64,000 bases of DNA from an uncultured Gemmatimonadales bacterium. Lineage in GTDB: Bacteria > Gemmatimonadota > Gemmatimonadetes > Gemmatimonadales > GWC2-71-9. The notes under the pieces were generated by a model. The model saw only the letters and a list, made by a program, of their open reading frames with translations, searched no databases and had not been told where the DNA came from. The stretch lies in contig CAWHFW010000002.1 of the NCBI GenBank assembly GCA_963828735.1, forward strand, positions 256,001 through 320,000. The letters run 5' to 3'. The translations under genes and the position numbers were made by a program. Shown piece after piece: positions 1 to 64,000 of this stretch; position 1 is the stretch's first letter, and each line of letters starts with the position of its first letter.

Positions 1-546
1 CTCGTCAGCCCCCGCGACGTCGGCGAACGTGATCTTGGGCGTGTCGCCCGCGAGCAGCTTCGCCTTGGACTTGCCGAACGCGAAGGCCCGGCTGCCACCC
101 GCCTGGAGCTGGCGGAGGAGGAAGAACCAGAGACCGAGAATCACGATCCATGGAAGGGCGGCGATGATGATCGCGGTGATACCGCCCTTCGGCTCCTTGG
201 CCAGGATCGGCACCCCCGCGTCGTCGAGCCGCTTGATGAACTGTTCGCTGTTCGCCACGGGCAACAGGACCTGGAAGCTCTTGGCGGTCCGGTTGTCCTG
301 CGTGACGGGGTTCTTGAAGTCGCCCTCGAGCCGCTTGCCGTCGTAGACCTCGACCCGGGCGACATTGCCCTGGTCGAGCTGGCGGCTGAACTCGGTGTAG
401 GAGAACTCCTGGGTGGGATTGCGCTGCCGGCTCATCATCTGGAACAGCGCGAGCGCAAGCAGGCCCACGAGCAGCCAGAGCGCGAGGTTCTTGCTCAGAT
501 TGCCCCAGTTGGTGCGCGGGGGCCGGGTCGGGAGACGGTCTGGCAT
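1..546 (-). CDS. ftsH: ATP-dependent zinc metalloprotease FtsH (N-terminal part, runs off window)
   Basis: Manual translation from ATG at 546: MPDRLP...SKNLALWLLVGLLALALFQ...LWFFLLRQLQAGGSRAFAFGKSKAKLL...ITFADVAGADE; follows tilS-hpt. Confidence 0.96.
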   Translation of the reverse strand, partial: MPDRLPTRPPRTNWGNLSKNLALWLLVGLLALALFQMMSRQRNPTQEFSYTEFSRQLDQGNVARVEVYDGKRLEGDFKNPVTQDNRTAKSFQVLLPVANSEQFIKRLDDAGVPILAKEPKGGITAIIIAALPWIVILGLWFFLLRQLQAGGSRAFAFGKSKAKLLAGDTPKITFADVAGADE

Positions 547-1101
547 CTATTCCAAGTCCGCGATGAACGGGAGATGACGGTAGTTCTCGGCGTGGTCGAG
601 TCCGTACCCGACCAGAAAGGCCGGTGGCGCCCGAAACCCGACGAACCGGAGCTCCGGGCGCACCTCCACCGCCAACTGCTTATCGAGGAGGGCACAGATC
701 GCCAGGCTCCTCGGCCGACGGGCACCGAGCAGCGTCATCAGGCGCTGCAGGGTCTTCCCGGTATCAATAATATCCTCAACCAGCAGAATATGTTTCCCCT
801 CGAGTCGTGTCTCGGGGTCGTACAGGAGCCGCACCGTGCCGCTCGACACCTTCCCCTTGCCGTAGGAGCTGGCGACCAGGAAATCCACCTGGATCGGACG
901 CTCGATGGTGCGCACCAGGTCGCTCAGGAAGATGAAGCTCCCTTTGAGCAGTCCGAGCACGAGGAGATCGCCGTCGGGGTAGGCCCCGGTGATCTCGGCG
1001 CCCAGCTCCTGCACCCTGGCCGCGATCGCCGCCTCGTCGTAGACGATGGACTTGACCGGCCGCCCTCCAGTGCGCTTCAGGACCTCAGGTGTGCTCAGCA
1101 T
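547..1101 (-). CDS. hpt: Hypoxanthine phosphoribosyltransferase
   Basis: LLKGSFIFLSDLVR, LLVEDIIDTGKT PRPP motif, FLVGYGLD; start chosen at MLSTPE. Confidence 0.96.
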   Translation of the reverse strand: MLSTPEVLKRTGGRPVKSIVYDEAAIAARVQELGAEITGAYPDGDLLVLGLLKGSFIFLSDLVRTIERPIQVDFLVASSYGKGKVSSGTVRLLYDPETRLEGKHILLVEDIIDTGKTLQRLMTLLGARRPRSLAICALLDKQLAVEVRPELRFVGFRAPPAFLVGYGLDHAENYRHLPFIADLE

Positions 1102-2407
1102 CGACGCGAACCGCCTCCTTGCCAGGTTCCGGAAGGAGGGCGTCGCTGCGGCTGACGCCCGGAATCCATACCACACCGTCGGGCCCCGCGAGCACCGGCC
1201 ACCGGGCGCGGCGGCTGCGCGGTACGCGCGCGTCTTGAAAGCAGCGAACCAAGAGCCGACGCCCCGACCCGCCCAAGGGGCGGATCCGCTCGCCGACGCT
1301 CCACGCGCGAACCACGAGCGGGGCGGCGGTGAACCAGGCCGTGATGCCGGCTCGTGCCTGTCGAGCGGGAGCCGGCTCGCGCGTCCAACGGAGCCGCCAG
1401 CGACCCCACGCGCCCTCGCCCTGGGCGCCCTCGAGCGACCACCCCGCCTGCGGCGCCGGCTCGTCGACCTGGCTCACCACGAGCCGGTCGAACGCCACCT
1501 CGGCCGCCCACCCCTCCCCCAGCGGCATCATGGCGCCGCTCGAGGCGCCGGCAGCGAGCCGGATGACGCGTCCTGCACACGCGGGTCCGAGGCGGTATCC
1601 GGCCCGTCTCGCCGCGCTCATCAAGACGGTCTCGGCCAGAGGTGAATCATACCCGTTGAGCGCACGGGCAGCAACGGAAAACCCGTCGCGCTCGAGACGA
1701 AAATCGAGGCCCGGAAGCAGGTCGATCACGGCGTTCCACGCCGCCCGGTCGCGGGCCGCGTGGCGGCCCAGGTGGAGCAGCGCGTCATCGACTCGGGGCA
1801 GGTGCGCTCGCAGAGCCGGCAGCACGTCCGCGCGGAGCCAGGAGCGGAAGTGACGCGGGTCAAAGTTGGCGGGGTCGACCCACGCCTCGAGACCCTCAGC
1901 CCGAACGTACGCGAGGATGGCCACGCGGCGGAACGGGAGGAGCGGGCGCACAAGCGTGCCACGGCGCGGCGCCATGCCGGCGAGCCCCGCGGGGCCGGAC
2001 CCCTCGAGCGCCCGCATGAGCACCGTCTCGATCTGATCGTCGGCGTGGTGGGCAGTGAAGATCAGGTGGGCGTCGAGGCGAGCGCGGGCGGCGTCGATCC
2101 ACTCGTAGCGCGCCGCACGCGCGGCCGTCTCCCCGGCGGCCGAGCCGAGCGCGCCCCGGCCCTCTTCGTACGGCAACCCGTATCGGCCCGCGAGCGTCCG
2201 CACGCGGGCCGCGACGTCCGCGCTGTCCGGATGGATTCCGTGGTCGAAGTGGGCGACGAGAAGCTCCTGTCGGTGCACGTCTGCCGTGGCATGCAGGAGG
2301 TGCAGGAGCGCGACGGAGTCGGGCCCGCCCGAGACCGCGACCAGCGCACGGCCCGGCGGTAGGCGGAGGCTCTCCAGATGGCGGCGGAAGTCGTCGGGAA
2401 ACGTCAT
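1085..2407 (-). CDS. tilS: tRNA(Ile)-lysidine synthetase
   Basis: VAVSGGPDSVALL PP-loop, TAHHADDQIET, RPLL; tilS-hpt-ftsH synteny. Confidence 0.95.
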   Translation of the reverse strand: MTFPDDFRRHLESLRLPPGRALVAVSGGPDSVALLHLLHATADVHRQELLVAHFDHGIHPDSADVAARVRTLAGRYGLPYEEGRGALGSAAGETAARAARYEWIDAARARLDAHLIFTAHHADDQIETVLMRALEGSGPAGLAGMAPRRGTLVRPLLPFRRVAILAYVRAEGLEAWVDPANFDPRHFRSWLRADVLPALRAHLPRVDDALLHLGRHAARDRAAWNAVIDLLPGLDFRLERDGFSVAARALNGYDSPLAETVLMSAARRAGYRLGPACAGRVIRLAAGASSGAMMPLGEGWAAEVAFDRLVVSQVDEPAPQAGWSLEGAQGEGAWGRWRLRWTREPAPARQARAGITAWFTAAPLVVRAWSVGERIRPLGGSGRRLLVRCFQDARVPRSRRARWPVLAGPDGVVWIPGVSRSDALLPEPGKEAVRVDAEHT

Positions 2408-2429
2408 CGTAGGTGCGCAACGCTCCCGA

Positions 2430-4992
2430 TCAGTAGGCGAAGCCGGCCTGCAGGTAGAACGCCGTGCGGTCGTCCCCGCGTGCGATGGCGATGCTGATCG
2501 TGTTGGGCGGCCCCAGATACGCGAACCAGAAGCCACCGCCGACGCCGGTGTGCCACGTGTCGGACGATTCCCCCTCGAGGTACACCCGGCCCACATCGCC
2601 CAGTGCGAAGAGGCCGAAGTCACCGGGCAGGATCACGAAGTATCGGCCGAGCCGCGCGCGGAGCTCCGCGCTCCCGTACACCGCTGCGTCGCCGGCGTAC
2701 CGCTGTGTGATCACCCCGCGCACGTCGTCCGCTCCCCCGATGAAGGCGGCCTCGAAGAATGGGTATTGGCCCCACACCTTCTTTCCCCCAGCCGCAGGGC
2801 GAGCGTGGGGCCGAACGTCGTATTGGGCGTGAGGTAGGCCGATGCTTCGCCGTGAAGCTCGCCGAATGTCGAGTCCACGTCCCAGATGGCCGGGTAGACG
2901 CTGCCGCTCGCGAGTAGTCGGAATCCGTGTCGCGGAGCGCCGGGGACGTCGCGTGCATCCCATTCGGCCGTGGCAATCGCGCCCGCCCCGCCGAACTTGC
3001 CCACGCCATACGGCTGCGAGATGCCGATGAACCGTGCTGGATCGAGGTCGGTATTCGCGTACTTGAGGGCCGGCCCGACCGAGAAGGTTCCGGTGGCACC
3101 GAGCGGGAACACGACCGACGGCGCGATCAGGTATTGCTTCTGCGGGACCCGGTAGAACTCCTCGTCCTGTTCGATGCGCGTGGTCTCGTTCCCGAATCCG
3201 AAAAACCGCACGACCTCGATACCCGACGCGCGCAACATCACCGAGGTGCGGATCCGGGAGTTCACCCGGTAGAAGTCCCCCTGCAGCTCGGCGCGGAACG
3301 TCTCAGCGCCCGCCGCGTACCCGACGCTCGCGGCCAGTCGCGAGCGCAGCGGCCGTTTGCGGAACCCGAAGTTGTACCGGACTCCGCCGCCGCCGATGAA
3401 GAGGCCGACCTCGGGCCCGATGCTGAACCACGGGCGGAAGCGCCAGAACCCGCCCCAGTCACGCTCGGGGAACGGGGTCGAGTCGCTGGGACTGAAGTCG
3501 GCGAACGGCCGCGGATCGAGGGGCGGAGGATGCCGGCCCGCCGCTTCGTTGGTCCCACGCGCGTCGTAGAACCGGACGCGGCCGCCGCTGGAGGAATCCA
3601 CGACACGATCGTCTCCGCCCCCGCCGATCACGCGGAGCAGTGGCGCTTCCCCACCCTCCCCCGTGATGCGCACCGCGTCGTCACCACCGTGCAGGTACAG
3701 CCGCACCTCCTTGGTCTCGTCGCGGCTGAAGCGTCGATGGAACAGCGGCGATGCGCTTTCATGCGCCGGATACATCGCCACGTCCAGCGTCCGATCTCCC
3801 CGGAGGATCTCGACCCGGTCGGCCTTGTCGCTCGCGTAGACGTCCGGCTCGGCGGCGAGCACCCGGTAGAAGCGCCGCGCCGCCTCGGGCAGGTGATCGC
3901 GACGACTCCTGAGCGCGGCCGCGAGCCAGGTGCCGTTGCGATCGCGGAATTCGGGCGGCAGGTGTGCCACCGCGTCGTCGATCACCGTGTCGGTGATCAG
4001 GCCCTGCAGCTCCGTCGCGGCGGAGTCCCACACGGGCCACTCGAGGCCACTCAGGAGACGGCGGTCGAGCACGCGCGCGTTCCAGGTGAGCCCGACCATG
4101 CTGGGATAGTCGGGCGAGAACGCGACCAGCTGCGGAGCCGAGAGGCGTGCGAGGTCGAGCAGGAGGCCGTCGAATCGGGCGAAGGCCTGATCGCGGTCCC
4201 GCGGGATCGGCGTCCAGGGCACGGTGTCGGCATCCCCGAGTCGCGCCCACCGCCACTGATCCTGGTGGCGATCCCAGTCGCCCAGGAGCAGGTCGACGAG
4301 TCGGGCCGACAGGAAGGCTCGAACATCCGCGCGCTCGTCTTGATGCTTCTCGAGGCGGTCGAACAGCTCGTAGGTGCCGATGATCTTGTCTGCGCCGGCG
4401 AAGCCGGGACCCTTGTCCGTCTGACGCTCTTCGATCGTGCCGAGCAGGCCGCCGAAGACCGGGCGGAACTTGCCCAGCGAGGGATCGTCCGGGAGGAGCA
4501 CGAGCCGGGGGGACGTATGCACCACGTGCGCAGCGTCGAGAATAGGGCTCACCACGAGGGGCGCGGCGGGATGGCCGGCGCTCATCTGGTCCTGGAGGAT
4601 CTCCTGCACGACGGTGTGCTTGAGCTCAACGGGCAGCAGTGGCGATGGATCCTTGTCCAGCGAGCGAAACGCGTACTCGCGGCCGTCGCCACCCTTGAAG
4701 CGCAGCGACTTGGTCTGCTTGCCGCCCCCCGCTCGGTGGGCCGAAGGCCACCGGCGAAGCGACTCAGGTCGAGGATGGGCACGCGGACGGGCGTGGTCCA
4801 CAGGTCCCGATAGTGGCTGCCGAACAGCCAGCGGTGAAATCCGCCGGCGGCGTATTGGGCGCTCGGCGTGACCAGGGTGTCGTGCACGCCGAGGACCGTA
4901 TCCGAGGCGGCCTGCGCCGCGGCGGACCCGGCGTCTACCCCAGCGCCGGTCGCCAGCATGATCCCCAGGCGCCACCCCGTCAACCGGCCCAT
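2430..4992 (-). CDS. Omp85/BamA-TamA-type outer-membrane barrel protein with N-terminal kinase-like domain; two apparent frameshifts (~4730, ~2790)
   Basis: Signal-like N-terminus MGRLTGWRLGIMLATG; FGSHYRDLW; DWDRHQDQWRW; beta-strand C-terminus with VRG...RYAG loop motif ending FYLQAGFAY; pieces in ORFs 4582-7035, 2711-5266 and 2430-2963 join at C-homopolymers. Confidence 0.8.
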
Positions 4993-7900
4993 ACGAGCTC
5001 CTCCTCGACACTGTGGTCTGCCGCGATCGCCTGGGCCTGCGCCGTTGCGGGATCGCCGACCGCCAAACTCGTCCGTTGCCGATAGCTGCCGTCCGGTCCA
5101 AGCTCCCAGGCGGCGGGGTCCGCGAGCTCCTGGTCGAGTAGGCGCGCCAGCCTGCTCCGGCACCGGGCGTCGAGCACCGGGGCGGCGACCTCGACCCGAC
5201 GGCGGAGGTTCCGGGCTCGCCAGTCGGCCGAGGCGATGAAGTACTCGTCGGCACCCGCGTTCGCAAAGTGGTAGATGCGCGCGTGCTCCAGGAACCGGCC
5301 GACCAGGCTGCGCACCCGAATCCGCTCCGAGAGCCCCGCCACGCCCGGCTTGAGGGTGCACACGCCGCGCACCACGAGATCGATGTCCACCCCTGCCGAG
5401 GATGCCTCGTAGAGCGCGCGCACGATCTCCGCGTCGTCCAGTCCGTTCAGCTTGGCGCGGATCCGGCCGGGTCGCCCGGCCCGCGCGTGCTCGGCTTCCC
5501 GCGCGATCCGCTCCAGGAGCCCGCGCCGGAGATGCTCCGGCGCAACGAGGAGGCGGCGGAGCTCCGCGCCCGGCGCGCGCGACGTCCCGGTGAGCTGATT
5601 GAACAGGTCTCCGAGATCGTCGGCGATAGCGGGATCGGCGGTCAACAGACCCAGATCGGTATAGAACCGCGCCGTCGCCGCATTGTAGTTCCCGGTGCCG
5701 ATGTGCGCGTAGCGGCGGATCTCTCCCTCCTCCCGGCGCGCGACCAAGGCGACCTTCGCGTGATTCTTGAGTCCGACCACGCCGTACACCACCTGGGCGC
5801 CGGTTCGCTCGAGCTGCCGCACCCACCCGATGTTGCGCGCCTCGTCGTAGCTGGCCTTGAGCTCGATGAACGCCACGACCTCCTTCCCCGCCGCGGCGGC
5901 GCGAAGCAGAGCATTCACGATCGGTGAGTTCTCGCCGGTGCGGTAGAGCGTGAGCTTGACCGACACCACGGCGGGATCGTCCGCGGCCTCGTTGAGCAGT
6001 CGGAGGACGGTCGCCGAGAAGTCGTCGTAGGGATGATGCACCAGGCGGTCGCGCTCGGCGATTACCTGCCAGATCGAGCGGCCCGCCGGCATGGGGTCGC
6101 GACCCGCGAAGGGGGGAAACGCGCCGCCCGGCACGGGCAAGGCCGCGAGGTGCCGTAGGTCTCCCGGCGCCATGACGCCGCCGATCTCGTGGATCACGAG
6201 CTCGCCGGCCGCCGGCCCGCCCTCGAACCGGAGCTCCTGCACCAGCATGTCGCGCAGCACCTGCGAGGTCCCTTGCTCGAGCTCGACGCGCACGGCCGGG
6301 TTCACGGCGCGCTGGTCGAGCTCTTCCTCGATCGCCTGGAGCAAGTCGCCCGCGTCGGCGTCGTCGAGCTCCAGGTCGCCCCGGCGCGTCACACGGAACA
6401 GCACGGCCTCCTCGATGGTGCGATCGGGATACAACAGCGCCAGGTTGGCGAGCACGATGTCTTCGATGGGCACGAGGTCCCGGCCGCCCTCGAGCGCGAC
6501 GAACCGGGGCAATGCGGGCGGAATCCGGACGTACGCGAAATGTCGAGGCCCGGTCGCCTCGCTCTGCAGCGACACCGCGAGCGACAGGGTGAGCGCGGGG
6601 ATCAGGGGAAACGGGTGGCCCGGGCTCATCGTGATCGCGCGCGGCGTCAGCGCCGCGAAGAACTCCCGCCGAAACCGTGTCCGCAGCGCCTCCCGGTCGG
6701 TCTCCCGGAGGCCGTCCCAGCGCCTCAGTCGGTAGCCGTGCTCCGCGAGGCGCGCGAGGCAGTCGGCGATGGTGAACTGCTGGCGGGCGAGGAGCTCCTG
6801 CACGCGGGCCTCGACCGTGTCGCGTTCCGCCGACATGTAGTACTCGTCGAGGTTGGCGCTCACGATCGCGATGTATCGGAGCCGTTCGAGCAAGGGCGTG
6901 CGGTCGTCCTCCGCCAGGGCGAGGACGCGCGAGTTGAACTCGAGAAGGCTTCGGCGCGGTTCGAGCAGGTCCGCCGGTGTCGGTGTCTCCTCGAGCGGCG
7001 CGGCCGCGACGCCCGACTCCGCGCCGTCGGCCCACTCCGGCACCAGCGAGGACCGGGACGCCAGGCCGAACGCCGCCTGCGTGGCTGGATCGCGAAGCGA
7101 CGAGGTCCGGACGGCGCGCGCGAACTCCACGACCGGCATCCAGTCGACCCGGCGTTTATCCCTCGGCTCGAGCCCGCGACGCAGGCGCCGCGCGACCCAC
7201 ACCTCGAGACTCGGCTGCTCGATCGACGCGGTGGCGCGCCCGACGAGCACCAGATCCGCCACCCTCGTGCCGAACCATTCGGCGAGACCATGTCGCACGG
7301 CGTGTTCGCCGGCGCCCGGCGTGACGGGCAACCGAAGGCCCTGGCCATCCGTGAGGACGGCAACGCGGCCGTCATCCAGGACGATGACGGCCACGGCCCG
7401 GCCGAGGTCGAGGTTCCGGACCAGGCTTTCGCGACCCATCTGCCGGAGCAGCTCGCGCGCGCGCGCCATCTTGGTCTGCAGCACGGGGCGGAGTCCCCGG
7501 GACTGCTCCAGCGCGCGGGCCAGCTCCTCGAGGCGGGGGCCGCCCCGCTGCAGGCGGCGAACCTTGAGCTCCCGGAACTCCCGCGAGAGCGCGCCGTTCC
7601 GCACCGTCACCCGGTCGTACAGGAACGCGAACCGGCCGGGGAGCGGCCACGCGCGACCGGCAAGGCGCACGGTGCGCTCGATCTCGAGCTCGAAGCGCGG
7701 CTCGAGGCGGGCGGCGTCCACCAGGCCACGGAGACGTCGCGCGGGCTCGCTCGCCCCGCGGAGAATGGCGGGCAAGTCCACTTCCTCGGTGTTCGCCTCG
7801 AACACCTCGCGCGGGCCCGACACCGGCAGCCCCGGCTCCGCGAAGCCGAGCGTGAGTGTGCGGCGATCGTCCGCGCCGTAGCGGACGCGGCAGGTGATGC

Positions 7901-8060
7901 CCCGCGTGGCGAGGACGTTGTCACTGGTATCCACGTACACGTCGCGGTAGAGTCGGCGCTCGTTGTTTCGCTCACGGAGGCCCGCGGGGAGCGGCTCGGT
8001 CGCGAGCGTGGCCAGTAGCGCGGAGGTGGGAACGTCGCAGCGGAACTCGGCAGGCGGCAT
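4980..8060 (-). CDS. ppk1: Polyphosphate kinase 1 fused to N-terminal CYTH-like and Nudix-like domains
   Basis: FNSRVL, SANLDE, GHPFP, HHPYDDF, TLYRT, KNHAK (phospho-His), GTGNYN, GRFLEHAR, SADW..RNL..RVE; ~370 aa N-terminal extension with DVYVDTSDNVLATRGITCRVR. Confidence 0.9.
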   Translation of the reverse strand: MPPAEFRCDVPTSALLATLATEPLPAGLRERNNERRLYRDVYVDTSDNVLATRGITCRVRYGADDRRTLTLGFAEPGLPVSGPREVFEANTEEVDLPAILRGASEPARRLRGLVDAARLEPRFELEIERTVRLAGRAWPLPGRFAFLYDRVTVRNGALSREFRELKVRRLQRGGPRLEELARALEQSRGLRPVLQTKMARARELLRQMGRESLVRNLDLGRAVAVIVLDDGRVAVLTDGQGLRLPVTPGAGEHAVRHGLAEWFGTRVADLVLVGRATASIEQPSLEVWVARRLRRGLEPRDKRRVDWMPVVEFARAVRTSSLRDPATQAAFGLASRSSLVPEWADGAESGVAAAPLEETPTPADLLEPRRSLLEFNSRVLALAEDDRTPLLERLRYIAIVSANLDEYYMSAERDTVEARVQELLARQQFTIADCLARLAEHGYRLRRWDGLRETDREALRTRFRREFFAALTPRAITMSPGHPFPLIPALTLSLAVSLQSEATGPRHFAYVRIPPALPRFVALEGGRDLVPIEDIVLANLALLYPDRTIEEAVLFRVTRRGDLELDDADAGDLLQAIEEELDQRAVNPAVRVELEQGTSQVLRDMLVQELRFEGGPAAGELVIHEIGGVMAPGDLRHLAALPVPGGAFPPFAGRDPMPAGRSIWQVIAERDRLVHHPYDDFSATVLRLLNEAADDPAVVSVKLTLYRTGENSPIVNALLRAAAAGKEVVAFIELKASYDEARNIGWVRQLERTGAQVVYGVVGLKNHAKVALVARREEGEIRRYAHIGTGNYNAATARFYTDLGLLTADPAIADDLGDLFNQLTGTSRAPGAELRRLLVAPEHLRRGLLERIAREAEHARAGRPGRIRAKLNGLDDAEIVRALYEASSAGVDIDLVVRGVCTLKPGVAGLSERIRVRSLVGRFLEHARIYHFANAGADEYFIASADWRARNLRRRVEVAAPVLDARCRSRLARLLDQELADPAAWELGPDGSYRQRTSLAVGDPATAQAQAIAADHSVEEELVWAG

Positions 8061-8065
8061 ACCGC

Positions 8066-10504
8066 TCACTCTCCGATTGCGGCCCGCCGGGCCTTGAGGC
8101 GTTCCTCCGCGAGCGCGCGCGCTCGGGTGAACCCGGCCTGAAACTCCGGACGCGTCCACACTCGGTCGAACAAGCCGGACCGGAGCTGCCACTGATGCAG
8201 CATCGGGGAGTGCGCCAGCGCCCGCTCCAGCCAGGTCAGGGATTGGGCGGCATCGCCGCGCCAGGCGTAGTAGGCCGCGAGGTCAGCATACTGGTGCAGG
8301 AACGCGTAGCGCTCCGCATCGAGCTCGCCTCCAAGCGAATCGGCCAGGGCCGCGGCCTCCACGTTCCGTCCCAGTTGATGGAGGCACATCGCCCGGACGG
8401 CGACCCAGGGGCCAGGATCGTGGGCGGCGCACTCGGCTGCCTTACCCGAGAGAAGCTGTGCGTAGCCCTGAAGGACGGCCGAGACCGGATCCACGCCACC
8501 GCCGGGGAGCGCGGGCCGCACTTCGCGGAGCGCCACGTCGTAGCGGCGTGCGCCGATCGCGAGCGCAACCAGCGAGTGGCGCACCCCCGGCGCGAGAGGA
8601 TCCAGCGCGAGGCCGCGCCGGGCCTCCCTCAGCGCGGCATCGAGCTTCCCCTCGCGGAACAGGGCCCACGCGTAGGTCATGGCGATGTCGGCCGAGTTGG
8701 GCTTGAGGTGGCGCGCTCGCTCCGCGTCCGCCCGCACCGAATCCTCGGGAAGGAACGCGATCGAACGGGCGTCGGCCCTCGCGAGATAGCCCTCGGCGGC
8801 CATCGTATCCCGGGCCACCGCCCGCCCCGCCAGGCGGAGCGCCTCGGCGAGCTCGCCGTAGGGATCGGCCTCGCCGCGGTAGCCGTAGATGACGGCGTAG
8901 GTGTGCGCGGAGGCGAGCCCCGCGAGTGCCTGCGGGTAGTCGGCGTCCTGCGCGAGCGCTTCTTCGAAGGCACTCACGGCGAGTCGGAGGCCCTCCGGGG
9001 TCCGCCGCTGGAGCCAGTACACGCCCTTGAGATACGACTCGTACGCCGCGATCTGCGCGGTGCGCCGGGGCGCGGCCGGCATCGGCGCTCCGCCGCTCGA
9101 GGCGACCAGCGCGCCTGCGACCTGTCGGGCGATGGCGTCCTGCAGCTGGAGCAGCTGGCCCTCGCTCAGGCGGTAGGTCTCCTGCCAGAGCACGCGGTCG
9201 CGCCGCGCATCGAAGAGCTGCACGCGGGCCTCGATGCGCTCGCCCGTCCGCTCGAGCGAGCCGTCGAGGACATGGCGGACGTGGAGCGTGTCGGCCACCT
9301 GGCGCACCGTGAGCCGGTGGCCCTTGAGCGCGACGACCGAGGTCGGCGAGATCACCCGGAGGCCCTCCACCTGCGCCAGGCGGTCGATGATCTCGCGGCT
9401 CAGGCCGTCCCCGAGGTATTCGTCCTCGAGATTGTCGCTCCGGGTAGCGAGCGGAAGCACGGCAATCGTGGCGAGATCGTCGGGCGTGTCCGAAAGCGTG
9501 GCCCCGCCGCGTAAGCCGCGGAAGCGGGCGACGCCCAGCGCGACCAGGACGATCACCGCAGCCGCGACGAGGACGCGGCTCCAGATCGAGCCCGAGCCCG
9601 TCCGCTCGTTGCCCGGCAGCCGCCAGTCCGCCACTTCCGCGGGCGTCGGCGTGCTGAGCCGCGCGGGCTCCCCCATCTCGGCGCGAAGATCGGCCGCCAT
9701 GTCGCCGGCCGTCTGGTAGCGATCCTCCGGACGTTTGGCCAGCGCTCGATCGACGATCGCGAGGACGGCCGGCGTCACCTCGGGCCGCAGCTCGGCCACG
9801 GGCGTCGGCTTTCCCGCGGCCTGCTTGACGAGCACTTCGCGCAGGTTGGCGCCCCCGAAGGCCATCGTGCCTGTGAGCATCTCGTACAGTACGCATCCCG
9901 CGCCGTATACGTCGCTGCGGGGGTCGCCGCCTCCCCCGCCCTGCGCCTGCTCCGGACTCATGTAGGCGGCGGTCCCGATCGGCAGCCCGCGCGCGGTGAG
10001 GGAGTTGCCGCTGGCGAGCCCGATGGCGCGCGCGATGCCGAAGTCGGCCACCACCGCGTGGCCATTGGACAACAGGATGTTCTCCGGCTTGACGTCCCGG
10101 TGAACGATGCCCTGGCGATGGGCGTAGTCGAGCGCTTCGGTCACCTCGCGGCCGAGCAGGAGCGCCTCGTTCACCGGCAAGCGGCCGCTCAGGAGCCTCT
10201 CGCGGAGACTCTCACCGTCTACGAACGGCATCACGGAGTAGAGCAGGCCGGCGGCGTCACCCGAGTCGATCAGCGGAAGGATGTTCGGATGCTGGAGCTG
10301 GGCAGTGATGCGGATCTCGCGGAGGAACCGTTCGCCCGCGACGGAAGTCATGACGGTGGGGCTGAGCACCTTGATCGCGACTTCGCGGCCCAGCTTGCGG
10401 TCCCGTGCGAGGAAGACCGTCGCCATTCCGCCGCGCCCCGCCTCGCGCTCCACGACGTAGCGGTCACGAAGCGCGTCCTTGAGCCGCGACAGCAATTCGC
10501 TCAT
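8066..10504 (-). CDS. Hanks-type Ser/Thr kinase with TM segment, TolB-N-like domain and TPR-like repeats
   Basis: GRGGMATV, VAIK, HRDVKPEN, DFG, YMSPE; TIAVLPL...EYLGDGLSREII; helical repeats. Confidence 0.92.
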   Translation of the reverse strand: MSELLSRLKDALRDRYVVEREAGRGGMATVFLARDRKLGREVAIKVLSPTVMTSVAGERFLREIRITAQLQHPNILPLIDSGDAAGLLYSVMPFVDGESLRERLLSGRLPVNEALLLGREVTEALDYAHRQGIVHRDVKPENILLSNGHAVVADFGIARAIGLASGNSLTARGLPIGTAAYMSPEQAQGGGGGDPRSDVYGAGCVLYEMLTGTMAFGGANLREVLVKQAAGKPTPVAELRPEVTPAVLAIVDRALAKRPEDRYQTAGDMAADLRAEMGEPARLSTPTPAEVADWRLPGNERTGSGSIWSRVLVAAAVIVLVALGVARFRGLRGGATLSDTPDDLATIAVLPLATRSDNLEDEYLGDGLSREIIDRLAQVEGLRVISPTSVVALKGHRLTVRQVADTLHVRHVLDGSLERTGERIEARVQLFDARRDRVLWQETYRLSEGQLLQLQDAIARQVAGALVASSGGAPMPAAPRRTAQIAAYESYLKGVYWLQRRTPEGLRLAVSAFEEALAQDADYPQALAGLASAHTYAVIYGYRGEADPYGELAEALRLAGRAVARDTMAAEGYLARADARSIAFLPEDSVRADAERARHLKPNSADIAMTYAWALFREGKLDAALREARRGLALDPLAPGVRHSLVALAIGARRYDVALREVRPALPGGGVDPVSAVLQGYAQLLSGKAAECAAHDPGPWVAVRAMCLHQLGRNVEAAALADSLGGELDAERYAFLHQYADLAAYYAWRGDAAQSLTWLERALAHSPMLHQWQLRSGLFDRVWTRPEFQAGFTRARALAEERLKARRAAIGE

Positions 10505-11574
10505 CGGACCCCGTCGCCCAGCTCCACGCCGGTGACGTGCGGGGCCGCCTCGCTCCGCAGGCTCTGCACCAGGCTCTCCGCCGGCACGCTCTTCCGGAGA
10601 CGCACGCGGTACTGCAGCCGTTCGGCGGCCCCGCCCTCACCCGGCAAGGCCCGCACGAACTCCCAGCGCTTGGCGGACTGGTCCAGGACGGATTCCACGG
10701 CCCGTCGCGCGGCGTCCGCGGCGCCGTGGATCTGAAGCTCGAGGGGGCGGAGCTCGGGCGCCGGTTTCTTGACGACGACGACGTCGTCCTGCGAGGAACG
10801 CCGACGGCGTCGGGCCGCCCGGTCCGAGAGCGCGTCGAGCTGGTCCGGCGTGAGCGACTTGAGGATCTGATCGTCCACGAGCCGGACGAACGCGCTGGTG
10901 CGGTTCGAGAGCGCCAGGGCTCGCTGCAAACGCTTCTGCGCGACCGGTCGCCCCAGGTCGGCCGGCGCGCGACCGAAGTCGGTGTACCAGAGGATCAGGA
11001 TGATGACGTTGAACGTGATCGAGAGCGCTGCCGCGAGCGGCACCGACTGGATGCCCGCCGCCAGGCCGACGCCGGTGCCGAGGAAGATGTACACCGCGTC
11101 CTTCGTGTCCCGCAGGGTATTCCTGAAGCTCACCGCGGCGACGATGCCGCCCAGACTGAAGGCCAGGGCCAGGCTGTTCTTGACCATGAAGACGACGCCG
11201 GCCACGACGATCGGCAGGATGATGAGCGTCTGCACGACCGACTGACGGAACCCCTTCCGCCTCCTGGTCATTATGTAGATCCAGGTGACCGGGAGCATGA
11301 GCGCGAAGGCCGCGGTCATGCCGAACACCTCCGAGAGGGGAAGTCCGGCTTTGGTCTGAAAGAGGGGGGCCTGCGAGTTCAGGAGATCGGGAAGACCGGT
11401 GGGCGTGTCCACCACACTCGGCTGAAGGCCGCCCGAAAACAGCTCCTCCGCGCCCGGCACGAACTGGATGAGGAGCCCGGTGGCCGCGAACAACAGGATG
11501 TAGTAGGCGACGACCCGGACCATGGGGTTGTCCACCAGTCGGGTGAAGCCACTCGATGTGCGTTCAGTTGGCAT
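10501..11574 (-). CDS. DUF4956-family membrane protein
   Basis: VVFMVKNSLALAFSLGGIVAAVSFRNTLRDTKDAVYIF..TGVGLAAG signature; multiple TM helices; small C-terminal soluble domain. Confidence 0.85.
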   Translation of the reverse strand: MPTERTSSGFTRLVDNPMVRVVAYYILLFAATGLLIQFVPGAEELFSGGLQPSVVDTPTGLPDLLNSQAPLFQTKAGLPLSEVFGMTAAFALMLPVTWIYIMTRRRKGFRQSVVQTLIILPIVVAGVVFMVKNSLALAFSLGGIVAAVSFRNTLRDTKDAVYIFLGTGVGLAAGIQSVPLAAALSITFNVIILILWYTDFGRAPADLGRPVAQKRLQRALALSNRTSAFVRLVDDQILKSLTPDQLDALSDRAARRRRRSSQDDVVVVKKPAPELRPLELQIHGAADAARRAVESVLDQSAKRWEFVRALPGEGGAAERLQYRVRLRKSVPAESLVQSLRSEAAPHVTGVELGDGVR

Positions 11575-11619
11575 CGGCCGCCCTCCAATCGAGCGACGCG
11601 GGACCCAGAGGCGTTCGCA

Positions 11620-11647
11620 TTGACGGGCCTCGTCGATATGTTAGCGT
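11620..11647 (+). promoter_or_regulatory. Candidate sigma70 promoter for the divergent kinase operon
   Basis: TTGACG (11620-25) and extended -10 TGnTAGCGT (11639-47) in the divergent intergenic gap. Confidence 0.4.
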
Positions 11648-11702
11648 TCGACCACTAAATTGCGACGGTTCGGTAGTTTGCGCCACAGCCGGGAGCAAAT
11701 CG

Positions 11703-13316
11703 ATGATCCAGGCCGAGCTGCTGGAAACCCAACTGGCAAGCACGCCGACTGCCCCCTCCGGGGCCATGGTGGACGAGCTGCCGGACGACCTCCTCCGCGA
11801 GGCGACGCAGAGGCTCGGTATCCTGGCGCTCGTCTGGGCAGGCCTGTTCGCGATCGGGATCCTGATGAACGACCTGGTCGCGCCCCTCATGAATATCCCG
11901 ATGCGGGATCTCATTCCCTGGGGCCGGCCCGCGGACATCGTCGGAGTGCTGAGCATCAGCCTCTCCCTCTGGTTGTGGCGCTACACCCGGAAGCTGACCT
12001 GCCGGCCCCGGCTGGCGCTCGACCTCGCGCTGGGGTACGAGGTCCTGCTCGCCTTCGGGATCGGCGTCGTCAACCAGTGGGAGCCGCACCGTCTCCTCGC
12101 CGGCCGTCTGTCGTGGATCTGCGTGGTGGTCCTTCTCTTCCCCATGATCGTCCCCAACACGCCACGGAAGACGCTCATCGCCTCACTGATCGCGGCCTCG
12201 ATGGATCCCCTCGGGCTGCTGGTTGCGCACCTCCGGGGGCTCGAGACGCCGTCCTTCGCGCTGATCCTCTGGAACTATCTCCCCAACTACGTGTGCGCGC
12301 TCATCGCGGTCATCCCGTCCAAGATCATGGTGCGACTCGGCCGACAGGTCCAGCGGGCGCGCGAGCTCGGAAGCTACCGACTGACGGAGCTCATCGGGCG
12401 GGGCGGCATGGGCGAGGTGTGGCGCGCGACGCACCGGATGCTCGCCCGGCCCGCCGCGATCAAGCTCATCAAGCCCGAGATCCTGGGCGCGTCCACTGAC
12501 AACGCAACGGCCTCCATCATCCGACGGTTCCAGCGGGAGGCCGAGGCGGCGTCCGAGCTCCAGTCACCGCACACGATCCGGCTCTACGACTTCGGCCAGA
12601 CCCGGGCCGGGACGTTCTACTTCGCGATGGAACTGCTCGACGGGCTGGATCTGGAGACGCTGATCCGCCGCTATGGCCCCGTGCCGCCCGAGCGGGTGGT
12701 CGATCTGCTCCGCCAGACATGCCACTCGCTCGGCGAGGCTCACGACCGCGGGCTGGTCCACCGCGACGTCAAGCCGGCCAACATCTATGCCTGCCGCCTC
12801 GGTCGAGAATACGACTTCGTCAAGGTGCTGGATTTCGGCCTGGTGAAGTACGACCAGGACGAATCCATCCTCGACACCATCAATGCCGCCGAGGTGACGA
12901 CCGGCACCCCAGCCTACATGGCGCCCGAGATGGCGAGCGGGGCCGACCCGGTGGACCGGCGCGCCGACATCTACGCGCTCGGGTGCGTGGGTTACTGGCT
13001 GCTGACCGGCCAGATGGTGTTCGAGGCGGAGAGCCCGCTCAAGATGCTCATCCAGCACATCCAGGCGATCCCGGTTCCTCCCAGCATCCGGACGGGTCGC
13101 CCCGTGCCGCTGGACCTGGAGCGGGTGATCATGCGATGCCTCGAGAAGGATCCGACGCGCCGCCCGCAAACGGCCGACGATCTGGTGGCGGAGCTGGATC
13201 GCGTCGTCCTGGAGCAGCCGTGGGACCAGACTCAGGCGCGGGCGTGGTGGCAGAAGCACCTGGAGCCGACGACGGGACGGGCGCCAGCCCCGCAGCTGGC
13301 AGTCGCCGTCGGGTGA
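11703..13316 (+). CDS. Membrane Ser/Thr kinase (N-terminal multi-TM region, C-terminal kinase)
   Basis: About six TM helices then IGRGGMGEV, AAIK, HRDVKPAN, DFG, YMAPE. Confidence 0.92.
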   Translation: MIQAELLETQLASTPTAPSGAMVDELPDDLLREATQRLGILALVWAGLFAIGILMNDLVAPLMNIPMRDLIPWGRPADIVGVLSISLSLWLWRYTRKLTCRPRLALDLALGYEVLLAFGIGVVNQWEPHRLLAGRLSWICVVVLLFPMIVPNTPRKTLIASLIAASMDPLGLLVAHLRGLETPSFALILWNYLPNYVCALIAVIPSKIMVRLGRQVQRARELGSYRLTELIGRGGMGEVWRATHRMLARPAAIKLIKPEILGASTDNATASIIRRFQREAEAASELQSPHTIRLYDFGQTRAGTFYFAMELLDGLDLETLIRRYGPVPPERVVDLLRQTCHSLGEAHDRGLVHRDVKPANIYACRLGREYDFVKVLDFGLVKYDQDESILDTINAAEVTTGTPAYMAPEMASGADPVDRRADIYALGCVGYWLLTGQMVFEAESPLKMLIQHIQAIPVPPSIRTGRPVPLDLERVIMRCLEKDPTRRPQTADDLVAELDRVVLEQPWDQTQARAWWQKHLEPTTGRAPAPQLAVAVG

Positions 13317-14182
13317 GACGCTGCGTCCTGCGGCGCGCGCTTCCCACGGCGCTCGTGGTCACCGCCGTCGCGGGGACGGTCGCGACCGCGGGAGCGCCCG
13401 AGAGCCTGCTCGCGAGGTATGACCTCACGGCGCCGCCGGCAGGCCGCTGGAAGCTGCCGAAGGAGCTCAACGAGATCAGCGGCCTCGCGATGGAGGGGAG
13501 TCGACTGTTTGCGCACGGCGACGAGCAGGCCATCGTCTATGAGCTCGACCCCGCCTCGCATACCGTGGTCCGCCGGTTCTCGCTCGGCCAGCCCGCGGTC
13601 CGCGGCGACTTCGAGGCGATCGCGGTGGTGCACGACCGCGTGTTCCTCACCACCAGTGACGGCGACCTGTACGCCGCGTCGATCGGCGCCGACGGCGCGG
13701 CGGTCCCGTACGAGCGTTTCGTGACGGGGATCGGACGAAGCTGCGAGGTGGAAGGGCTGGCGTACGACCCGAAGGGACGCGAGTTCCTGTTCGGCTGCAA
13801 GACGCCGCGCGTGCGTGCGCTCCACGGGCGGCTCGCGGTGATCGGCTGGTCCCCGGAGCGACGCGAGGCGCCCGTGCTGCGCCTCGGCATTCCGATCGCC
13901 ACGGTCGAGGACCTCGAGGGGGAAGCGGTGGCACCGTCGGAGCTGCTGCGGGACCCATCGAGCGGGCACCTGCTGTTGCTGGCGGCGCGGGCGCGCGTGA
14001 TCGTCGAGGTGACGCCAGAGGGCGGAGTGGTCGCGGTCGCGAAGCTCCGTCACTCGCTGCACCGCCAGGCCGAGGGTCTCGCGATCGGCGCGGACGGCTC
14101 GCTGCTCGTCGCCGATGAGGCCGCCGGTGAGCATCCGATGCTCACGCGCTACGCACCGCGTCCGGCGTCCCGCGCCCCGTGA
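13313..14182 (+). CDS. Exported SdiA-regulated/YjiK-like beta-propeller protein
   Basis: Signal peptide; LNEISGL, AHGDE, GDFEAI, EVEGLAYD, QAEGLAI, LLVADE blade motifs; GTGA overlap with kinase stop. Confidence 0.8.
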   Translation: MRRCVLRRALPTALVVTAVAGTVATAGAPESLLARYDLTAPPAGRWKLPKELNEISGLAMEGSRLFAHGDEQAIVYELDPASHTVVRRFSLGQPAVRGDFEAIAVVHDRVFLTTSDGDLYAASIGADGAAVPYERFVTGIGRSCEVEGLAYDPKGREFLFGCKTPRVRALHGRLAVIGWSPERREAPVLRLGIPIATVEDLEGEAVAPSELLRDPSSGHLLLLAARARVIVEVTPEGGVVAVAKLRHSLHRQAEGLAIGADGSLLVADEAAGEHPMLTRYAPRPASRAP

Positions 14183-14189
14183 GCTCCTG

Positions 14190-15431
14190 CTAGGGGCGAA
14201 CCGGTCGCACCACGGCTGACCGCGCGCTGTCCGGGGGCGCGCACCCGTTCGCCCAGGTGTTCGCCGGCGGCAGCACCTGGGCGTAGATCTCGCGCGGCTC
14301 CCCCGTTGCCGACACCGTTACCACGCCCAGCCGCAGCCCACCGTCCCGCAGCAGATCCGCCCGCATGAAGCCGCCCGTCGAGAGCGCCAGCCGGGTCTCG
14401 GGGATCTCCTCCACGTAGCTCTGGTGTCCCAAAATCCCTACGCCACTGACCGCGAGCAACGGCGGCCGTCCGCGATCGAGGATCTGGAGGGTGTGCTCGT
14501 GGCCTGCTGCATAGAGCGCCGGCGGCCGGCATGCGAACGCGCTGTCCAGTGCCGCGCGTAGCGCCCGGTAGGCGGCGGAGTTCACGTCTTCCGAGCTGAT
14601 GCCGGCACCGCGGAGGGCAGGATAGATCGTGCCGATGATCGGCAGGGGGATGTAGAGCGCCGGGTGCAGGGCACGGAGGGGGAAGATGTAGTCGCCGGGC
14701 GAGAAGTATCCGCCGTGCGGACCTGCCGTGAGGATCGGATGGTGGCCGGCGACGATCACCTGCCGGCCGGATGATTCCGCGAGAATCCGTGCGATCGCCC
14801 GCCGGACCTCGCGGTCTGTCTTGGCGGGACATGCGGAGCCTTCCCCGGGTTTCTCGTGCGGGAAGAGCCACCACTCCGTGTCGAGGAGCACGAGTCGCAG
14901 GCCGCTCGAGACGTCCACGATCTCCGGACCCGGGCAGCCGTCCGCCGGAAGCATGCGGGCTCGCCCGCCGCCCTCCCGGGCAATAAGGCTGCCCTGACGG
15001 CGGATGCGAGCGAGCCCGTCGGATCCCGATTTCTGCCAGTCGTGATTGCCGGGGATGAAGACGGTCGGCGCGTCGTGTGCGAGGGCGAGCTGCGCCTCGA
15101 GCCGTCGAAGCGCCTCCGGATACGAGGGATCGGTGCTGTCCGGCACCCCGTAGTCGTACACATTGTCGCCGAGGAACAGGATGATGGTCGAATCCGGCCG
15201 GCCGACGAGTGAGCGCTTGACCCCCTGCAGCACCGGCTCTCCCGAAGCTTTCGGAGCCCCGGCGTCGCCGATGAGGATGACGCTCGCCACCACGTCCCCA
15301 CGCGCGGGCGGGGGGGCCGTGGACGCGGGAATGACGTGCGCGGAACAGGCCGCGAGCGCGATCGTCGGCAGGGTGCGCGCGGCGACGCGCCAGGAGAAAC
15401 GAGCGAAAGGGCTGGGGATGGAGTTCTTCAG
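14190..15431 (-). CDS. Calcineurin-like metallophosphoesterase, probable lipoprotein (start uncertain: CTG 15431 or GTG 15293)
   Basis: LIGDAG, FLGDNVY, PGNHDW, GHHP, AGHEH motifs; open upstream frame contains lipobox IALAAC. Confidence 0.88.
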   Translation of the reverse strand: MKNSIPSPFARFSWRVAARTLPTIALAACSAHVIPASTAPPPARGDVVASVILIGDAGAPKASGEPVLQGVKRSLVGRPDSTIILFLGDNVYDYGVPDSTDPSYPEALRRLEAQLALAHDAPTVFIPGNHDWQKSGSDGLARIRRQGSLIAREGGGRARMLPADGCPGPEIVDVSSGLRLVLLDTEWWLFPHEKPGEGSACPAKTDREVRRAIARILAESSGRQVIVAGHHPILTAGPHGGYFSPGDYIFPLRALHPALYIPLPIIGTIYPALRGAGISSEDVNSAAYRALRAALDSAFACRPPALYAAGHEHTLQILDRGRPPLLAVSGVGILGHQSYVEEIPETRLALSTGGFMRADLLRDGGLRLGVVTVSATGEPREIYAQVLPPANTWANGCAPPDSARSAVVRPVRP

Positions 15432-15723
15432 GCCGGGCGGCCCAGGTGGAGGGCCCGTAGGGTGCGCCAGTACATCGCAATCATCGCAGTGGTGCTATCG
15501 CGTTGTTATCACGTGGCTTGGCATTGGTGTTATAAAGGTGTTTAGAGGTCAAGGCGGCCTCCCTAGAGCGATCGATGACAATCCACTTGAGGCATTGGTG
15601 GCAGCATGCGACGCGCAGGAGACTCCCCCAGCCTGGGGGCGGCGCGAAATTCAAGGTGGCTTCGCTCTGCCCCAGGGCCCTGGACTTTGACCTGCCGAGC
15701 CCCTGCCCCAGGATGACTGCTAG

Positions 15724-15966
15724 CTACCGGCGCCCGTCGGACAACCTGCTGACGTGGCCTCCCGGCCGGATAGTGGAACCGCCCCTGAACTCGAAGTGCT
15801 CGTCGGAAAGCAGCCTCCCCTTGAGCAACCCAGCGTACCCGTGCTGCGCAAGGATCCGGTCGGCTACCCGACTCGCGGCGCTCGCGGCCGCCTCCCAGCC
15901 TGCACGGAGCTCGGGATAGACGTGGGCGAATCCTGGCCGGATCCGCGCCTCACGGCTCAGTCCCAC
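15724..15966 (-). CDS. Small hypothetical protein
   Basis: REARIRPGFAHVYPEL...LLSDEHFEFRGG; co-directional just downstream of the NTF2-like gene. Confidence 0.55.
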   Translation of the reverse strand: MGLSREARIRPGFAHVYPELRAGWEAAASAASRVADRILAQHGYAGLLKGRLLSDEHFEFRGGSTIRPGGHVSRLSDGRR

Positions 15967-15988
15967 TCGCTCCTCCCGCCTGAAATCG

Positions 15989-16552
15989 CTATCCTGGTCG
16001 AGCCGTCCCCGGCGTGGCCGGCGGGACCGGATTGTAATGAAGATGCGCGACCCGCCACCGTTGACCATCCCGAACCCACACTTCGGTGTACCGCGTGAGC
16101 GCGGGCCGCGGCTCGCCGGGAATGTCGTACCGTATCAGGCCGCTGACGACCGCCACGGTGCCGTATAGCCGGACGCTCGTCTCCTCGAACTGGCTCGGCG
16201 CCACGCCTCCGGTATCCGCCTGGATGGCCGCGAGGAACTGCGGCTTGTTCAGGGAGCCGCGACCACCGGTGAGCTGAAAGTTGTCGACCAACGTCGCCGA
16301 GAAGAACGCGGTATCCCGATTCGCCAATGCCTGGATCCACCGCGCGTGCAGCCCCGCGATGTCCTGGGCCGCCTCCATGCTGACTTTGGCCGTACTGTCG
16401 CCGAGGACCGGCGGGGCGTCGGTTCGGGCGGTTTGAGGTGCCCCACAAGCGGCCACCATCGCCACCAGGCCGGCCATGCGGAATCCCGACGCTCGGACCG
16501 CACCACGGCCCGCCGTGCCGAGGTCGCTGCGAACGACCGATGGTTGGCTCAT
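15989..16552 (-). CDS. NTF2-like (DUF4440) lipoprotein
   Basis: Lipobox VAAC; VRLYGTVAVVSG...RYTEVWVRDGQRWRVAHLH. Confidence 0.85.
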   Translation of the reverse strand: MSQPSVVRSDLGTAGRGAVRASGFRMAGLVAMVAACGAPQTARTDAPPVLGDSTAKVSMEAAQDIAGLHARWIQALANRDTAFFSATLVDNFQLTGGRGSLNKPQFLAAIQADTGGVAPSQFEETSVRLYGTVAVVSGLIRYDIPGEPRPALTRYTEVWVRDGQRWRVAHLHYNPVPPATPGTARPG

Positions 16553-16627
16553 GGGACGGATTGTACCGCGCCACGGGCGCTCGCGCTATGCGCCTCAGGA
16601 TGACCACGTGTGCGCCTGCGCCGCCGC

Positions 16628-16804
16628 TCAGTGCGTGATCAGCACGTTCGCGATCACGAGGTACTCGACGAGCACCACGGTCCACAAGACGACCCTGCGG
16701 AAATTGACCGGACGAATGAGGGAGTTGCACAGGGAGCAGATGCGTGCCCCTGGGGGGGCGGACAACCCACAGCGTGGGCAGGAAATCGACGGCGAGGTAC
16801 TCAT
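16628..16804 (-). CDS. 58-aa zinc-ribbon membrane microprotein
   Basis: Manual translation MSTSPSISCPRCGLSAPPGARICSLCNSLIRPVNFRRVVLWTVVLVEYLVIANVLITH*: CxxC...CxxC plus C-terminal TM. Confidence 0.7.
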   Translation of the reverse strand: MSTSPSISCPRCGLSAPPGARICSLCNSLIRPVNFRRVVLWTVVLVEYLVIANVLITH

Positions 16805-16870
16805 AGCAACAACCAGTCCGCGGACATGGAGGGGTCGACAAAGTTCAAGATAGGTCAGCGGACGGCGCCG

Positions 16871-17287
16871 TCAACCGTGTGGCTGTTTGATCTCCTGGGC
16901 CTCGTGCGACGAGCCGACGAGCAGGTGCTGGACGGCCCTCAAGAGTCCGCCTGGGGTGAAGGGCTTTTCGAGAAGCTGCCCCGGAACGTCACTCCCTGCG
17001 CTGAATCCCGAAATGAAGCGGATGGGAGGGGGACGCTGGCAACTCCCAAGCGCTCGGGCCAAGGCGAGCCCATCGACGTCCGGCATGCGCACGTCCGTCA
17101 CCACCGCCGCGACCTCTCCTCCGGCCACATCGAAGAGCGTCAACGCTTCCCGTCCATCAGCAGCCTCGAGCACGCGGTAGCATTCCCCGAGCACGTCGGC
17201 CATCAGGCGACGCAGCAGCGGCTCGTCGTCGACGACGAGAACGAGCGGCCGGAATCGGTCGGCCCCGGAATCGAAAGGGAAGCCCAT
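16871..17287 (-). CDS. Single-domain response regulator (REC)
   Basis: VLVVDDE, VVTDVRMP, ISG, KPF. Confidence 0.88.
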   Translation of the reverse strand: MGFPFDSGADRFRPLVLVVDDEPLLRRLMADVLGECYRVLEAADGREALTLFDVAGGEVAAVVTDVRMPDVDGLALARALGSCQRPPPIRFISGFSAGSDVPGQLLEKPFTPGGLLRAVQHLLVGSSHEAQEIKQPHG

Positions 17288-17349
17288 GCCGCAACTTATC
17301 GAGGTTGAGCCACCGTCTGTAGGTCGCTTCTACGACCGCCGAGCGGGAA

Positions 17350-17907
17350 TCAGCGCCGCGTCATTCTCTGGCGGATCTGCCTCAACGTGTTCATGAGCTC
17401 GCCGAATCTGGCTTGGTGTTTTCTTGCGATCGCGTGTTGCCATGCGGCGAGTGAACGCGTTTCGGCGGCATCGGCCCGCATCTGCTGTGCGCGCCGCTTC
17501 ATCGCTCGCGACCTGACGACCAGCGGCGCGACCGCCCCGGTCAGCTCCTCCGCACCGAACGGCTTGTGAAGGAGGGGCACCGGCGGGAGGTCGGGTGGCA
17601 GTTGAGCCAACGCCGACATGGCCACGACCGGCAATCCTGGGCAGCACTCCAGGAGTACCGAGATCAGTTCCGGGCCGGATATGCCCGGCATCGCCAGGTC
17701 TGTGACGACCGCGTCGAGCACCTGGGCCTCGTCCCGCGCGATCACACGAAGGGCCTCCTCGCCGTCACCGGCCTCGACCACGGAGGTCCCCTCGACCTCG
17801 ATCATCCGTCGCAGTGCTCGGCGCACGAACGAATCATCGTCCACGAGGAGCAAAGTGGCCCCGTCGGGGATCCGGAAGCACGCGGGATGGGTATTCACAA
17901 CAGTCAT
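17350..17907 (-). CDS. Response regulator (REC plus C-terminal helical extension)
   Basis: LLLVDDD, VVTDLAMP, AMS, KPF. Confidence 0.85.
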   Translation of the reverse strand: MTVVNTHPACFRIPDGATLLLVDDDSFVRRALRRMIEVEGTSVVEAGDGEEALRVIARDEAQVLDAVVTDLAMPGISGPELISVLLECCPGLPVVAMSALAQLPPDLPPVPLLHKPFGAEELTGAVAPLVVRSRAMKRRAQQMRADAAETRSLAAWQHAIARKHQARFGELMNTLRQIRQRMTRR

Positions 17908-18146
17908 GAAACGCCGCCCATGAAACGCCGCCGAATCGAACTGCCGCGACGACCTCGTTACCACCTGACAACGCGGGACACTGTGAGCACGCTCACGCTC
18001 GGAAAAACTGGGTGGCTCGAGCGGCCGAACTGGGCTGTCACTAAGCAAGTCCCACCATGCGGTGCCACTCACACTGCGGGGTGCGCATCGCGCTGCCGAA
18101 CGCAGGAAACCACTTGAACGCTCCTGTTCAAGTGGTGAGGCTCAAA

Positions 18147-18188
18147 TAGCAGGGGCGGGACTCGAACCCGCGACCCCGGCATTATGAG
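18147..18188 (-). repeat. att site: 42-bp duplicate of the 3' half of tRNA-Met
   Basis: TAGCAGGGGCGGGACTCGAACCCGCGACCCCGGCATTATGAG identical to 26168-26209. Confidence 0.95.
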
Positions 18189-18416
18189 ATATGGGACGCC
18201 GGGGAGCAAGCAACTCCTCCGAGGGAACACTTCGCGGCGTGCCCCGCGAAGCTCCGGGAAATCGTGTGGTCCACGGTGCACCTGATGGTGCAATGATCCC
18301 CTGCCCCATACTTGTCAATCTGCATACTTCTCACCAAGCCGGACAAGTATACTAAGTGTCAGGATAGAGAGAGCTTGGCATACATACTTATCATCTCAGC
18401 CCTGTGTGGGGAGTCG

Positions 18417-18680
18417 GTGCCCAGCCGCAAAGACAACATCGACATCATCCGGGGCATGGCCCTGTCAGCCGCGGCGGCCATCGCCAAGGGTGAGGCCGTG
18501 AACACCGAGGTTGTGGAGGACTTCGCCAATGAGCAGCTCAAGGTCCGCGTGCGCATCGGGAAGCGGTCGGCGCTGTTCGCGGTCTACAACGGCGACGTGG
18601 AGCGCGTCCAAGGTGACCGCGTGATCGCCCGGAAGGTGGAGCGACTGATACAGGAGGCGCTCTCGGAGATGGGGCGGTAA
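18417..18680 (+). CDS. Hypothetical protein
   Basis: GGGGAG RBS before GTG; strong GC3 bias; no recognised motif. Confidence 0.6.
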   Translation: MPSRKDNIDIIRGMALSAAAAIAKGEAVNTEVVEDFANEQLKVRVRIGKRSALFAVYNGDVERVQGDRVIARKVERLIQEALSEMGR

Positions 18681-18744
18681 CGCGTCGAACACCTGACCAA
18701 ATCTGCGTGAAAAACCACGTGCCAGCGCTTCCCAACGCCCCCTG

Positions 18745-19000
18745 CGAGTAACTCGATTCGTTCCCTCCCCGTGCCGTTCATCACGCACGTCATCGGAGCT
18801 GTGGGATCGGGTGGCATGGTCATCTGTCTAGCCGGTGAGCGGCGCTATGGCTCTCCGAATGCGCGCTTTCAGCTGCATGGCGCGGGCTTCCTCCTCCACA
18901 CTCCGAATCCGACCCTCACCGTCCAGGGCTTCGAACTCCGGGAGCATCTCACCGGGGTAGAGACCGCCGATGGCTTCATGGCCGCCATACCGGGCCTGAC
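18745..19000 (+). pseudogene. ClpP-like protease fragment
   Basis: IRSLPVPFITHVIGAVGSGGMVICLAGERRYGSPNARFQLH resembles the ClpP Ser/His region; no N-terminal part. Confidence 0.55.
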
Positions 19001-19042
19001 GCCCCATACGAACTCGGTGTTAGTGGAACCTGCTCGGTCCCG

Positions 19043-20416
19043 TCAGGATTCATCATGTAGAGCCTCGATCTCCTGTGCGGTTGGAGGAGAACGCAATCTT
19101 GCTGCCGTCCGGCGACCATGCCGGGTAGCATCTGATGAGGTGCCGAAGGTCAGTTGCGTGACTCCGGTGCCGTCGGGATTCATGACATGGATGTGACGCT
19201 CGCCACCGTTCCGGTCGCTGACGAAGGCAATCTTCGTCCCGTCGGGGGACCAACTCGGAGCTACGTCCACTGCCAGCATCGGTCGTAAGCCGGATAACGT
19301 CGACTGCCGTCCGCATTCATGATGAAGATATCGGCGGCAAAGCCTCCGATAACCGTGAAGGCGATCCTCGTCCCATCCGGTGACCAGGCGGGAGTCATCC
19401 GCGTATCCAGCGATCGTCGTGAGCTGAGCAATCGCGGTGCCGTCAGGGTTCATCACGTAGATTTGTTCGGTTCCGACCTGCGACCACTACGACTACTGAA
19501 GGCGATCTTGCTGCCGTCCGGCGACCAGGCCGGCGAGTCGCGAAAGCGCCGCTCGTGAGCTGAGTTTGACCAGTTCCGTCGGCATTCATCACGTAGATTT
19601 GTCTGATACCCGTCCGGTTGGAGGAGAACGCAATCTTCTCACCATCCGGTGACCATGCCGGGCCGTCGTCGATAGCTCGGATTGTTGGTGAGATTCGTGA
19701 CCGTCGTCCCGTCGGCGCTCAGCAGGTACACCTCACCGTCCGAGGCAGAACGCGATGTCGAGGCCGGGAGCGGCGAGTGGTATCGGGCTGCAGGTCACGC
19801 TGAAGTTGGCATTGGCCGTGCTGCCGCTCACGCACCGTCACCGTGAGCGGATTCGTCCCGACAGCTCCACAGTTATCCGCGACATCCGACAGGGCGACAT
19901 CGTGGTCCCCGGCGTCAAGCCGGCGATCAGCACGGACCCGTTGATCGAGAGCGGTTGGGGAGTCCCACCGTCCAGTGCGACCTGATAATCGTCGGGGTCC
20001 AGGTCGTCGCCAGTTGTCGCGGCGCTCAACTGGATCGCTCCCGTCGTCGGTGCCGTCTGGCTACAGGCGACCTCGAACTGGAGGCTAGCCATGCCCCCGG
20101 CAGCAACATCGACCGTGCGCGGATTCTCGCCGCCCAGCACGCAGTTCGAGGCTACGCCCGCCAGCGTGACGCTGTGAGTGCCGACGGTAAGCGAAGCAAC
20201 CGTGTCGGCGGCATTTGGCCCCAGAGGCTGAGTTGCGTTGTGGTCGACCGTGAGCGTGTAGCCGTCGGGGTCGAGGTCGGAACCAGTGGTGGACGTAATG
20301 ACCTCAAGGGTGCCCTCGGTTGGTCCAGTGGGACCGCCACCTGACCCGCCGCCGCAGCCGAATAGTCCCAGAAATAAGACCGGCACGGACGTGCGCAGCG
20401 CGGTGCGATACCGCAT
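19043..20416 (-). pseudogene. TolB/PD40-repeat lipoprotein, multiply frameshifted
   Basis: Lipobox LFGC, Ig-like GxDLDPDGY repeats, then [12 protein letters not shown] / [16 protein letters not shown] repeats scattered over several frames. Confidence 0.8.
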
Positions 20417-20899
20417 ACGTCCTCCAGTCGGGAGGCTGATATGAGCCAGGCCCAGGCCGAGGGCGAGCGAAAAGCGCCAGCAGGCCACCATGGTGGGCTC
20501 CGATGCGACAAAAGTGAAGTTTTCGAAGCTGGTTGCTGCTACAACGGATGGGGCGGCGCAGCGCCGTCCTCACGTGTAACGGAGGGCCAACTGGCGATGG
20601 GCTGGTGGTGTGTAAGAGACGACTGGGAACATGTAGTGCAGTACACGTCCTGGCAAGCACTTCCTTCCGGCGGGGGGCCGAAACGGCGAGACATGCACCG
20701 CTACGCGGCGTTTCGGTTGATTGGCCTTGTTAGCGGCTCCGCGGGCACCCCGTGTGACCCTGTGAACGCGAGCTCAGTCCCCTGGCACCTCATGCAGCGG
20801 AACGTCGTCGGCCGGGGTTCGTCGCGCCGCCGCCTAATTCCTGCGGTGTGCCCTGGCGGCGGTCGGCTCGAGCACGGTCGTTTGTTACTAGGCGTGGCT

Positions 20900-21322
20900 T
20901 CACACCCCGGTCGGCGGGGGAGCCGCCAGCGCGTTTTCGACGGCCTCGAGCAGCTGTTCCGGGTCGAACGGCTTCCGGATCACAGGCACATGCCCGGGCA
21001 CCCCTGCCTCCGCGTCGAACTGCACGTCCGGATGGCCGGTCATGTGCAGCGCCCGCTGCCCTGGGTCGCGCTCAAGCGCCCGGCGGATTAGCTCGGCGCC
21101 AGTCATAGACGGCATCACGGAGTTTGTGAGGATGAGGGCGAACCAACCCGGCGGGGTAGCTTCCAGGAGGGCGAGTGCGGCTGGGCCGTCGATCGCCCCT
21201 ACCGCTTCGTACCCCGCTTCATGCAGCTCCCGCACCGTCACCTCGCGGACCCGGTCCGTATCATCGACAACCAGGATGCGCAGGGGCTGGCCGCTAGGTG
21301 CAGCGTCCTCGTGCGAGGTCAT
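20900..21322 (-). CDS. Atypical single-domain receiver (phospho-acceptor Asp replaced by Asn)
   Basis: ILVVDD, LILTNSVMP, MTG, KPF. Confidence 0.82.
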   Translation of the reverse strand: MTSHEDAAPSGQPLRILVVDDTDRVREVTVRELHEAGYEAVGAIDGPAALALLEATPPGWFALILTNSVMPSMTGAELIRRALERDPGQRALHMTGHPDVQFDAEAGVPGHVPVIRKPFDPEQLLEAVENALAAPPPTGV

Positions 21323-21373
21323 ACGCAAAGATCGGGACGATGGCGGGCGCGGGGGGTGACGCCCATCACCCCC

Positions 21374-21803
21374 TCATCCCCTACACCTCATTTTCCCGCG
21401 GATCTGCATCAATGCCTTCATGAGATCGCCGCTCTTCACCTGATGGCGTCTTGCGATCGCGCGTTGCCACGCGGCCAGTGAACGCGTTTCGGCGGCATCC
21501 GCTCGCATCTGCTGTGCCCGCCGCCTCATCGCTCGCGACGTGACGACTAGCGGCGCGATCGCCTCGATCAGCTCCTCGGCATCGAACGGTTTGTGCAGGA
21601 GGGGCACGGGAAGGAGATCGGGTGGGACGTCGACCACTGCCGACATGGCCACGACCGGCAATGCAGGACGGCACTCCGAGAGTACCGCGATCAGTTCGGG
21701 TCCAGATACGACGGGCATCGCCAAGTCGGTGAGGACCGCGTCGAGTAGCTGGGCCTCGTCCGCCGCGATCACATGAAGGGCCTGCTCGCCGTCGCCAGCC
21801 TCG
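21374..21803 (-). pseudogene. 5'-truncated paralog of REC gene 17350-17907
   Basis: Shares DAVxTDLAMP...RRAQQMRADAAETRSLAAWQ; similarity stops at ~21803, N-terminal acidic pocket missing. Confidence 0.8.
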
Positions 21804-22474
21804 ATTACGGAGGCTCCGACGGCGGAATAACAAGACGGGGAAGCTGCGGCCCGGATACACCTTCATGGCCCGAACAGAAACGGGCTGGAAGCAGATGGGC
21901 ACCCGAGAGCTTAGCATACATACTTCTCACCACGCTGTGTAAGGCAACGCCATCTCTCACGACGGGGCGGTGGTGCATACTCCACAGACCACGCGCCTCT
22001 CCCCCCTCCCCGCAGTCGGGGCGCTCGAGCGTGACAGAGGTTGCGACGTCGCACCGGATCGGCGGGCTCGGCAGGTAGTTCGGGTACTTCCGAGTGATCC
22101 CCCACCCGGATTCCGCGGCAGCGCAGTGACCCCGGACACAGCCGGGGTCACCGTGAGGGCAACTCCTTGGGGGCCAACGGAGCTTGCGTCCAAGGTTCGG
22201 CAAGTCTGCCCAACGCTACCCCAACACAAACTCCTTGTACAGCAACTATGCGCGGTCGCCACAGTTGCAGGTTTGCAGCGCAGCCATGATGGCGGGGCTG
22301 TCAGCTGTAATGCCGTACACCGTATGGCGTTGTGAACCATACAGTTGGCGGGCGCAAGTCCCCATGCGACTGGCACGACTCTGGCACATGCGCCAACGGA
22401 GGGCGTGTGTCGTGTCGCCGCTCGAACCCGTTGGCTCCCTGGGCACATCTTCGTTTTTCTGACTGGATGTTTCT

Positions 22475-24346
22475 ATGCGATCGATGGGTCTGCTGGCCGT
22501 AGTTTCTGGAACGCTGGTTCTGGGCTCATCGTGCAGTGAGGGCAGAGACCTGATCCGACCCGAGAACGAAGCGCCGGTCGCGAATTTCGAGCTGCCGGCA
22601 TGCACTATTGACGAGCCGTGCGAGTTCGTCAGCACCAGCACCGATGATGCCGCCGTGACCGGGTGGAGCTGGGACTATAACGAGGATAACACTCCCGACG
22701 CGAACACCGCGACCGCCGAATACACCTATCGGACGGCGGGTACTTTCGACGTCAGTCTGACCGTGTTCGATGCCGAGGGATTGAGCCACCGGAAGACCAG
22801 CCGCATCACCATCGATCCAGCTGTCAACACCCCACCGACCGCGGGCTTCACCTACAGCTGTAATGGGCTGGACTGCACTTTTGCCAACACCAGCAGCGAC
22901 GCAGCGCCGGGCACGATCGCGACCTATGCCTGGACCTTCGGCGACAACGCGACGTCGGACCAGGCGTCTCCAACTCACACCTACACCGTCACAGCCCCGA
23001 CGGAGTTCACGGTGACGCTTACCGTGACCGACAACGAGGGCGCTACCGACGCCGAAACTCAAACCATCCCCGTCACCCCCGCCGCTCCAGTGAACCCGCC
23101 GACCGCCGGGTTCACCCAGACGTGTACGCTGCTGGTCTGCGAGTTCGTCAGCACCAGCGCTGACGTGGCGCCCGGGGCGATCGTGAGCTACGCCTGGACG
23201 TTCGGGGACGGTGGCACCGCAACAGGGAACAAGCCGTCCCATACCTACAACGTCTCGGCGCGCACCGAGTTCACGGTAACACTCACGGTGACCGACAACG
23301 AGGGATTCACCGGCGTCGCGACCCGGACGGTGACCGTCGATCCGGTACCACCGTTGAACAATCCACCAACGGCCAGCTTCAGATACTCTTGTGCCGCCGC
23401 CGTCTGCACTTTCACCAGCACCGCCACCGACCCGGAGGGTCCGCCGATCGCTGCCTTTGCGTGGACCTTCGGTGACGGCGCTCAGACCACCGGAAACATA
23501 GCAACGCATACCTACGCCATTTCCGCCATTACGGAATTCACCGTTACGCTCACGGTTACGGACGTCGGGGGCGCTACGACCGCCGCCTCGCAGACGATAT
23601 CAGTCAATCCGGACCCTTCGGCCAACACCCCGCCGACGGCGAGCTTCGAATCAAATTGCTACGGAGACGGCTGCGCCTTCATCAACAAGAGCACCGACGC
23701 GTCACCAGGCGCCATCGTAAGCTATGCCTGGACCTACGGTGACGGGGGGACTTCGAGCCGGAACACGGCGTGCTTCCCCTGGACTGAACGGTGTGGACTC
23801 GGCAGGCACGTCTACAGCATTACCGGTCCGACGACCTTCACGGTCACGCTCACCGTGACGGACAACCTGGGAGCGGTTGCCGTCGCAAGCAAGACGATTA
23901 CCGTGAAACCCCTGCCGCCGGCGGTTCAGGGTTGCACCACCTCCGGTAAGATTGTGGAGTGCGTCCTCGACATCCCGACCCGGTCGAGTCTGGTACTCAA
24001 TGTGCTCGGCGTCAGCTGCGACTTGGGTGGGCAGAACGTCAGCGCTCCCCCGCCAGTGCTCGCTGTGATGTTCATAAACGTCTGCAACAAAGTACACGTT
24101 GGTGATTCGAATGGGATATTCGCCGGCAACGATGAGGGCCGCTACTTGTACCAGGCCGGCACTCAGGCGCGGATATGGTTCCGCCAGAGCGACTCTGCTG
24201 GTCACCCGCTGAATCCCGCACAGGGTCGGCTGGAGGGAACCTACCCCAACTGGACAATCAGTTACGACGATGGCGACCATCCGGACGTACCGGGTGAGCC
24301 GGACTTCGCCGATCTCGTTCTCGGGGTCCAGGCGACCGTTCGCTAG
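22475..24346 (+). CDS. Surface lipoprotein with five PKD domains
   Basis: Lipobox-like LGSSC; five PxAxF...WTFGDG...VTLTVTD repeats. Confidence 0.92.
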   Translation: MRSMGLLAVVSGTLVLGSSCSEGRDLIRPENEAPVANFELPACTIDEPCEFVSTSTDDAAVTGWSWDYNEDNTPDANTATAEYTYRTAGTFDVSLTVFDAEGLSHRKTSRITIDPAVNTPPTAGFTYSCNGLDCTFANTSSDAAPGTIATYAWTFGDNATSDQASPTHTYTVTAPTEFTVTLTVTDNEGATDAETQTIPVTPAAPVNPPTAGFTQTCTLLVCEFVSTSADVAPGAIVSYAWTFGDGGTATGNKPSHTYNVSARTEFTVTLTVTDNEGFTGVATRTVTVDPVPPLNNPPTASFRYSCAAAVCTFTSTATDPEGPPIAAFAWTFGDGAQTTGNIATHTYAISAITEFTVTLTVTDVGGATTAASQTISVNPDPSANTPPTASFESNCYGDGCAFINKSTDASPGAIVSYAWTYGDGGTSSRNTACFPWTERCGLGRHVYSITGPTTFTVTLTVTDNLGAVAVASKTITVKPLPPAVQGCTTSGKIVECVLDIPTRSSLVLNVLGVSCDLGGQNVSAPPPVLAVMFINVCNKVHVGDSNGIFAGNDEGRYLYQAGTQARIWFRQSDSAGHPLNPAQGRLEGTYPNWTISYDDGDHPDVPGEPDFADLVLGVQATVR

Positions 24347-24657
24347 CCCTTGACCGGCGGCACCTGGGCCTCGAGGAACAACCCGCTGCGCCAAGTGGCT
24401 CGCCGACCTGCTAGGCCAGTAGACAGCACCGCACCGCGTGCCTAGGCCGTTCGGCCCTCTTGCGATCCACACGCCCGGTGGAGACGTGCAGAGGCCGCCT
24501 AGCGTCGGCGGCCGGGCGGCCTTCGCACCTTGATGTTCCCCTGCTCATCCGGTAATGCCAACGCCGTTGCCGATGGTGGTGGCCTCGTCTGCCCCAAATG
24601 CGACCCGCTGGGATATGCTCGGACCGTCAAGGCGCGCATTCAGGCGGCGCCGGCGGC

Positions 24658-24900
24658 ATGATTGAGCGGGAGGTGGTGACGATCACACCGGCCGGGCTTC
24701 GCCCGAACCAGGCTGCCCGGTACCTCGGCATCGGACTCACCTTCCTGCAGAGTCTTCCCATCACTCCGATCCGGGTCCGCGGCAATGGACCCAAGGGCAA
24801 GCCAGTCGTCCTCTATTTGCGGCGCGAACTCGATGCCTGGCTTGAGGACCAAGCCGCACGCCGTGACGCGGACATCCGCTTCATCTCGAAAGCGAGCTAG
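24658..24900 (+). CDS. Excisionase/AlpA-like winged-HTH protein
   Basis: GLRPNQAARYLGIG...VLYLRRELDAWLE; directly upstream of integrase. Confidence 0.75.
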   Translation: MIEREVVTITPAGLRPNQAARYLGIGLTFLQSLPITPIRVRGNGPKGKPVVLYLRRELDAWLEDQAARRDADIRFISKAS

Positions 24901-24902
24901 CC

Positions 24903-26074
24903 ATGGTGTTCAAGCGCACCGGCGCCAGCACGTACGCCTTTCAGGCCCGACTCCCCAACGGGCGATACAAACAACTCCAGACCGGCGCGCCTTTCGGGTC
25001 GCAGGGCAAGGCGCTCGGACAGCGGGTGGAGGCTATGTGGACCAGCCTGGCGCTCGAGCACCGGGCGTGGGATCTTCTCGAGCCCGTTCTGAGGGCCAGC
25101 CGCGGCGAGCGCGCTGCCCGCCTGGGCCGCCTCTACGATCTGTGGGTGGAGACTCGCTACAACCCCGGGGAGATGCGCCGCCGGCTTGATGACCGAAACA
25201 TCGAACCGCTTGTGAGAGAATGGGCGGCGTGGTACGAGGGGCAGGTACGGCCTGATAGCGCCGCCCATGCCCTCGCCCACGTGCGCCACCTGCTGCCGGC
25301 TGGCAGTCCGCGGCTAGTCTCCGACGTCACGACCGACTGGCTCACGGGAGTCCTCACGACCTACACCGGGAAACGGAACACTCGCCGGAAGGTGCATAGC
25401 TCATGGTCCGGGTTTTTCGCCTATCTGACCGGTGTTCGTCGCCTCTTTCTCGCCAACCCGATGAACACGGTCCCGCGGCCATCCGAGGAGGCCAGCCCGA
25501 TCCGCTTCTATGAGCCCGATACGGTCGAGCGCATCGTCGGCTGGCAGCCTACCGCCGCACGACGGGCGGCGTTCGCCCTGGCCTATGGGGGCGCGATCGA
25601 GGCGAGTGTGTGGTGGCGCTCACCCGTAGGCAGTTCTTCGACACGGCCGGCAGGCTGGTCCGAGCGGCAGGCACCAAGGCTCACACTCGAGATCGGATCT
25701 GTCGCGTGGCCGACTGGGCATGGCCCCACGTCTGGGAGCACATCCGCGACCTTTTGCCGGATGCACCTCTATTCCCCGGTTGGAACCGGTGGACACTCTC
25801 CGATTGGCACCGCGAATGCGTCGGCTGGGATGAGGAGCAGAAGGCCGGGCTCAACCTGGCGGTACGCTACCCTCTTCACGCGGCCCGTGATCACTGGGCG
25901 GTGATGCGGCTTCGGTCTGGCGCTCCGGTGGCCGTCGTGCAGCTCCAGCTCGGCCACGAGAGCCCGACGCTGACGCTCAGGAAGTACGGTCGATTCATCC
26001 CTAGCGGAGCGGACCGTGATCAGGTGGAGCAGGCAGTGACGGCGTACGAGACGAGGCGCCGCCAGGTCCGGTGA
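24903..26074 (+). CDS. Tyrosine recombinase/integrase (apparent frameshift ~25610)
   Basis: Core-binding region ending NPM..VPRP; GTK, LHAARDH (HxxR), QLGHES, TLRKY; adjacent to tRNA att. Confidence 0.88.
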
Positions 26075-26167
26075 TCTTCGGGTATTTCTGGGGAGTCGCA
26101 GTGCAGCCAGTGGTGCAGAAGACGAGAAACCACTTGAACGCAAGCGCCCAAGTGGTTGTCTGGTAAG

Positions 26168-26241
26168 TAGCAGGGGCGGGACTCGAACCCGCGACCCCGG
26201 CATTATGAGTGCCGTGCTCTAACCAGCTGAGCTACCCTGCC
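26168..26241 (-). tRNA. tRNA-Met (CAT), elongator-like; CCA not encoded
   Basis: GGCAGGGTAGCTCAGCTGGTTAGAGCACGGCACTCATAATGCCGGGGTCGCGGGTTCGAGTCCCGCCCCTGCTA folds as a cloverleaf. Confidence 0.95.
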
Positions 26242-26301
26242 TTGCTGCGGTGCGAACTCTAACTTCTGCCCTCACAAACGCAACCCCGGTCAGCACATGC
26301 C

Positions 26302-29064
26302 TCAGTCGACTTCCACCGCACGGCGGCGGAGCATGCCGGCGACCTGCTCCCCGAGCGCCTCGGGCGTGAACGGTTTCTGCAGAAATGGCTGACCCGCGTC
26401 GAGCAACCCGCGTCGTACCACCTCGTCGTCCGTGTACCCGCTCATGAAGAGCACCGGGAGGCCGGGCCGGATGGTGAGGGCCTTGCGTGCCAGCTCCGGC
26501 CCATCCATCCCCGGCATCACCACGTCGGCGACGATGAGCCGGACCCGGCTCTCGGCGCGGCTGAGCAGCTCGAGCGCCTCACCGCCGTCCTTGGCCTCGA
26601 GCACGTTGTAACCGAACTCTGACAGCGCCCGCGACGCCATTTGGCGCACCGCGGGCTCATCTTCGACCACGAGCACGACCTCCCCCGAGGCTCTGGACGT
26701 GAGCGGCGCGTCGGGCACCTCGTTCGACGCCGACGCCGCGAAGGGGAGATACACCTTGAAAGTCGTTCCCTTCCCCACCTCGCTGTACACCCACACGTAT
26801 CCGTTGCTCTGTTTCACGATGCCGTAGACGGTGGCCAGGCCCAGCCCGGTACCCTTGCCGACCGGTTTGGTCGTATAGAACGGCTCGAACACGCGCGCCG
26901 AGGTGTCCCGGCTCATGCCGTGACCGGTGTCGCTCACCGCCAGCACGGCGTACGGACCGGGCACGATCGTCACCCCCGAGTGCTCGCGCGCGTACGCCGC
27001 CGTCAGGTCCGCGCGGAAGGTCTCGATCGAGAGCCGGCCTCCCATCGGCATCGCGTCACGGGAATTCAGGGTCAGGTTGAGCAACACCTGGGCGAGCTGA
27101 CCCGGATCGGCCTTCACCCGCGCCGGCGCCGAGCCGAGTCGGAGCTCGAGCGTGGACCGCTCCCCCAGCGTACGACGCAGCATGGCCTGAAGGCCGGACA
27201 CGGTCTCGTCCAGGTCCAGCACCCGGGGCTGAAGCACCTGGCGCCGGCTGAAGGCCAGGAGCTGCCCGGTAATCACGGCCGTGCGTTCCGCCGCGGCCCG
27301 GATCTCCTCGACATCCTGGCGCGCGACGCCCGTGAGCTCGGGGCGACGCAGCAGGAACGCCGCCGCGCCGAGAATGACCGTCATCTGGTTGTTCGCCTCG
27401 TGCGCGACACCACCGGCGAGCTGGCCCACGACTTCGAGCCGCTCGCTCTGGCGCGCACGCTCCTCGATCTGGCGGCGGGCCGTCTCGTCGGTATTGACCT
27501 CCACCACGCCAAGCGGCCGGCCCTCGACATCCTGCCGCAATACCCACTGCGAGGCGACGAACACGCGCGCGCCGCTCTTGGCGTGGTGAACGAGCTGGCC
27601 TTCCCACCGGCCGCCCGCCGCCAACACCTGTTCGATCTCGTGGAGCGCAAACGGAAACTCCGTCCTAAGCAGTTCGTGGGAGACGCGTCCGAGCGCCTCC
27701 TCCGCCGTCCACCCGTACAATCGTTCCGCGCCTCGGCTCCAATAGGTGATCCGTCCGCTCCGATCCCGCATCAGGACCTGCGCCAGGTCGAGGGCCTGTC
27801 CCAGTTCCCGACTTCGCGCGGTCTCGGCGGTGAGCAGGCTCTGGGTACGGCGCTCCGCGGTGATGTCGCGCTTGATGGACGATGCGCCCGTCACCACCCC
27901 TGAGAGATCGCGGATCGGCGAGACGCTGAGCGCGATGGTGATTCGCTGGCCGTCCTTCCGGACGCGTTCGGTCTCGGCGAAGGCCACGGGCTGGCCGCTC
28001 CTCACCCGCGCGAGCACGTCACGCTCGGCGTCGTGCAGCTCCGGGGGGACCAGGGTGAAGATCGACTGCCCCACGATCTCCTCGGCGGAGTAGCCGAAAA
28101 TGCGCTCCGCGGCGCGGTTCCAGCTCGTGATCGTCCCGTCGAGCCCCTTGCCGACAATCGCGTCCTCGGAGTTCACGACGATCGCCGCGAGCCGCTCTGT
28201 GGCTTCCTGCACCCGCACGAGGTCGGTCACGTCGCGCAGCACCACGGTCAGGCCATCGCTCGAGGGGTAAGCCGTGACCTGGAGCCAGCTGCTGACCGGT
28301 GAATAGAATGCTTGCGCCGTGTAGACCCGCTCCCCGCCCATCGTGCGGCGGAAGGCCGATCCGAACGCCCCTTCGGCGTCCTCGTCGATAACCTCCCAAA
28401 GCAGCCGACCGACCGTCTGCTTCAGCGGAAGACCGATCAGTGTGGCGGCGGCCGAATTCATATAGGTGACGAGCCAACGAGCGTCGACGACGATGAGCGC
28501 GTCGGTGAGACTGCCGAGAATCCGTTCGACGCGCTCCATCTGCTGCTCGGATCGCCGCGATTCGTTCTCCGCGCGCTTCGATTCCTCTTCCGCGCGCAGC
28601 GTCTCCTCTTCGGCCCGCGCGGCCTCCTCCTCGGCGCGAATCGTCTCTTCCTCCGCCCGCTCCGCCTCGGTGCGAGCCCGCCCGAGCGCGGCGGCGGCGG
28701 CGCGCACCGCGCGCAGGCGCGCTTCGCCCAGCCAGCCCATGCCCACGCCCGTCAGCGTGAACAGCAGGGCACCCAGCGTGGGCGTGGCTCCGGTCGGCAG
28801 CCAGCGCCCCGCCGGCGCGAGGAAGAACTGGAGCGCCGCCAGCAGCCCGATGAGCGTCGCCACGACCGCGGGCCCGAGCCCGAAGAAAAACGCGACGACG
28901 AACACCATCGGGAAGAGCGTGATGAAGGGAAGCTCGGTACCGAGCTGGGGACCCAGCATGAGACGCGCGAAGACGGCGATGCTCACGGCCGCCAGCGCCG
29001 CCACGTAAGGAATCACCCGCTGGGAGAGGCGGCTCACGGAATCGTGGTGGGCATCGCGGTCCAT
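26302..29064 (-). CDS. Hybrid sensor histidine kinase (DUF4118-like TM region, 3 PAS, HisKA, HATPase, REC)
   Basis: LAGGVAHEANN, NLTLNSRDAM, DTGHG, FYTTK..GKGTGLGL, VVEDE/ADVVMP/KPF. Confidence 0.93.
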   Translation of the reverse strand: MDRDAHHDSVSRLSQRVIPYVAALAAVSIAVFARLMLGPQLGTELPFITLFPMVFVVAFFFGLGPAVVATLIGLLAALQFFLAPAGRWLPTGATPTLGALLFTLTGVGMGWLGEARLRAVRAAAAALGRARTEAERAEEETIRAEEEAARAEEETLRAEEESKRAENESRRSEQQMERVERILGSLTDALIVVDARWLVTYMNSAAATLIGLPLKQTVGRLLWEVIDEDAEGAFGSAFRRTMGGERVYTAQAFYSPVSSWLQVTAYPSSDGLTVVLRDVTDLVRVQEATERLAAIVVNSEDAIVGKGLDGTITSWNRAAERIFGYSAEEIVGQSIFTLVPPELHDAERDVLARVRSGQPVAFAETERVRKDGQRITIALSVSPIRDLSGVVTGASSIKRDITAERRTQSLLTAETARSRELGQALDLAQVLMRDRSGRITYWSRGAERLYGWTAEEALGRVSHELLRTEFPFALHEIEQVLAAGGRWEGQLVHHAKSGARVFVASQWVLRQDVEGRPLGVVEVNTDETARRQIEERARQSERLEVVGQLAGGVAHEANNQMTVILGAAAFLLRRPELTGVARQDVEEIRAAAERTAVITGQLLAFSRRQVLQPRVLDLDETVSGLQAMLRRTLGERSTLELRLGSAPARVKADPGQLAQVLLNLTLNSRDAMPMGGRLSIETFRADLTAAYAREHSGVTIVPGPYAVLAVSDTGHGMSRDTSARVFEPFYTTKPVGKGTGLGLATVYGIVKQSNGYVWVYSEVGKGTTFKVYLPFAASASNEVPDAPLTSRASGEVVLVVEDEPAVRQMASRALSEFGYNVLEAKDGGEALELLSRAESRVRLIVADVVMPGMDGPELARKALTIRPGLPVLFMSGYTDDEVVRRGLLDAGQPFLQKPFTPEALGEQVAGMLRRRAVEVD

Positions 29065-29117
29065 GCGTGCGGGACCTTGGGAAAGAGGCGGGGTGGGGCG
29101 ACCGACGGCGTCGGCCA

Positions 29118-30739
<1,622 letters not shown>

Positions 30740-30752
30740 TCAACGCGGGGCG

Positions 30753-31730
30753 TCAGCGCGCGCGTCGCGCGAAATGATCGTAGCCGGCAAGGGCGACGGG
30801 TTTGCCGGCCAGCTCGGCCTGCACTCCCCCGCCCGCGGTTACCCGGCCCACGCGCGTGAGCGGCACGCCGGCCACGCTCCGGAACGCGAGGACGTCGTCC
30901 TGTTCGAAGTGCTCCGGCAGCGCGACGAGCAGCTCGTATTCCTCTCCGCTCTCGGCGGCGAAGCGTTCGGCCGGAATCCCGAGCCGGTGGGCCGCATCGA
31001 CGGCGGGGCCAGCGACGGGCACCCGGTCGAGCTCGAGCGCCACGGCCACCCCCGACGCCGCGGCGAGGTGTCCCGCATCCGCGCCGAGTCCGTCGCTCAC
31101 GTCGATCATGGCCCGGGCGCCGTGCCGGGCGAGCCAGCGGCCCGCATGGAGGCGGGGCACCGGATGCGCGAACGCTCGGCGGGCCTCGGCATCGGGCGCG
31201 TCGCCGCGCCGCCAGGCTTCGAGCGCCGCACGAGGGCCGCCGAGCTCACCGGTGACCCAGATTCCGTCGCCGATGCGGGCGCCGGCGCGCGTCACCGGCG
31301 TCTCCGTCCATCCCAGAACCGTGACCGCGGCGCTCCAGACTGGTCCGGCCGACAGGTCGCCGCCCACGACCCGTGCGCCAACATCCGACGCAGCGGCGCC
31401 GGCGCCGGTCATGAGGGCGACAACGTCCGCGTCGCTCGCCTCCGCCGGAACGGTGAGCGCGACCAGAACGCCTCCCGCCTCCGCGCCGTCCGCCGCCAGA
31501 TCCGACAGCGCGGCCGCGACCACTCGCCAGCCGATTTCCTCGAACGACAGCCAATCGCGACGGAAGTGGACGCCCTCGACGCTGACGTCGGTGCTGGCCA
31601 CCAGCGCCGAGCCGGCCGCCGCGAGCACGGCACAGTCATCCCCGAGACCGGTCGCCCGGGGCCCGAGGGCGGCGGCGATCCGACGCACCCGATCAAACTC
31701 TGGACCCGGGCCGAGCCGGGGGGCGGTCAC
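30753..31730 (-). CDS. thiL: Thiamine-phosphate kinase
   Basis: GLGDDCA, STDVSVEGVHF, LSDLAA, VVGGD, MIDVSDGL, GEEYEL. Confidence 0.93.
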   Translation of the reverse strand: MTAPRLGPGPEFDRVRRIAAALGPRATGLGDDCAVLAAAGSALVASTDVSVEGVHFRRDWLSFEEIGWRVVAAALSDLAADGAEAGGVLVALTVPAEASDADVVALMTGAGAAASDVGARVVGGDLSAGPVWSAAVTVLGWTETPVTRAGARIGDGIWVTGELGGPRAALEAWRRGDAPDAEARRAFAHPVPRLHAGRWLARHGARAMIDVSDGLGADAGHLAAASGVAVALELDRVPVAGPAVDAAHRLGIPAERFAAESGEEYELLVALPEHFEQDDVLAFRSVAGVPLTRVGRVTAGGGVQAELAGKPVALAGYDHFARRAR

Positions 31731-33295
31731 GGCCGGACGGCGTCGAGCCGGAAGCGGACCAGTCCGGCGTTGGTGCCGACCCAGAGGTAGTCGGGGTCCA
31801 CGGCGACGTCGTTCGCGGCGCCGGGCAGGTCCCCGGCCCTGAGCGGATGCACCGGCGGCGTGTTCAGCCGCGCGAAGCCGACGCCCTGGTCGCCGGCAAC
31901 CCAGAAGCCCGGCCCATCCGCGACGAACGCCACGAGCCCGCCCAGCAGCCCGCTCAGGTTTGGGCCGAGCGTCCACGCCTCCGTGCGCGGGTCGCGCCAG
32001 AGCAGCTGGTCGCGGGTAAGCGCCACGATCGTGTCGGCCAGGGTGCCGAGTGCCACGACGGGCGCCTGTAGCGACGGCGAGGCGAGGGTCGAAGGGCGGA
32101 CGACGTCCTGTCCACCGGGGAGCGCGAGCAGCAGTCCGCGCTGGGTACCGAGCCACACCGTGTCGCCCACGGCAAAGACCGCCAGCACCGGATCGGTGAA
32201 TCTGGGCGCGAGCCGCTCCACGTGAAGCGAGTCGTCCACCCGCACGAGGCCTCGGCGCGTGCCCGCCGTGATGCGGCCCTGCCGGGCCATCACGGCGTAG
32301 ACCCGGCTGTCGGGCAGGCCGCGATTCTCGTCCAGCAGGTCCACACGCCCGTCCGCGGTCTCGACGCGGGCGAGGCCGCGGTCGGTCGCGGCCCAGAGCG
32401 CGGACCCCTGCTCCACCATCTTCCGCACCGCCGCGAACGGCAATCCGAACGCCGGCGGACCCTGGAGCGAGCGGAACTCCTTGAGCTGGGGATCGACGAA
32501 GTTGATCGCCGGCTGATCCTGCACCGTTCGGTTGGTGGCGGCCCACAGGCCGTCGGGCGCGTCGAAGAGTGCTCCTACCACCGGCGACGTCAACCCGAAC
32601 GACATTCGCTCGGGAAGCGCCGCACCGTCCGGCAGGAACAGCAGGCCCACGCCCGAGGTGCCGAGGTACCAGCCGAGGTTGTCGAACGACCGGGCCGCCG
32701 CCGTGAACCGCGCGACCCCTAGGCGCTGGTCCACCAGAATCTGCGATGCGTTCGCCTGCAGCGAGGGAACGCTCCGGAGCACATCGTCGACGCGCGCCGG
32801 CGCGACCGGACGGGCGGGTACGCGTCCCGGCGACGGAACCAGGCCGCCGCGCGGGAGAAGCTGCCACCCGACGCGGGTTCGAACGTACAGACCGGGCGTG
32901 GGATCGGTGGCGTCGAAGGCGATCGTCTGCACCCCATCGGGCACCTCGCCCTGATCCCAGAGCTGGAGCTCCGGCTGGAAGTGGATCCAGCCCTCGGGTC
33001 GCGCGAGCCAAAGGGAGTTGTCCAGAGGATCGACGAGTGCGCCGAAGACCCGAGCCATGAGCGTGGGGTCGGGTGGATCGTAGGGGCCCTGCCACTGGTG
33101 GAACTGGGGGTTCCAGATGAGCACCTGGCTCGTGGAAGTCGCGTAGACCCGGTCGATCGCGGCGGCGACGGAGGTGATCCGCTTGAACTCACCGATGACG
33201 GTGCGATCCTCGAGCCGCCAGTCGCGGCTGAGCGACTGCGCACGAACGGGAGCGGCCGAGGCGGCGAGGGCAACGACGAGCAGGATGGGACGCAC
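31727..33295 (-). CDS. Exported beta-propeller hypothetical protein
   Basis: Signal peptide; repeated LWAAT.RGL / VWLGTQRGL / LWVGTNAGL blades. Confidence 0.75.
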   Translation of the reverse strand: MRPILLVVALAASAAPVRAQSLSRDWRLEDRTVIGEFKRITSVAAAIDRVYATSTSQVLIWNPQFHQWQGPYDPPDPTLMARVFGALVDPLDNSLWLARPEGWIHFQPELQLWDQGEVPDGVQTIAFDATDPTPGLYVRTRVGWQLLPRGGLVPSPGRVPARPVAPARVDDVLRSVPSLQANASQILVDQRLGVARFTAAARSFDNLGWYLGTSGVGLLFLPDGAALPERMSFGLTSPVVGALFDAPDGLWAATNRTVQDQPAINFVDPQLKEFRSLQGPPAFGLPFAAVRKMVEQGSALWAATDRGLARVETADGRVDLLDENRGLPDSRVYAVMARQGRITAGTRRGLVRVDDSLHVERLAPRFTDPVLAVFAVGDTVWLGTQRGLLLALPGGQDVVRPSTLASPSLQAPVVALGTLADTIVALTRDQLLWRDPRTEAWTLGPNLSGLLGGLVAFVADGPGFWVAGDQGVGFARLNTPPVHPLRAGDLPGAANDVAVDPDYLWVGTNAGLVRFRLDAVRP

Positions 33296-33347
33296 CGGTC
33301 GAATCTACTCCTGCTGAGTGGGGTGGGAAACGACGCGTGAGGGACGA

Positions 33348-34901
33348 TCAGACCGTTTGCGGCCTGGCCAGCTCCAGCACGACCGGCGGCCGCGAGAGGG
33401 GCGGCGTCAGCCGTGACAGCTCCCACTCCCGCCAGAGATCGGCCAAAGCGGCGACGACGTCCATCGGACGGAGGGTTCGCGCGGCGGTGCGGCGCGCGGC
33501 CAGATCCGCGCCTCGGCCCAGGGTCTGTGCGCCGAGCGCTGCCGCGACCTCGGGGGCGAGCTTGTGCGCGAGACCGGTGCCGACCAGTCCGCTGAGCACG
33601 TCCCCGCTTCCACCCGTCGCGAGGCCGGGGTTGCCGGCGGCCACGGTGAGGGGTGCCCGGCCCTCGCGCGCGATGACTGTCGGGACGCCCTTGAGGAGCA
33701 CCGTCGTCCCCGACCGCTCGGCGGCCTGAACCGCGGCACTCCAGGGGTCGAGCTCTCGGAGCGGCGCCAGGTCTGGAAAGAGGGTTCGGAATTCCCCCGG
33801 GTGCGGCGTCAGGACGAGGGGCCGCTCCGCCGCCAGCGATCGAAGCTCGTCCGCGGCCCCTTGAAAGGCGACGAGAGCGTCTGCATCGAGGATCGCGGTG
33901 GGGGCCGCGCGCACCAGGGCAGCGACAAGGGCCCTGCGACCGGACTCGCGGCCGAGCCCGGGCCCGATCACCAGCGCGTCGGCGCGCCCGATGAGCTCGA
34001 GCAGCTCCGGTGTCGGAGGCTGGTCCAATGCGTGGGCGAAGGTCTGCACATCGGGCTCGGCCTGCATCAGCGCGGTCACCGTGTCCGGGGGCGCGACGAC
34101 GTGAACCAGACCCGCCCCTGCCGCGAACGCGGCGCGCCCGGCCATGCGTGCTGCACCCGCCATGCCGGCATGCCCGCCGACGATGACGACGCGTCCCCGG
34201 TCACCCTTGTGATCCCGACTCCGAAGGCGGGGCAGCCAGTCCGCGGCGTGCAAGTCGGTGACGAGCGACGGACAGTCGGGATCGGCTGCGGGGTGCCCGA
34301 TGTCGACCACGACGAGCTCGCCCACCTCGTCGCGCGCGAGCAGGTGGCCACGGCGGAGGCCCCCGAACGTGATGGTGAGGTCGGCCCTCGGCGCCCCGTG
34401 GACGACCCCCGACTGGAGATCCACGCCGGTCGGGCCGTCGATCGCCACGATCGGAACGTCGAGGTCGAGGATCCGGTCGAGGAGGGCGGCCATCGGCGGC
34501 CGGGGTGCGCCGCGCGCCCCGGTTCCGAGGAGCGCGTCCACCGCGACGCCGGCGCCCGGCCAAGGGCCGTCGGGCGCCACCTCCCGCACTCCTTCTCGTC
34601 GCGCCTGCGCGGCCATCGCTTCCCGAAGCTCGGCCCCTTGGCCCGGCAGCCCCGTGACCCACACCGGAACCTCGAGCCGGTGCAAGGCCCGCGCGAGCAC
34701 CCAGCCATCGCCCCCGTTATGTCCGGGCCCCGCGGCGATCAGAACGCCGTCGCGAAGCCGGTGCGCGTGGCGCTCCGCGAGCACGGCGCCGGCGGCGCGG
34801 CCGGCGGTTTCCATGAGGGTTGCGAGCGCGATGCCACCCGCAACGGCACGCGCGTCCCACGCAGCGGATTGGTCCGGGGAAAGAACGGGGATGAACCGCA
34901 T
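33348..34901 (-). CDS. nnr: Bifunctional NAD(P)H-hydrate epimerase/dehydratase
   Basis: GPGHNGGDG, DALLGTG, HKGDRG, GPGLG, LTPHPGEF, GGSGDVL. Confidence 0.95.
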   Translation of the reverse strand: MRFIPVLSPDQSAAWDARAVAGGIALATLMETAGRAAGAVLAERHAHRLRDGVLIAAGPGHNGGDGWVLARALHRLEVPVWVTGLPGQGAELREAMAAQARREGVREVAPDGPWPGAGVAVDALLGTGARGAPRPPMAALLDRILDLDVPIVAIDGPTGVDLQSGVVHGAPRADLTITFGGLRRGHLLARDEVGELVVVDIGHPAADPDCPSLVTDLHAADWLPRLRSRDHKGDRGRVVIVGGHAGMAGAARMAGRAAFAAGAGLVHVVAPPDTVTALMQAEPDVQTFAHALDQPPTPELLELIGRADALVIGPGLGRESGRRALVAALVRAAPTAILDADALVAFQGAADELRSLAAERPLVLTPHPGEFRTLFPDLAPLRELDPWSAAVQAAERSGTTVLLKGVPTVIAREGRAPLTVAAGNPGLATGGSGDVLSGLVGTGLAHKLAPEVAAALGAQTLGRGADLAARRTAARTLRPMDVVAALADLWREWELSRLTPPLSRPPVVLELARPQTV

Positions 34902-34927
34902 AGCGGAGCGGCCTCCGGGGCCGCGTC

Positions 34928-35122
34928 CTACTTGTAGCTTTGTCCGATCGCTCGGCCGAACGAGATCTCCCCGTTATCGATGCGGAGGTTGAAGCCGCAG
35001 TCGGGGTTGGTGCAGACCCAGGCCTTGTAGGTGATCGGCGCGCCTTCGCGGCCGTAGTCGGAGAGAGGAATCAGCGTGCCTTGCGAGCACTTCTGGCACG
35101 CCGGCCATTCGGTCTTCTCCAT
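34928..35122 (-). CDS. Small Cys-rich (zinc-ribbon-like) protein
   Basis: MEKTEWPACQKC...WVCTNPDCGFNLRIDNGE; GGGGGG RBS. Confidence 0.75.
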   Translation of the reverse strand: MEKTEWPACQKCSQGTLIPLSDYGREGAPITYKAWVCTNPDCGFNLRIDNGEISFGRAIGQSYK

Positions 35123-35153
35123 GTGCCCCCCCGTTGTCGAGCCCTGTCCCAGG

Positions 35154-35540
35154 TCAGGCGCCTCGCACGCCGGACCACCGGTACACGTCGCCGAAGGCCT
35201 CGGCGAAGGCGTACACGCCCTCGAAGTCCCCCTCCTGATCACCGGGCTGGGTGACCAGCAGGCCGATCTCGACCAGCGTGAAGACGATGCGGCCGAAGTC
35301 CTCGGTCCGGGTAATGCCCCAGTGGGCGAGCACGTGCTCGGCGAGCAGCCCGAACTGGTCGCGGGCGAAGTCGCGGCAGGCCCAGGCCAGCTCGGCGCCG
35401 CTCACGTGACGTCGGACCTCGAGTCGGGATTGCAGGTACTCGATGGTGGCGAGGACGAAGAGGAACGCGCGCTCGTTGTAGGGAGCGCCTCGCGCGCGGA
35501 TCCGCGCCAGGACATCGTCGGCGAACTGCAGCTCGTTCAC
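35154..35540 (-). CDS. Minf_1886-family protein
   Basis: RHVSGAEL, FGLLA..VL..WGI..TEDFGRIVF.LVE.GLL signature. Confidence 0.8.
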   Translation of the reverse strand: MNELQFADDVLARIRARGAPYNERAFLFVLATIEYLQSRLEVRRHVSGAELAWACRDFARDQFGLLAEHVLAHWGITRTEDFGRIVFTLVEIGLLVTQPGDQEGDFEGVYAFAEAFGDVYRWSGVRGA

Positions 35541-35560
35541 GCGGTCGGCGGCTCCGGAGC

Positions 35561-36844
35561 TCAGGCGGTGCGCCGCACGCGGCCGGCCGGCTTGGCGGAC
35601 GCGTACAGCGGGAAGGCGGAGGTCAGCTCCTCGACCTCCGCCTTGACCCGGGCGAGCGTCGCCTCGTCCGGGTGGGTGAGCGCGCGATCGATCAGCTCGG
35701 CGACGCGTACCATCTCGGCGGTTCCCATGCCGCGGGTGGTGAGCGCGGGCGTGCCGAGACGAATGCCGCTGGTGACGAACGGCGACTGCGGGTCGTCGGG
35801 AATCGTGTTCTTGTTCACCGTGATGCCGGCCTGGTCCAGCGTCTTCTCGGCGGCCTTCCCGGTGAGGTTCTTGGGACGCAGATCCACCAGCATGAGGTGC
35901 GTGTCGGTGCCGCCCGACACGATGGCGAAGCCGCGCTCGACCAGCGCTGAGGCCAGGGTCTTGGCGTTGTCCACCACTTCCCGTGCGTAGGCGCGGAAGT
36001 CCGCCGTCAGCGCTTCGCCGAACGCCACGGCCTTGGCGGCGATCACGTGCTCCAGCGGTCCCCCCTGCGTGCCGGGGAACACGGACTTGTCGATCGCCTT
36101 CGCGTGCTCGGCGTTCGACAGGATGAGGCCGGCCCGCGGACCGCGCAGCGTCTTGTGCGTCGTGCTGGTGACGACCTGCGCGTGCGGCACGGGCGACGGA
36201 TGGACGCCCCCAGCCACCAGCCCGGCGAAATGCGCCATATCCACGAGGAAGAAGGCGCCGACCTCGTCCGCGATCGAGCGGAACGCGGCGAAGTCGATGA
36301 TGCGCGCGTACGCGCTGCCGCCGGCGATGATGAGCCGGGGCCGCTCCCGGCGAGCCTGCTCCCGGACGACGTCGTGGTCGATCCGCCCGGTGGCGGGATC
36401 CACCCCGTAGTGGACCGCGCGCCAGACCACGCCGCTGTGATTCACCGCCGCGCCGTGGGACAGATGCCCGCCGTGCGGCAGCGACATCCCCATGATCGTC
36501 TCGCCCGGCTTGATGAGCGCCATGAACGCCGCGAAGTTCGCCTGCGCGCCGGAATGTGGCTGGACGTTGGCGTGGTCCGAGCCGAACAGCTCCTTCAGCC
36601 GATCGATGGCCAGCTGCTCGATCTGGTCCACGACCTCGCACCCGCCGTAGTAGCGCCGGCCCGGATAGCCCTCCGCGTACTTGTTCGTGAGCGGCGTGCC
36701 CATCGCATCGATGACGGCGCGGCTGGCGAAGTTCTCGCTCGCGATCAGCTCCAGACCGTGCTGCTGGCGGCGCAGCTCCTGGTCGATGAGCCGCGCGACC
36801 GCCGGATCGGCGGCGCGAAGCGAGGCGTTGTGGTCGAGACTCAT
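35561..36844 (-). CDS. glyA: Serine hydroxymethyltransferase
   Basis: [32 protein letters not shown]. Confidence 0.98.
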
Positions 36845-37284
36845 CCGTGCTCCTCGTCGATTTTGGCCACTCGGCGGCTGTGCCGCCCACCGGCGAACGC
36901 CGTCTCCAGCCACGTCCTCAGAATCTGCACGCCCTCCTCCTCGCTAACGAAGCGCGCCGGAAGGACCAGGACGTTGGCGTCGTTGTGCTCGCGCGCCAGC
37001 CGGGCGATCTCGGGCGTCCAGGCCACGGCGGCGCGCACCCCCGCGTGGCGGTTGGCCGCGTACGCCATGCCGAGTCCCGTGCCGCAGAGCAGCACTCCCC
37101 GTCGCGCATCCCGTCGTTCGACGCGGCCCGCCACCGCGTGCGCGAAATCGGGATAGTCGACCGACTCGGTGCCGGTCGTGCCCAGGTCCAGTGGCTCATA
37201 GCCCAAGGCCCTGAGCTCCTCGACGAGCCGGGACTTCAGTTCCACGCCCGCGTGGTCGGCGCCGATGGGAATGACTTCAGGCAT
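36841..37284 (-). CDS. rpiB: Ribose-5-phosphate isomerase B
   Basis: [30 protein letters not shown]. Confidence 0.96.
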
Positions 37285-37406
37285 CCGGTACCTAATGTAT
37301 AAGAATCCAAGCGTTGGGAAGAGGGCGACGTGGGCGGAACGGATCGGGCGGCCGGCGAGATGTCAAGGGCGGGAGGAGCGACGCGATGGGCTCGGTCACT
37401 CGCCCG

Positions 37407-38477
37407 TCACCTCTCCCGCTCCCCCATCCACATCCGGTCGAGGCTGCCGACGGCCGCGATCCGCTCCTCGGCCAGGCGGTCCGCAGCTCGATACGTGGGA
37501 ATCCGCTCGCGCTTGGCGATCTCGAAGATCCGGAGCAGCGTCTCGTAGATCTCGCCCGCCTTCTTGCGCGACCGCTCGTGCGGCCAGCGGTGGAGCTCGC
37601 CGTACACGTTGATCACGCCGCCGCCGTTGATCACGTAGTCCGGGGCGTAGTGCAGGCCGCGCTGCTGCAGCAGGTCCCCGTGGCGGTCCTCGGCCAGCTG
37701 GTTGTTCGCCCCGCCGGCGATGATCTCGACCTTGAGGCGCGCGAGCGTGTCGTCGTTGATCGTGGCGCCGAGCGCGCACGGGGCGTACACATCGGCCGCG
37801 ACGTCGTAGATGGCCTCGGGCGCCACCGCCTCGGCGCCCGTCTCGCTCACCACCCGCTTCACTTTCGCCGGGTCGATGTCCGTGACCACCAGCCGCACGC
37901 CCTCCTCGTGGAGGTACCGGCAGAGATGCGTGGCCACGTTCCCGCAGCCCTGGACCGCCACCCGCTTCCCCTTGAGGCTGTCGCTGCCCCACCGGTCCTT
38001 GGCCGATGCCTTCATGCCCACGTACACGCCGTAGGCCGTGACCGGCGAGGGATCGCCGCTCAGGCCGAGGAGGCCGGCTACATGATCGGTCTCCAGCTTG
38101 ATGTACTCCATGTCGGACGGGCTGGTTCCGATGTCCTCTGCCGTGATGTACCGCCCGCCCAGCGTCCCGACGAAGCGGCCGTGCGCCCGGAACAGCGCCT
38201 CCCGGTCCTGCCGCTTGTTGTCGCCCACGATCACCGACTTGCCGCCGCCGAGGTTGATGCCGGCGACGGCCGACTTGTAGGTCATGCCGCGGGCCAGGCG
38301 CAACGCATCCGTGATCGCCTCGTCGGTGGAGGCATACTGCCAGAAGCGGGTGCCGCCCAGCGCCGGGCCGAGCGTGGTGTCGTGAATGGCGATGATGCCG
38401 AAGTAGCCGCAGCTGGGATCGTGCGACAGCAGCACCTGCTCGTGACCAAGCGCATGCATCGAGGCGAGGATGTCCAT
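37407..38477 (-). CDS. Leu/Phe/Val dehydrogenase
   Basis: [34 protein letters not shown]. Confidence 0.93.
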
Positions 38478-38510
38478 CAGGTCTCCGTTGGAGGTCGTGA
38501 GTCGCGCGAC

Positions 38511-39355
<845 letters not shown>

Positions 39356-39359
<4 letters not shown>

Positions 39360-40240
39360 GTGGGCTCCTTTCCGTTCCATCGCGCCACCAGCACCGCGGC
39401 AGCCGCGAGGACGCCGGTGGCGAGGAGGCCGCCTTCGGGCCCGAACGCGCCTCCCGTGAGCCAGGCCGGGCCACCCATGTGGTAGTCGATGTAGGGGATG
39501 TCGAAAGGCAGTCCGCTCACCGGCGCCGCGAGGGTGGCCAGGGTCGCGTTCCAGCCGAGATGGGCGCCGAACGCGGTCCAGATGCCGCCCGCGCTGAAGA
39601 AGCCGAGGGAAAGGAAGATCCCGGCCAGGACGATGTTGAAGATCGCGGCCGAGGTGACGTTGGGGTTCGTGACGTGGGCCATCGCGAAGAGAACCGACAG
39701 GAGAACGATCGCGCGCCCCCGTCCGAGTACCCGCGCGGCGACGACCATCGGAAGCCCCCGAAACATGATTTCCTCAGCCAGGGCCGCCGGCGCAAGGATC
39801 AGCACTGTCTTCCACGCCTGCGAGACCCAGCCGGCGAGCGAGCCCCCGTCGTGGGTCCACCCGGCGCCGGCGGCGAAGACGCCCATGGTCATGGCGACCG
39901 CCGCCGGCAGGATGCCGAGGGCGACCCCGATGCCGAAGCCCCGGAGCCGTGGGAGCCGGGTGCTCCACCGGAGTGCCGCCGCGTCGAGGCCCAGCGCCCG
40001 CACGCCGACGATCCACGTGGCCGCACCGAACGTGAAGAGCAGGATTACGCCCTGACCCAGCGCGAACAGAGGTGTGGGATGGGCCGCGAGCTGGGCCGAA
40101 GTGGCGCCACGCGTGAGAAGGGGCGCGAGCGGCCACACAAGGAGCAAGCTGAGGAGAAAGCCGATGGCGTAGAAGAGAACAATGGCGCCGAGTGCCCGGA
40201 TAACGGGCCGCGAGCGCTTGGCAGGCGTCGGGTCGGTCAA
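39356..40240 (-). CDS. CPBP/Abi-family intramembrane protease
   Basis: EEIMFRG, FAMAH, HLGWN; TTG start overlapping bioY stop. Confidence 0.85.
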
Positions 40241-40812
40241 TGGACCCGGCGAGCCGTCGACCGAAGACCCAGGATCAGGGCGGCGGCGAGGCCTACCTTG
40301 AGCAGATCGCCCGTGAAGAACGGCACGAACCCGACGCGGAACGCGGTGGCCGGATCGCCGCCCAGGAGCGCCAGCTGCGCGACGCCACCCGCGTGGATGA
40401 CCACCATGCCGAGCGCGCAGGCGCCGAGCACCCGGAGGACCCCGGTCCCTCTGGCCACGAGCGCGCCGGTCAGAGCGGCGGCGACCGGGAACGCCAGGAG
40501 ATAGCCGCCGGTCGGTCCGAGCAGGTGCACCACGCCGGAGGAGCCGCCGGCGAACACCGGGAAGCCGAGCGCCCCGAGCGCGAGGTACGTCGCAAGCGCC
40601 GCCGCGCCCCCGACTCCGCCGAGCAGTCCGCCGACCGCGAGGACAGCGAGCGGCTGCAGCGTCATGGGGACCGGACTGAACGGCACCGGCACGGCGATCT
40701 GGGCCGCGAGCGCTACGACCGCGGCGCCGATGGCGATGCCCACGAGCCGCCGGCCGAGCCGTGCGCGCGGTTCGGCCGTGGCGATTCCGGTGACTTCTGG
40801 CGCGGCGCCCAT
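40237..40812 (-). CDS. bioY: Biotin transporter BioY
   Basis: [26 protein letters not shown]. Confidence 0.92.
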
Positions 40813-42002
40813 CAGAGCACCTCCACGCTGAGCGCCACGGCATTGCCGCCGCCGAGGCACAGGGTGGCCAGGCCCATCGAGCCCCCGCGATCCCGGAGGG
40901 CGTACAGCAGCGTGGTGAGCACGCGCGCACCACTCGCGCCGATCGGATGTCCGAGCGCCACAGCGCCTCCATTCACGTTGACGCGGTCCCAGTCCCATCG
41001 GAGCTCGCGGCCATCGGCCAGCGCCTGCACCGCGAAGGCCTCGTTGGCCTCGATGAGGTCGTAGCTCTCGATGCTGGTCCCGGTCTTTTCCATCAGGTTT
41101 CGGACCGCGAGCACCGGCGCGAAGAAGATCTCGCGCGGCTCGCCGCCGCCGGTCGCATAGCCGGTGACCTTCGCCATCGGCTTGAGCCCGTGCGCCTTGG
41201 CGTATGCCAGGGAGGCGACTACAAGCGCGCTCGAGCCGTCGTTGAGCCCCGGAGCGTTGCCCGCGGTGACGGTGCCCCCGTCCTTGCGGAAGACGGGCTT
41301 CAGCTTCGCTAGCGTCTGCGGGCTGGTGTCCTTCCGGGGCGACTCATCCGCTGAGATCGACGTGGGTCCGCCCTTCCCCGTCACCTGCACCGGCAGGATC
41401 TCGGCCTTGAACTTCCCCGCCTCCGTTGCGGCGACCGCCTTCCGGTGGCTGTCGTACGCGAACGCGTCCTGATCCTCGCGGCTCACGCCCGCCTTCTCGG
41501 CGGTGTACTCCGCGTACTCGCCCATATGGCAGCAGCCGAAGGAGTCCCAGAGTCCATCGTGAATCATGCCGTCGACCATCGTCTGGTTGCCGGCCTTGAT
41601 GCCGTTCCGCATGCCGTACACGTAGTGCGGCGCGCTCGACATCGCTTCCTGGCCGCCCGCGACGATGACGTCGGCGTCGCCTGCCTTGATCGCCTGCGAG
41701 GCCAGCATCACGGCCTTGAGCCCGGAGCCGCAGACCTTGTTGATCGTAAGCGCGGCGATGGAGGGAGACAGGCCGGCGTGGATCAGGGCCTGACGAGCCG
41801 GCGCCTGTCCGGAGCCACCCTGCACCACCTGCCCCATGATGACCTCGTCGATCACGCCGGCGTCGACCCCGGACCGCGCGACCGCCTCGCGGATGACCAT
41901 CGCGCCGAGCTGCGGCGCGGAAAAGCCGGACAAGCCGCCCAGATAGCGCCCGATGGGCGTACGGACGGCGGACAGGATGACGGGTGTGGTGCTGTCGCTC
42001 AC
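40812..42002 (-). CDS. atoB: Acetyl-CoA C-acetyltransferase (thiolase)
   Basis: [26 protein letters not shown]. Confidence 0.94.
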
Positions 42003-42137
42003 GGGGTACCGCTCCGGTTAGGGGTCGCCTTCGAGGGGCAAGATAATCCGCCCTCGAACCGGCTCCAGTCGCGGGAGAGGCCCACCGGTCGGTCGGGGGC
42101 GACGCCGGTCGCTCCGATCGAGGGGCTTGGGTCTCCG

Positions 42138-44066
42138 CTATGGCACGAGCGCCCGCGTTCGCGCTTCCTCCACGATCCGGGCGAGAAACGCCTCCACGGG
42201 CATGATCTCCTGCTTCTTGCCGGCGCCGCGTACGCGGAGCGCCAGGCTGTCGCTGTCCGCTTCACGCTGCCCGACGACCGCCATGTACGGCACCTTCCAC
42301 ACCTCGCCGTCCCGGATGCGGTAGTTGAGCGTCTCGCTCCGGTCATCGAGATGCGCCCGGACGCCAGCCGCGACGAGCCGATCGGTGAGCCGTCGCGCCG
42401 CCTCGGTCTGGGCGTCCGAGATCGGGATCACCCGGACCTGCTCCGGCGCGAGCCACACCGGAAACGCGCCCGCGAAGTGCTCGATCAGGATCGCGATGAA
42501 CCGCTCGAACGACCCGCTCACCGCCCGGTGGATGACGACGGGCCGATGCTCGGCGTTGTCCTCGCCCACGTAGGTGAGGTCGAACCGCTCGGGCGCGTTG
42601 TAATCGAGCTGGATGGTGCCGAGCTGCCAGCTGCGGCCGATGGAATCCATCACATCGAAGTCGATCTTGGGACCGTAGAACGCGCCGTCGCCGGCCTTGA
42701 GCTCGTACGGCATCCCGGTCGCCTCGAGCGCGCCGCGGAGCGCGCCTTCGGCGCGGTCCCACAGCTCATCGTCGCCGATCCGGGTCTCGGGACGGGTGGC
42801 GAACTTGAGCTTGGCCTCGAGGCCGAACGTGCGGTAGTAGCCCAGGATGAAGTCCATGAGGAACTTCACCTCGTCGACGATTTGGTCGTTGGTCAGAAAG
42901 ACGTGGCAGTCGTCCTGGGCGAATTGCCGCACACGGGTGAGGCCCGAGAGCGCCCCGGTCACCTCGTTCCGGTGGAGCACGTCAAACGTCACATACCGGA
43001 GCGGCAGCTCCCGGTACGAGTGTTTCTTCGCCGAGAACAGCAGATAGTGCGACGGGCAATTCATCGGCTTGAGGGAGGCGTCGTGCTCGCCCGTTTCCTT
43101 GTTCAACACCAGGAACATGTTCTCCCGGTACTTCCCCCAGTGCCCGGACGTCTCCCACAGCATCTTGTTGTAGAGCAGCGGCGTCTTGATCTCGCGAAAC
43201 GCCCGGGCCTGCCGTTCGCGCACGAAGTCCACCAGCAGGTTGTAGAGCGTCGTACCCCGCTCGGTCCAGAAAGGGGCGCCGGGCGCCGAGGGGTGGAAGG
43301 TGAACAGGTCGAGCTCGCGGCCGACGCGACGGTGATCGCGCTTCCGCGCCTCCTCCAGCCGATGGAGGTAGGCGTCGAGGTCCTCCTTCTTGAACCACGC
43401 CGTTCCGTAGATGCGCTGGAGCATTTGGCGGTGCTCGTCGCCTCGCCAGTACGCCCCGGCGCCGTGGAGCAGCTTGAAGTGCTTGAGGCGGCCGGTACGC
43501 GGGATGTGCGGCCCGCGGCACAAGTCCTGAAACGGACCGTCGGTATAGACCGTGATCGTCTCGTCGTCGCGGAGCTCACCGATACGCTCGAGCTTGAGCG
43601 GGTCGTCGGCGAACCGGCGGTTCGCCTCGGCGCGATCCACCACTTCGCGGACGAACGGGTAGTCCTTGGCCGTGACCTCGCTCATCTTGACTTCGATCTT
43701 CTCCAGGTCCTCGGGCGTGAACGGCCGGTCCACCTGGAAGTCGTAGTAGAAGCCGTCCTCGATCGAGGGCCCGAAGCCGATCCCCGCCCCCGGAAAGAGC
43801 TCCCGGACCGCCGTAGCCATGATGTGGGCCGAGCTGTGCCGCAGGAGTTCGAGGGCGTCGGGATCCTTCTCGGTCAGGATGGCGAGGCTGGTATCTCGGT
43901 CGAGCGGACGGTCGAGATCCCACACGGCGCCGTTGACCCGCGCGGCCAACGCCGCGCGCGCGAGCCCCGGCCCGATCGCCTCGGCGACCTGCCGTGACGT
44001 CGTGCCGGCGACCACCTCGCGGACGCTGCCGTCGGGCAGGGTCACCCGGATCGCGGTGTCGCTCAT
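42138..44066 (-). CDS. thrS: Threonine--tRNA ligase
   Basis: RHSSAH, DLCRGPH, KPMNCP, GAFYGPKID. Confidence 0.98.
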   Translation of the reverse strand: MSDTAIRVTLPDGSVREVVAGTTSRQVAEAIGPGLARAALAARVNGAVWDLDRPLDRDTSLAILTEKDPDALELLRHSSAHIMATAVRELFPGAGIGFGPSIEDGFYYDFQVDRPFTPEDLEKIEVKMSEVTAKDYPFVREVVDRAEANRRFADDPLKLERIGELRDDETITVYTDGPFQDLCRGPHIPRTGRLKHFKLLHGAGAYWRGDEHRQMLQRIYGTAWFKKEDLDAYLHRLEEARKRDHRRVGRELDLFTFHPSAPGAPFWTERGTTLYNLLVDFVRERQARAFREIKTPLLYNKMLWETSGHWGKYRENMFLVLNKETGEHDASLKPMNCPSHYLLFSAKKHSYRELPLRYVTFDVLHRNEVTGALSGLTRVRQFAQDDCHVFLTNDQIVDEVKFLMDFILGYYRTFGLEAKLKFATRPETRIGDDELWDRAEGALRGALEATGMPYELKAGDGAFYGPKIDFDVMDSIGRSWQLGTIQLDYNAPERFDLTYVGEDNAEHRPVVIHRAVSGSFERFIAILIEHFAGAFPVWLAPEQVRVIPISDAQTEAARRLTDRLVAAGVRAHLDDRSETLNYRIRDGEVWKVPYMAVVGQREADSDSLALRVRGAGKKQEIMPVEAFLARIVEEARTRALVP

Positions 44067-44214
44067 GGCGCTTCGTGGACCGTCGTGGGGGGGGCCGGCG
44101 GCTCGCTGCCAGGCGCGTAGAGAAGAAGAGGGCGAGGCCCGCCAGGAGCAGCACCCCGACGAGCACCCACCGGCCCAGCTCCAGACCGCGGCCAACCGAC
44201 CGTTCCTGACTCAT
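44063..44214 (-). CDS. Small single-TM protein (apparent 1-nt indel ~44122)
   Basis: MSQERSVGRGLELGRWVLVGVLLLAGLALFF then, one base shifted, YAPGSEPPAPPTTVHEAP* ending in ATGA overlap with thrS. Confidence 0.5.
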
Positions 44215-44306
44215 GCGGACGCCTTCGATGAGGATCGATTCCCTGCGCGTGGTCATCGAAAATGTTAACTTAAACGCATTCTGAATCTTCACGTAGAGGA
44301 CGATTC

Positions 44307-44741
44307 GTGCGCGAACGCAATCGGTTGGGCGGCATGCAGGTGCTCTGGTGGACCGGCCTCGGGCTCGGGGCCGGCCTCGTGGCGGGCTTCGCCTTGAGCG
44401 AGTGGGTCGGCGGGGTGAGCCGCGGCCGGGTCTCCGAGGCCGCCCGGCGTCTGCGCCAGCCCGCTCCTACACGCCTCACCCCCTCGGCCTCCGCCCGGGC
44501 GGTGCTCGCGGCACTCGAGGCCGAGCCCCGGCTGGCCGGCATTCCGGTGGAGGCGCTCGCGGTGGCGCGCGGGGTGGTCGAGCTGCGCGGCTGGGTGCCG
44601 TCGCGGACGGCGCGCACCATCGCCGGCCGGGCGGCGCTCGCCACGCCGGGCATCGAGAGCGTCATCAACAGCCTGCTTGTGCGTGGCGAGGACGACCTCG
44701 AGCGCACCCGGGACTCGCGCGCCACCGATCAGAGCGCATGA
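44307..44741 (+). CDS. BON-domain membrane protein
   Basis: N-terminal TM; GVVELRGWV...PGIESVINSL. Confidence 0.8.
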   Translation: MRERNRLGGMQVLWWTGLGLGAGLVAGFALSEWVGGVSRGRVSEAARRLRQPAPTRLTPSASARAVLAALEAEPRLAGIPVEALAVARGVVELRGWVPSRTARTIAGRAALATPGIESVINSLLVRGEDDLERTRDSRATDQSA

Positions 44742-47415
44742 CCGAGCCGCTCGCCCCCCAATACAATCCGTCCGCCATCGAGTCCGCCCTCTACGCCTGG
44801 TGGCAGGAGCGCGGCTTGTTCTCGCCCGCGGGCACCGGCCGACCCTACGTCGTGATGATGCCGCCGCCCAACGTCACGGCCGCGCTCCATATGGGTCACG
44901 GTCTCAACAACACCGTGCAGGACGTGCTGGTCCGGTTCGAGCGGATGCGGGGACGGCGGGTGCTCTGGGTTCCGGGCACCGACCATGCCGGCATCGCGAC
45001 ACAGAATGTGGTCGAGCGCCTGCTCGCGAAGGACGGGCTCACCCGGTTCGACGTCGGCCGTGAGGCGTTCGTCGAGCGCGTCTGGAGCTACGTGGAGGAG
45101 ACCGGCGCCGCCATCCTCGAGCAGCTCAAGGCCATCGGCTCCTCCGCCGACTGGGACCGCACCTACTTCACGCTGGACGAGGACCTCTCGCGCGCCGTGC
45201 GCGAGGCCTTCGTCACCCTCTACGAGGCCGGACTCGTCTACCGCGGCCACTACATCATCAACTGGTGCCCGCGCTGCCTCACCGCCCTCTCCAACGAGGA
45301 AGCGGAGAAGGAGGAGACGGACGGGAAGATCTGGCATCTTCGCTACCCCCTCGCCGACGGAAGCGGGCACGTCACCGTGGCCACCACGCGTCCGGAGACG
45401 ATGCTGGGCGACACGGCGGTGGCCGTGCACCCCGAGGACGAGCGCTACCGCGACCTGATCGGTCGCGAGCTCCGGCTGCCGGTGGTCCATCGGCTGGTGC
45501 CCATCGTGGCCGACGATGCCGTGGACCCGGCCTTCGGGTCCGGGGCCGTAAAGGTGACGCCGGCCCACGATCCGGCGGACTTCGAGATCGGCCGCCGCCA
45601 CGGCCTCCCCTCCATCGACGTCATGACGCCCGAGGCACGGATCAGCCTCGCGGCGCCGGACCGGTTCCAGGGCCTCGACCGCTTCGACGCACGGAGCCGC
45701 GTAGTGGCGGAATTCGAGGCAGCTGGCCTGCTCGACAAGGTCGAGCCCCACCGCCACGCGGTCGGGCACTGCTATCGCTGCGACACCGTGGTCGAGCCGC
45801 GGCTCTCCGATCAGTGGTTCGTCCGCATGGAGCCGCTGGCCCGTCCCGGCGCTCGGCCAAGTATCGCGACGGGACCCTCCACTTCATCCCCGAGCGTCGG
45901 GGCGACGACTTACACCCAGTGGCTCGAGGGCATTCGAGACTGGTGCATCTCGCGGCAGCTCTGGTGGGGCCACCGGATCCCGGTGTGGTACTGCGAGTCG
46001 GAGCGCTGCGCGCGCGTCACGGTCAGCCGGACCGACGTCGGCGCCTGCCCTGCCTGCGGCGGCCCAGTGCGGCAGGACGAGGACGTGCTGGACACCTGGT
46101 TCTCCTCGTGGCTCGTGCCATTCTCGAGCCTCGGCTGGCCCGACCGCACGCCGGATCTCGCCACGTTCTATCCTGGGCACACCCTCGTCTCCGCGCCCGA
46201 GATCATCTTCTTCTGGGTCGCGCGGATGATCATGTCGGGCCTCTACTTCATGGGCGAGGTCCCGTACACGCACATGTATCTGCACGGCACCGTGCGCGAC
46301 ACCCAGCATCGCAAGATGTCCAAGTCGCTGGGCAACGGCATCGATCCGCTCGAAGTGGTCGAGCGCTACGGTGCCGATGCGCTGCGCTATTCGATCGTCT
46401 CCGGCATGTCGGTGGGCACCGACGTCATCCTCGATCCCGACGACCTCGAGGCGTCCTTCGCGGCAGGACGGAACTTCGCCAACAAGCTGTGGAACGCCGG
46501 GCGGTTCATCCTGTCGAACCTGGACCGCCCGCCCCGCCCGCTGGCCGGGGTCGCCGCAGCGCCGTGAGGCGGGACGAGCTTACGCTCGCGGATCGCTGGA
46601 TCATCGCGCGCTGCGACGCCACGGTGCGGGAGGCGACTGAAGCGTACGAGAAGTTCCGCCTCAACGATGCCGCCGCGGCCGTCTACCACTTCCTGTGGAG
46701 CGATCTGGCCGACTGGTACATCGAGCAGGTCAAGCCGCGCCTCTATGGCGATGTGCCGGGCGGCGACGTCGCGCGAGCTGTGGCCGCGCAGACGTTCGAC
46801 GTCGCGCTGCGCCTCCTCCACCCGGTGATGCCGTTTGTGACCGAAGCGCTCTGGCGGCGGTTCCCCGGGCGTCCGCACGAGGCCTCGATCTCGGTGGCAC
46901 CCTGGCCCGTGCCCGACGTCCGGGCCCAGGATGCGGCCGCCCTCGTGGAGTTCGGCGTGGTGCAGCAGGTCGTGGGCGCCATCCGCGGCATCCGCGCCGA
47001 ATACGGCGTCCAGCCGGGACAGACCGTGCGCGCGTTCGTCACCACGGACGGCGGCGGCCCGGCGAGGGCCATCGAGCGCGAGCGCGGCACGATCGTCCGC
47101 CTCGCGAAGCTCTCCGAGCTCAGCCTGGGCGAGAGCACCGAGCGCGTGGGGGGGCACGCTGTCCTTCCCGACGGCACTGCGGTCTTTGTCCCGCTCGGCG
47201 AGGCGATCGACGTCGGACGCGAGTGCGGGCGTCTGGGCGCCGAAGCCGAGCGCCTCGCCGGACTCGTGGCCTCGCAGGAAAAGAAGCTGAGCAACCAGCA
47301 GTTCGTCTCGCGGGCGCCCGCCGACGTCGTCGCGCGCGAGCGCGAGAAGCTCGTCGCCTGGACCGAGCAGAGGCAGGTGCTGACCCGGAAGCGAGAGCTG
47401 CTGGGGTGTGGGTGA
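44738..47415 (+). CDS. valS: Valine--tRNA ligase (apparent frameshifts ~45850-45910 and ~46560)
   Basis: PPPNVT..LHMGH, DHAGIATQ, DWCISRQLWWGH, KMSKS, C-terminal coiled coil. Confidence 0.96.
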
Positions 47416-47447
47416 CGGGCTCCGAGCCCGCGAAGACGGCAGCGGGG

Positions 47448-48806
47448 ATGAACCGGGATCGCCCCGCCCGCGCGGCCACCCGTTTCGTCGCTCTCGTTGT
47501 CGCTGCCTTCGCCGCGTCGTGCGCGCGCATGGAGCCACCCCCGGGCGGACCACCGGATATCGCGCCGCCGCAGCTCGTCACGACCAAGCCGGACTCGCTT
47601 GCCAGCATCCCGAACTTCAAGGGGGATGTCGAATTCCAGTTCGACGAGGTGATCTCCGAGGGCGGCTCGCCCAATCAGGGGGCTGGCACCGGCGACCTGG
47701 AAAAGCTGGTCATTCTGTCTCCGACGACGCGCGTGCCGGACGTGAGCTGGAAACGGAGCCGGATCACTGTCCATCCGGCGGAGGGCTGGCGTCCGAACCG
47801 GGTCTACCGGGTCCAGCTGCTGCCCGGCGTGGTCGATCTTCGCCGCAACCAGAGCAAGCGCGGCACCGTGCTCACGTTCACGACCGGAGCCCCGCTCCCG
47901 ACGACCACGATCGACGGCACCGTGGTCGACTGGACCTCCAGCCGCCCGAGCTCCGAGGCCTTAGTGGAAGCGTTGCTGCTTCCCGACAGCCTGTCATACC
48001 GGGGGCTGGCGGATTCGAGCGGCCACTTTTCCCTGGGGCCGCTTCCGGCCGGAGAGTATCTCGTGAGGGGCGTGATAGACCAGAACCGCAACAACGTGTT
48101 CGACGCTCGCGAAGCCTTCGACACCGTGCGTCTCGCCAAGGGGAAGACAGCGGCCGGCGAGCTCTGGGTCTTCGTCCACGACACGACGCCGCCGCGAATC
48201 CAGGAGGTTGTGCCGGGCGACAGCGTGTCGGCGACGATTACCATGAGCCAGACGCTGGATCCCCGTCAGAGGCTCGCCTCGAGCGCCGTAACGGTGAGGC
48301 TGCTGCCGGACTCGACGCCCGTCCGCGTCACGTCGCTACTGCCTAAACCCGTCGACGACAGCCTGCACCGTACGGTCACTCCGGCGCAGGACACCCTCGC
48401 CGACACCGCGCACAAGGCGCAGCCGGGCATTCAGCCAGCCCCCGAGGCGCCACCTGTCAGGGTGCGGGGCGCCCGCCCGCCTGCGCGCACGGTGAACGAG
48501 CCCCTCACCAGCCGCCCGCCTCTCACCGATAAGCTCGTGGTCCGCGTCGAGCGGCCCTGGACGCCGGGGGCAAAGTACGAGGTGGAGATCCGAGGCGTCC
48601 GGAACACGACTGGCACTTCGGGCGACGTACGCGGTGGGTTCAGCGTGCCCAAGCCGCAGCCGACGGACAGCACGAAGCAGCACGGCGGCAAGCCTGCCGC
48701 GAAAGACACCACCAAGGGCCCCCCGGCAAAACGGAAGACACACGCGGATACGCTCAAGAGTCCAGCGGACACCGCCGGTCAGCATCTGGTCAAGCCGAAG
48801 CAATGA
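47448..48806 (+). CDS. Ig-like (Big_5) domain lipoprotein
   Basis: Lipobox FAASC, PPGGPPDIAPP, FDEVI, DLRRN. Confidence 0.8.
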   Translation: MNRDRPARAATRFVALVVAAFAASCARMEPPPGGPPDIAPPQLVTTKPDSLASIPNFKGDVEFQFDEVISEGGSPNQGAGTGDLEKLVILSPTTRVPDVSWKRSRITVHPAEGWRPNRVYRVQLLPGVVDLRRNQSKRGTVLTFTTGAPLPTTTIDGTVVDWTSSRPSSEALVEALLLPDSLSYRGLADSSGHFSLGPLPAGEYLVRGVIDQNRNNVFDAREAFDTVRLAKGKTAAGELWVFVHDTTPPRIQEVVPGDSVSATITMSQTLDPRQRLASSAVTVRLLPDSTPVRVTSLLPKPVDDSLHRTVTPAQDTLADTAHKAQPGIQPAPEAPPVRVRGARPPARTVNEPLTSRPPLTDKLVVRVERPWTPGAKYEVEIRGVRNTTGTSGDVRGGFSVPKPQPTDSTKQHGGKPAAKDTTKGPPAKRKTHADTLKSPADTAGQHLVKPKQ

Positions 48807-50164
48807 CGGACCCCCGGCGGGACCTGCCCTCGGTTGACCGGCTGCTGCACGATCCCGGTGTCGACGGACCTGTTGCGCAGCGCGCCCCGGGGAGCGGTCG
48901 TCGCGGCGATTCGCGAGACGCTCGCGGCCGCGCGGACCCGTCGTGCCGGTCCACCGGAGGATTGGGCGGTGGAGATTCGCGAGCGCCTCATGGAGCGGCG
49001 CCGGGCCGGCCTCCGTCCAGTGCTCAACGCCACCGGCGTCGTCCTGCATACCAACCTGGGCCGAGCGCCGCTCGCGCCGGCTGCCATCCGCGCCGTGACT
49101 GCCGCCGCAGCCGGCTACAGCAACCTCGAGCTCGATCTCGACACCGGCACGCGGGGAAGCCGCACCGATCACTGCCGCGAGCTGCTCCGCCGCCTGACCG
49201 GCGCCGAGGATGCGCTCGTCGTGAACAACGCCGCCGGAGCATTGGTCCTGGCGCTCAACGCCGTCGCCGCCGGCCGCGACGTGTTGATCTCGCGCGGCGA
49301 ACTGATCGAGATCGGTGGGTCGTTCCGGATCCCGGATATCATGGCCCGCAGCGGCGCCCGCCTGCGTGAGGTGGGCACCACGAACCGCACGCACCTGGAT
49401 GACTACCGTCGCGAGCTGGGCCCGGAGACCGGGGCGGTGCTCACGGTCCATCGGTCGAACTTCGAACAGCGCGGCTTCGTCGCGTCGCCGGGCCCGTCTT
49501 CGCTCGCGGCTCTCGCGATGGAGGCGGGTGTCCCGTACCTGTTCGACGTGGGCAGCGGGCTGCTGGCGGACCTGCGCCCGTGGGGACTCGACTCCGAGCC
49601 GCGCGTCGTTGACGCGCTCGTCCGCCGGCGCGGGCCTCGTGATCTTCAGTGGGGACAAGCTGCTGGGTGGCCCGCAGGCCGGCTGCCTCGTGGGGGGCCG
49701 TACGCTCGTCGCGCGCTGTCGCGAGAATCCGTTCGCCCGCGCCATGCGGGCGGACAAGCTGACGCTGGCCGCCATGGAGGCCACGCTCGGACTGTACGAA
49801 GAGAGTGAGAGCGCGGTACGCGAGATTCCGGTGTTGCGCATGCTGACGCTCGATGCGACCGTTCTCGCCGCACGCGCGGAACGCCTCGCGGCCGAGTGTC
49901 CGGGCGAGCTCGAACGCCTCCGTCCAGGCTGGCGAATCGGCGGTCGGCGGCGGCTCCTTTCCCGGGGCGGTATTGCCTACCACCCTGGTGAGCCTCGATC
50001 CCGGTCCGCTCGGCGCCGACGGGCTCGCGCTGCGACTCCGCCTCGGCGATCCCAGCGTCGTCGCTCGGGTGGCTGGAGGCCGCGTGTTGCTCGACCCGCG
50101 CACGCTGCCCGAAGATGCCGGGCCCGAGATCCGTCGCGCCTTGTCACAGGCGCTCCAGGCATGA
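48803..50164 (+). CDS. selA: L-seryl-tRNA(Sec) selenium transferase (apparent frameshifts ~48860, ~49620, ~49915)
   Basis: LNATGVVLHTNLGRA, VVNNAAGA, EIGGSFRIPD, EVGTTNRT, FSGDKLLGGPQAG. Confidence 0.93.
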
Positions 50165-50712
50165 GCCTGCGGGTGGCGGTCTTTCTCGATCGCGATGGCA
50201 CCCTGATCGAGGACGTCCACTATCTCCGGAACCCCGACGAGGTCCGCCTGCTCCCCGGGGCCGCGGAAGCGGTGCGGCGGCTCAACGAGGCGGACGTACC
50301 GGCTGTCGTGGTCACCAACCAGTCCGGGATCGCCCGCGGGTTGTTGACCGAAGAGGACTACCTCGCCACCGCGCTGCGCCTCGACGTGCTCCTGGCGGAG
50401 GCCGGCGCGCGGCTGGCCGCCCACTACCATTGCCCCCACCTTCCCGAGGTGTCCGGCGGGTGCGAGTGCCGGAAACCCGGCCCCCTCCTCTACCGCCGCG
50501 CGGCCGCCGACCTCGGCCTCGACCTTCACCACAGCTGGTGGGTGGGTGATCGCGTGCGCGACGTCGCCGCCTCGGAACGGTTCGGCGGCCGCGGAGTGCT
50601 GGTCCTGACTGGGGCCGGGACGGCAGAGGCGGGCACCTCCGCGGCCCAGGGGTGGCTGGCGGTGCCCGACCTGGCAACCGCCGTCCACCTGATCCTCTCT
50701 TCGACGGTGTAG
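50161..50712 (+). CDS. gmhB: HAD phosphatase, GmhB/HisB-N type
   Basis: FLDRDGTL, VTNQSG, CPH...CECRKP, GDR. Confidence 0.88.
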   Translation: MSLRVAVFLDRDGTLIEDVHYLRNPDEVRLLPGAAEAVRRLNEADVPAVVVTNQSGIARGLLTEEDYLATALRLDVLLAEAGARLAAHYHCPHLPEVSGGCECRKPGPLLYRRAAADLGLDLHHSWWVGDRVRDVAASERFGGRGVLVLTGAGTAEAGTSAAQGWLAVPDLATAVHLILSSTV

Positions 50713-50848
50713 TCGGCACCGGCTGGTTTCACGATCGGGCGGCCGCTCTGCGAGCAACTGGGCGATCGGCTCGGGTTCCACGGTGGGTCGGTCGCGGTTC
50801 CGCCTTCAGCATTTCCCTGCGCGCGGCCTGGGATTAGTTTCCCCGGCC

Positions 50849-51454
50849 ATGACGATGCGCGTGGCCGTGGCCGTCTCGGGGCGCGGCAGCAACCTCGAGG
50901 CGCTGCTGCGTGCACTGGGAGCCGAGGCCCCGGCGCGGGTGGTGCTGGTCGTGAGCAATCGAGCCGATGCGGGGGCACTAGAGCGTGCCCGCTCGCACGG
51001 CCTGCCGGTCGAAGTGCTGTCCGACCCGGCCGACGGAGCGGACTGGCTCGAGCGGTTGGCGCGCCACCGGGTGGACCTCCTGGTCCTGGCCGGCTACCTC
51101 AAGCTCGTTCCCGCCGTCGTCATCGCCCGCTACCGCGATCGCGTCCTGAACGTGCACCCCGCCCTCCTCCCGGCGTTCGGCGGACGGGGGATGTACGGCC
51201 ACCACGTGCACGAGGCGGTGCTGGCGAGCGGCGCGCGCGAGAGCGGCGCCACGGTCCACCTCGTGGACGAGGTGTACGACCGCGGGCGGATCCTCGCCCA
51301 GGGACGGGTGCCCGTCCTGGCGGGAGACACTGCCGCGACGCTCGCGGCGCGCGTTCTCGCGGTCGAGCACCGCCTGCTGCCCGCCGTCGTGCTTGCCGCC
51401 GCGGTGGCGGGCCACCCCGTCGCGCTTCCCGAAACCGTGGAGTCCACGTCGTGA
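50849..51454 (+). CDS. purN: Phosphoribosylglycinamide formyltransferase
   Basis: SGRGSNL, LAGYLK, NVHPALLP, GATVHLV. Confidence 0.96.
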   Translation: MTMRVAVAVSGRGSNLEALLRALGAEAPARVVLVVSNRADAGALERARSHGLPVEVLSDPADGADWLERLARHRVDLLVLAGYLKLVPAVVIARYRDRVLNVHPALLPAFGGRGMYGHHVHEAVLASGARESGATVHLVDEVYDRGRILAQGRVPVLAGDTAATLAARVLAVEHRLLPAVVLAAAVAGHPVALPETVESTS

Positions 51455-51464
51455 ATCGTCCGTC

Positions 51465-52994
51465 ATGCCGCGCGCGCTGATCTCGGTCAGCGACAAGCGG
51501 GGCATCGTCGCCTTCGCCCAGGGCCTCGCCCAGCTCGGCTGGGAGATCATCTCCACCGGCGGCACCGCGACGGCTCTCCGGACCGCCGGGATCTCGGTGA
51601 TGGCTGTCGACGAGGTGACCGGCTTCCCCGAGCTGCTCGACGGCCGAGTCAAGACGCTGCACCCCGCCATCCACGGCGCCCTGCTCGGCCGGCGGGACAT
51701 GCCCGCGCACATGGCGGCGCTGCAAGAGCGCGGCATCGTGCCCATCGACCTGGTTGCGGTCAACCTGTACCCGTTCCAGATGACGATCAGTGGCCCCGGC
51801 GTGACCTTCGAGGACGCCGTCGAGAACATCGACATCGGCGGCCCGTCGATGCTCCGTTCCGCGGCCAAGAACCACGAGTTCGTGCTGCCGGTCGTGGATC
51901 CGATGGACTATCCGAAGGTTCTCGAGTTGCTTCGTCGGAACGAGCTCACGCCGGCGGTGCGTCGCGAATTCGCCGCCAAGGTGTTCGCGCACACGGCGGA
52001 CTACGATGCCGCCATCGCGGGATACCTGACCCCGCACGAGGAGGGCCTCCCCCGCCGGCTGGGAATTTCGATGGAGCGGACGCAGCCGCTGCGCTACGGA
52101 GAAAACCCCGGCCAGCGCGCCGCCCTTTACGTGACCGAGGAACCGCGCGGCATGCGCGACCTCACCCAGCGCCAGGGCAAGGAGCTCTCGTTCAACAACC
52201 TGCTCGACATCGATGCCGCAATGGCCGCGGTGGCCAACTGGAGCAACCGGCCGGCGTGCAGCGTCATCAAGCACACGACACCGTGCGGTGTCGCCGTCGC
52301 CGGCTCCGCCGTCGATGCGTTCCGCAAGGCGCGGGCGACGGATGAAGTCTCGGCCTTCGGCTCGGTCATCGCGTTCAACACGGTGGTGGATCGAGCTACC
52401 GCCCAGGCCATGAGCGACCTTTTCGTCGAGGTCGTGGTGGCGCCGTCGTTCCACGACGAGGCGATCGCGGTGTTCGCCGCGAAGAAGTCGCTTCGCGTGG
52501 TCGAGTTGCCGGTGAGCCGCGGAACGGGCTCGTTCGACTTCAAGCGGGTGCGCGGAGGCTTCCTCATCCAGGACTTGTTCCAGTTCGACCCCTCGGACCA
52601 GGACTGGAAGGTTGCGACCGACCGCCATCCCACCGAGCGCGAGTGGAACGACCTCCGCTTCGCCTGGGCCGCGGTGGCGTCGGTCAAGTCGAACGCCATC
52701 CTCCTTGCGCGAGACGAGGCCGCCGTCGGCATCGGTGCAGGTCAGATGAGCCGCGTGGACAGCGCGTTCATGGCGGTGCACAAGGCCCGGCAGGCCGGCC
52801 ACGACCCGGCCGGTACCGTGCTGGCGTCGGACGGCTTCTTCCCGTTCGGCGACAGCATCGACCTCGCCGCTGCTGCCGGCGTCACCGCCGTCATCCAGCC
52901 GGGCGGCTCGGTGCGGGACGCGGAAGTCGTCGAGGCGGCCAATCGCCATGGCCTCGCCATGGTGATGACGGGCCGCCGGCAGTTCAGACACTAG
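51465..52994 (+). CDS. purH: Bifunctional AICAR transformylase/IMP cyclohydrolase
   Basis: RALISVSDK, GRVKTLHP, IDIGGP, LRYGENP, QPGGS. Confidence 0.98.
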   Translation: MPRALISVSDKRGIVAFAQGLAQLGWEIISTGGTATALRTAGISVMAVDEVTGFPELLDGRVKTLHPAIHGALLGRRDMPAHMAALQERGIVPIDLVAVNLYPFQMTISGPGVTFEDAVENIDIGGPSMLRSAAKNHEFVLPVVDPMDYPKVLELLRRNELTPAVRREFAAKVFAHTADYDAAIAGYLTPHEEGLPRRLGISMERTQPLRYGENPGQRAALYVTEEPRGMRDLTQRQGKELSFNNLLDIDAAMAAVANWSNRPACSVIKHTTPCGVAVAGSAVDAFRKARATDEVSAFGSVIAFNTVVDRATAQAMSDLFVEVVVAPSFHDEAIAVFAAKKSLRVVELPVSRGTGSFDFKRVRGGFLIQDLFQFDPSDQDWKVATDRHPTEREWNDLRFAWAAVASVKSNAILLARDEAAVGIGAGQMSRVDSAFMAVHKARQAGHDPAGTVLASDGFFPFGDSIDLAAAAGVTAVIQPGGSVRDAEVVEAANRHGLAMVMTGRRQFRH

Positions 52995-53005
52995 CCTCGG
53001 GGCTT

Positions 53006-55267
53006 ATGAACGCGACAACGCAGGAACGGCCGCCATATCTCTGGGCGCTGGCCACGTTCGCCGTGGTCCTTGCGATTTACCTCGTCACGCTCGCGCCGAC
53101 GACGGCCTTCTGGGACACGTCGGAGTACATCGCGGCCGCCAAGGTGCTGGGTATCCCCCACCCACCCGGTAATCCGCTCTTTGTCATCATGGCGCACACC
53201 TTCGGCCTGCTGCCGCTCGCGGGGTCGTACGCCGAGCGGATCAACCTGTTCGCCGCAACGACGAGCGCAGCGGCGGCGGGCCTGTGGTTCCTGGTGGCCG
53301 AGCGGTGGCTGCGCGGCATCGTGCCGGTGCGGTTGGCCCGCTACGCGGCCGCCTTCGGCGGTGTCCTGGTGAGCGCCACCTCGTGGACGGTATGGAACCA
53401 GAGCACCGTGAACGAGAAGGTCTATACCGTTTCCCTGCTCTCCATCGCGGTGGTCATGTGGCTGGTGGTGCACTGGGGAGACGACGAGCCGGGCCCCCAC
53501 CGCGACCGCTGGCTCGTGCTCATCGCCTACGTCCTCGCGCTCACCTCGACCAACCATTTGATGGGGTTTCTGGCGCTGCCTGCCCTGCTGGTTTACGTCG
53601 TCTGGACCGACTGGCGGACGCTCTCGCGGCCCTGGGCGATCGTGACCTTCTACGCCCTGCTGCTGGCCGTGAGCGGAAAGTGGATCGCGATGCTGCAGCC
53701 GGGGAGCGCCGAGGGCGGAATCATTCTGGTCGTGAGCCTGGCCGTGGCCGGGTACGCGCTCTGGCGCTCGCCCAGGGATCCGCTGGTCTACCTGGGATTG
53801 CTCGCGGTCGTCGTCGGCGTCTCGCTCAACTATGTGTGGCTGCCGATGCGAGCGGGGCAGTACCCGCCCATCAACGAGGGAGAGCCGATCGGCTTCTTCA
53901 GTCAGGCGCTCCGGGACGTGCTGAACCGCGTGCAGTACGGCAAGCCGGGGCTCACGGAGCGGCAGGCGACCTTCAGCGGCCAGCTCGGCAACTTCTGGCA
54001 GTATTTCACCTGGCAGTTCGCGCGTGACTGGGGCCGGCTTTCGGGCGTCGCGACAGCCGTCTTCGCGGTCCTTGGCCTGAGTGGGCTCGCGGCGCTCTGG
54101 AAGTCGGACCGGCGCGCCGGCATTGCGGGCATCGCCCTGCTCAGCACGCTGTCGGTAGGTCTCGTGTACTACATGAACTTCAAGTACGGGTTCTCGCAGT
54201 ACGCCGACCAGGCGAACATCCCCCGCGAGGTCCGCGAGCGGGACTACTTCTTCGTCGGCTCCTTCGCCGTGTTCGGGGCGTTCATCGCCTGCGGTATCGG
54301 CGCGCTGATGCAGAGCATCGTGGACGGACTGCGCGACCGCGGCTCGGTCAAGGCCCGGTGGGCGGTCGCGACCCCGGTGCTGGGCCTGGCGCTGATCCCG
54401 CTGTTCGGCAACCACGCCACCGCGAGCCGCGCCCACGAGACGATGGCTCGCGACTTCGCCTACGACATGCTGAACAGCGTCGAACCCTACGGCGTGCTCA
54501 TTACCGCCGGCGACAACGACACCTTCCCCCTCTGGTACGCGCAGGAGGTCGAAGGCATCCGTCCCGACGTGACGCTCGCCAACCTGTCGCTCATGAACAC
54601 CGAGTGGCACCTGCGCCAGCTCGCCCGGCGGCAGACGCCGGCCTTCGATCCGTCGCGGGCTGATCCGGTGTGGCGCGGCGTCCCCGTGCCCGCTCGCCCC
54701 ACGACCCCCGCGCTCAAGCTCGGCGTGGCCGAGGTGGACAGCCTGCCGGAGGCCATGCAGGTCCCGAACAAGGGCGGCGTGTCGCTCGACAGCATCCAGG
54801 TGCGTTTCGGCCAGGACGTGCTGCTACGCCAGGACCTCGCCACGATCTTCCTCATCCGCGACAACATGGGTGTGCGGCCGCTGTACTTCAGCTGGAGCGA
54901 CGGGGGATATCCCGACCAGACCTTGGGCCTCAGCCCCTATCTGGTGTCCGAGGGCTTCGTGCGAAAGCTCATGCCCACCGCGGTCCAGCCGAACGACTCG
55001 ATTTCGCTCAGCCAGGGACTGGGATACCTGAACCTCCGGCGCACCTCGAGCTTGCTCTGGGACGTGTACCACTGGAAGACCGCGACTCGCGCCCGCCCGT
55101 TCGGTTGGGTGGATCCGCCTTCGGGATCGATCCTGCAGCTCTACGCGGTGGTCTACGGCGGGGTCGCGCGCTCGTACGAGCCGGCGGGTGACACGGTAAA
55201 GGCGGCCAGGGCGGACTCCATTGCGCGCGAAGTCAACCGCGAGCTGGGCGGTCGCGCGCTGTTCTAA
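53006..55267 (+). CDS. DUF2723 GT-C-type membrane glycosyltransferase-like protein
   Basis: FWDTSEY, GIPHPPGNPLF, EVRERDYFF, GDNDTFPLWY.QEVEG.RPDV. Confidence 0.87.
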   Translation: MNATTQERPPYLWALATFAVVLAIYLVTLAPTTAFWDTSEYIAAAKVLGIPHPPGNPLFVIMAHTFGLLPLAGSYAERINLFAATTSAAAAGLWFLVAERWLRGIVPVRLARYAAAFGGVLVSATSWTVWNQSTVNEKVYTVSLLSIAVVMWLVVHWGDDEPGPHRDRWLVLIAYVLALTSTNHLMGFLALPALLVYVVWTDWRTLSRPWAIVTFYALLLAVSGKWIAMLQPGSAEGGIILVVSLAVAGYALWRSPRDPLVYLGLLAVVVGVSLNYVWLPMRAGQYPPINEGEPIGFFSQALRDVLNRVQYGKPGLTERQATFSGQLGNFWQYFTWQFARDWGRLSGVATAVFAVLGLSGLAALWKSDRRAGIAGIALLSTLSVGLVYYMNFKYGFSQYADQANIPREVRERDYFFVGSFAVFGAFIACGIGALMQSIVDGLRDRGSVKARWAVATPVLGLALIPLFGNHATASRAHETMARDFAYDMLNSVEPYGVLITAGDNDTFPLWYAQEVEGIRPDVTLANLSLMNTEWHLRQLARRQTPAFDPSRADPVWRGVPVPARPTTPALKLGVAEVDSLPEAMQVPNKGGVSLDSIQVRFGQDVLLRQDLATIFLIRDNMGVRPLYFSWSDGGYPDQTLGLSPYLVSEGFVRKLMPTAVQPNDSISLSQGLGYLNLRRTSSLLWDVYHWKTATRARPFGWVDPPSGSILQLYAVVYGGVARSYEPAGDTVKAARADSIAREVNRELGGRALF

Positions 55268-55379
55268 GCTGAGTCAGCCGTCGCCCGTTCCCGACCATGG
55301 CCTCCGCTTCGGCTGACCCGAGACCCGGGGCAGGCAAAACGGGACGGTGGCTGTCGGGGCCGCAGTTCCGGGACTGACC

Positions 55380-55407
55380 TTGACGCATCAACTTTTGTTG
55401 ATATTAT
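55380..55407 (+). promoter_or_regulatory. arsR promoter with overlapping ArsR operator
   Basis: TTGACG (55380-85), TATTAT (55402-07); ATCAAC-TTTT-GTTGAT at 55387-55402. Confidence 0.75.
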
Positions 55408-55413
55408 TCCAGC

Positions 55414-55737
55414 ATGACCGCTCGCCTCGACCCCGACGCCGTGCGTGCCGTGCAGCTCTTCCACGCGCTCTCCGACCCGACGCGTCTCTCCGTCCTTCGG
55501 CGGCTTCGGTTCGGCGAGCAGTGCGTCTGCAACCTCACCGATGCGCTGGACGCGGCCCAGTCACGGCTTTCGTTCCATCTCAAGGTCCTGAAGGACGCCG
55601 GGCTCGTCGCCGATCGCCGCGAGGGACGCTGGATGTACTACACGCTGAATCCCGACGTCCTGGCCGAGATCGCGGACGCGGTCGAACTGCTGAGCTCGAC
55701 ACCGACGGCGGCGGAGCGACGTGCCGCCTGTTGTTGA
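55414..55737 (+). CDS. arsR: ArsR/SmtB arsenic-responsive repressor
   Basis: FHALSDPTRL, EQCVCNL, LSFHLKVLKDAGLV, C-terminal CC. Confidence 0.93.
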   Translation: MTARLDPDAVRAVQLFHALSDPTRLSVLRRLRFGEQCVCNLTDALDAAQSRLSFHLKVLKDAGLVADRREGRWMYYTLNPDVLAEIADAVELLSSTPTAAERRAACC

Positions 55738-55740
55738 GCC

Positions 55741-55778
55741 TCAACTTTTTTTGACAAATGCATCAACCATTCTTGATG
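55741..55778. promoter_or_regulatory. Additional ArsR operator boxes upstream of arsM
   Basis: TCAA-N6-TTGA (55741-54) and CATCAA-N6-TTGATG (55761-78); TTGACA at 55751. Confidence 0.7.
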
Positions 55779-55786
55779 AGGCACAG

Positions 55787-56614
55787 ATGAGCACAGAGGA
55801 TATCAGGACCACGGTCCGCGATCGCTATGGCAAGGCTGCCCTCGAGGTCGCGTCCGGAGCGAAGGCCGGGTGCTGCGGCGGGTCATGCGGGTCCTCGGGC
55901 GAGAATCCGATTACGTCCAATCTCTATTCCGAGGCTGAAACGGCCGTTCTCCCCGTCGAAGCGGTGCTCGCGTCCCTCGGCTGCGGGAATCCGACGGCTC
56001 TGGCCGACCTCCACGAGGGCAATGTAGTCCTGGACCTCGGCTCCGGCGGTGGGATCGACGTGCTGCTGTCGGCGCGCCGGGTTGGGCCCACGGGCAAGGC
56101 CTACGGACTGGACATGACGGACGAGATGCTCGCACTGGCTCGCGGGAATCAGCGGAAGGCAGGTGTCGAGAACGCGGAGTTTCTCAAGGGCGACATCGAA
56201 TCGATCCCCCTCCCCGATGCCTCCGTTGACGTCATCATTTCGAACTGTGTGGTCAATCTTTCGGCCGACAAGCGTAAGGTCATCACCGAAGCGTTTCGGG
56301 TGCTCAAGCCGGGCGGTCGGTTCGCGGTGTCCGACGTTGTGGTCAGAGGGGAGATGCCCGCCCTGGTCCGCACAAGCATGGAGCTGTGGGTCGGATGCGT
56401 CGCAGGTGCGCTGACCGAGGACGAGTTCCGGTCATTGCTCGAGGAAAGCGGCTTCACGGACATCGGCATCGAGCCGACGCGGATCTACGAGGTCGAGGAC
56501 GCGAGGGCGCTTCTCGAGGGCACCGGGTTCGAGACCGAAGTGCTCGCCCGCGAAGTGGGCGGCTGCGTCATGGGTGCGTTCATCCGCGCCCGGAAGCCCG
56601 CGCCGGCCGCGTGA
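55787..56614 (+). CDS. arsM: Arsenite S-adenosylmethionine methyltransferase
   Basis: [32 protein letters not shown]. Confidence 0.95.
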
Positions 56615-57078
56615 TGGGCACCGATCGGAGCGGGACCGGCGCGACCGTGCGCCCGGCCACGAGTGATGATTACGAGGCTGTCGCGGGGCTGCTCCGCGCC
56701 GCTCAGCTGCCGCTCGACGGCGTGCCCCGCATGCTCACCGACTTCTACGTTGCGGAAACCCGGGGCCGGGTGCTGGGCGCAATCGGCCTCGAGGTCTACG
56801 GCTCCGACGGCCTTCTCCGATCGGTGGTCGTCGAGGCGGCGGCGAGGAGCGCCGGCATCGGCGTCGCCCTGGTCGACTACGTCCTGGGCCAAGCCCGCCT
56901 CCGCGAGCTGAGAGCCGTCTACCTGCTCACGACCACGGCTGAGCGCTACTTCCCGCGCTTTGGCTTCGGCGCGATCGCGCGCGACGACGTGCCCCATCAC
57001 GTGAGCGCGTCCGTCGAGTTCCGCGAGGCCTGTCCCGCATCGGCGGTGGTGATGCGCAAGGTCCTGGCCCGGGAATAG
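56614..57078 (+). CDS. arsN2: ArsN2-type GNAT N-acetyltransferase
   Basis: GLLRSVVV, YLLTTTAERYF, SVEF..ACPASA.VM. Confidence 0.85.
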   Translation: MGTDRSGTGATVRPATSDDYEAVAGLLRAAQLPLDGVPRMLTDFYVAETRGRVLGAIGLEVYGSDGLLRSVVVEAAARSAGIGVALVDYVLGQARLRELRAVYLLTTTAERYFPRFGFGAIARDDVPHHVSASVEFREACPASAVVMRKVLARE

Positions 57079-57103
57079 TCGCCCGCTCCCACCGGAGGGA
57101 GTT

Positions 57104-57595
57104 GTGCAGCCTCAGGACAAGGCGTACCGCGTGCTGTTCCTGTGTACGGGAAACTCTGCGCGCAGCCAGATGGCGGAGGCTGTCCTCAATCGGAAGGGAT
57201 TGGGGCGCTTCCGCGCCGAGAGCGCCGGCTCGAGCCCTGCGCCGCGGGTGAATCCCCACGCGATCCAGGCGCTCCGCGAGAGCGGTGTCGAATGGGCTGG
57301 CCACCCGCCGCGCGGACTCGCCGGCCTCGACCGCGAGCACTGGGATTTCGTGATCACTGTGTGCGATCGGGCCAAGGAGGCATGCCCGATCTTTCCTGGT
57401 CAGCCGGTGCTGGCGCATTGGGGCGTGTCCGACCCGGCGGACGTGAGAGGCGACGAAGCCACGAAACGAGCGGCATTCATCGACGCGCTCACGATAATCA
57501 GTCGGCGGATTGACCTGTTGCTCGCGCTCCCGGTCGAAAAGCTGGACCGCCTCATCGTGGAAGCGAAGGTCCGGGCCATCGGAATGTCGGAATAG
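57104..57595 (+). CDS. arsC: Arsenate reductase (LMW-PTP fold)
   Basis: FLCTGNSARSQMAE, ITVCD, EACP, HWG..DP. Confidence 0.92.
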   Translation: MQPQDKAYRVLFLCTGNSARSQMAEAVLNRKGLGRFRAESAGSSPAPRVNPHAIQALRESGVEWAGHPPRGLAGLDREHWDFVITVCDRAKEACPIFPGQPVLAHWGVSDPADVRGDEATKRAAFIDALTIISRRIDLLLALPVEKLDRLIVEAKVRAIGMSE

Positions 57596-57696
57596 GCGTC
57601 GTGTAGCAAATCAGCGAACGACTCATCGGCGTGCCTGGTGTGCTTGCTGGGCATCGCCGTGGGGTCGGGGGGCGATTCGTGGTAGGGTGGCCGGCG

Positions 57697-59616
57697 CTAC
57701 TTCCCGAGGCCACGATCCTGGATCGTCGGCGACAGGCGGCCGTCGCCGGCGGGGGCACGCTGGTCGGCCGCGAGCGGCAGGGAGACGACGAACGTGACCC
57801 CGCGCTCCGGGTTGTTCGTCGCCCATATGTGACCGCCGTGGGCTGTCAGGATCGAGCGACAGATCGCGAGTCCGAGCCCCAGCCCGTCGCGCTTCGTCGT
57901 CACGAACGGCTCGAAGACCCTCGCCAGCGCGTCCGGGGCGATGCCGCTGCCCCGATCGCGGACCTCGATGCGCGCGTCACCGTGCGTCGCGGTGGAGACG
58001 ACCAGCAGCCGCTCGCCGGGAGGCGTCACGCTCATCGCATCGCACGCGTTCATCACCAGGTTCAAGACCACCTGCTGCAACTGTACCCGGTCCGCGAGAA
58101 CCAAGGGCACGGGCTCGCACAAGCGGGTGCTGACGACCACGCCGCGATGCTGCAGATCGGTGCGCAACAATTCGAGCACCTGGTTGACGACGTCGTTCAC
58201 GGACAGGAGCTGTAGCTCGGTCCCGGTCTTCTTGACGAGGCTGCGCAGGTGGTCGATCACCTCCCCCGCGCGCCGGTCGTCCGCCGCGATGTCCTCGAGT
58301 ATCTCGCGCAACTCGGCCGTTGCGGCGCCGTCGGCTTTCAGCAGGTGCTGCGCGGCGCGCGCGTTCGTGAGGATCGCGGTGAGTGGCTGCTTCATCTCAT
58401 GCGCCAGCGTGGCCGACAGCTCGCCCAGTAGCGCGACGCGTCCCAGGTGGGCGAGCTCGAGGCGTTGCTCCGCCGCCCGCGCCTCGCTCTCCCCGAGCGC
58501 GGCCTGCGTCCGGCGCCGCGCGCGACGCTCGACCAGGAGCCAGAGGATCAGCGCCGATTGGAGCAGGAGCACGCCGAGGGTTGCCAGGACGGTAGTCCGG
58601 TAGCGCTCCCAGGGCGAGATGTCCCGGTACCGAACCACGGCACCGGCGGGCAGCCGGCGCTCGTCGATGCCCCAGCGTCTCAGCTCCCGCCAGTCGAACA
58701 TGTCGACGCTCGCCGGCAGCTCCACTGGCGGGACCGCCGAGGCCGGGGTGCCGGCGAGGAGCCGCAGCGCGAGGCGCGCCGCCGCCTCCCCATGGGCATC
58801 GAGGCTGTACAGGTGCCCTCCGACGATGCCGCGACCCAGATACTGGTCGAGAAATGCGTAGACCGGCGCGTTGGCCGTGCGCGCGATCTGCTCGACAACC
58901 TCGTGCGGGACGAATGGCCTGCCGGTGCCGTCGGCGAACATCGTGGAGTACAGCACGACCGTCCGCGGCGGAAGGTGCGCGAGCGTGTCCAGGAGATCGG
59001 GCCACGGCAGCCCGACCAGGTACTTGATCGGGGCCTGGCGCGGAACCGCCCGAAACTCCGCTTTTGCTTGATCGACGAGCCTGTGGTCGAAGTCCGAGCT
59101 TCCCGCGACGACCACCACGTCCTGGGTGCCGGGATGCAGTCTGAGCGCCAGCTCGAGCGTCGGCGCGAACTCGCGCTTGAGGAGCACGCCGGTGACGTTG
59201 GCAGGGAGCCGTCGGGCGCCGAGATCTCGCCTGTCGATCCCGCAGAAGACGACCGACGCACCGGGATATACCTCGGAGCCGTAGGCAAGCATAAAGTCGA
59301 GCGCCGGCCCCAACGCGGCGATGACGACGTCGATCCGCTTGTCCGCGTACTTCTCGCGAAGGTAGTCCTTGAGGAGGAGCGGGTAGCCGTCCGACTGAAA
59401 CCGGGAAAGGTCCATCGCCTCGCGATACACCTCGACTCCCGGAACTCCCGCCCTCAACGTCCGAACCAGACGCGCGTCGAGAATGGCCAGCCCTGGCAGC
59501 TCGGTACGCTCGTCGTACAGCAGCACGACGCGGCGCACCTGCGCCGCCGCGGGCGCGGGGAGGATCACGAACAACAGCAGCAGGCACGCGAGGCCCCGGT
59601 GGAAGGAGCAGCTCAT
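57697..59616 (-). CDS. Sensor histidine kinase with periplasmic-binding-protein-like sensor domain
   Basis: Signal peptide; DWRELRRWGI; TM; LAHEMKQPL, NACDAM, FVTTK, GLGLGL. Confidence 0.9.
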   Translation of the reverse strand: MSCSFHRGLACLLLLFVILPAPAAAQVRRVVLLYDERTELPGLAILDARLVRTLRAGVPGVEVYREAMDLSRFQSDGYPLLLKDYLREKYADKRIDVVIAALGPALDFMLAYGSEVYPGASVVFCGIDRRDLGARRLPANVTGVLLKREFAPTLELALRLHPGTQDVVVVAGSSDFDHRLVDQAKAEFRAVPRQAPIKYLVGLPWPDLLDTLAHLPPRTVVLYSTMFADGTGRPFVPHEVVEQIARTANAPVYAFLDQYLGRGIVGGHLYSLDAHGEAAARLALRLLAGTPASAVPPVELPASVDMFDWRELRRWGIDERRLPAGAVVRYRDISPWERYRTTVLATLGVLLLQSALILWLLVERRARRRTQAALGESEARAAEQRLELAHLGRVALLGELSATLAHEMKQPLTAILTNARAAQHLLKADGAATAELREILEDIAADDRRAGEVIDHLRSLVKKTGTELQLLSVNDVVNQVLELLRTDLQHRGVVVSTRLCEPVPLVLADRVQLQQVVLNLVMNACDAMSVTPPGERLLVVSTATHGDARIEVRDRGSGIAPDALARVFEPFVTTKRDGLGLGLAICRSILTAHGGHIWATNNPERGVTFVVSLPLAADQRAPAGDGRLSPTIQDRGLGK

Positions 59617-59940
59617 GAGCTCAACCTACGCATCGACCAACTCGCCGCCGCCCTTCTCGTTGTCCTCTCTACGCACGGCAAAGAGCCCGGGAAACTTTCC
59701 CGGCAAAGTATGATCTCCTGGGGGCAACCTGCCAAGACGGCTCGCAGAACTGCCGCGGCACCAACGGATAAGAGTGGAAGTGTGCCGCGGAGCCTGGGTA
59801 AGGAAGAATGGGCAAAGGACCGTCAGCATTCAGGCTTGGTCGCCGAAAAGTTGAAGGCAGCGGTTCAGGTCCGCAGAAGTCCGCTGGGTTCGAGCGCATT
59901 GCTTGCGGAAGGCATTCATCCCCATCAACTTACACGCTCA

Positions 59941-60027
59941 GGCGTGGTGGCCGAGTGGTTTAAGGCAGCGGTCTTGAAAACCGCCAAGGGGGAAACTCCT
60001 TCGTGAGTTCGAATCTCACCCACGCCG
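59941..60027 (+). tRNA. tRNA-Ser (TGA)
   Basis: GGCGTGG...GCGGT-CTTGAAA-ACCGC, long variable arm, GTTCGAATC, CCACGCCG. Confidence 0.95.
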
Positions 60028-60056
60028 CTGATTTCACAGCCTCGGAGTATTCTACG

Positions 60057-60479
60057 ATGTCCACCACCCTCGGATCGACGCGTTCCCCCGCCCTCGGATC
60101 CTTCGGCCCGACCGCCCATGCCGCACTCCGGATCGGCGCCGGGCTTCTGTTCATGCAGCACGGCCTTCAGAAACTGTTTGGGTTCTTTGGTGGAGTGGGG
60201 CCGAACGGTGCAACCGTTCACCTTCTTTCACAGTTCGGCCTGGCGGGGGTGCTGGAGACCTTCGGAGGGCTGCTGATGGTGCTTGGACTGTTCGCGCGTC
60301 CGGTGGCGCTGGTGCTGGCGCTCGAGATGCTGGTGGCGTTCTTCCAGTTTCACTTTCCGCAGGGTGGGGCACCAATCCAGAACCGAGGCGAATTGCCTCT
60401 GCTCTTCATGTTCACTTGGCTCTTTTTCGCGGGGAATGGGGCGGGACTTGCCAGCCTCGACCGGCGCCGCGCACGCTAA
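60057..60479 (+). CDS. DoxX-family membrane protein
   Basis: LRIGAGLLFMQHGLQKLFG, ETFGGLL..LGLF.R, G.G..SLD. Confidence 0.9.
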   Translation: MSTTLGSTRSPALGSFGPTAHAALRIGAGLLFMQHGLQKLFGFFGGVGPNGATVHLLSQFGLAGVLETFGGLLMVLGLFARPVALVLALEMLVAFFQFHFPQGGAPIQNRGELPLLFMFTWLFFAGNGAGLASLDRRRAR

Positions 60480-60563
60480 GCTACGCTCAGCGCCAAACTC
60501 GGGCCCCCACCCACGCCCACTTCGCGCCTCGGCCACCGCCGCAGGCTCCCGCGTGACCCTGGC

Positions 60564-62516
60564 TCAACCGGCCCGCTCCAGGACTACGTGTGAACGCTTC
60601 TCGGCGATCTCGGCCTCGAGGTCCATCGTCGACCGGCCGCACACGTAGCGCCTATACCAGACCTCCGCGCTCAGCAGGAGCCAGATCCGGCTCCCGTGGT
60701 CCCGGCGACGGGCTAGATGTTCCTCTACCAGCTGACGAACCGTCCCACCTTCGAGGTACCCGTCGCGCACGAGATCGCTATTAAGGAGCAGTGTTGGAGC
60801 CAGCGAGCGGACCTCGTCTTCCATGATGTACATGAGCGGGGACGCGAAGCCCTGCTTCTGGCGCTCCAGCACCTCGCGCGGCAGATAGCGCTCACCGAGC
60901 CGGCGCTCGAGGTGCCGCAGGTGTCTCGGCCCGCGCACCTTGAGCTTGACGGGAACCCGCGCCATGAACTCCGCAAAGCGCGGATCCAGGAACGGCGAGC
61001 GCGATTCGAGGCTGTAGGCCATGGTCGCGCGGTCCAGGATCATGAGCGACTGGCCGGGCAGACGAGACATCACGTCCACGTACATCATCCGGTCCACCGG
61101 CTCGGTGGCGTTCGGCGTGTTGTACAGGTCGAGGACGCACGCCTCCGGTCGCCGCCCACTGAGGCGGGCGCGGAAGCCAGGCGTATACAGCTCGGCGCGG
61201 TGGGCCTCGTTGAACCAGAAGTACTGCATGCTGGCGGCGTAGCGCTCGCCGCCCGTCTTCCGGGCCATCTGATCCACCCACCGGAGCTTGTGCGTGAAGC
61301 TCTTGAAGGTGAACTGGTCGGGCAGGCGGTGCAGCACGTGGTTGGTGACCAGGTTGCGGACGGCCTCCGGCACCATCCGGTAGGCATCGAGCCAGCGATC
61401 GGCCGCGTAGCGGTCGTAGCCGCCGAACAACTCGTCGCCGCCGTCGCCGCCCAGGACGACCTTCACCTCGCGCGCGGTCATGCGGGCGAGGTGGAGAAGG
61501 CAGATCGAGAGCGGATCCGCGGGCTCGTCGAGCGCGGAGATCAGTCTTGGCAGGTCGTTCCCGACCGTCGGCATTACCTCCTCGGCGAAGTGCCGGCTGC
61601 CGTATCGACGAGCCACGGTGGCCGCGGCGGGGAGCTCGTTCAGGTCCCGATAGGGAATGCCCATCGAGAAGGTGCGAAGCTCCGGGCCGAGGACCTTGGC
61701 GGCGTAGGAGACGATCAGGGTCGAGTCGAGCCCGCCGCTCAGGAACGCCCCCACCGGCACGTCCCCTGTCAGGTGCAGCCGCACGGTTTCGGAGAGCAGC
61801 TCGTCGATCCGCTCCAGGGTCTCGGCCTCGGAGAACGTCCATTTGGGGCCGTATTCCAGATCCCAGTACCGCTCGGTGTGGGCGACCCCGTTCTCCCAGA
61901 TGAGGAAGTGCGCCGGGGGCAGCGCGCGAACCCCTTCGAAGAACGTGTCGGGCGCTTGGACGAACCGGAGGGTGAGGTACTGGTCGAGCGCGACGGGAGA
62001 CAGCGCGCTCAGCGTGGGATCGCTCGCGAGGAGCGCCTTGATCTCAGAGGCGAACGTCAGCCGTCCGCCGCGCTCGGTGTAGAACAGCGGCTTCTGACCG
62101 AAGTGGTCGCGGGCGACGAACAGCCGGCGCCGGCGACGATCCCAGATGGCGAAGGCGAACATGCCCCGGAGCCGTTGCAGCATCCGCTCGCCATGGTCCT
62201 CGTACAGGTGAACCAGGACCTCGGTGTCGGTCCGCGTGCGGAATCGATGTCCGCGTGCGATCAGGTCCTTCCGCAGCTCCTCGTGGTTGTAGATCTCGCC
62301 GTTGAACACGACCTGCAGGTCCCCGTCCTCGTTCGCGATCGGCTGGTGCCCGCCGGCGAGGTCGATAATGCTCAGGCGTCGTATGCCGAGGCCAACGCCG
62401 TCCTCGACGAAGGTGCCCCAGTCGTCGGGCCCCCGGTGCCGGATGGCGTCGCACATCCGCCAGATCTCCTCCTCCAAGACTGGCCGCGCGCCGGCGATGC
62501 CTACGATTCCACACAT
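60564..62516 (-). CDS. asnB: Asparagine synthase (glutamine-hydrolysing)-family amidotransferase
   Basis: MCGIVG, HRGPD, RRLSIIDL, FNGEIYN, LSGGLDS, GDGGDELFGGY. Confidence 0.94.
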   Translation of the reverse strand: MCGIVGIAGARPVLEEEIWRMCDAIRHRGPDDWGTFVEDGVGLGIRRLSIIDLAGGHQPIANEDGDLQVVFNGEIYNHEELRKDLIARGHRFRTRTDTEVLVHLYEDHGERMLQRLRGMFAFAIWDRRRRRLFVARDHFGQKPLFYTERGGRLTFASEIKALLASDPTLSALSPVALDQYLTLRFVQAPDTFFEGVRALPPAHFLIWENGVAHTERYWDLEYGPKWTFSEAETLERIDELLSETVRLHLTGDVPVGAFLSGGLDSTLIVSYAAKVLGPELRTFSMGIPYRDLNELPAAATVARRYGSRHFAEEVMPTVGNDLPRLISALDEPADPLSICLLHLARMTAREVKVVLGGDGGDELFGGYDRYAADRWLDAYRMVPEAVRNLVTNHVLHRLPDQFTFKSFTHKLRWVDQMARKTGGERYAASMQYFWFNEAHRAELYTPGFRARLSGRRPEACVLDLYNTPNATEPVDRMMYVDVMSRLPGQSLMILDRATMAYSLESRSPFLDPRFAEFMARVPVKLKVRGPRHLRHLERRLGERYLPREVLERQKQGFASPLMYIMEDEVRSLAPTLLLNSDLVRDGYLEGGTVRQLVEEHLARRRDHGSRIWLLLSAEVWYRRYVCGRSTMDLEAEIAEKRSHVVLERAG

Positions 62517-62517
62517 T

Positions 62518-63339
62518 TCAGGCGGCCTTCTTCCCCCAGGCGACCATCATGTATCCCTCGGAGAACGGAATGAGCTGGTCGAGCATGGTCCACGCCCGCA
62601 ACGCGGGGTAGACAGCGGAATATACCTTGTACGCAGTGCCGACCTTGTTGAGGGCTTCGGCCGACATCGGCGCCGTGTCACCGTGGAAATCCTGCTCCTT
62701 CGTCTTCTTTCCCTTCATCGCTTTTCGGTGATACGCGAAGTTGAGCATGTCCTCCAGCGACTCCGTGAAGAAGCGGCAATAGCTGGTCTGCCCCTGGACC
62801 CGGAGACCATGTCGCTCCATCAAGGCCCGGCCGGCCGCGAGCGGATAGCCGTCTCGCGCATGACCGAATCCTTCCTGGTCGGCCGTAAAGCCAAGCAGGC
62901 GCTTGATGGCGAACCCGGGCCGTCCGTGGTCCCCCTTCGGCGCCATGAACAGGAAATCACCGCCGGGCTTGAGCACCCGCACCATCTCGGCGAAGAATGT
63001 CTCGTCGTCCTCGATGTGCTCGAGAAAATTAATCGCCGCCACGAGATCGAAGGTGCCCGACTTGAACGGTACCGTTCGGTCGTCGATCTGGAGTACCCGG
63101 TCGCCGACCAGCTGCTTGGCCGACCGGACGTGGTCGCGCTCGAAGTCGGCGCTGGTCCAGGTCCCGCCGCGCTCCCGGAGGAAGTGCGAGGTGAGGCCCG
63201 TTCCGCAGCCGACCTCGAGGCAGACCCGCCCCTGCACCGAGGGAAGGTGGCTCAGCATCGCGTCCACGGTCTGACGCTTCTTCAGCGAACGGCGGAAGAG
63301 CTGCAGTTGCCAGGGCTCGGTCAAGAGCGAAATCTCCAC
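62518..63339 (-). CDS. Class I SAM-dependent methyltransferase (start uncertain)
   Basis: LEVGCGTG, FDLV, LEHIEDD, RVLKPGG. Confidence 0.88.
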   Translation of the reverse strand: MEISLLTEPWQLQLFRRSLKKRQTVDAMLSHLPSVQGRVCLEVGCGTGLTSHFLRERGGTWTSADFERDHVRSAKQLVGDRVLQIDDRTVPFKSGTFDLVAAINFLEHIEDDETFFAEMVRVLKPGGDFLFMAPKGDHGRPGFAIKRLLGFTADQEGFGHARDGYPLAAGRALMERHGLRVQGQTSYCRFFTESLEDMLNFAYHRKAMKGKKTKEQDFHGDTAPMSAEALNKVGTAYKVYSAVYPALRAWTMLDQLIPFSEGYMMVAWGKKAA

Positions 63340-63406
63340 GAAAGTCTGTGCATGATAGTGTGTTACCAATGCGCGATCCGTGACGAATGACCGTCGCCGT
63401 CCACGT

Positions 63407-64000
63407 CTAGGCGACTTCGCCCGCCCCGCGGTACGCCTCGTAGGTGCGACGGACCCCGTCGGCGAGGTCGACCTGAGGTGACCAGCCGAGCAGGTGCCGC
63501 GCCCGCGAGGTATCGAAGGCCGAATCACTGGTGAAGAAGTCCATCCTTCGCCGGTAGATCGGCGGATCGACCTTGATCGCCTGGCAGAGGTCCTCGACGA
63601 CCGCCGCCGCCCCCAGCATGGGGGCGAGCGGCAGCCGCCAGCCGAACCTCGAGCTTCCCGTGGCCTGGCGCACCGTCTCGATCAGCTCGCGGAGCGTGCA
63701 CGGCCGGGGGCCCGCCACGATCATCCCTTCGCCGACCGCCTCCGATCGCTCGCAGGCCGCGAAGAACGCCGACACGACGTCGTCCACGAACACCATGTGG
63801 CGCCGTCCAGAGCCGTCGCCGAAGAGCGGGAATCGCCCCCGGCTCACGCCCTTGAACAGCTTCAGCAGCCGCTGGTCCCGCGGGCCATACACGTCGGCGG
63901 GCCGCAGGATGCTGTACGGCACGCCCGTCTCCGGTGCGAGCTGCCGGACCATCCGCTCCGCGGACACCTTGGTGCGCTCGTAGATGTTTCCCGGACGCAG
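63407..64000 (-). CDS. NAD-dependent epimerase/dehydratase (C-terminal part)
   Basis: YERTK (YxxxK), LRPADVYGPRD, VFVDDV, LLGWSPQV. Confidence 0.9.
   Translation of the reverse strand: MRPGNIYERTKVSAERMVRQLAPETGVPYSILRPADVYGPRDQRLLKLFKGVSRGRFPLFGDGSGRRHMVFVDDVVSAFFAACERSEAVGEGMIVAGPRPCTLRELIETVRQATGSSRFGWRLPLAPMLGAAAVVEDLCQAIKVDPPIYRRRMDFFTSDSAFDTSRARHLLGWSPQVDLADGVRRTYEAYRGAGEVA

Follow-up and report, generated by a model that had tools for sequence, protein, structure and literature searches.

A predicted periplasmic kinase and phosphatase encoded with DUF4956 and a CYTH-Nudix-PPK1 fusion in an uncultured Gemmatimonadales bacterium

Introduction

Several described systems bring together parts of the kind considered here. 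In the DUF4956-VTC-CotH cluster a DUF4956 gene, a TTM-fold protein and an exported kinase fold of the CotH clade occur together, as they do at our locus, and its function is a putative one (bioRxiv 10.1101/768473). The Metallo Omp85 proteins (Heinz and Lithgow 2014, PMC4104836) combine a PF00149 domain with an Omp85 barrel, both of which our window encodes; the accessible part of that paper terms the domain a metalloprotease and makes no mention of a kinase domain. The patatin-Omp85 protein PlpD likewise carries an enzyme domain on an Omp85 barrel, and this domain was shown to remain periplasmic, according to the accessible sections of PMC11116518. Finally, the NTT-HEAT carriers of free-living bacteria have the same architecture as genes that adjoin the barrel gene in relatives of our bacterium; in its available portion, PMC5381601 leaves their role open and mentions no barrel-kinase neighbour.

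The region under study spans positions 2430..15431 of a 64,000-nt window (the whole stretch of DNA analysed) from contig CAWHFW010000002.1 of an uncultured Gemmatimonadales soil bacterium. We found no description of such a system in the open-access literature.

Results

Layout of the locus

All seven genes of the cluster proposed in the initial annotation are present, in the families and the order given there:

2430..4992, minus strand: Omp85-family barrel protein, from Omp85_fam and BamA-type barrel matches
3700..4900, minus strand: kinase-like domain of the barrel protein, from a model, Foldseek, VIA-align and conservation
4980..8060, minus strand: CYTH/TTM - Nudix-fold - PPK1 fusion of 1026 aa, from profiles and fold matches
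8066..10504, minus strand: Hanks Ser/Thr kinase with one TM helix and a TolB-like/TPR part
10501..11574, minus strand: DUF4956 inner-membrane protein
11703..13316, plus strand: membrane Ser/Thr kinase with about 5 TM segments and a Hanks domain
13313..14182, plus strand: exported SdiA-regulated (YjiK-like) beta-propeller, from a match to 3qqz (E 3e-11)
14190..15431, minus strand: purple-acid-phosphatase-like metallophosphoesterase, a predicted lipoprotein with uncertain start codon

Along the minus strand the DUF4956 gene overlaps that of the kinase-TolB/TPR protein by 4 nt, a 5-nt gap leads to the fusion gene, and this in turn overlaps the barrel gene by 13 nt. The plus-strand membrane kinase and propeller genes overlap by 4 nt, and the phosphoesterase gene, which starts near 15431, converges on the propeller at a distance of 7 nt. 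The cluster had also been described as running into tilS (1085..2407, minus strand), and in the window tilS does lie 22 nt beyond the barrel gene, but this proximity is lost in relatives: in all seven distinct relative loci that have both genes, 1.5-5.4 kb separate them, and we reject tilS as a cluster member. We find no support for the proposed control by two Hanks kinases, since the genome holds 89 Hanks-type kinase loci and full-length orthologues of these two flank the cluster mainly within the genus. The genome has 25 loci of the kinase-TolB/TPR type, and the one in the cluster is a probable local passenger; the membrane kinase, one of 5 paralogues, lies near the barrel within the genus in DUF4956 as well as NTT variants of the locus. 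Neither the Hanks kinases nor tilS are supported as core members.

The five non-Hanks genes cluster far above chance: among 151 genomes of the phylum 11 hold all five, and in 7 of these none is more than 12 kb from the barrel gene. A promoter scan returned 0 sites, and terminators were no more frequent than chance. RNA contigs from four soil metatranscriptomes consist of short pieces at depth 2-5 that demonstrate neither transcription nor an operon.

The barrel protein and its kinase domain

When intact, the barrel protein has a length of about 853 aa, with a signal peptide, an atypical kinase domain, a Gly/Asp-rich repeat linker and a C-terminal barrel; signal peptides precede the kinase domain in relatives too. 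In the assembly its frame is broken at 4724 and at 2784, where in each case a G run has lost one base. In independent short-read contigs from four DNA runs, the missing base is present at 4724 in three runs and at 2784 in two. Because close relatives also have one intact frame of 850-900 aa, we take both frameshifts to be assembly errors and reject a pseudogene. The fragment matches NCBIfam Omp85_fam under its cut-off (E 5e-10), the family profile matches BamA-type barrels (E 1e-11 to 1e-5) and PF01103 is matched on homologues, which places an Omp85-type barrel at the C-terminus.

The kinase domain was modelled (pLDDT 93.7) from the sequence of an intact homologue of about 70% identity. With VIA-align, this homologue model superposes on CotH (Z 14.3, rmsd 4.3, 255 aligned) and on PI4KII-alpha (Z 14.3, rmsd 4.2, 248 aligned), and it also matches CtkA (Z 13.2; Foldseek E 1.5e-5). 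As modelled, the N-terminal domain is a predicted kinase with a fold of the PI4K-II/CotH/CtkA/HipA/Fam20 clade, and the barrel-anchored, kinase-like domain of the initial annotation is supported. Its atlas similarity to CotH is only 0.76, and the CotH profile PF08757, matched in 4 of 14 control genomes, is unmatched in this genome.

The catalytic loop reads D-W-D-R-H-x-D-Q-W (4253-4279, minus strand). Its Asp and Arg are invariant in 106/106 sequences; four further residues, namely the Gln that follows, the Arg and Lys of beta-3 and the Asp of the metal site, each occur in 105/106. The Gly-rich loop, catalytic Asp and metal-binding Asp/Asn are all conserved in the family. We assign the roles of these residues by motif analogy. 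An Arg stands at the position of the beta-3 Lys that is canonical in most kinases, which counts against the explanation that we favour below. The barrel kinase is widespread: by our estimate, about 6200 stored stretches in a species-level genome set hold its motif. A search that started from a divergent barrel kinase yielded no viral relative.

The phosphoesterase and the propeller

Upstream of its lipobox the phosphoesterase gene has no ATG, GTG or TTG, and the lipoprotein reading requires a CTG start at 15431; no indel was seen at the start in short-read contigs. The five purple-acid-phosphatase metal motifs, Tyr ligand included, are invariant in 45 sequences (G9-D10, G42-D43-N44-Y46, G82-N83-H84-D85, H184-H185 and G264-H265-H267), and the best solved relatives are TRAP/PAP enzymes. 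The protein aligns to the N-terminus of 120/120 long homologues (median identity 34%), and PF00149 is fused to the barrel in 12 of 41 loci outside Gemmatimonadota; judged by these alignments, it is the split-off N-terminal half of fused 'Metallo' Omp85 proteins. That phosphoesterase and barrel are elsewhere halves of one gene was absent from the initial annotation. A Riemerella MPPE, described in PMC13595192 as a T9SS-secreted enzyme, was not linked to the family. The propeller has invariant acidic residues, and its occurrence tracks that of the barrel and DUF4956.

Could the locus serve phosphate scavenging instead? The barrel would then admit organic phosphates or nucleotides, phosphate release in the periplasm would fall to phosphatase and propeller, uptake of the products to DUF4956 or NTT carriers, and storage of the phosphate as polyP to the PPK1 fusion, with the kinase fold as a nucleotide-binding gate or sensor. 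Such a scheme fits the purple-acid-phosphatase-like phosphoesterase, the propeller's weak phytase-like match (E 1e-5) and the canonical ppk1 (8/41), SixA (6/41) and PAP2 (6/41) genes at barrel loci outside Gemmatimonadota. It also fits the known direction of NTTs, which where characterised import ATP and do not export it (PMC5381601, in its available part), a point that counts against the export proposed below. However, a full kinase catalytic set conserved over several phyla would be needless for a passive gate, 20 of the 50 barrel genomes lack the phosphoesterase, and a Pho-box-like pattern, which has little power as a test in this phylum, was matched twice where chance predicts 2.1 matches, and never at the cluster. 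We consider scavenging unlikely.

The CYTH-Nudix-PPK1 fusion and DUF4956

Fold matches confirm that the fusion carries CYTH and Nudix folds on PPK1, as had been annotated: CYTH/TTM occupies aa 1-207 and the Nudix fold aa 218-345, with PPK1 following. The PPK1 part (TIGR03705, 643.7 bits, cut-off 465.85) has all four domains and keeps both catalytic histidines, His435 and His592. In this clade PPK1 has a 27-aa deletion in the N domain and a Ser at the position of E. coli R405; the window protein has both features, as do 12 of 17 fused rows (counting two duplicate pairs), and 7 of 8 unfused PPK1 rows have Arg at 405. With two conserved arginines missing, one of the N domain and R405, the activity of this clade's PPK1 is uncertain. 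The genome also has, at another site, a ppk1 gene that is not fused. The Nudix fold matches 2yvm (Z 14.7, rmsd 2.4, 122 aligned); the Gly, Glu and Arg of the Nudix box are kept, and the later glutamates, which are the catalytic ones, are not conserved. The CYTH domain has the tunnel fold (YgiF: Z 14.6, rmsd 3.6, 193 aligned). In the rows that cover ExExK, the metal motif of CYTH/TTM proteins, the first Glu is absent and the Lys is mostly Arg.

DUF4956 has at least four hydrophobic segments and a C-terminal soluble part. We know of no transport function for it, and found no solved structural relative; a complex prediction for DUF4956 with CYTH-Nudix scored 0.00 and was counted neither way. An MgtC-like label has a family share of only 10% in one atlas cluster.

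On a reading that follows the initial annotation, PPK1 would make polyP, which the degenerate tunnel would thread through DUF4956 in the manner of eukaryotic VTC for use by the barrel kinase as donor, with the fusion standing in for VTC and the barrel kinase for CotH. Classical VTC-DUF4956-CotH neighbourhoods do occur in the same phylum, so that the analogy (bioRxiv 10.1101/768473, in its available text) is sound. The substitution agrees with the absence of matches to either family in this genome (the VTC profile PF09359, matched in 3 of 14 control genomes, is unmatched), but three genomes hold a VTC gene as well as the fusion, and replacement is therefore not strict. The fusion occurs with DUF4956 in 27 of 30 genomes, 25 of them within 12 kb; the tunnel retains its basic residues, though its first acidic ligand is lost; and Vtc4 is among the fold matches (Z 11.0). 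Against this polyP-threading scheme, the tunnel domain is closer to YgiF/CYTH enzymes than to Vtc4 in sequence (E 1e-10 against 3e-6) as well as in fold, the same kinase family is paired within the genus with ATP/ADP-carrier homologues, and in several genomes DUF4956 lies beside barrel and propeller with no fusion nearby. We regard it as rather unlikely.

Co-distribution and the NTT carriers

In the 151 phylum genomes, counting genes within 12 kb as near, the phosphoesterase occurs with the barrel in 30/30 genomes (24 near) and the propeller in 19/20 (17 near). The fusion is found with the barrel in 18 of 30 (12 near), so that the barrel is missing from 12 of the 30 fusion genomes, and the fusion from 32 of the 50 with a barrel. 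The single seven-gene unit originally proposed thus gives way to two sub-modules, with DUF4956 linking both.

The sub-modules might even be separate units, DUF4956 and the PPK1 fusion for cytoplasmic polyP turnover and barrel, phosphatase and propeller for the envelope, clustered only through a shared response to phosphate status. Each is found without the other, gene order is shuffled, and lone paralogues of barrel and DUF4956 exist in the same genome. However, DUF4956 adjoins barrel and propeller in many genomes (in 22 of 33 at no more than 12 kb), and the adjacency extends to Myxococcota, where two loci combine a fused-length barrel with propeller and DUF4956. Moreover, the exclusion of NTT carriers described next would be hard to explain without a shared role, and we think separate units improbable.

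Among the 50 barrel genomes 18 have the fusion, 17 an NTT ATP/ADP-carrier homologue, none both and 15 neither. All 17 genomes of the NTT-HEAT clade have the barrel (11 within 12 kb) and none has the fusion or the propeller, against an expected overlap of 6.1; our own genus divides into 6 genomes with the fusion and 5 with NTT. Since the NTT link in Gemmatimonadota is essentially one clade, the exclusion represents few events and a naive P value overstates it. A barrel from Myxococcota that has TLC/HEAT genes directly downstream lies outside the Gemmatimonadota NTT clade. In our bacterium's own genome an NTT protein query was unmatched, as was the PF03219 profile, which was unmatched in the controls too.

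Discussion

The explanation that we favour, as a tentative one that falls short of probable, is that a periplasmic kinase and phosphatase form a pair whose phosphoryl donor comes from supply modules that can replace one another. The kinase would face the periplasm, held at the outer membrane by the Omp85 barrel of the same protein; its periplasmic location is suggested by analogy with PlpD. Together with the phosphatase it might write and erase phosphate on an envelope substrate, perhaps a lipid or glycan head group or else a protein. According to the general view the periplasm is free of ATP, so that a kinase intact in this compartment must have its donor delivered. An inner-membrane module of DUF4956 and the fusion would supply the phosphoryl donor, with DUF4956 as the putative export route; the fusion would use its degenerate tunnel and Nudix folds to bind polyP, and its PPK1 part would regenerate ATP at the membrane. 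In sister lineages NTT-type ATP/ADP carriers may fill the same role. Because an NTT homologue is present in 17 barrel genomes where the fusion is missing, the pattern points to a nucleotide rather than polyP, and we consider ATP the slightly likelier donor. What was computed here is the folds, the conservation of the kinase and phosphatase active sites, the occurrence of phosphatase-barrel fusions in other phyla, and the joint distribution of the genes over genomes. Counting against this kinase/phosphatase model are the 12 of 30 fusion genomes without the barrel and the 15 of 50 barrel genomes without fusion or NTT clade.

More generally, it is quite possible, if not yet probable, that several Gram-negative phyla possess an outer-membrane kinase/phosphatase switch fuelled by donor export, either via NTT or via DUF4956 with a polyP-handling CYTH-Nudix-PPK1 protein. 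If true, one shared function would unite DUF4956, the free-living NTT-HEAT proteins and Metallo Omp85, and the same explanation would cover the DUF4956-VTC-CotH clusters. The locus offers a candidate kinase, eraser and supply, with NTT and DUF4956 plus fusion as putatively swappable modules, and if the model holds it would represent a new kind of envelope chemistry and give roles to three uncharacterised families.

How does the locus compare with known systems? Unlike in the VTC-DUF4956-CotH clusters, the window has a CYTH-like TTM domain within one protein with Nudix and PPK1, its predicted kinase sits on a barrel, and its DUF4956 is of a subfamily distant from the VTC-linked copies (E about 1e-6 to 1e-13). 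The window phosphoesterase and barrel align to opposite ends of the 1170-1370 aa Metallo Omp85 proteins, but they are separate genes 9 kb apart rather than one chain; in contrast to the published description, the metallo domain is phosphatase-like and the middle domain a predicted kinase fold. Compared with PlpD, the barrel bears a kinase instead of a lipase, joined by a Gly/Asp-rich repeat linker, and a kinase requires an energy donor. NTT-HEAT carriers were not found in the window genome with the queries used. The fusion shares with bacterial PPK1 (1XDO) the C1/C2 core with both catalytic histidines and with YgiF (5A60) the tunnel fold, but here PPK1 shares a chain with tunnel and Nudix folds whose motifs are degenerate. 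As gene clusters, the parts of this locus resemble catalogued arrangements of predicted function.

Results

All seven genes of the initial annotation are indeed present, and within each run neighbouring genes overlap by, or stand apart by, 4-13 nt:

2430-4992 (-), Omp85-family outer-membrane barrel protein with an N-terminal kinase-like domain (the barrel kinase)
4980-8060 (-), CYTH-Nudix-PPK1 fusion
8066-10504 (-), Ser/Thr (Hanks) kinase
10501-11574 (-), inner-membrane protein DUF4956
11703-13316 (+), second Ser/Thr (Hanks) kinase
13313-14182 (+), SdiA-regulated propeller
14190 to about 15431 (-), purple-acid-phosphatase-like phosphoesterase

The genome itself comprises 4.78 Mb in 7 contigs, the window being G000:C2:256001-320000; soil and rhizosphere sequencing runs contain DNA near-identical to the window. 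Two one-base deletions, both in G runs, interrupt the barrel gene. Short-read contigs restore the missing base at 4724 in three of four runs and at 2784 in two of four, and the gene is intact in relatives, so that we reject a decayed gene. The unfused ppk1 of this genome (L033, G000:C2:434244-435919) spans several reading frames, probably through assembly indels, which fits an indel-prone assembly; similar splits are seen in other long-read relatives (L035, L061, L062).

The proposed run into tilS holds in the window, where tilS lies 22 nt downstream of the barrel gene, but not in relatives, where 1.5-5.4 kb separate the two at all seven distinct loci with both genes. Close relatives carry a DUF4118-GAF-PAS hybrid histidine kinase, absent from the window, between barrel and tilS (L041:11840-14788 and related loci). 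Past the phosphoesterase, 15500-22000 looks like a variable region: GC drops to 61-67%, and besides a DUF4440 gene there are small genes resembling receiver domains, of which two (17350-18072 and 21374-21772) are near-duplicates.

We searched for each gene separately in one draw of 151 phylum genomes, including the window's own, taking "near" as within 12 kb; since many assemblies are fragmented the "near" counts are lower bounds, and related genomes are not independent. The barrel kinase occurs in 50 genomes, DUF4956 in 64, the fusion in 30, the phosphoesterase in 30 and the propeller in 20. Every phosphoesterase genome also has the barrel (near in 24), as do 19 of the 20 propeller genomes (near in 17), all 20 of which have DUF4956 (near in 17). 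Fusion genomes have DUF4956 in 27 of 30 cases (near in 25) and the barrel in 18 (near in 12). All five genes occur in 11 genomes and are clustered in 7 of these. These five genes of the proposed seven-gene system thus form two sub-modules with DUF4956 as their joint. Control by the two Hanks kinases is possible but unsupported, because their position is kept in the window's genus and a few other loci and not across phyla; the genome holds 89 Hanks kinase loci, 25 with a TolB/TPR part and 5 with a membrane N-terminus.

Outside Gemmatimonadota, the barrel's neighbours at 41 loci, mostly from Ignavibacteria and Bacteroidota and drawn from the best-scoring 80 of 594 confirmed, are HD-PycTM (23), propeller (19), phosphoesterase (16, of which 12 fused), canonical ppk1 (8), SixA (6) and PAP2 (6). 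The commonest, an HD-domain and Pycsar-type membrane protein (L097:12621-13868 and 22 other loci), often has ppk1, SixA and class III cyclases alongside, and may serve as a third partner at the inner membrane instead of as an effector of defence. In the phylum of one Myxococcales locus the barrel kinase occurs in 9 of 201 genomes, and at two loci there a barrel of fused length, the propeller and DUF4956 follow one another directly. Tandem barrel-kinase pairs occur at L087, L090, L098, L104, L126 and L184, often with propeller, phosphoesterase or PAP2 in between. Elsewhere in the window's genome stand another barrel-kinase gene (L031, G000:C5:714896-717400; 42% identity), which is intact, and a second DUF4956 (L032, G000:C2:690550-691280), both without cluster partners.

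The barrel's N-terminal 340 residues matched 2291 longer proteins. The best 120 of these are 1170-1370 residues long, and in all 120 the N-terminus aligns with the window's phosphoesterase (median identity 34%, E 1e-55), so phosphoesterase and barrel, which here stand at opposite ends of the cluster, correspond elsewhere to the two halves of a single protein. This architecture agrees with that of the "Metallo" Omp85 proteins, a subfamily with PF00149 as its defining domain, termed metalloprotease in PMC4104836. The phosphoesterase keeps all purple-acid-phosphatase motifs across 45 sequences, and its closest solved relatives are TRAP/PAP enzymes. In 15350-15431, no canonical in-frame start codon lies upstream of its lipobox, so that a CTG start is required; the relative L039 has ATG at a similar position.

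Pfam offers no match for the domain that separates phosphoesterase from barrel. Modelled in an intact homologue about 70% identical to the window's protein (pLDDT 93.7), it resembles PI4KII-alpha and CotH (Z 14.3 each), CtkA (13.2), HipA (11.1) and Fam20 (10.8), relatives that include lipid, glycan and protein kinases. Of 106 sequences, 97-106 retain the Gly-rich loop, a hinge Glu, the D-R-H-x-D-Q loop and an Asp further downstream. From model and motifs we infer an active kinase. By analogy with PlpD (PMC11116518), it most likely faces the periplasm.

In the fusion, fold comparison assigns residues 1-207 to the CYTH/TTM tunnel fold (best match YgiF, Vtc4 weaker) and 218-345 to the Nudix fold. 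Metal motifs are degenerate in both and basic residues retained, which suggests binding rather than hydrolysis. The PPK1 part retains both catalytic His. The window's fusion clade has a 27-aa deletion in the PPK1 N-domain and Ser in place of R405 (each in 12 of 17 fused rows, two duplicate pairs included). Phylum-wide, the N-domain Arg is retained in 8 of 15 readable fusions among 30 loci. Both Arg presumably contact ATP or polyP.

Discussion

How might an exported kinase be fuelled? Because it is exported, a phosphoryl donor must be supplied. TLC/NTT homologues of ATP/ADP carriers adjoin the barrel in 15 of 120 loci, and none of these 15 (several on short contigs, one duplicate pair) has DUF4956, ppk or propeller. 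An NTT query matched 40 of 151 genomes; setting aside 23 distant matches leaves 17 (E < 1e-100), all with the barrel, within 12 kb in 11 and directly downstream of it in 9, and none with fusion or propeller. The 50 barrel genomes thus comprise 18 with the fusion, 17 with NTT, none with both (6.1 expected) and 15 with neither; the window's genus alone has 6 fusion and 5 NTT genomes. In the kinase-domain tree the Gemmatimonadota NTT loci form one clade (support 0.91) and one Myxococcota NTT locus lies elsewhere, so the swap represents at least two events, not seventeen.

The simplest reading is that NTT carriers, and DUF4956 with the fusion, would both deliver donor to the kinase, and we consider donor supply in some form, ATP or polyP, reasonably probable. 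Because nucleotide carriers make up one side of the swap, the balance tips a little towards ATP over polyP as donor; that it is ATP, with PPK1 running towards ATP regeneration, is our tentative preference. The same architecture fuelled by polyP seems unlikely. Scavenging we regard as rather doubtful, and mere co-regulation as quite improbable. The role of NTT carriers in free-living bacteria is left open in PMC5381601.

The open-access literature searched yielded no description of the system. The cluster is a real, conserved and apparently unpublished envelope module, for which the mechanism proposed here would be one account. It had been taken for a variant of the VTC-type cluster, whose VTC-DUF4956-CotH triad is also placed beside pel genes in bioRxiv 10.1101/768473. 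The window's genome has no match to VTC or CotH; in the phylum draw each occurs in 10 genomes, and in six (G070, G138, G152, G163, G175, G183) they adjoin a distant DUF4956. VTC and the fusion occur together in three genomes, so the fusion does not strictly replace VTC. The window's cluster therefore runs parallel to the VTC triad without belonging to it.
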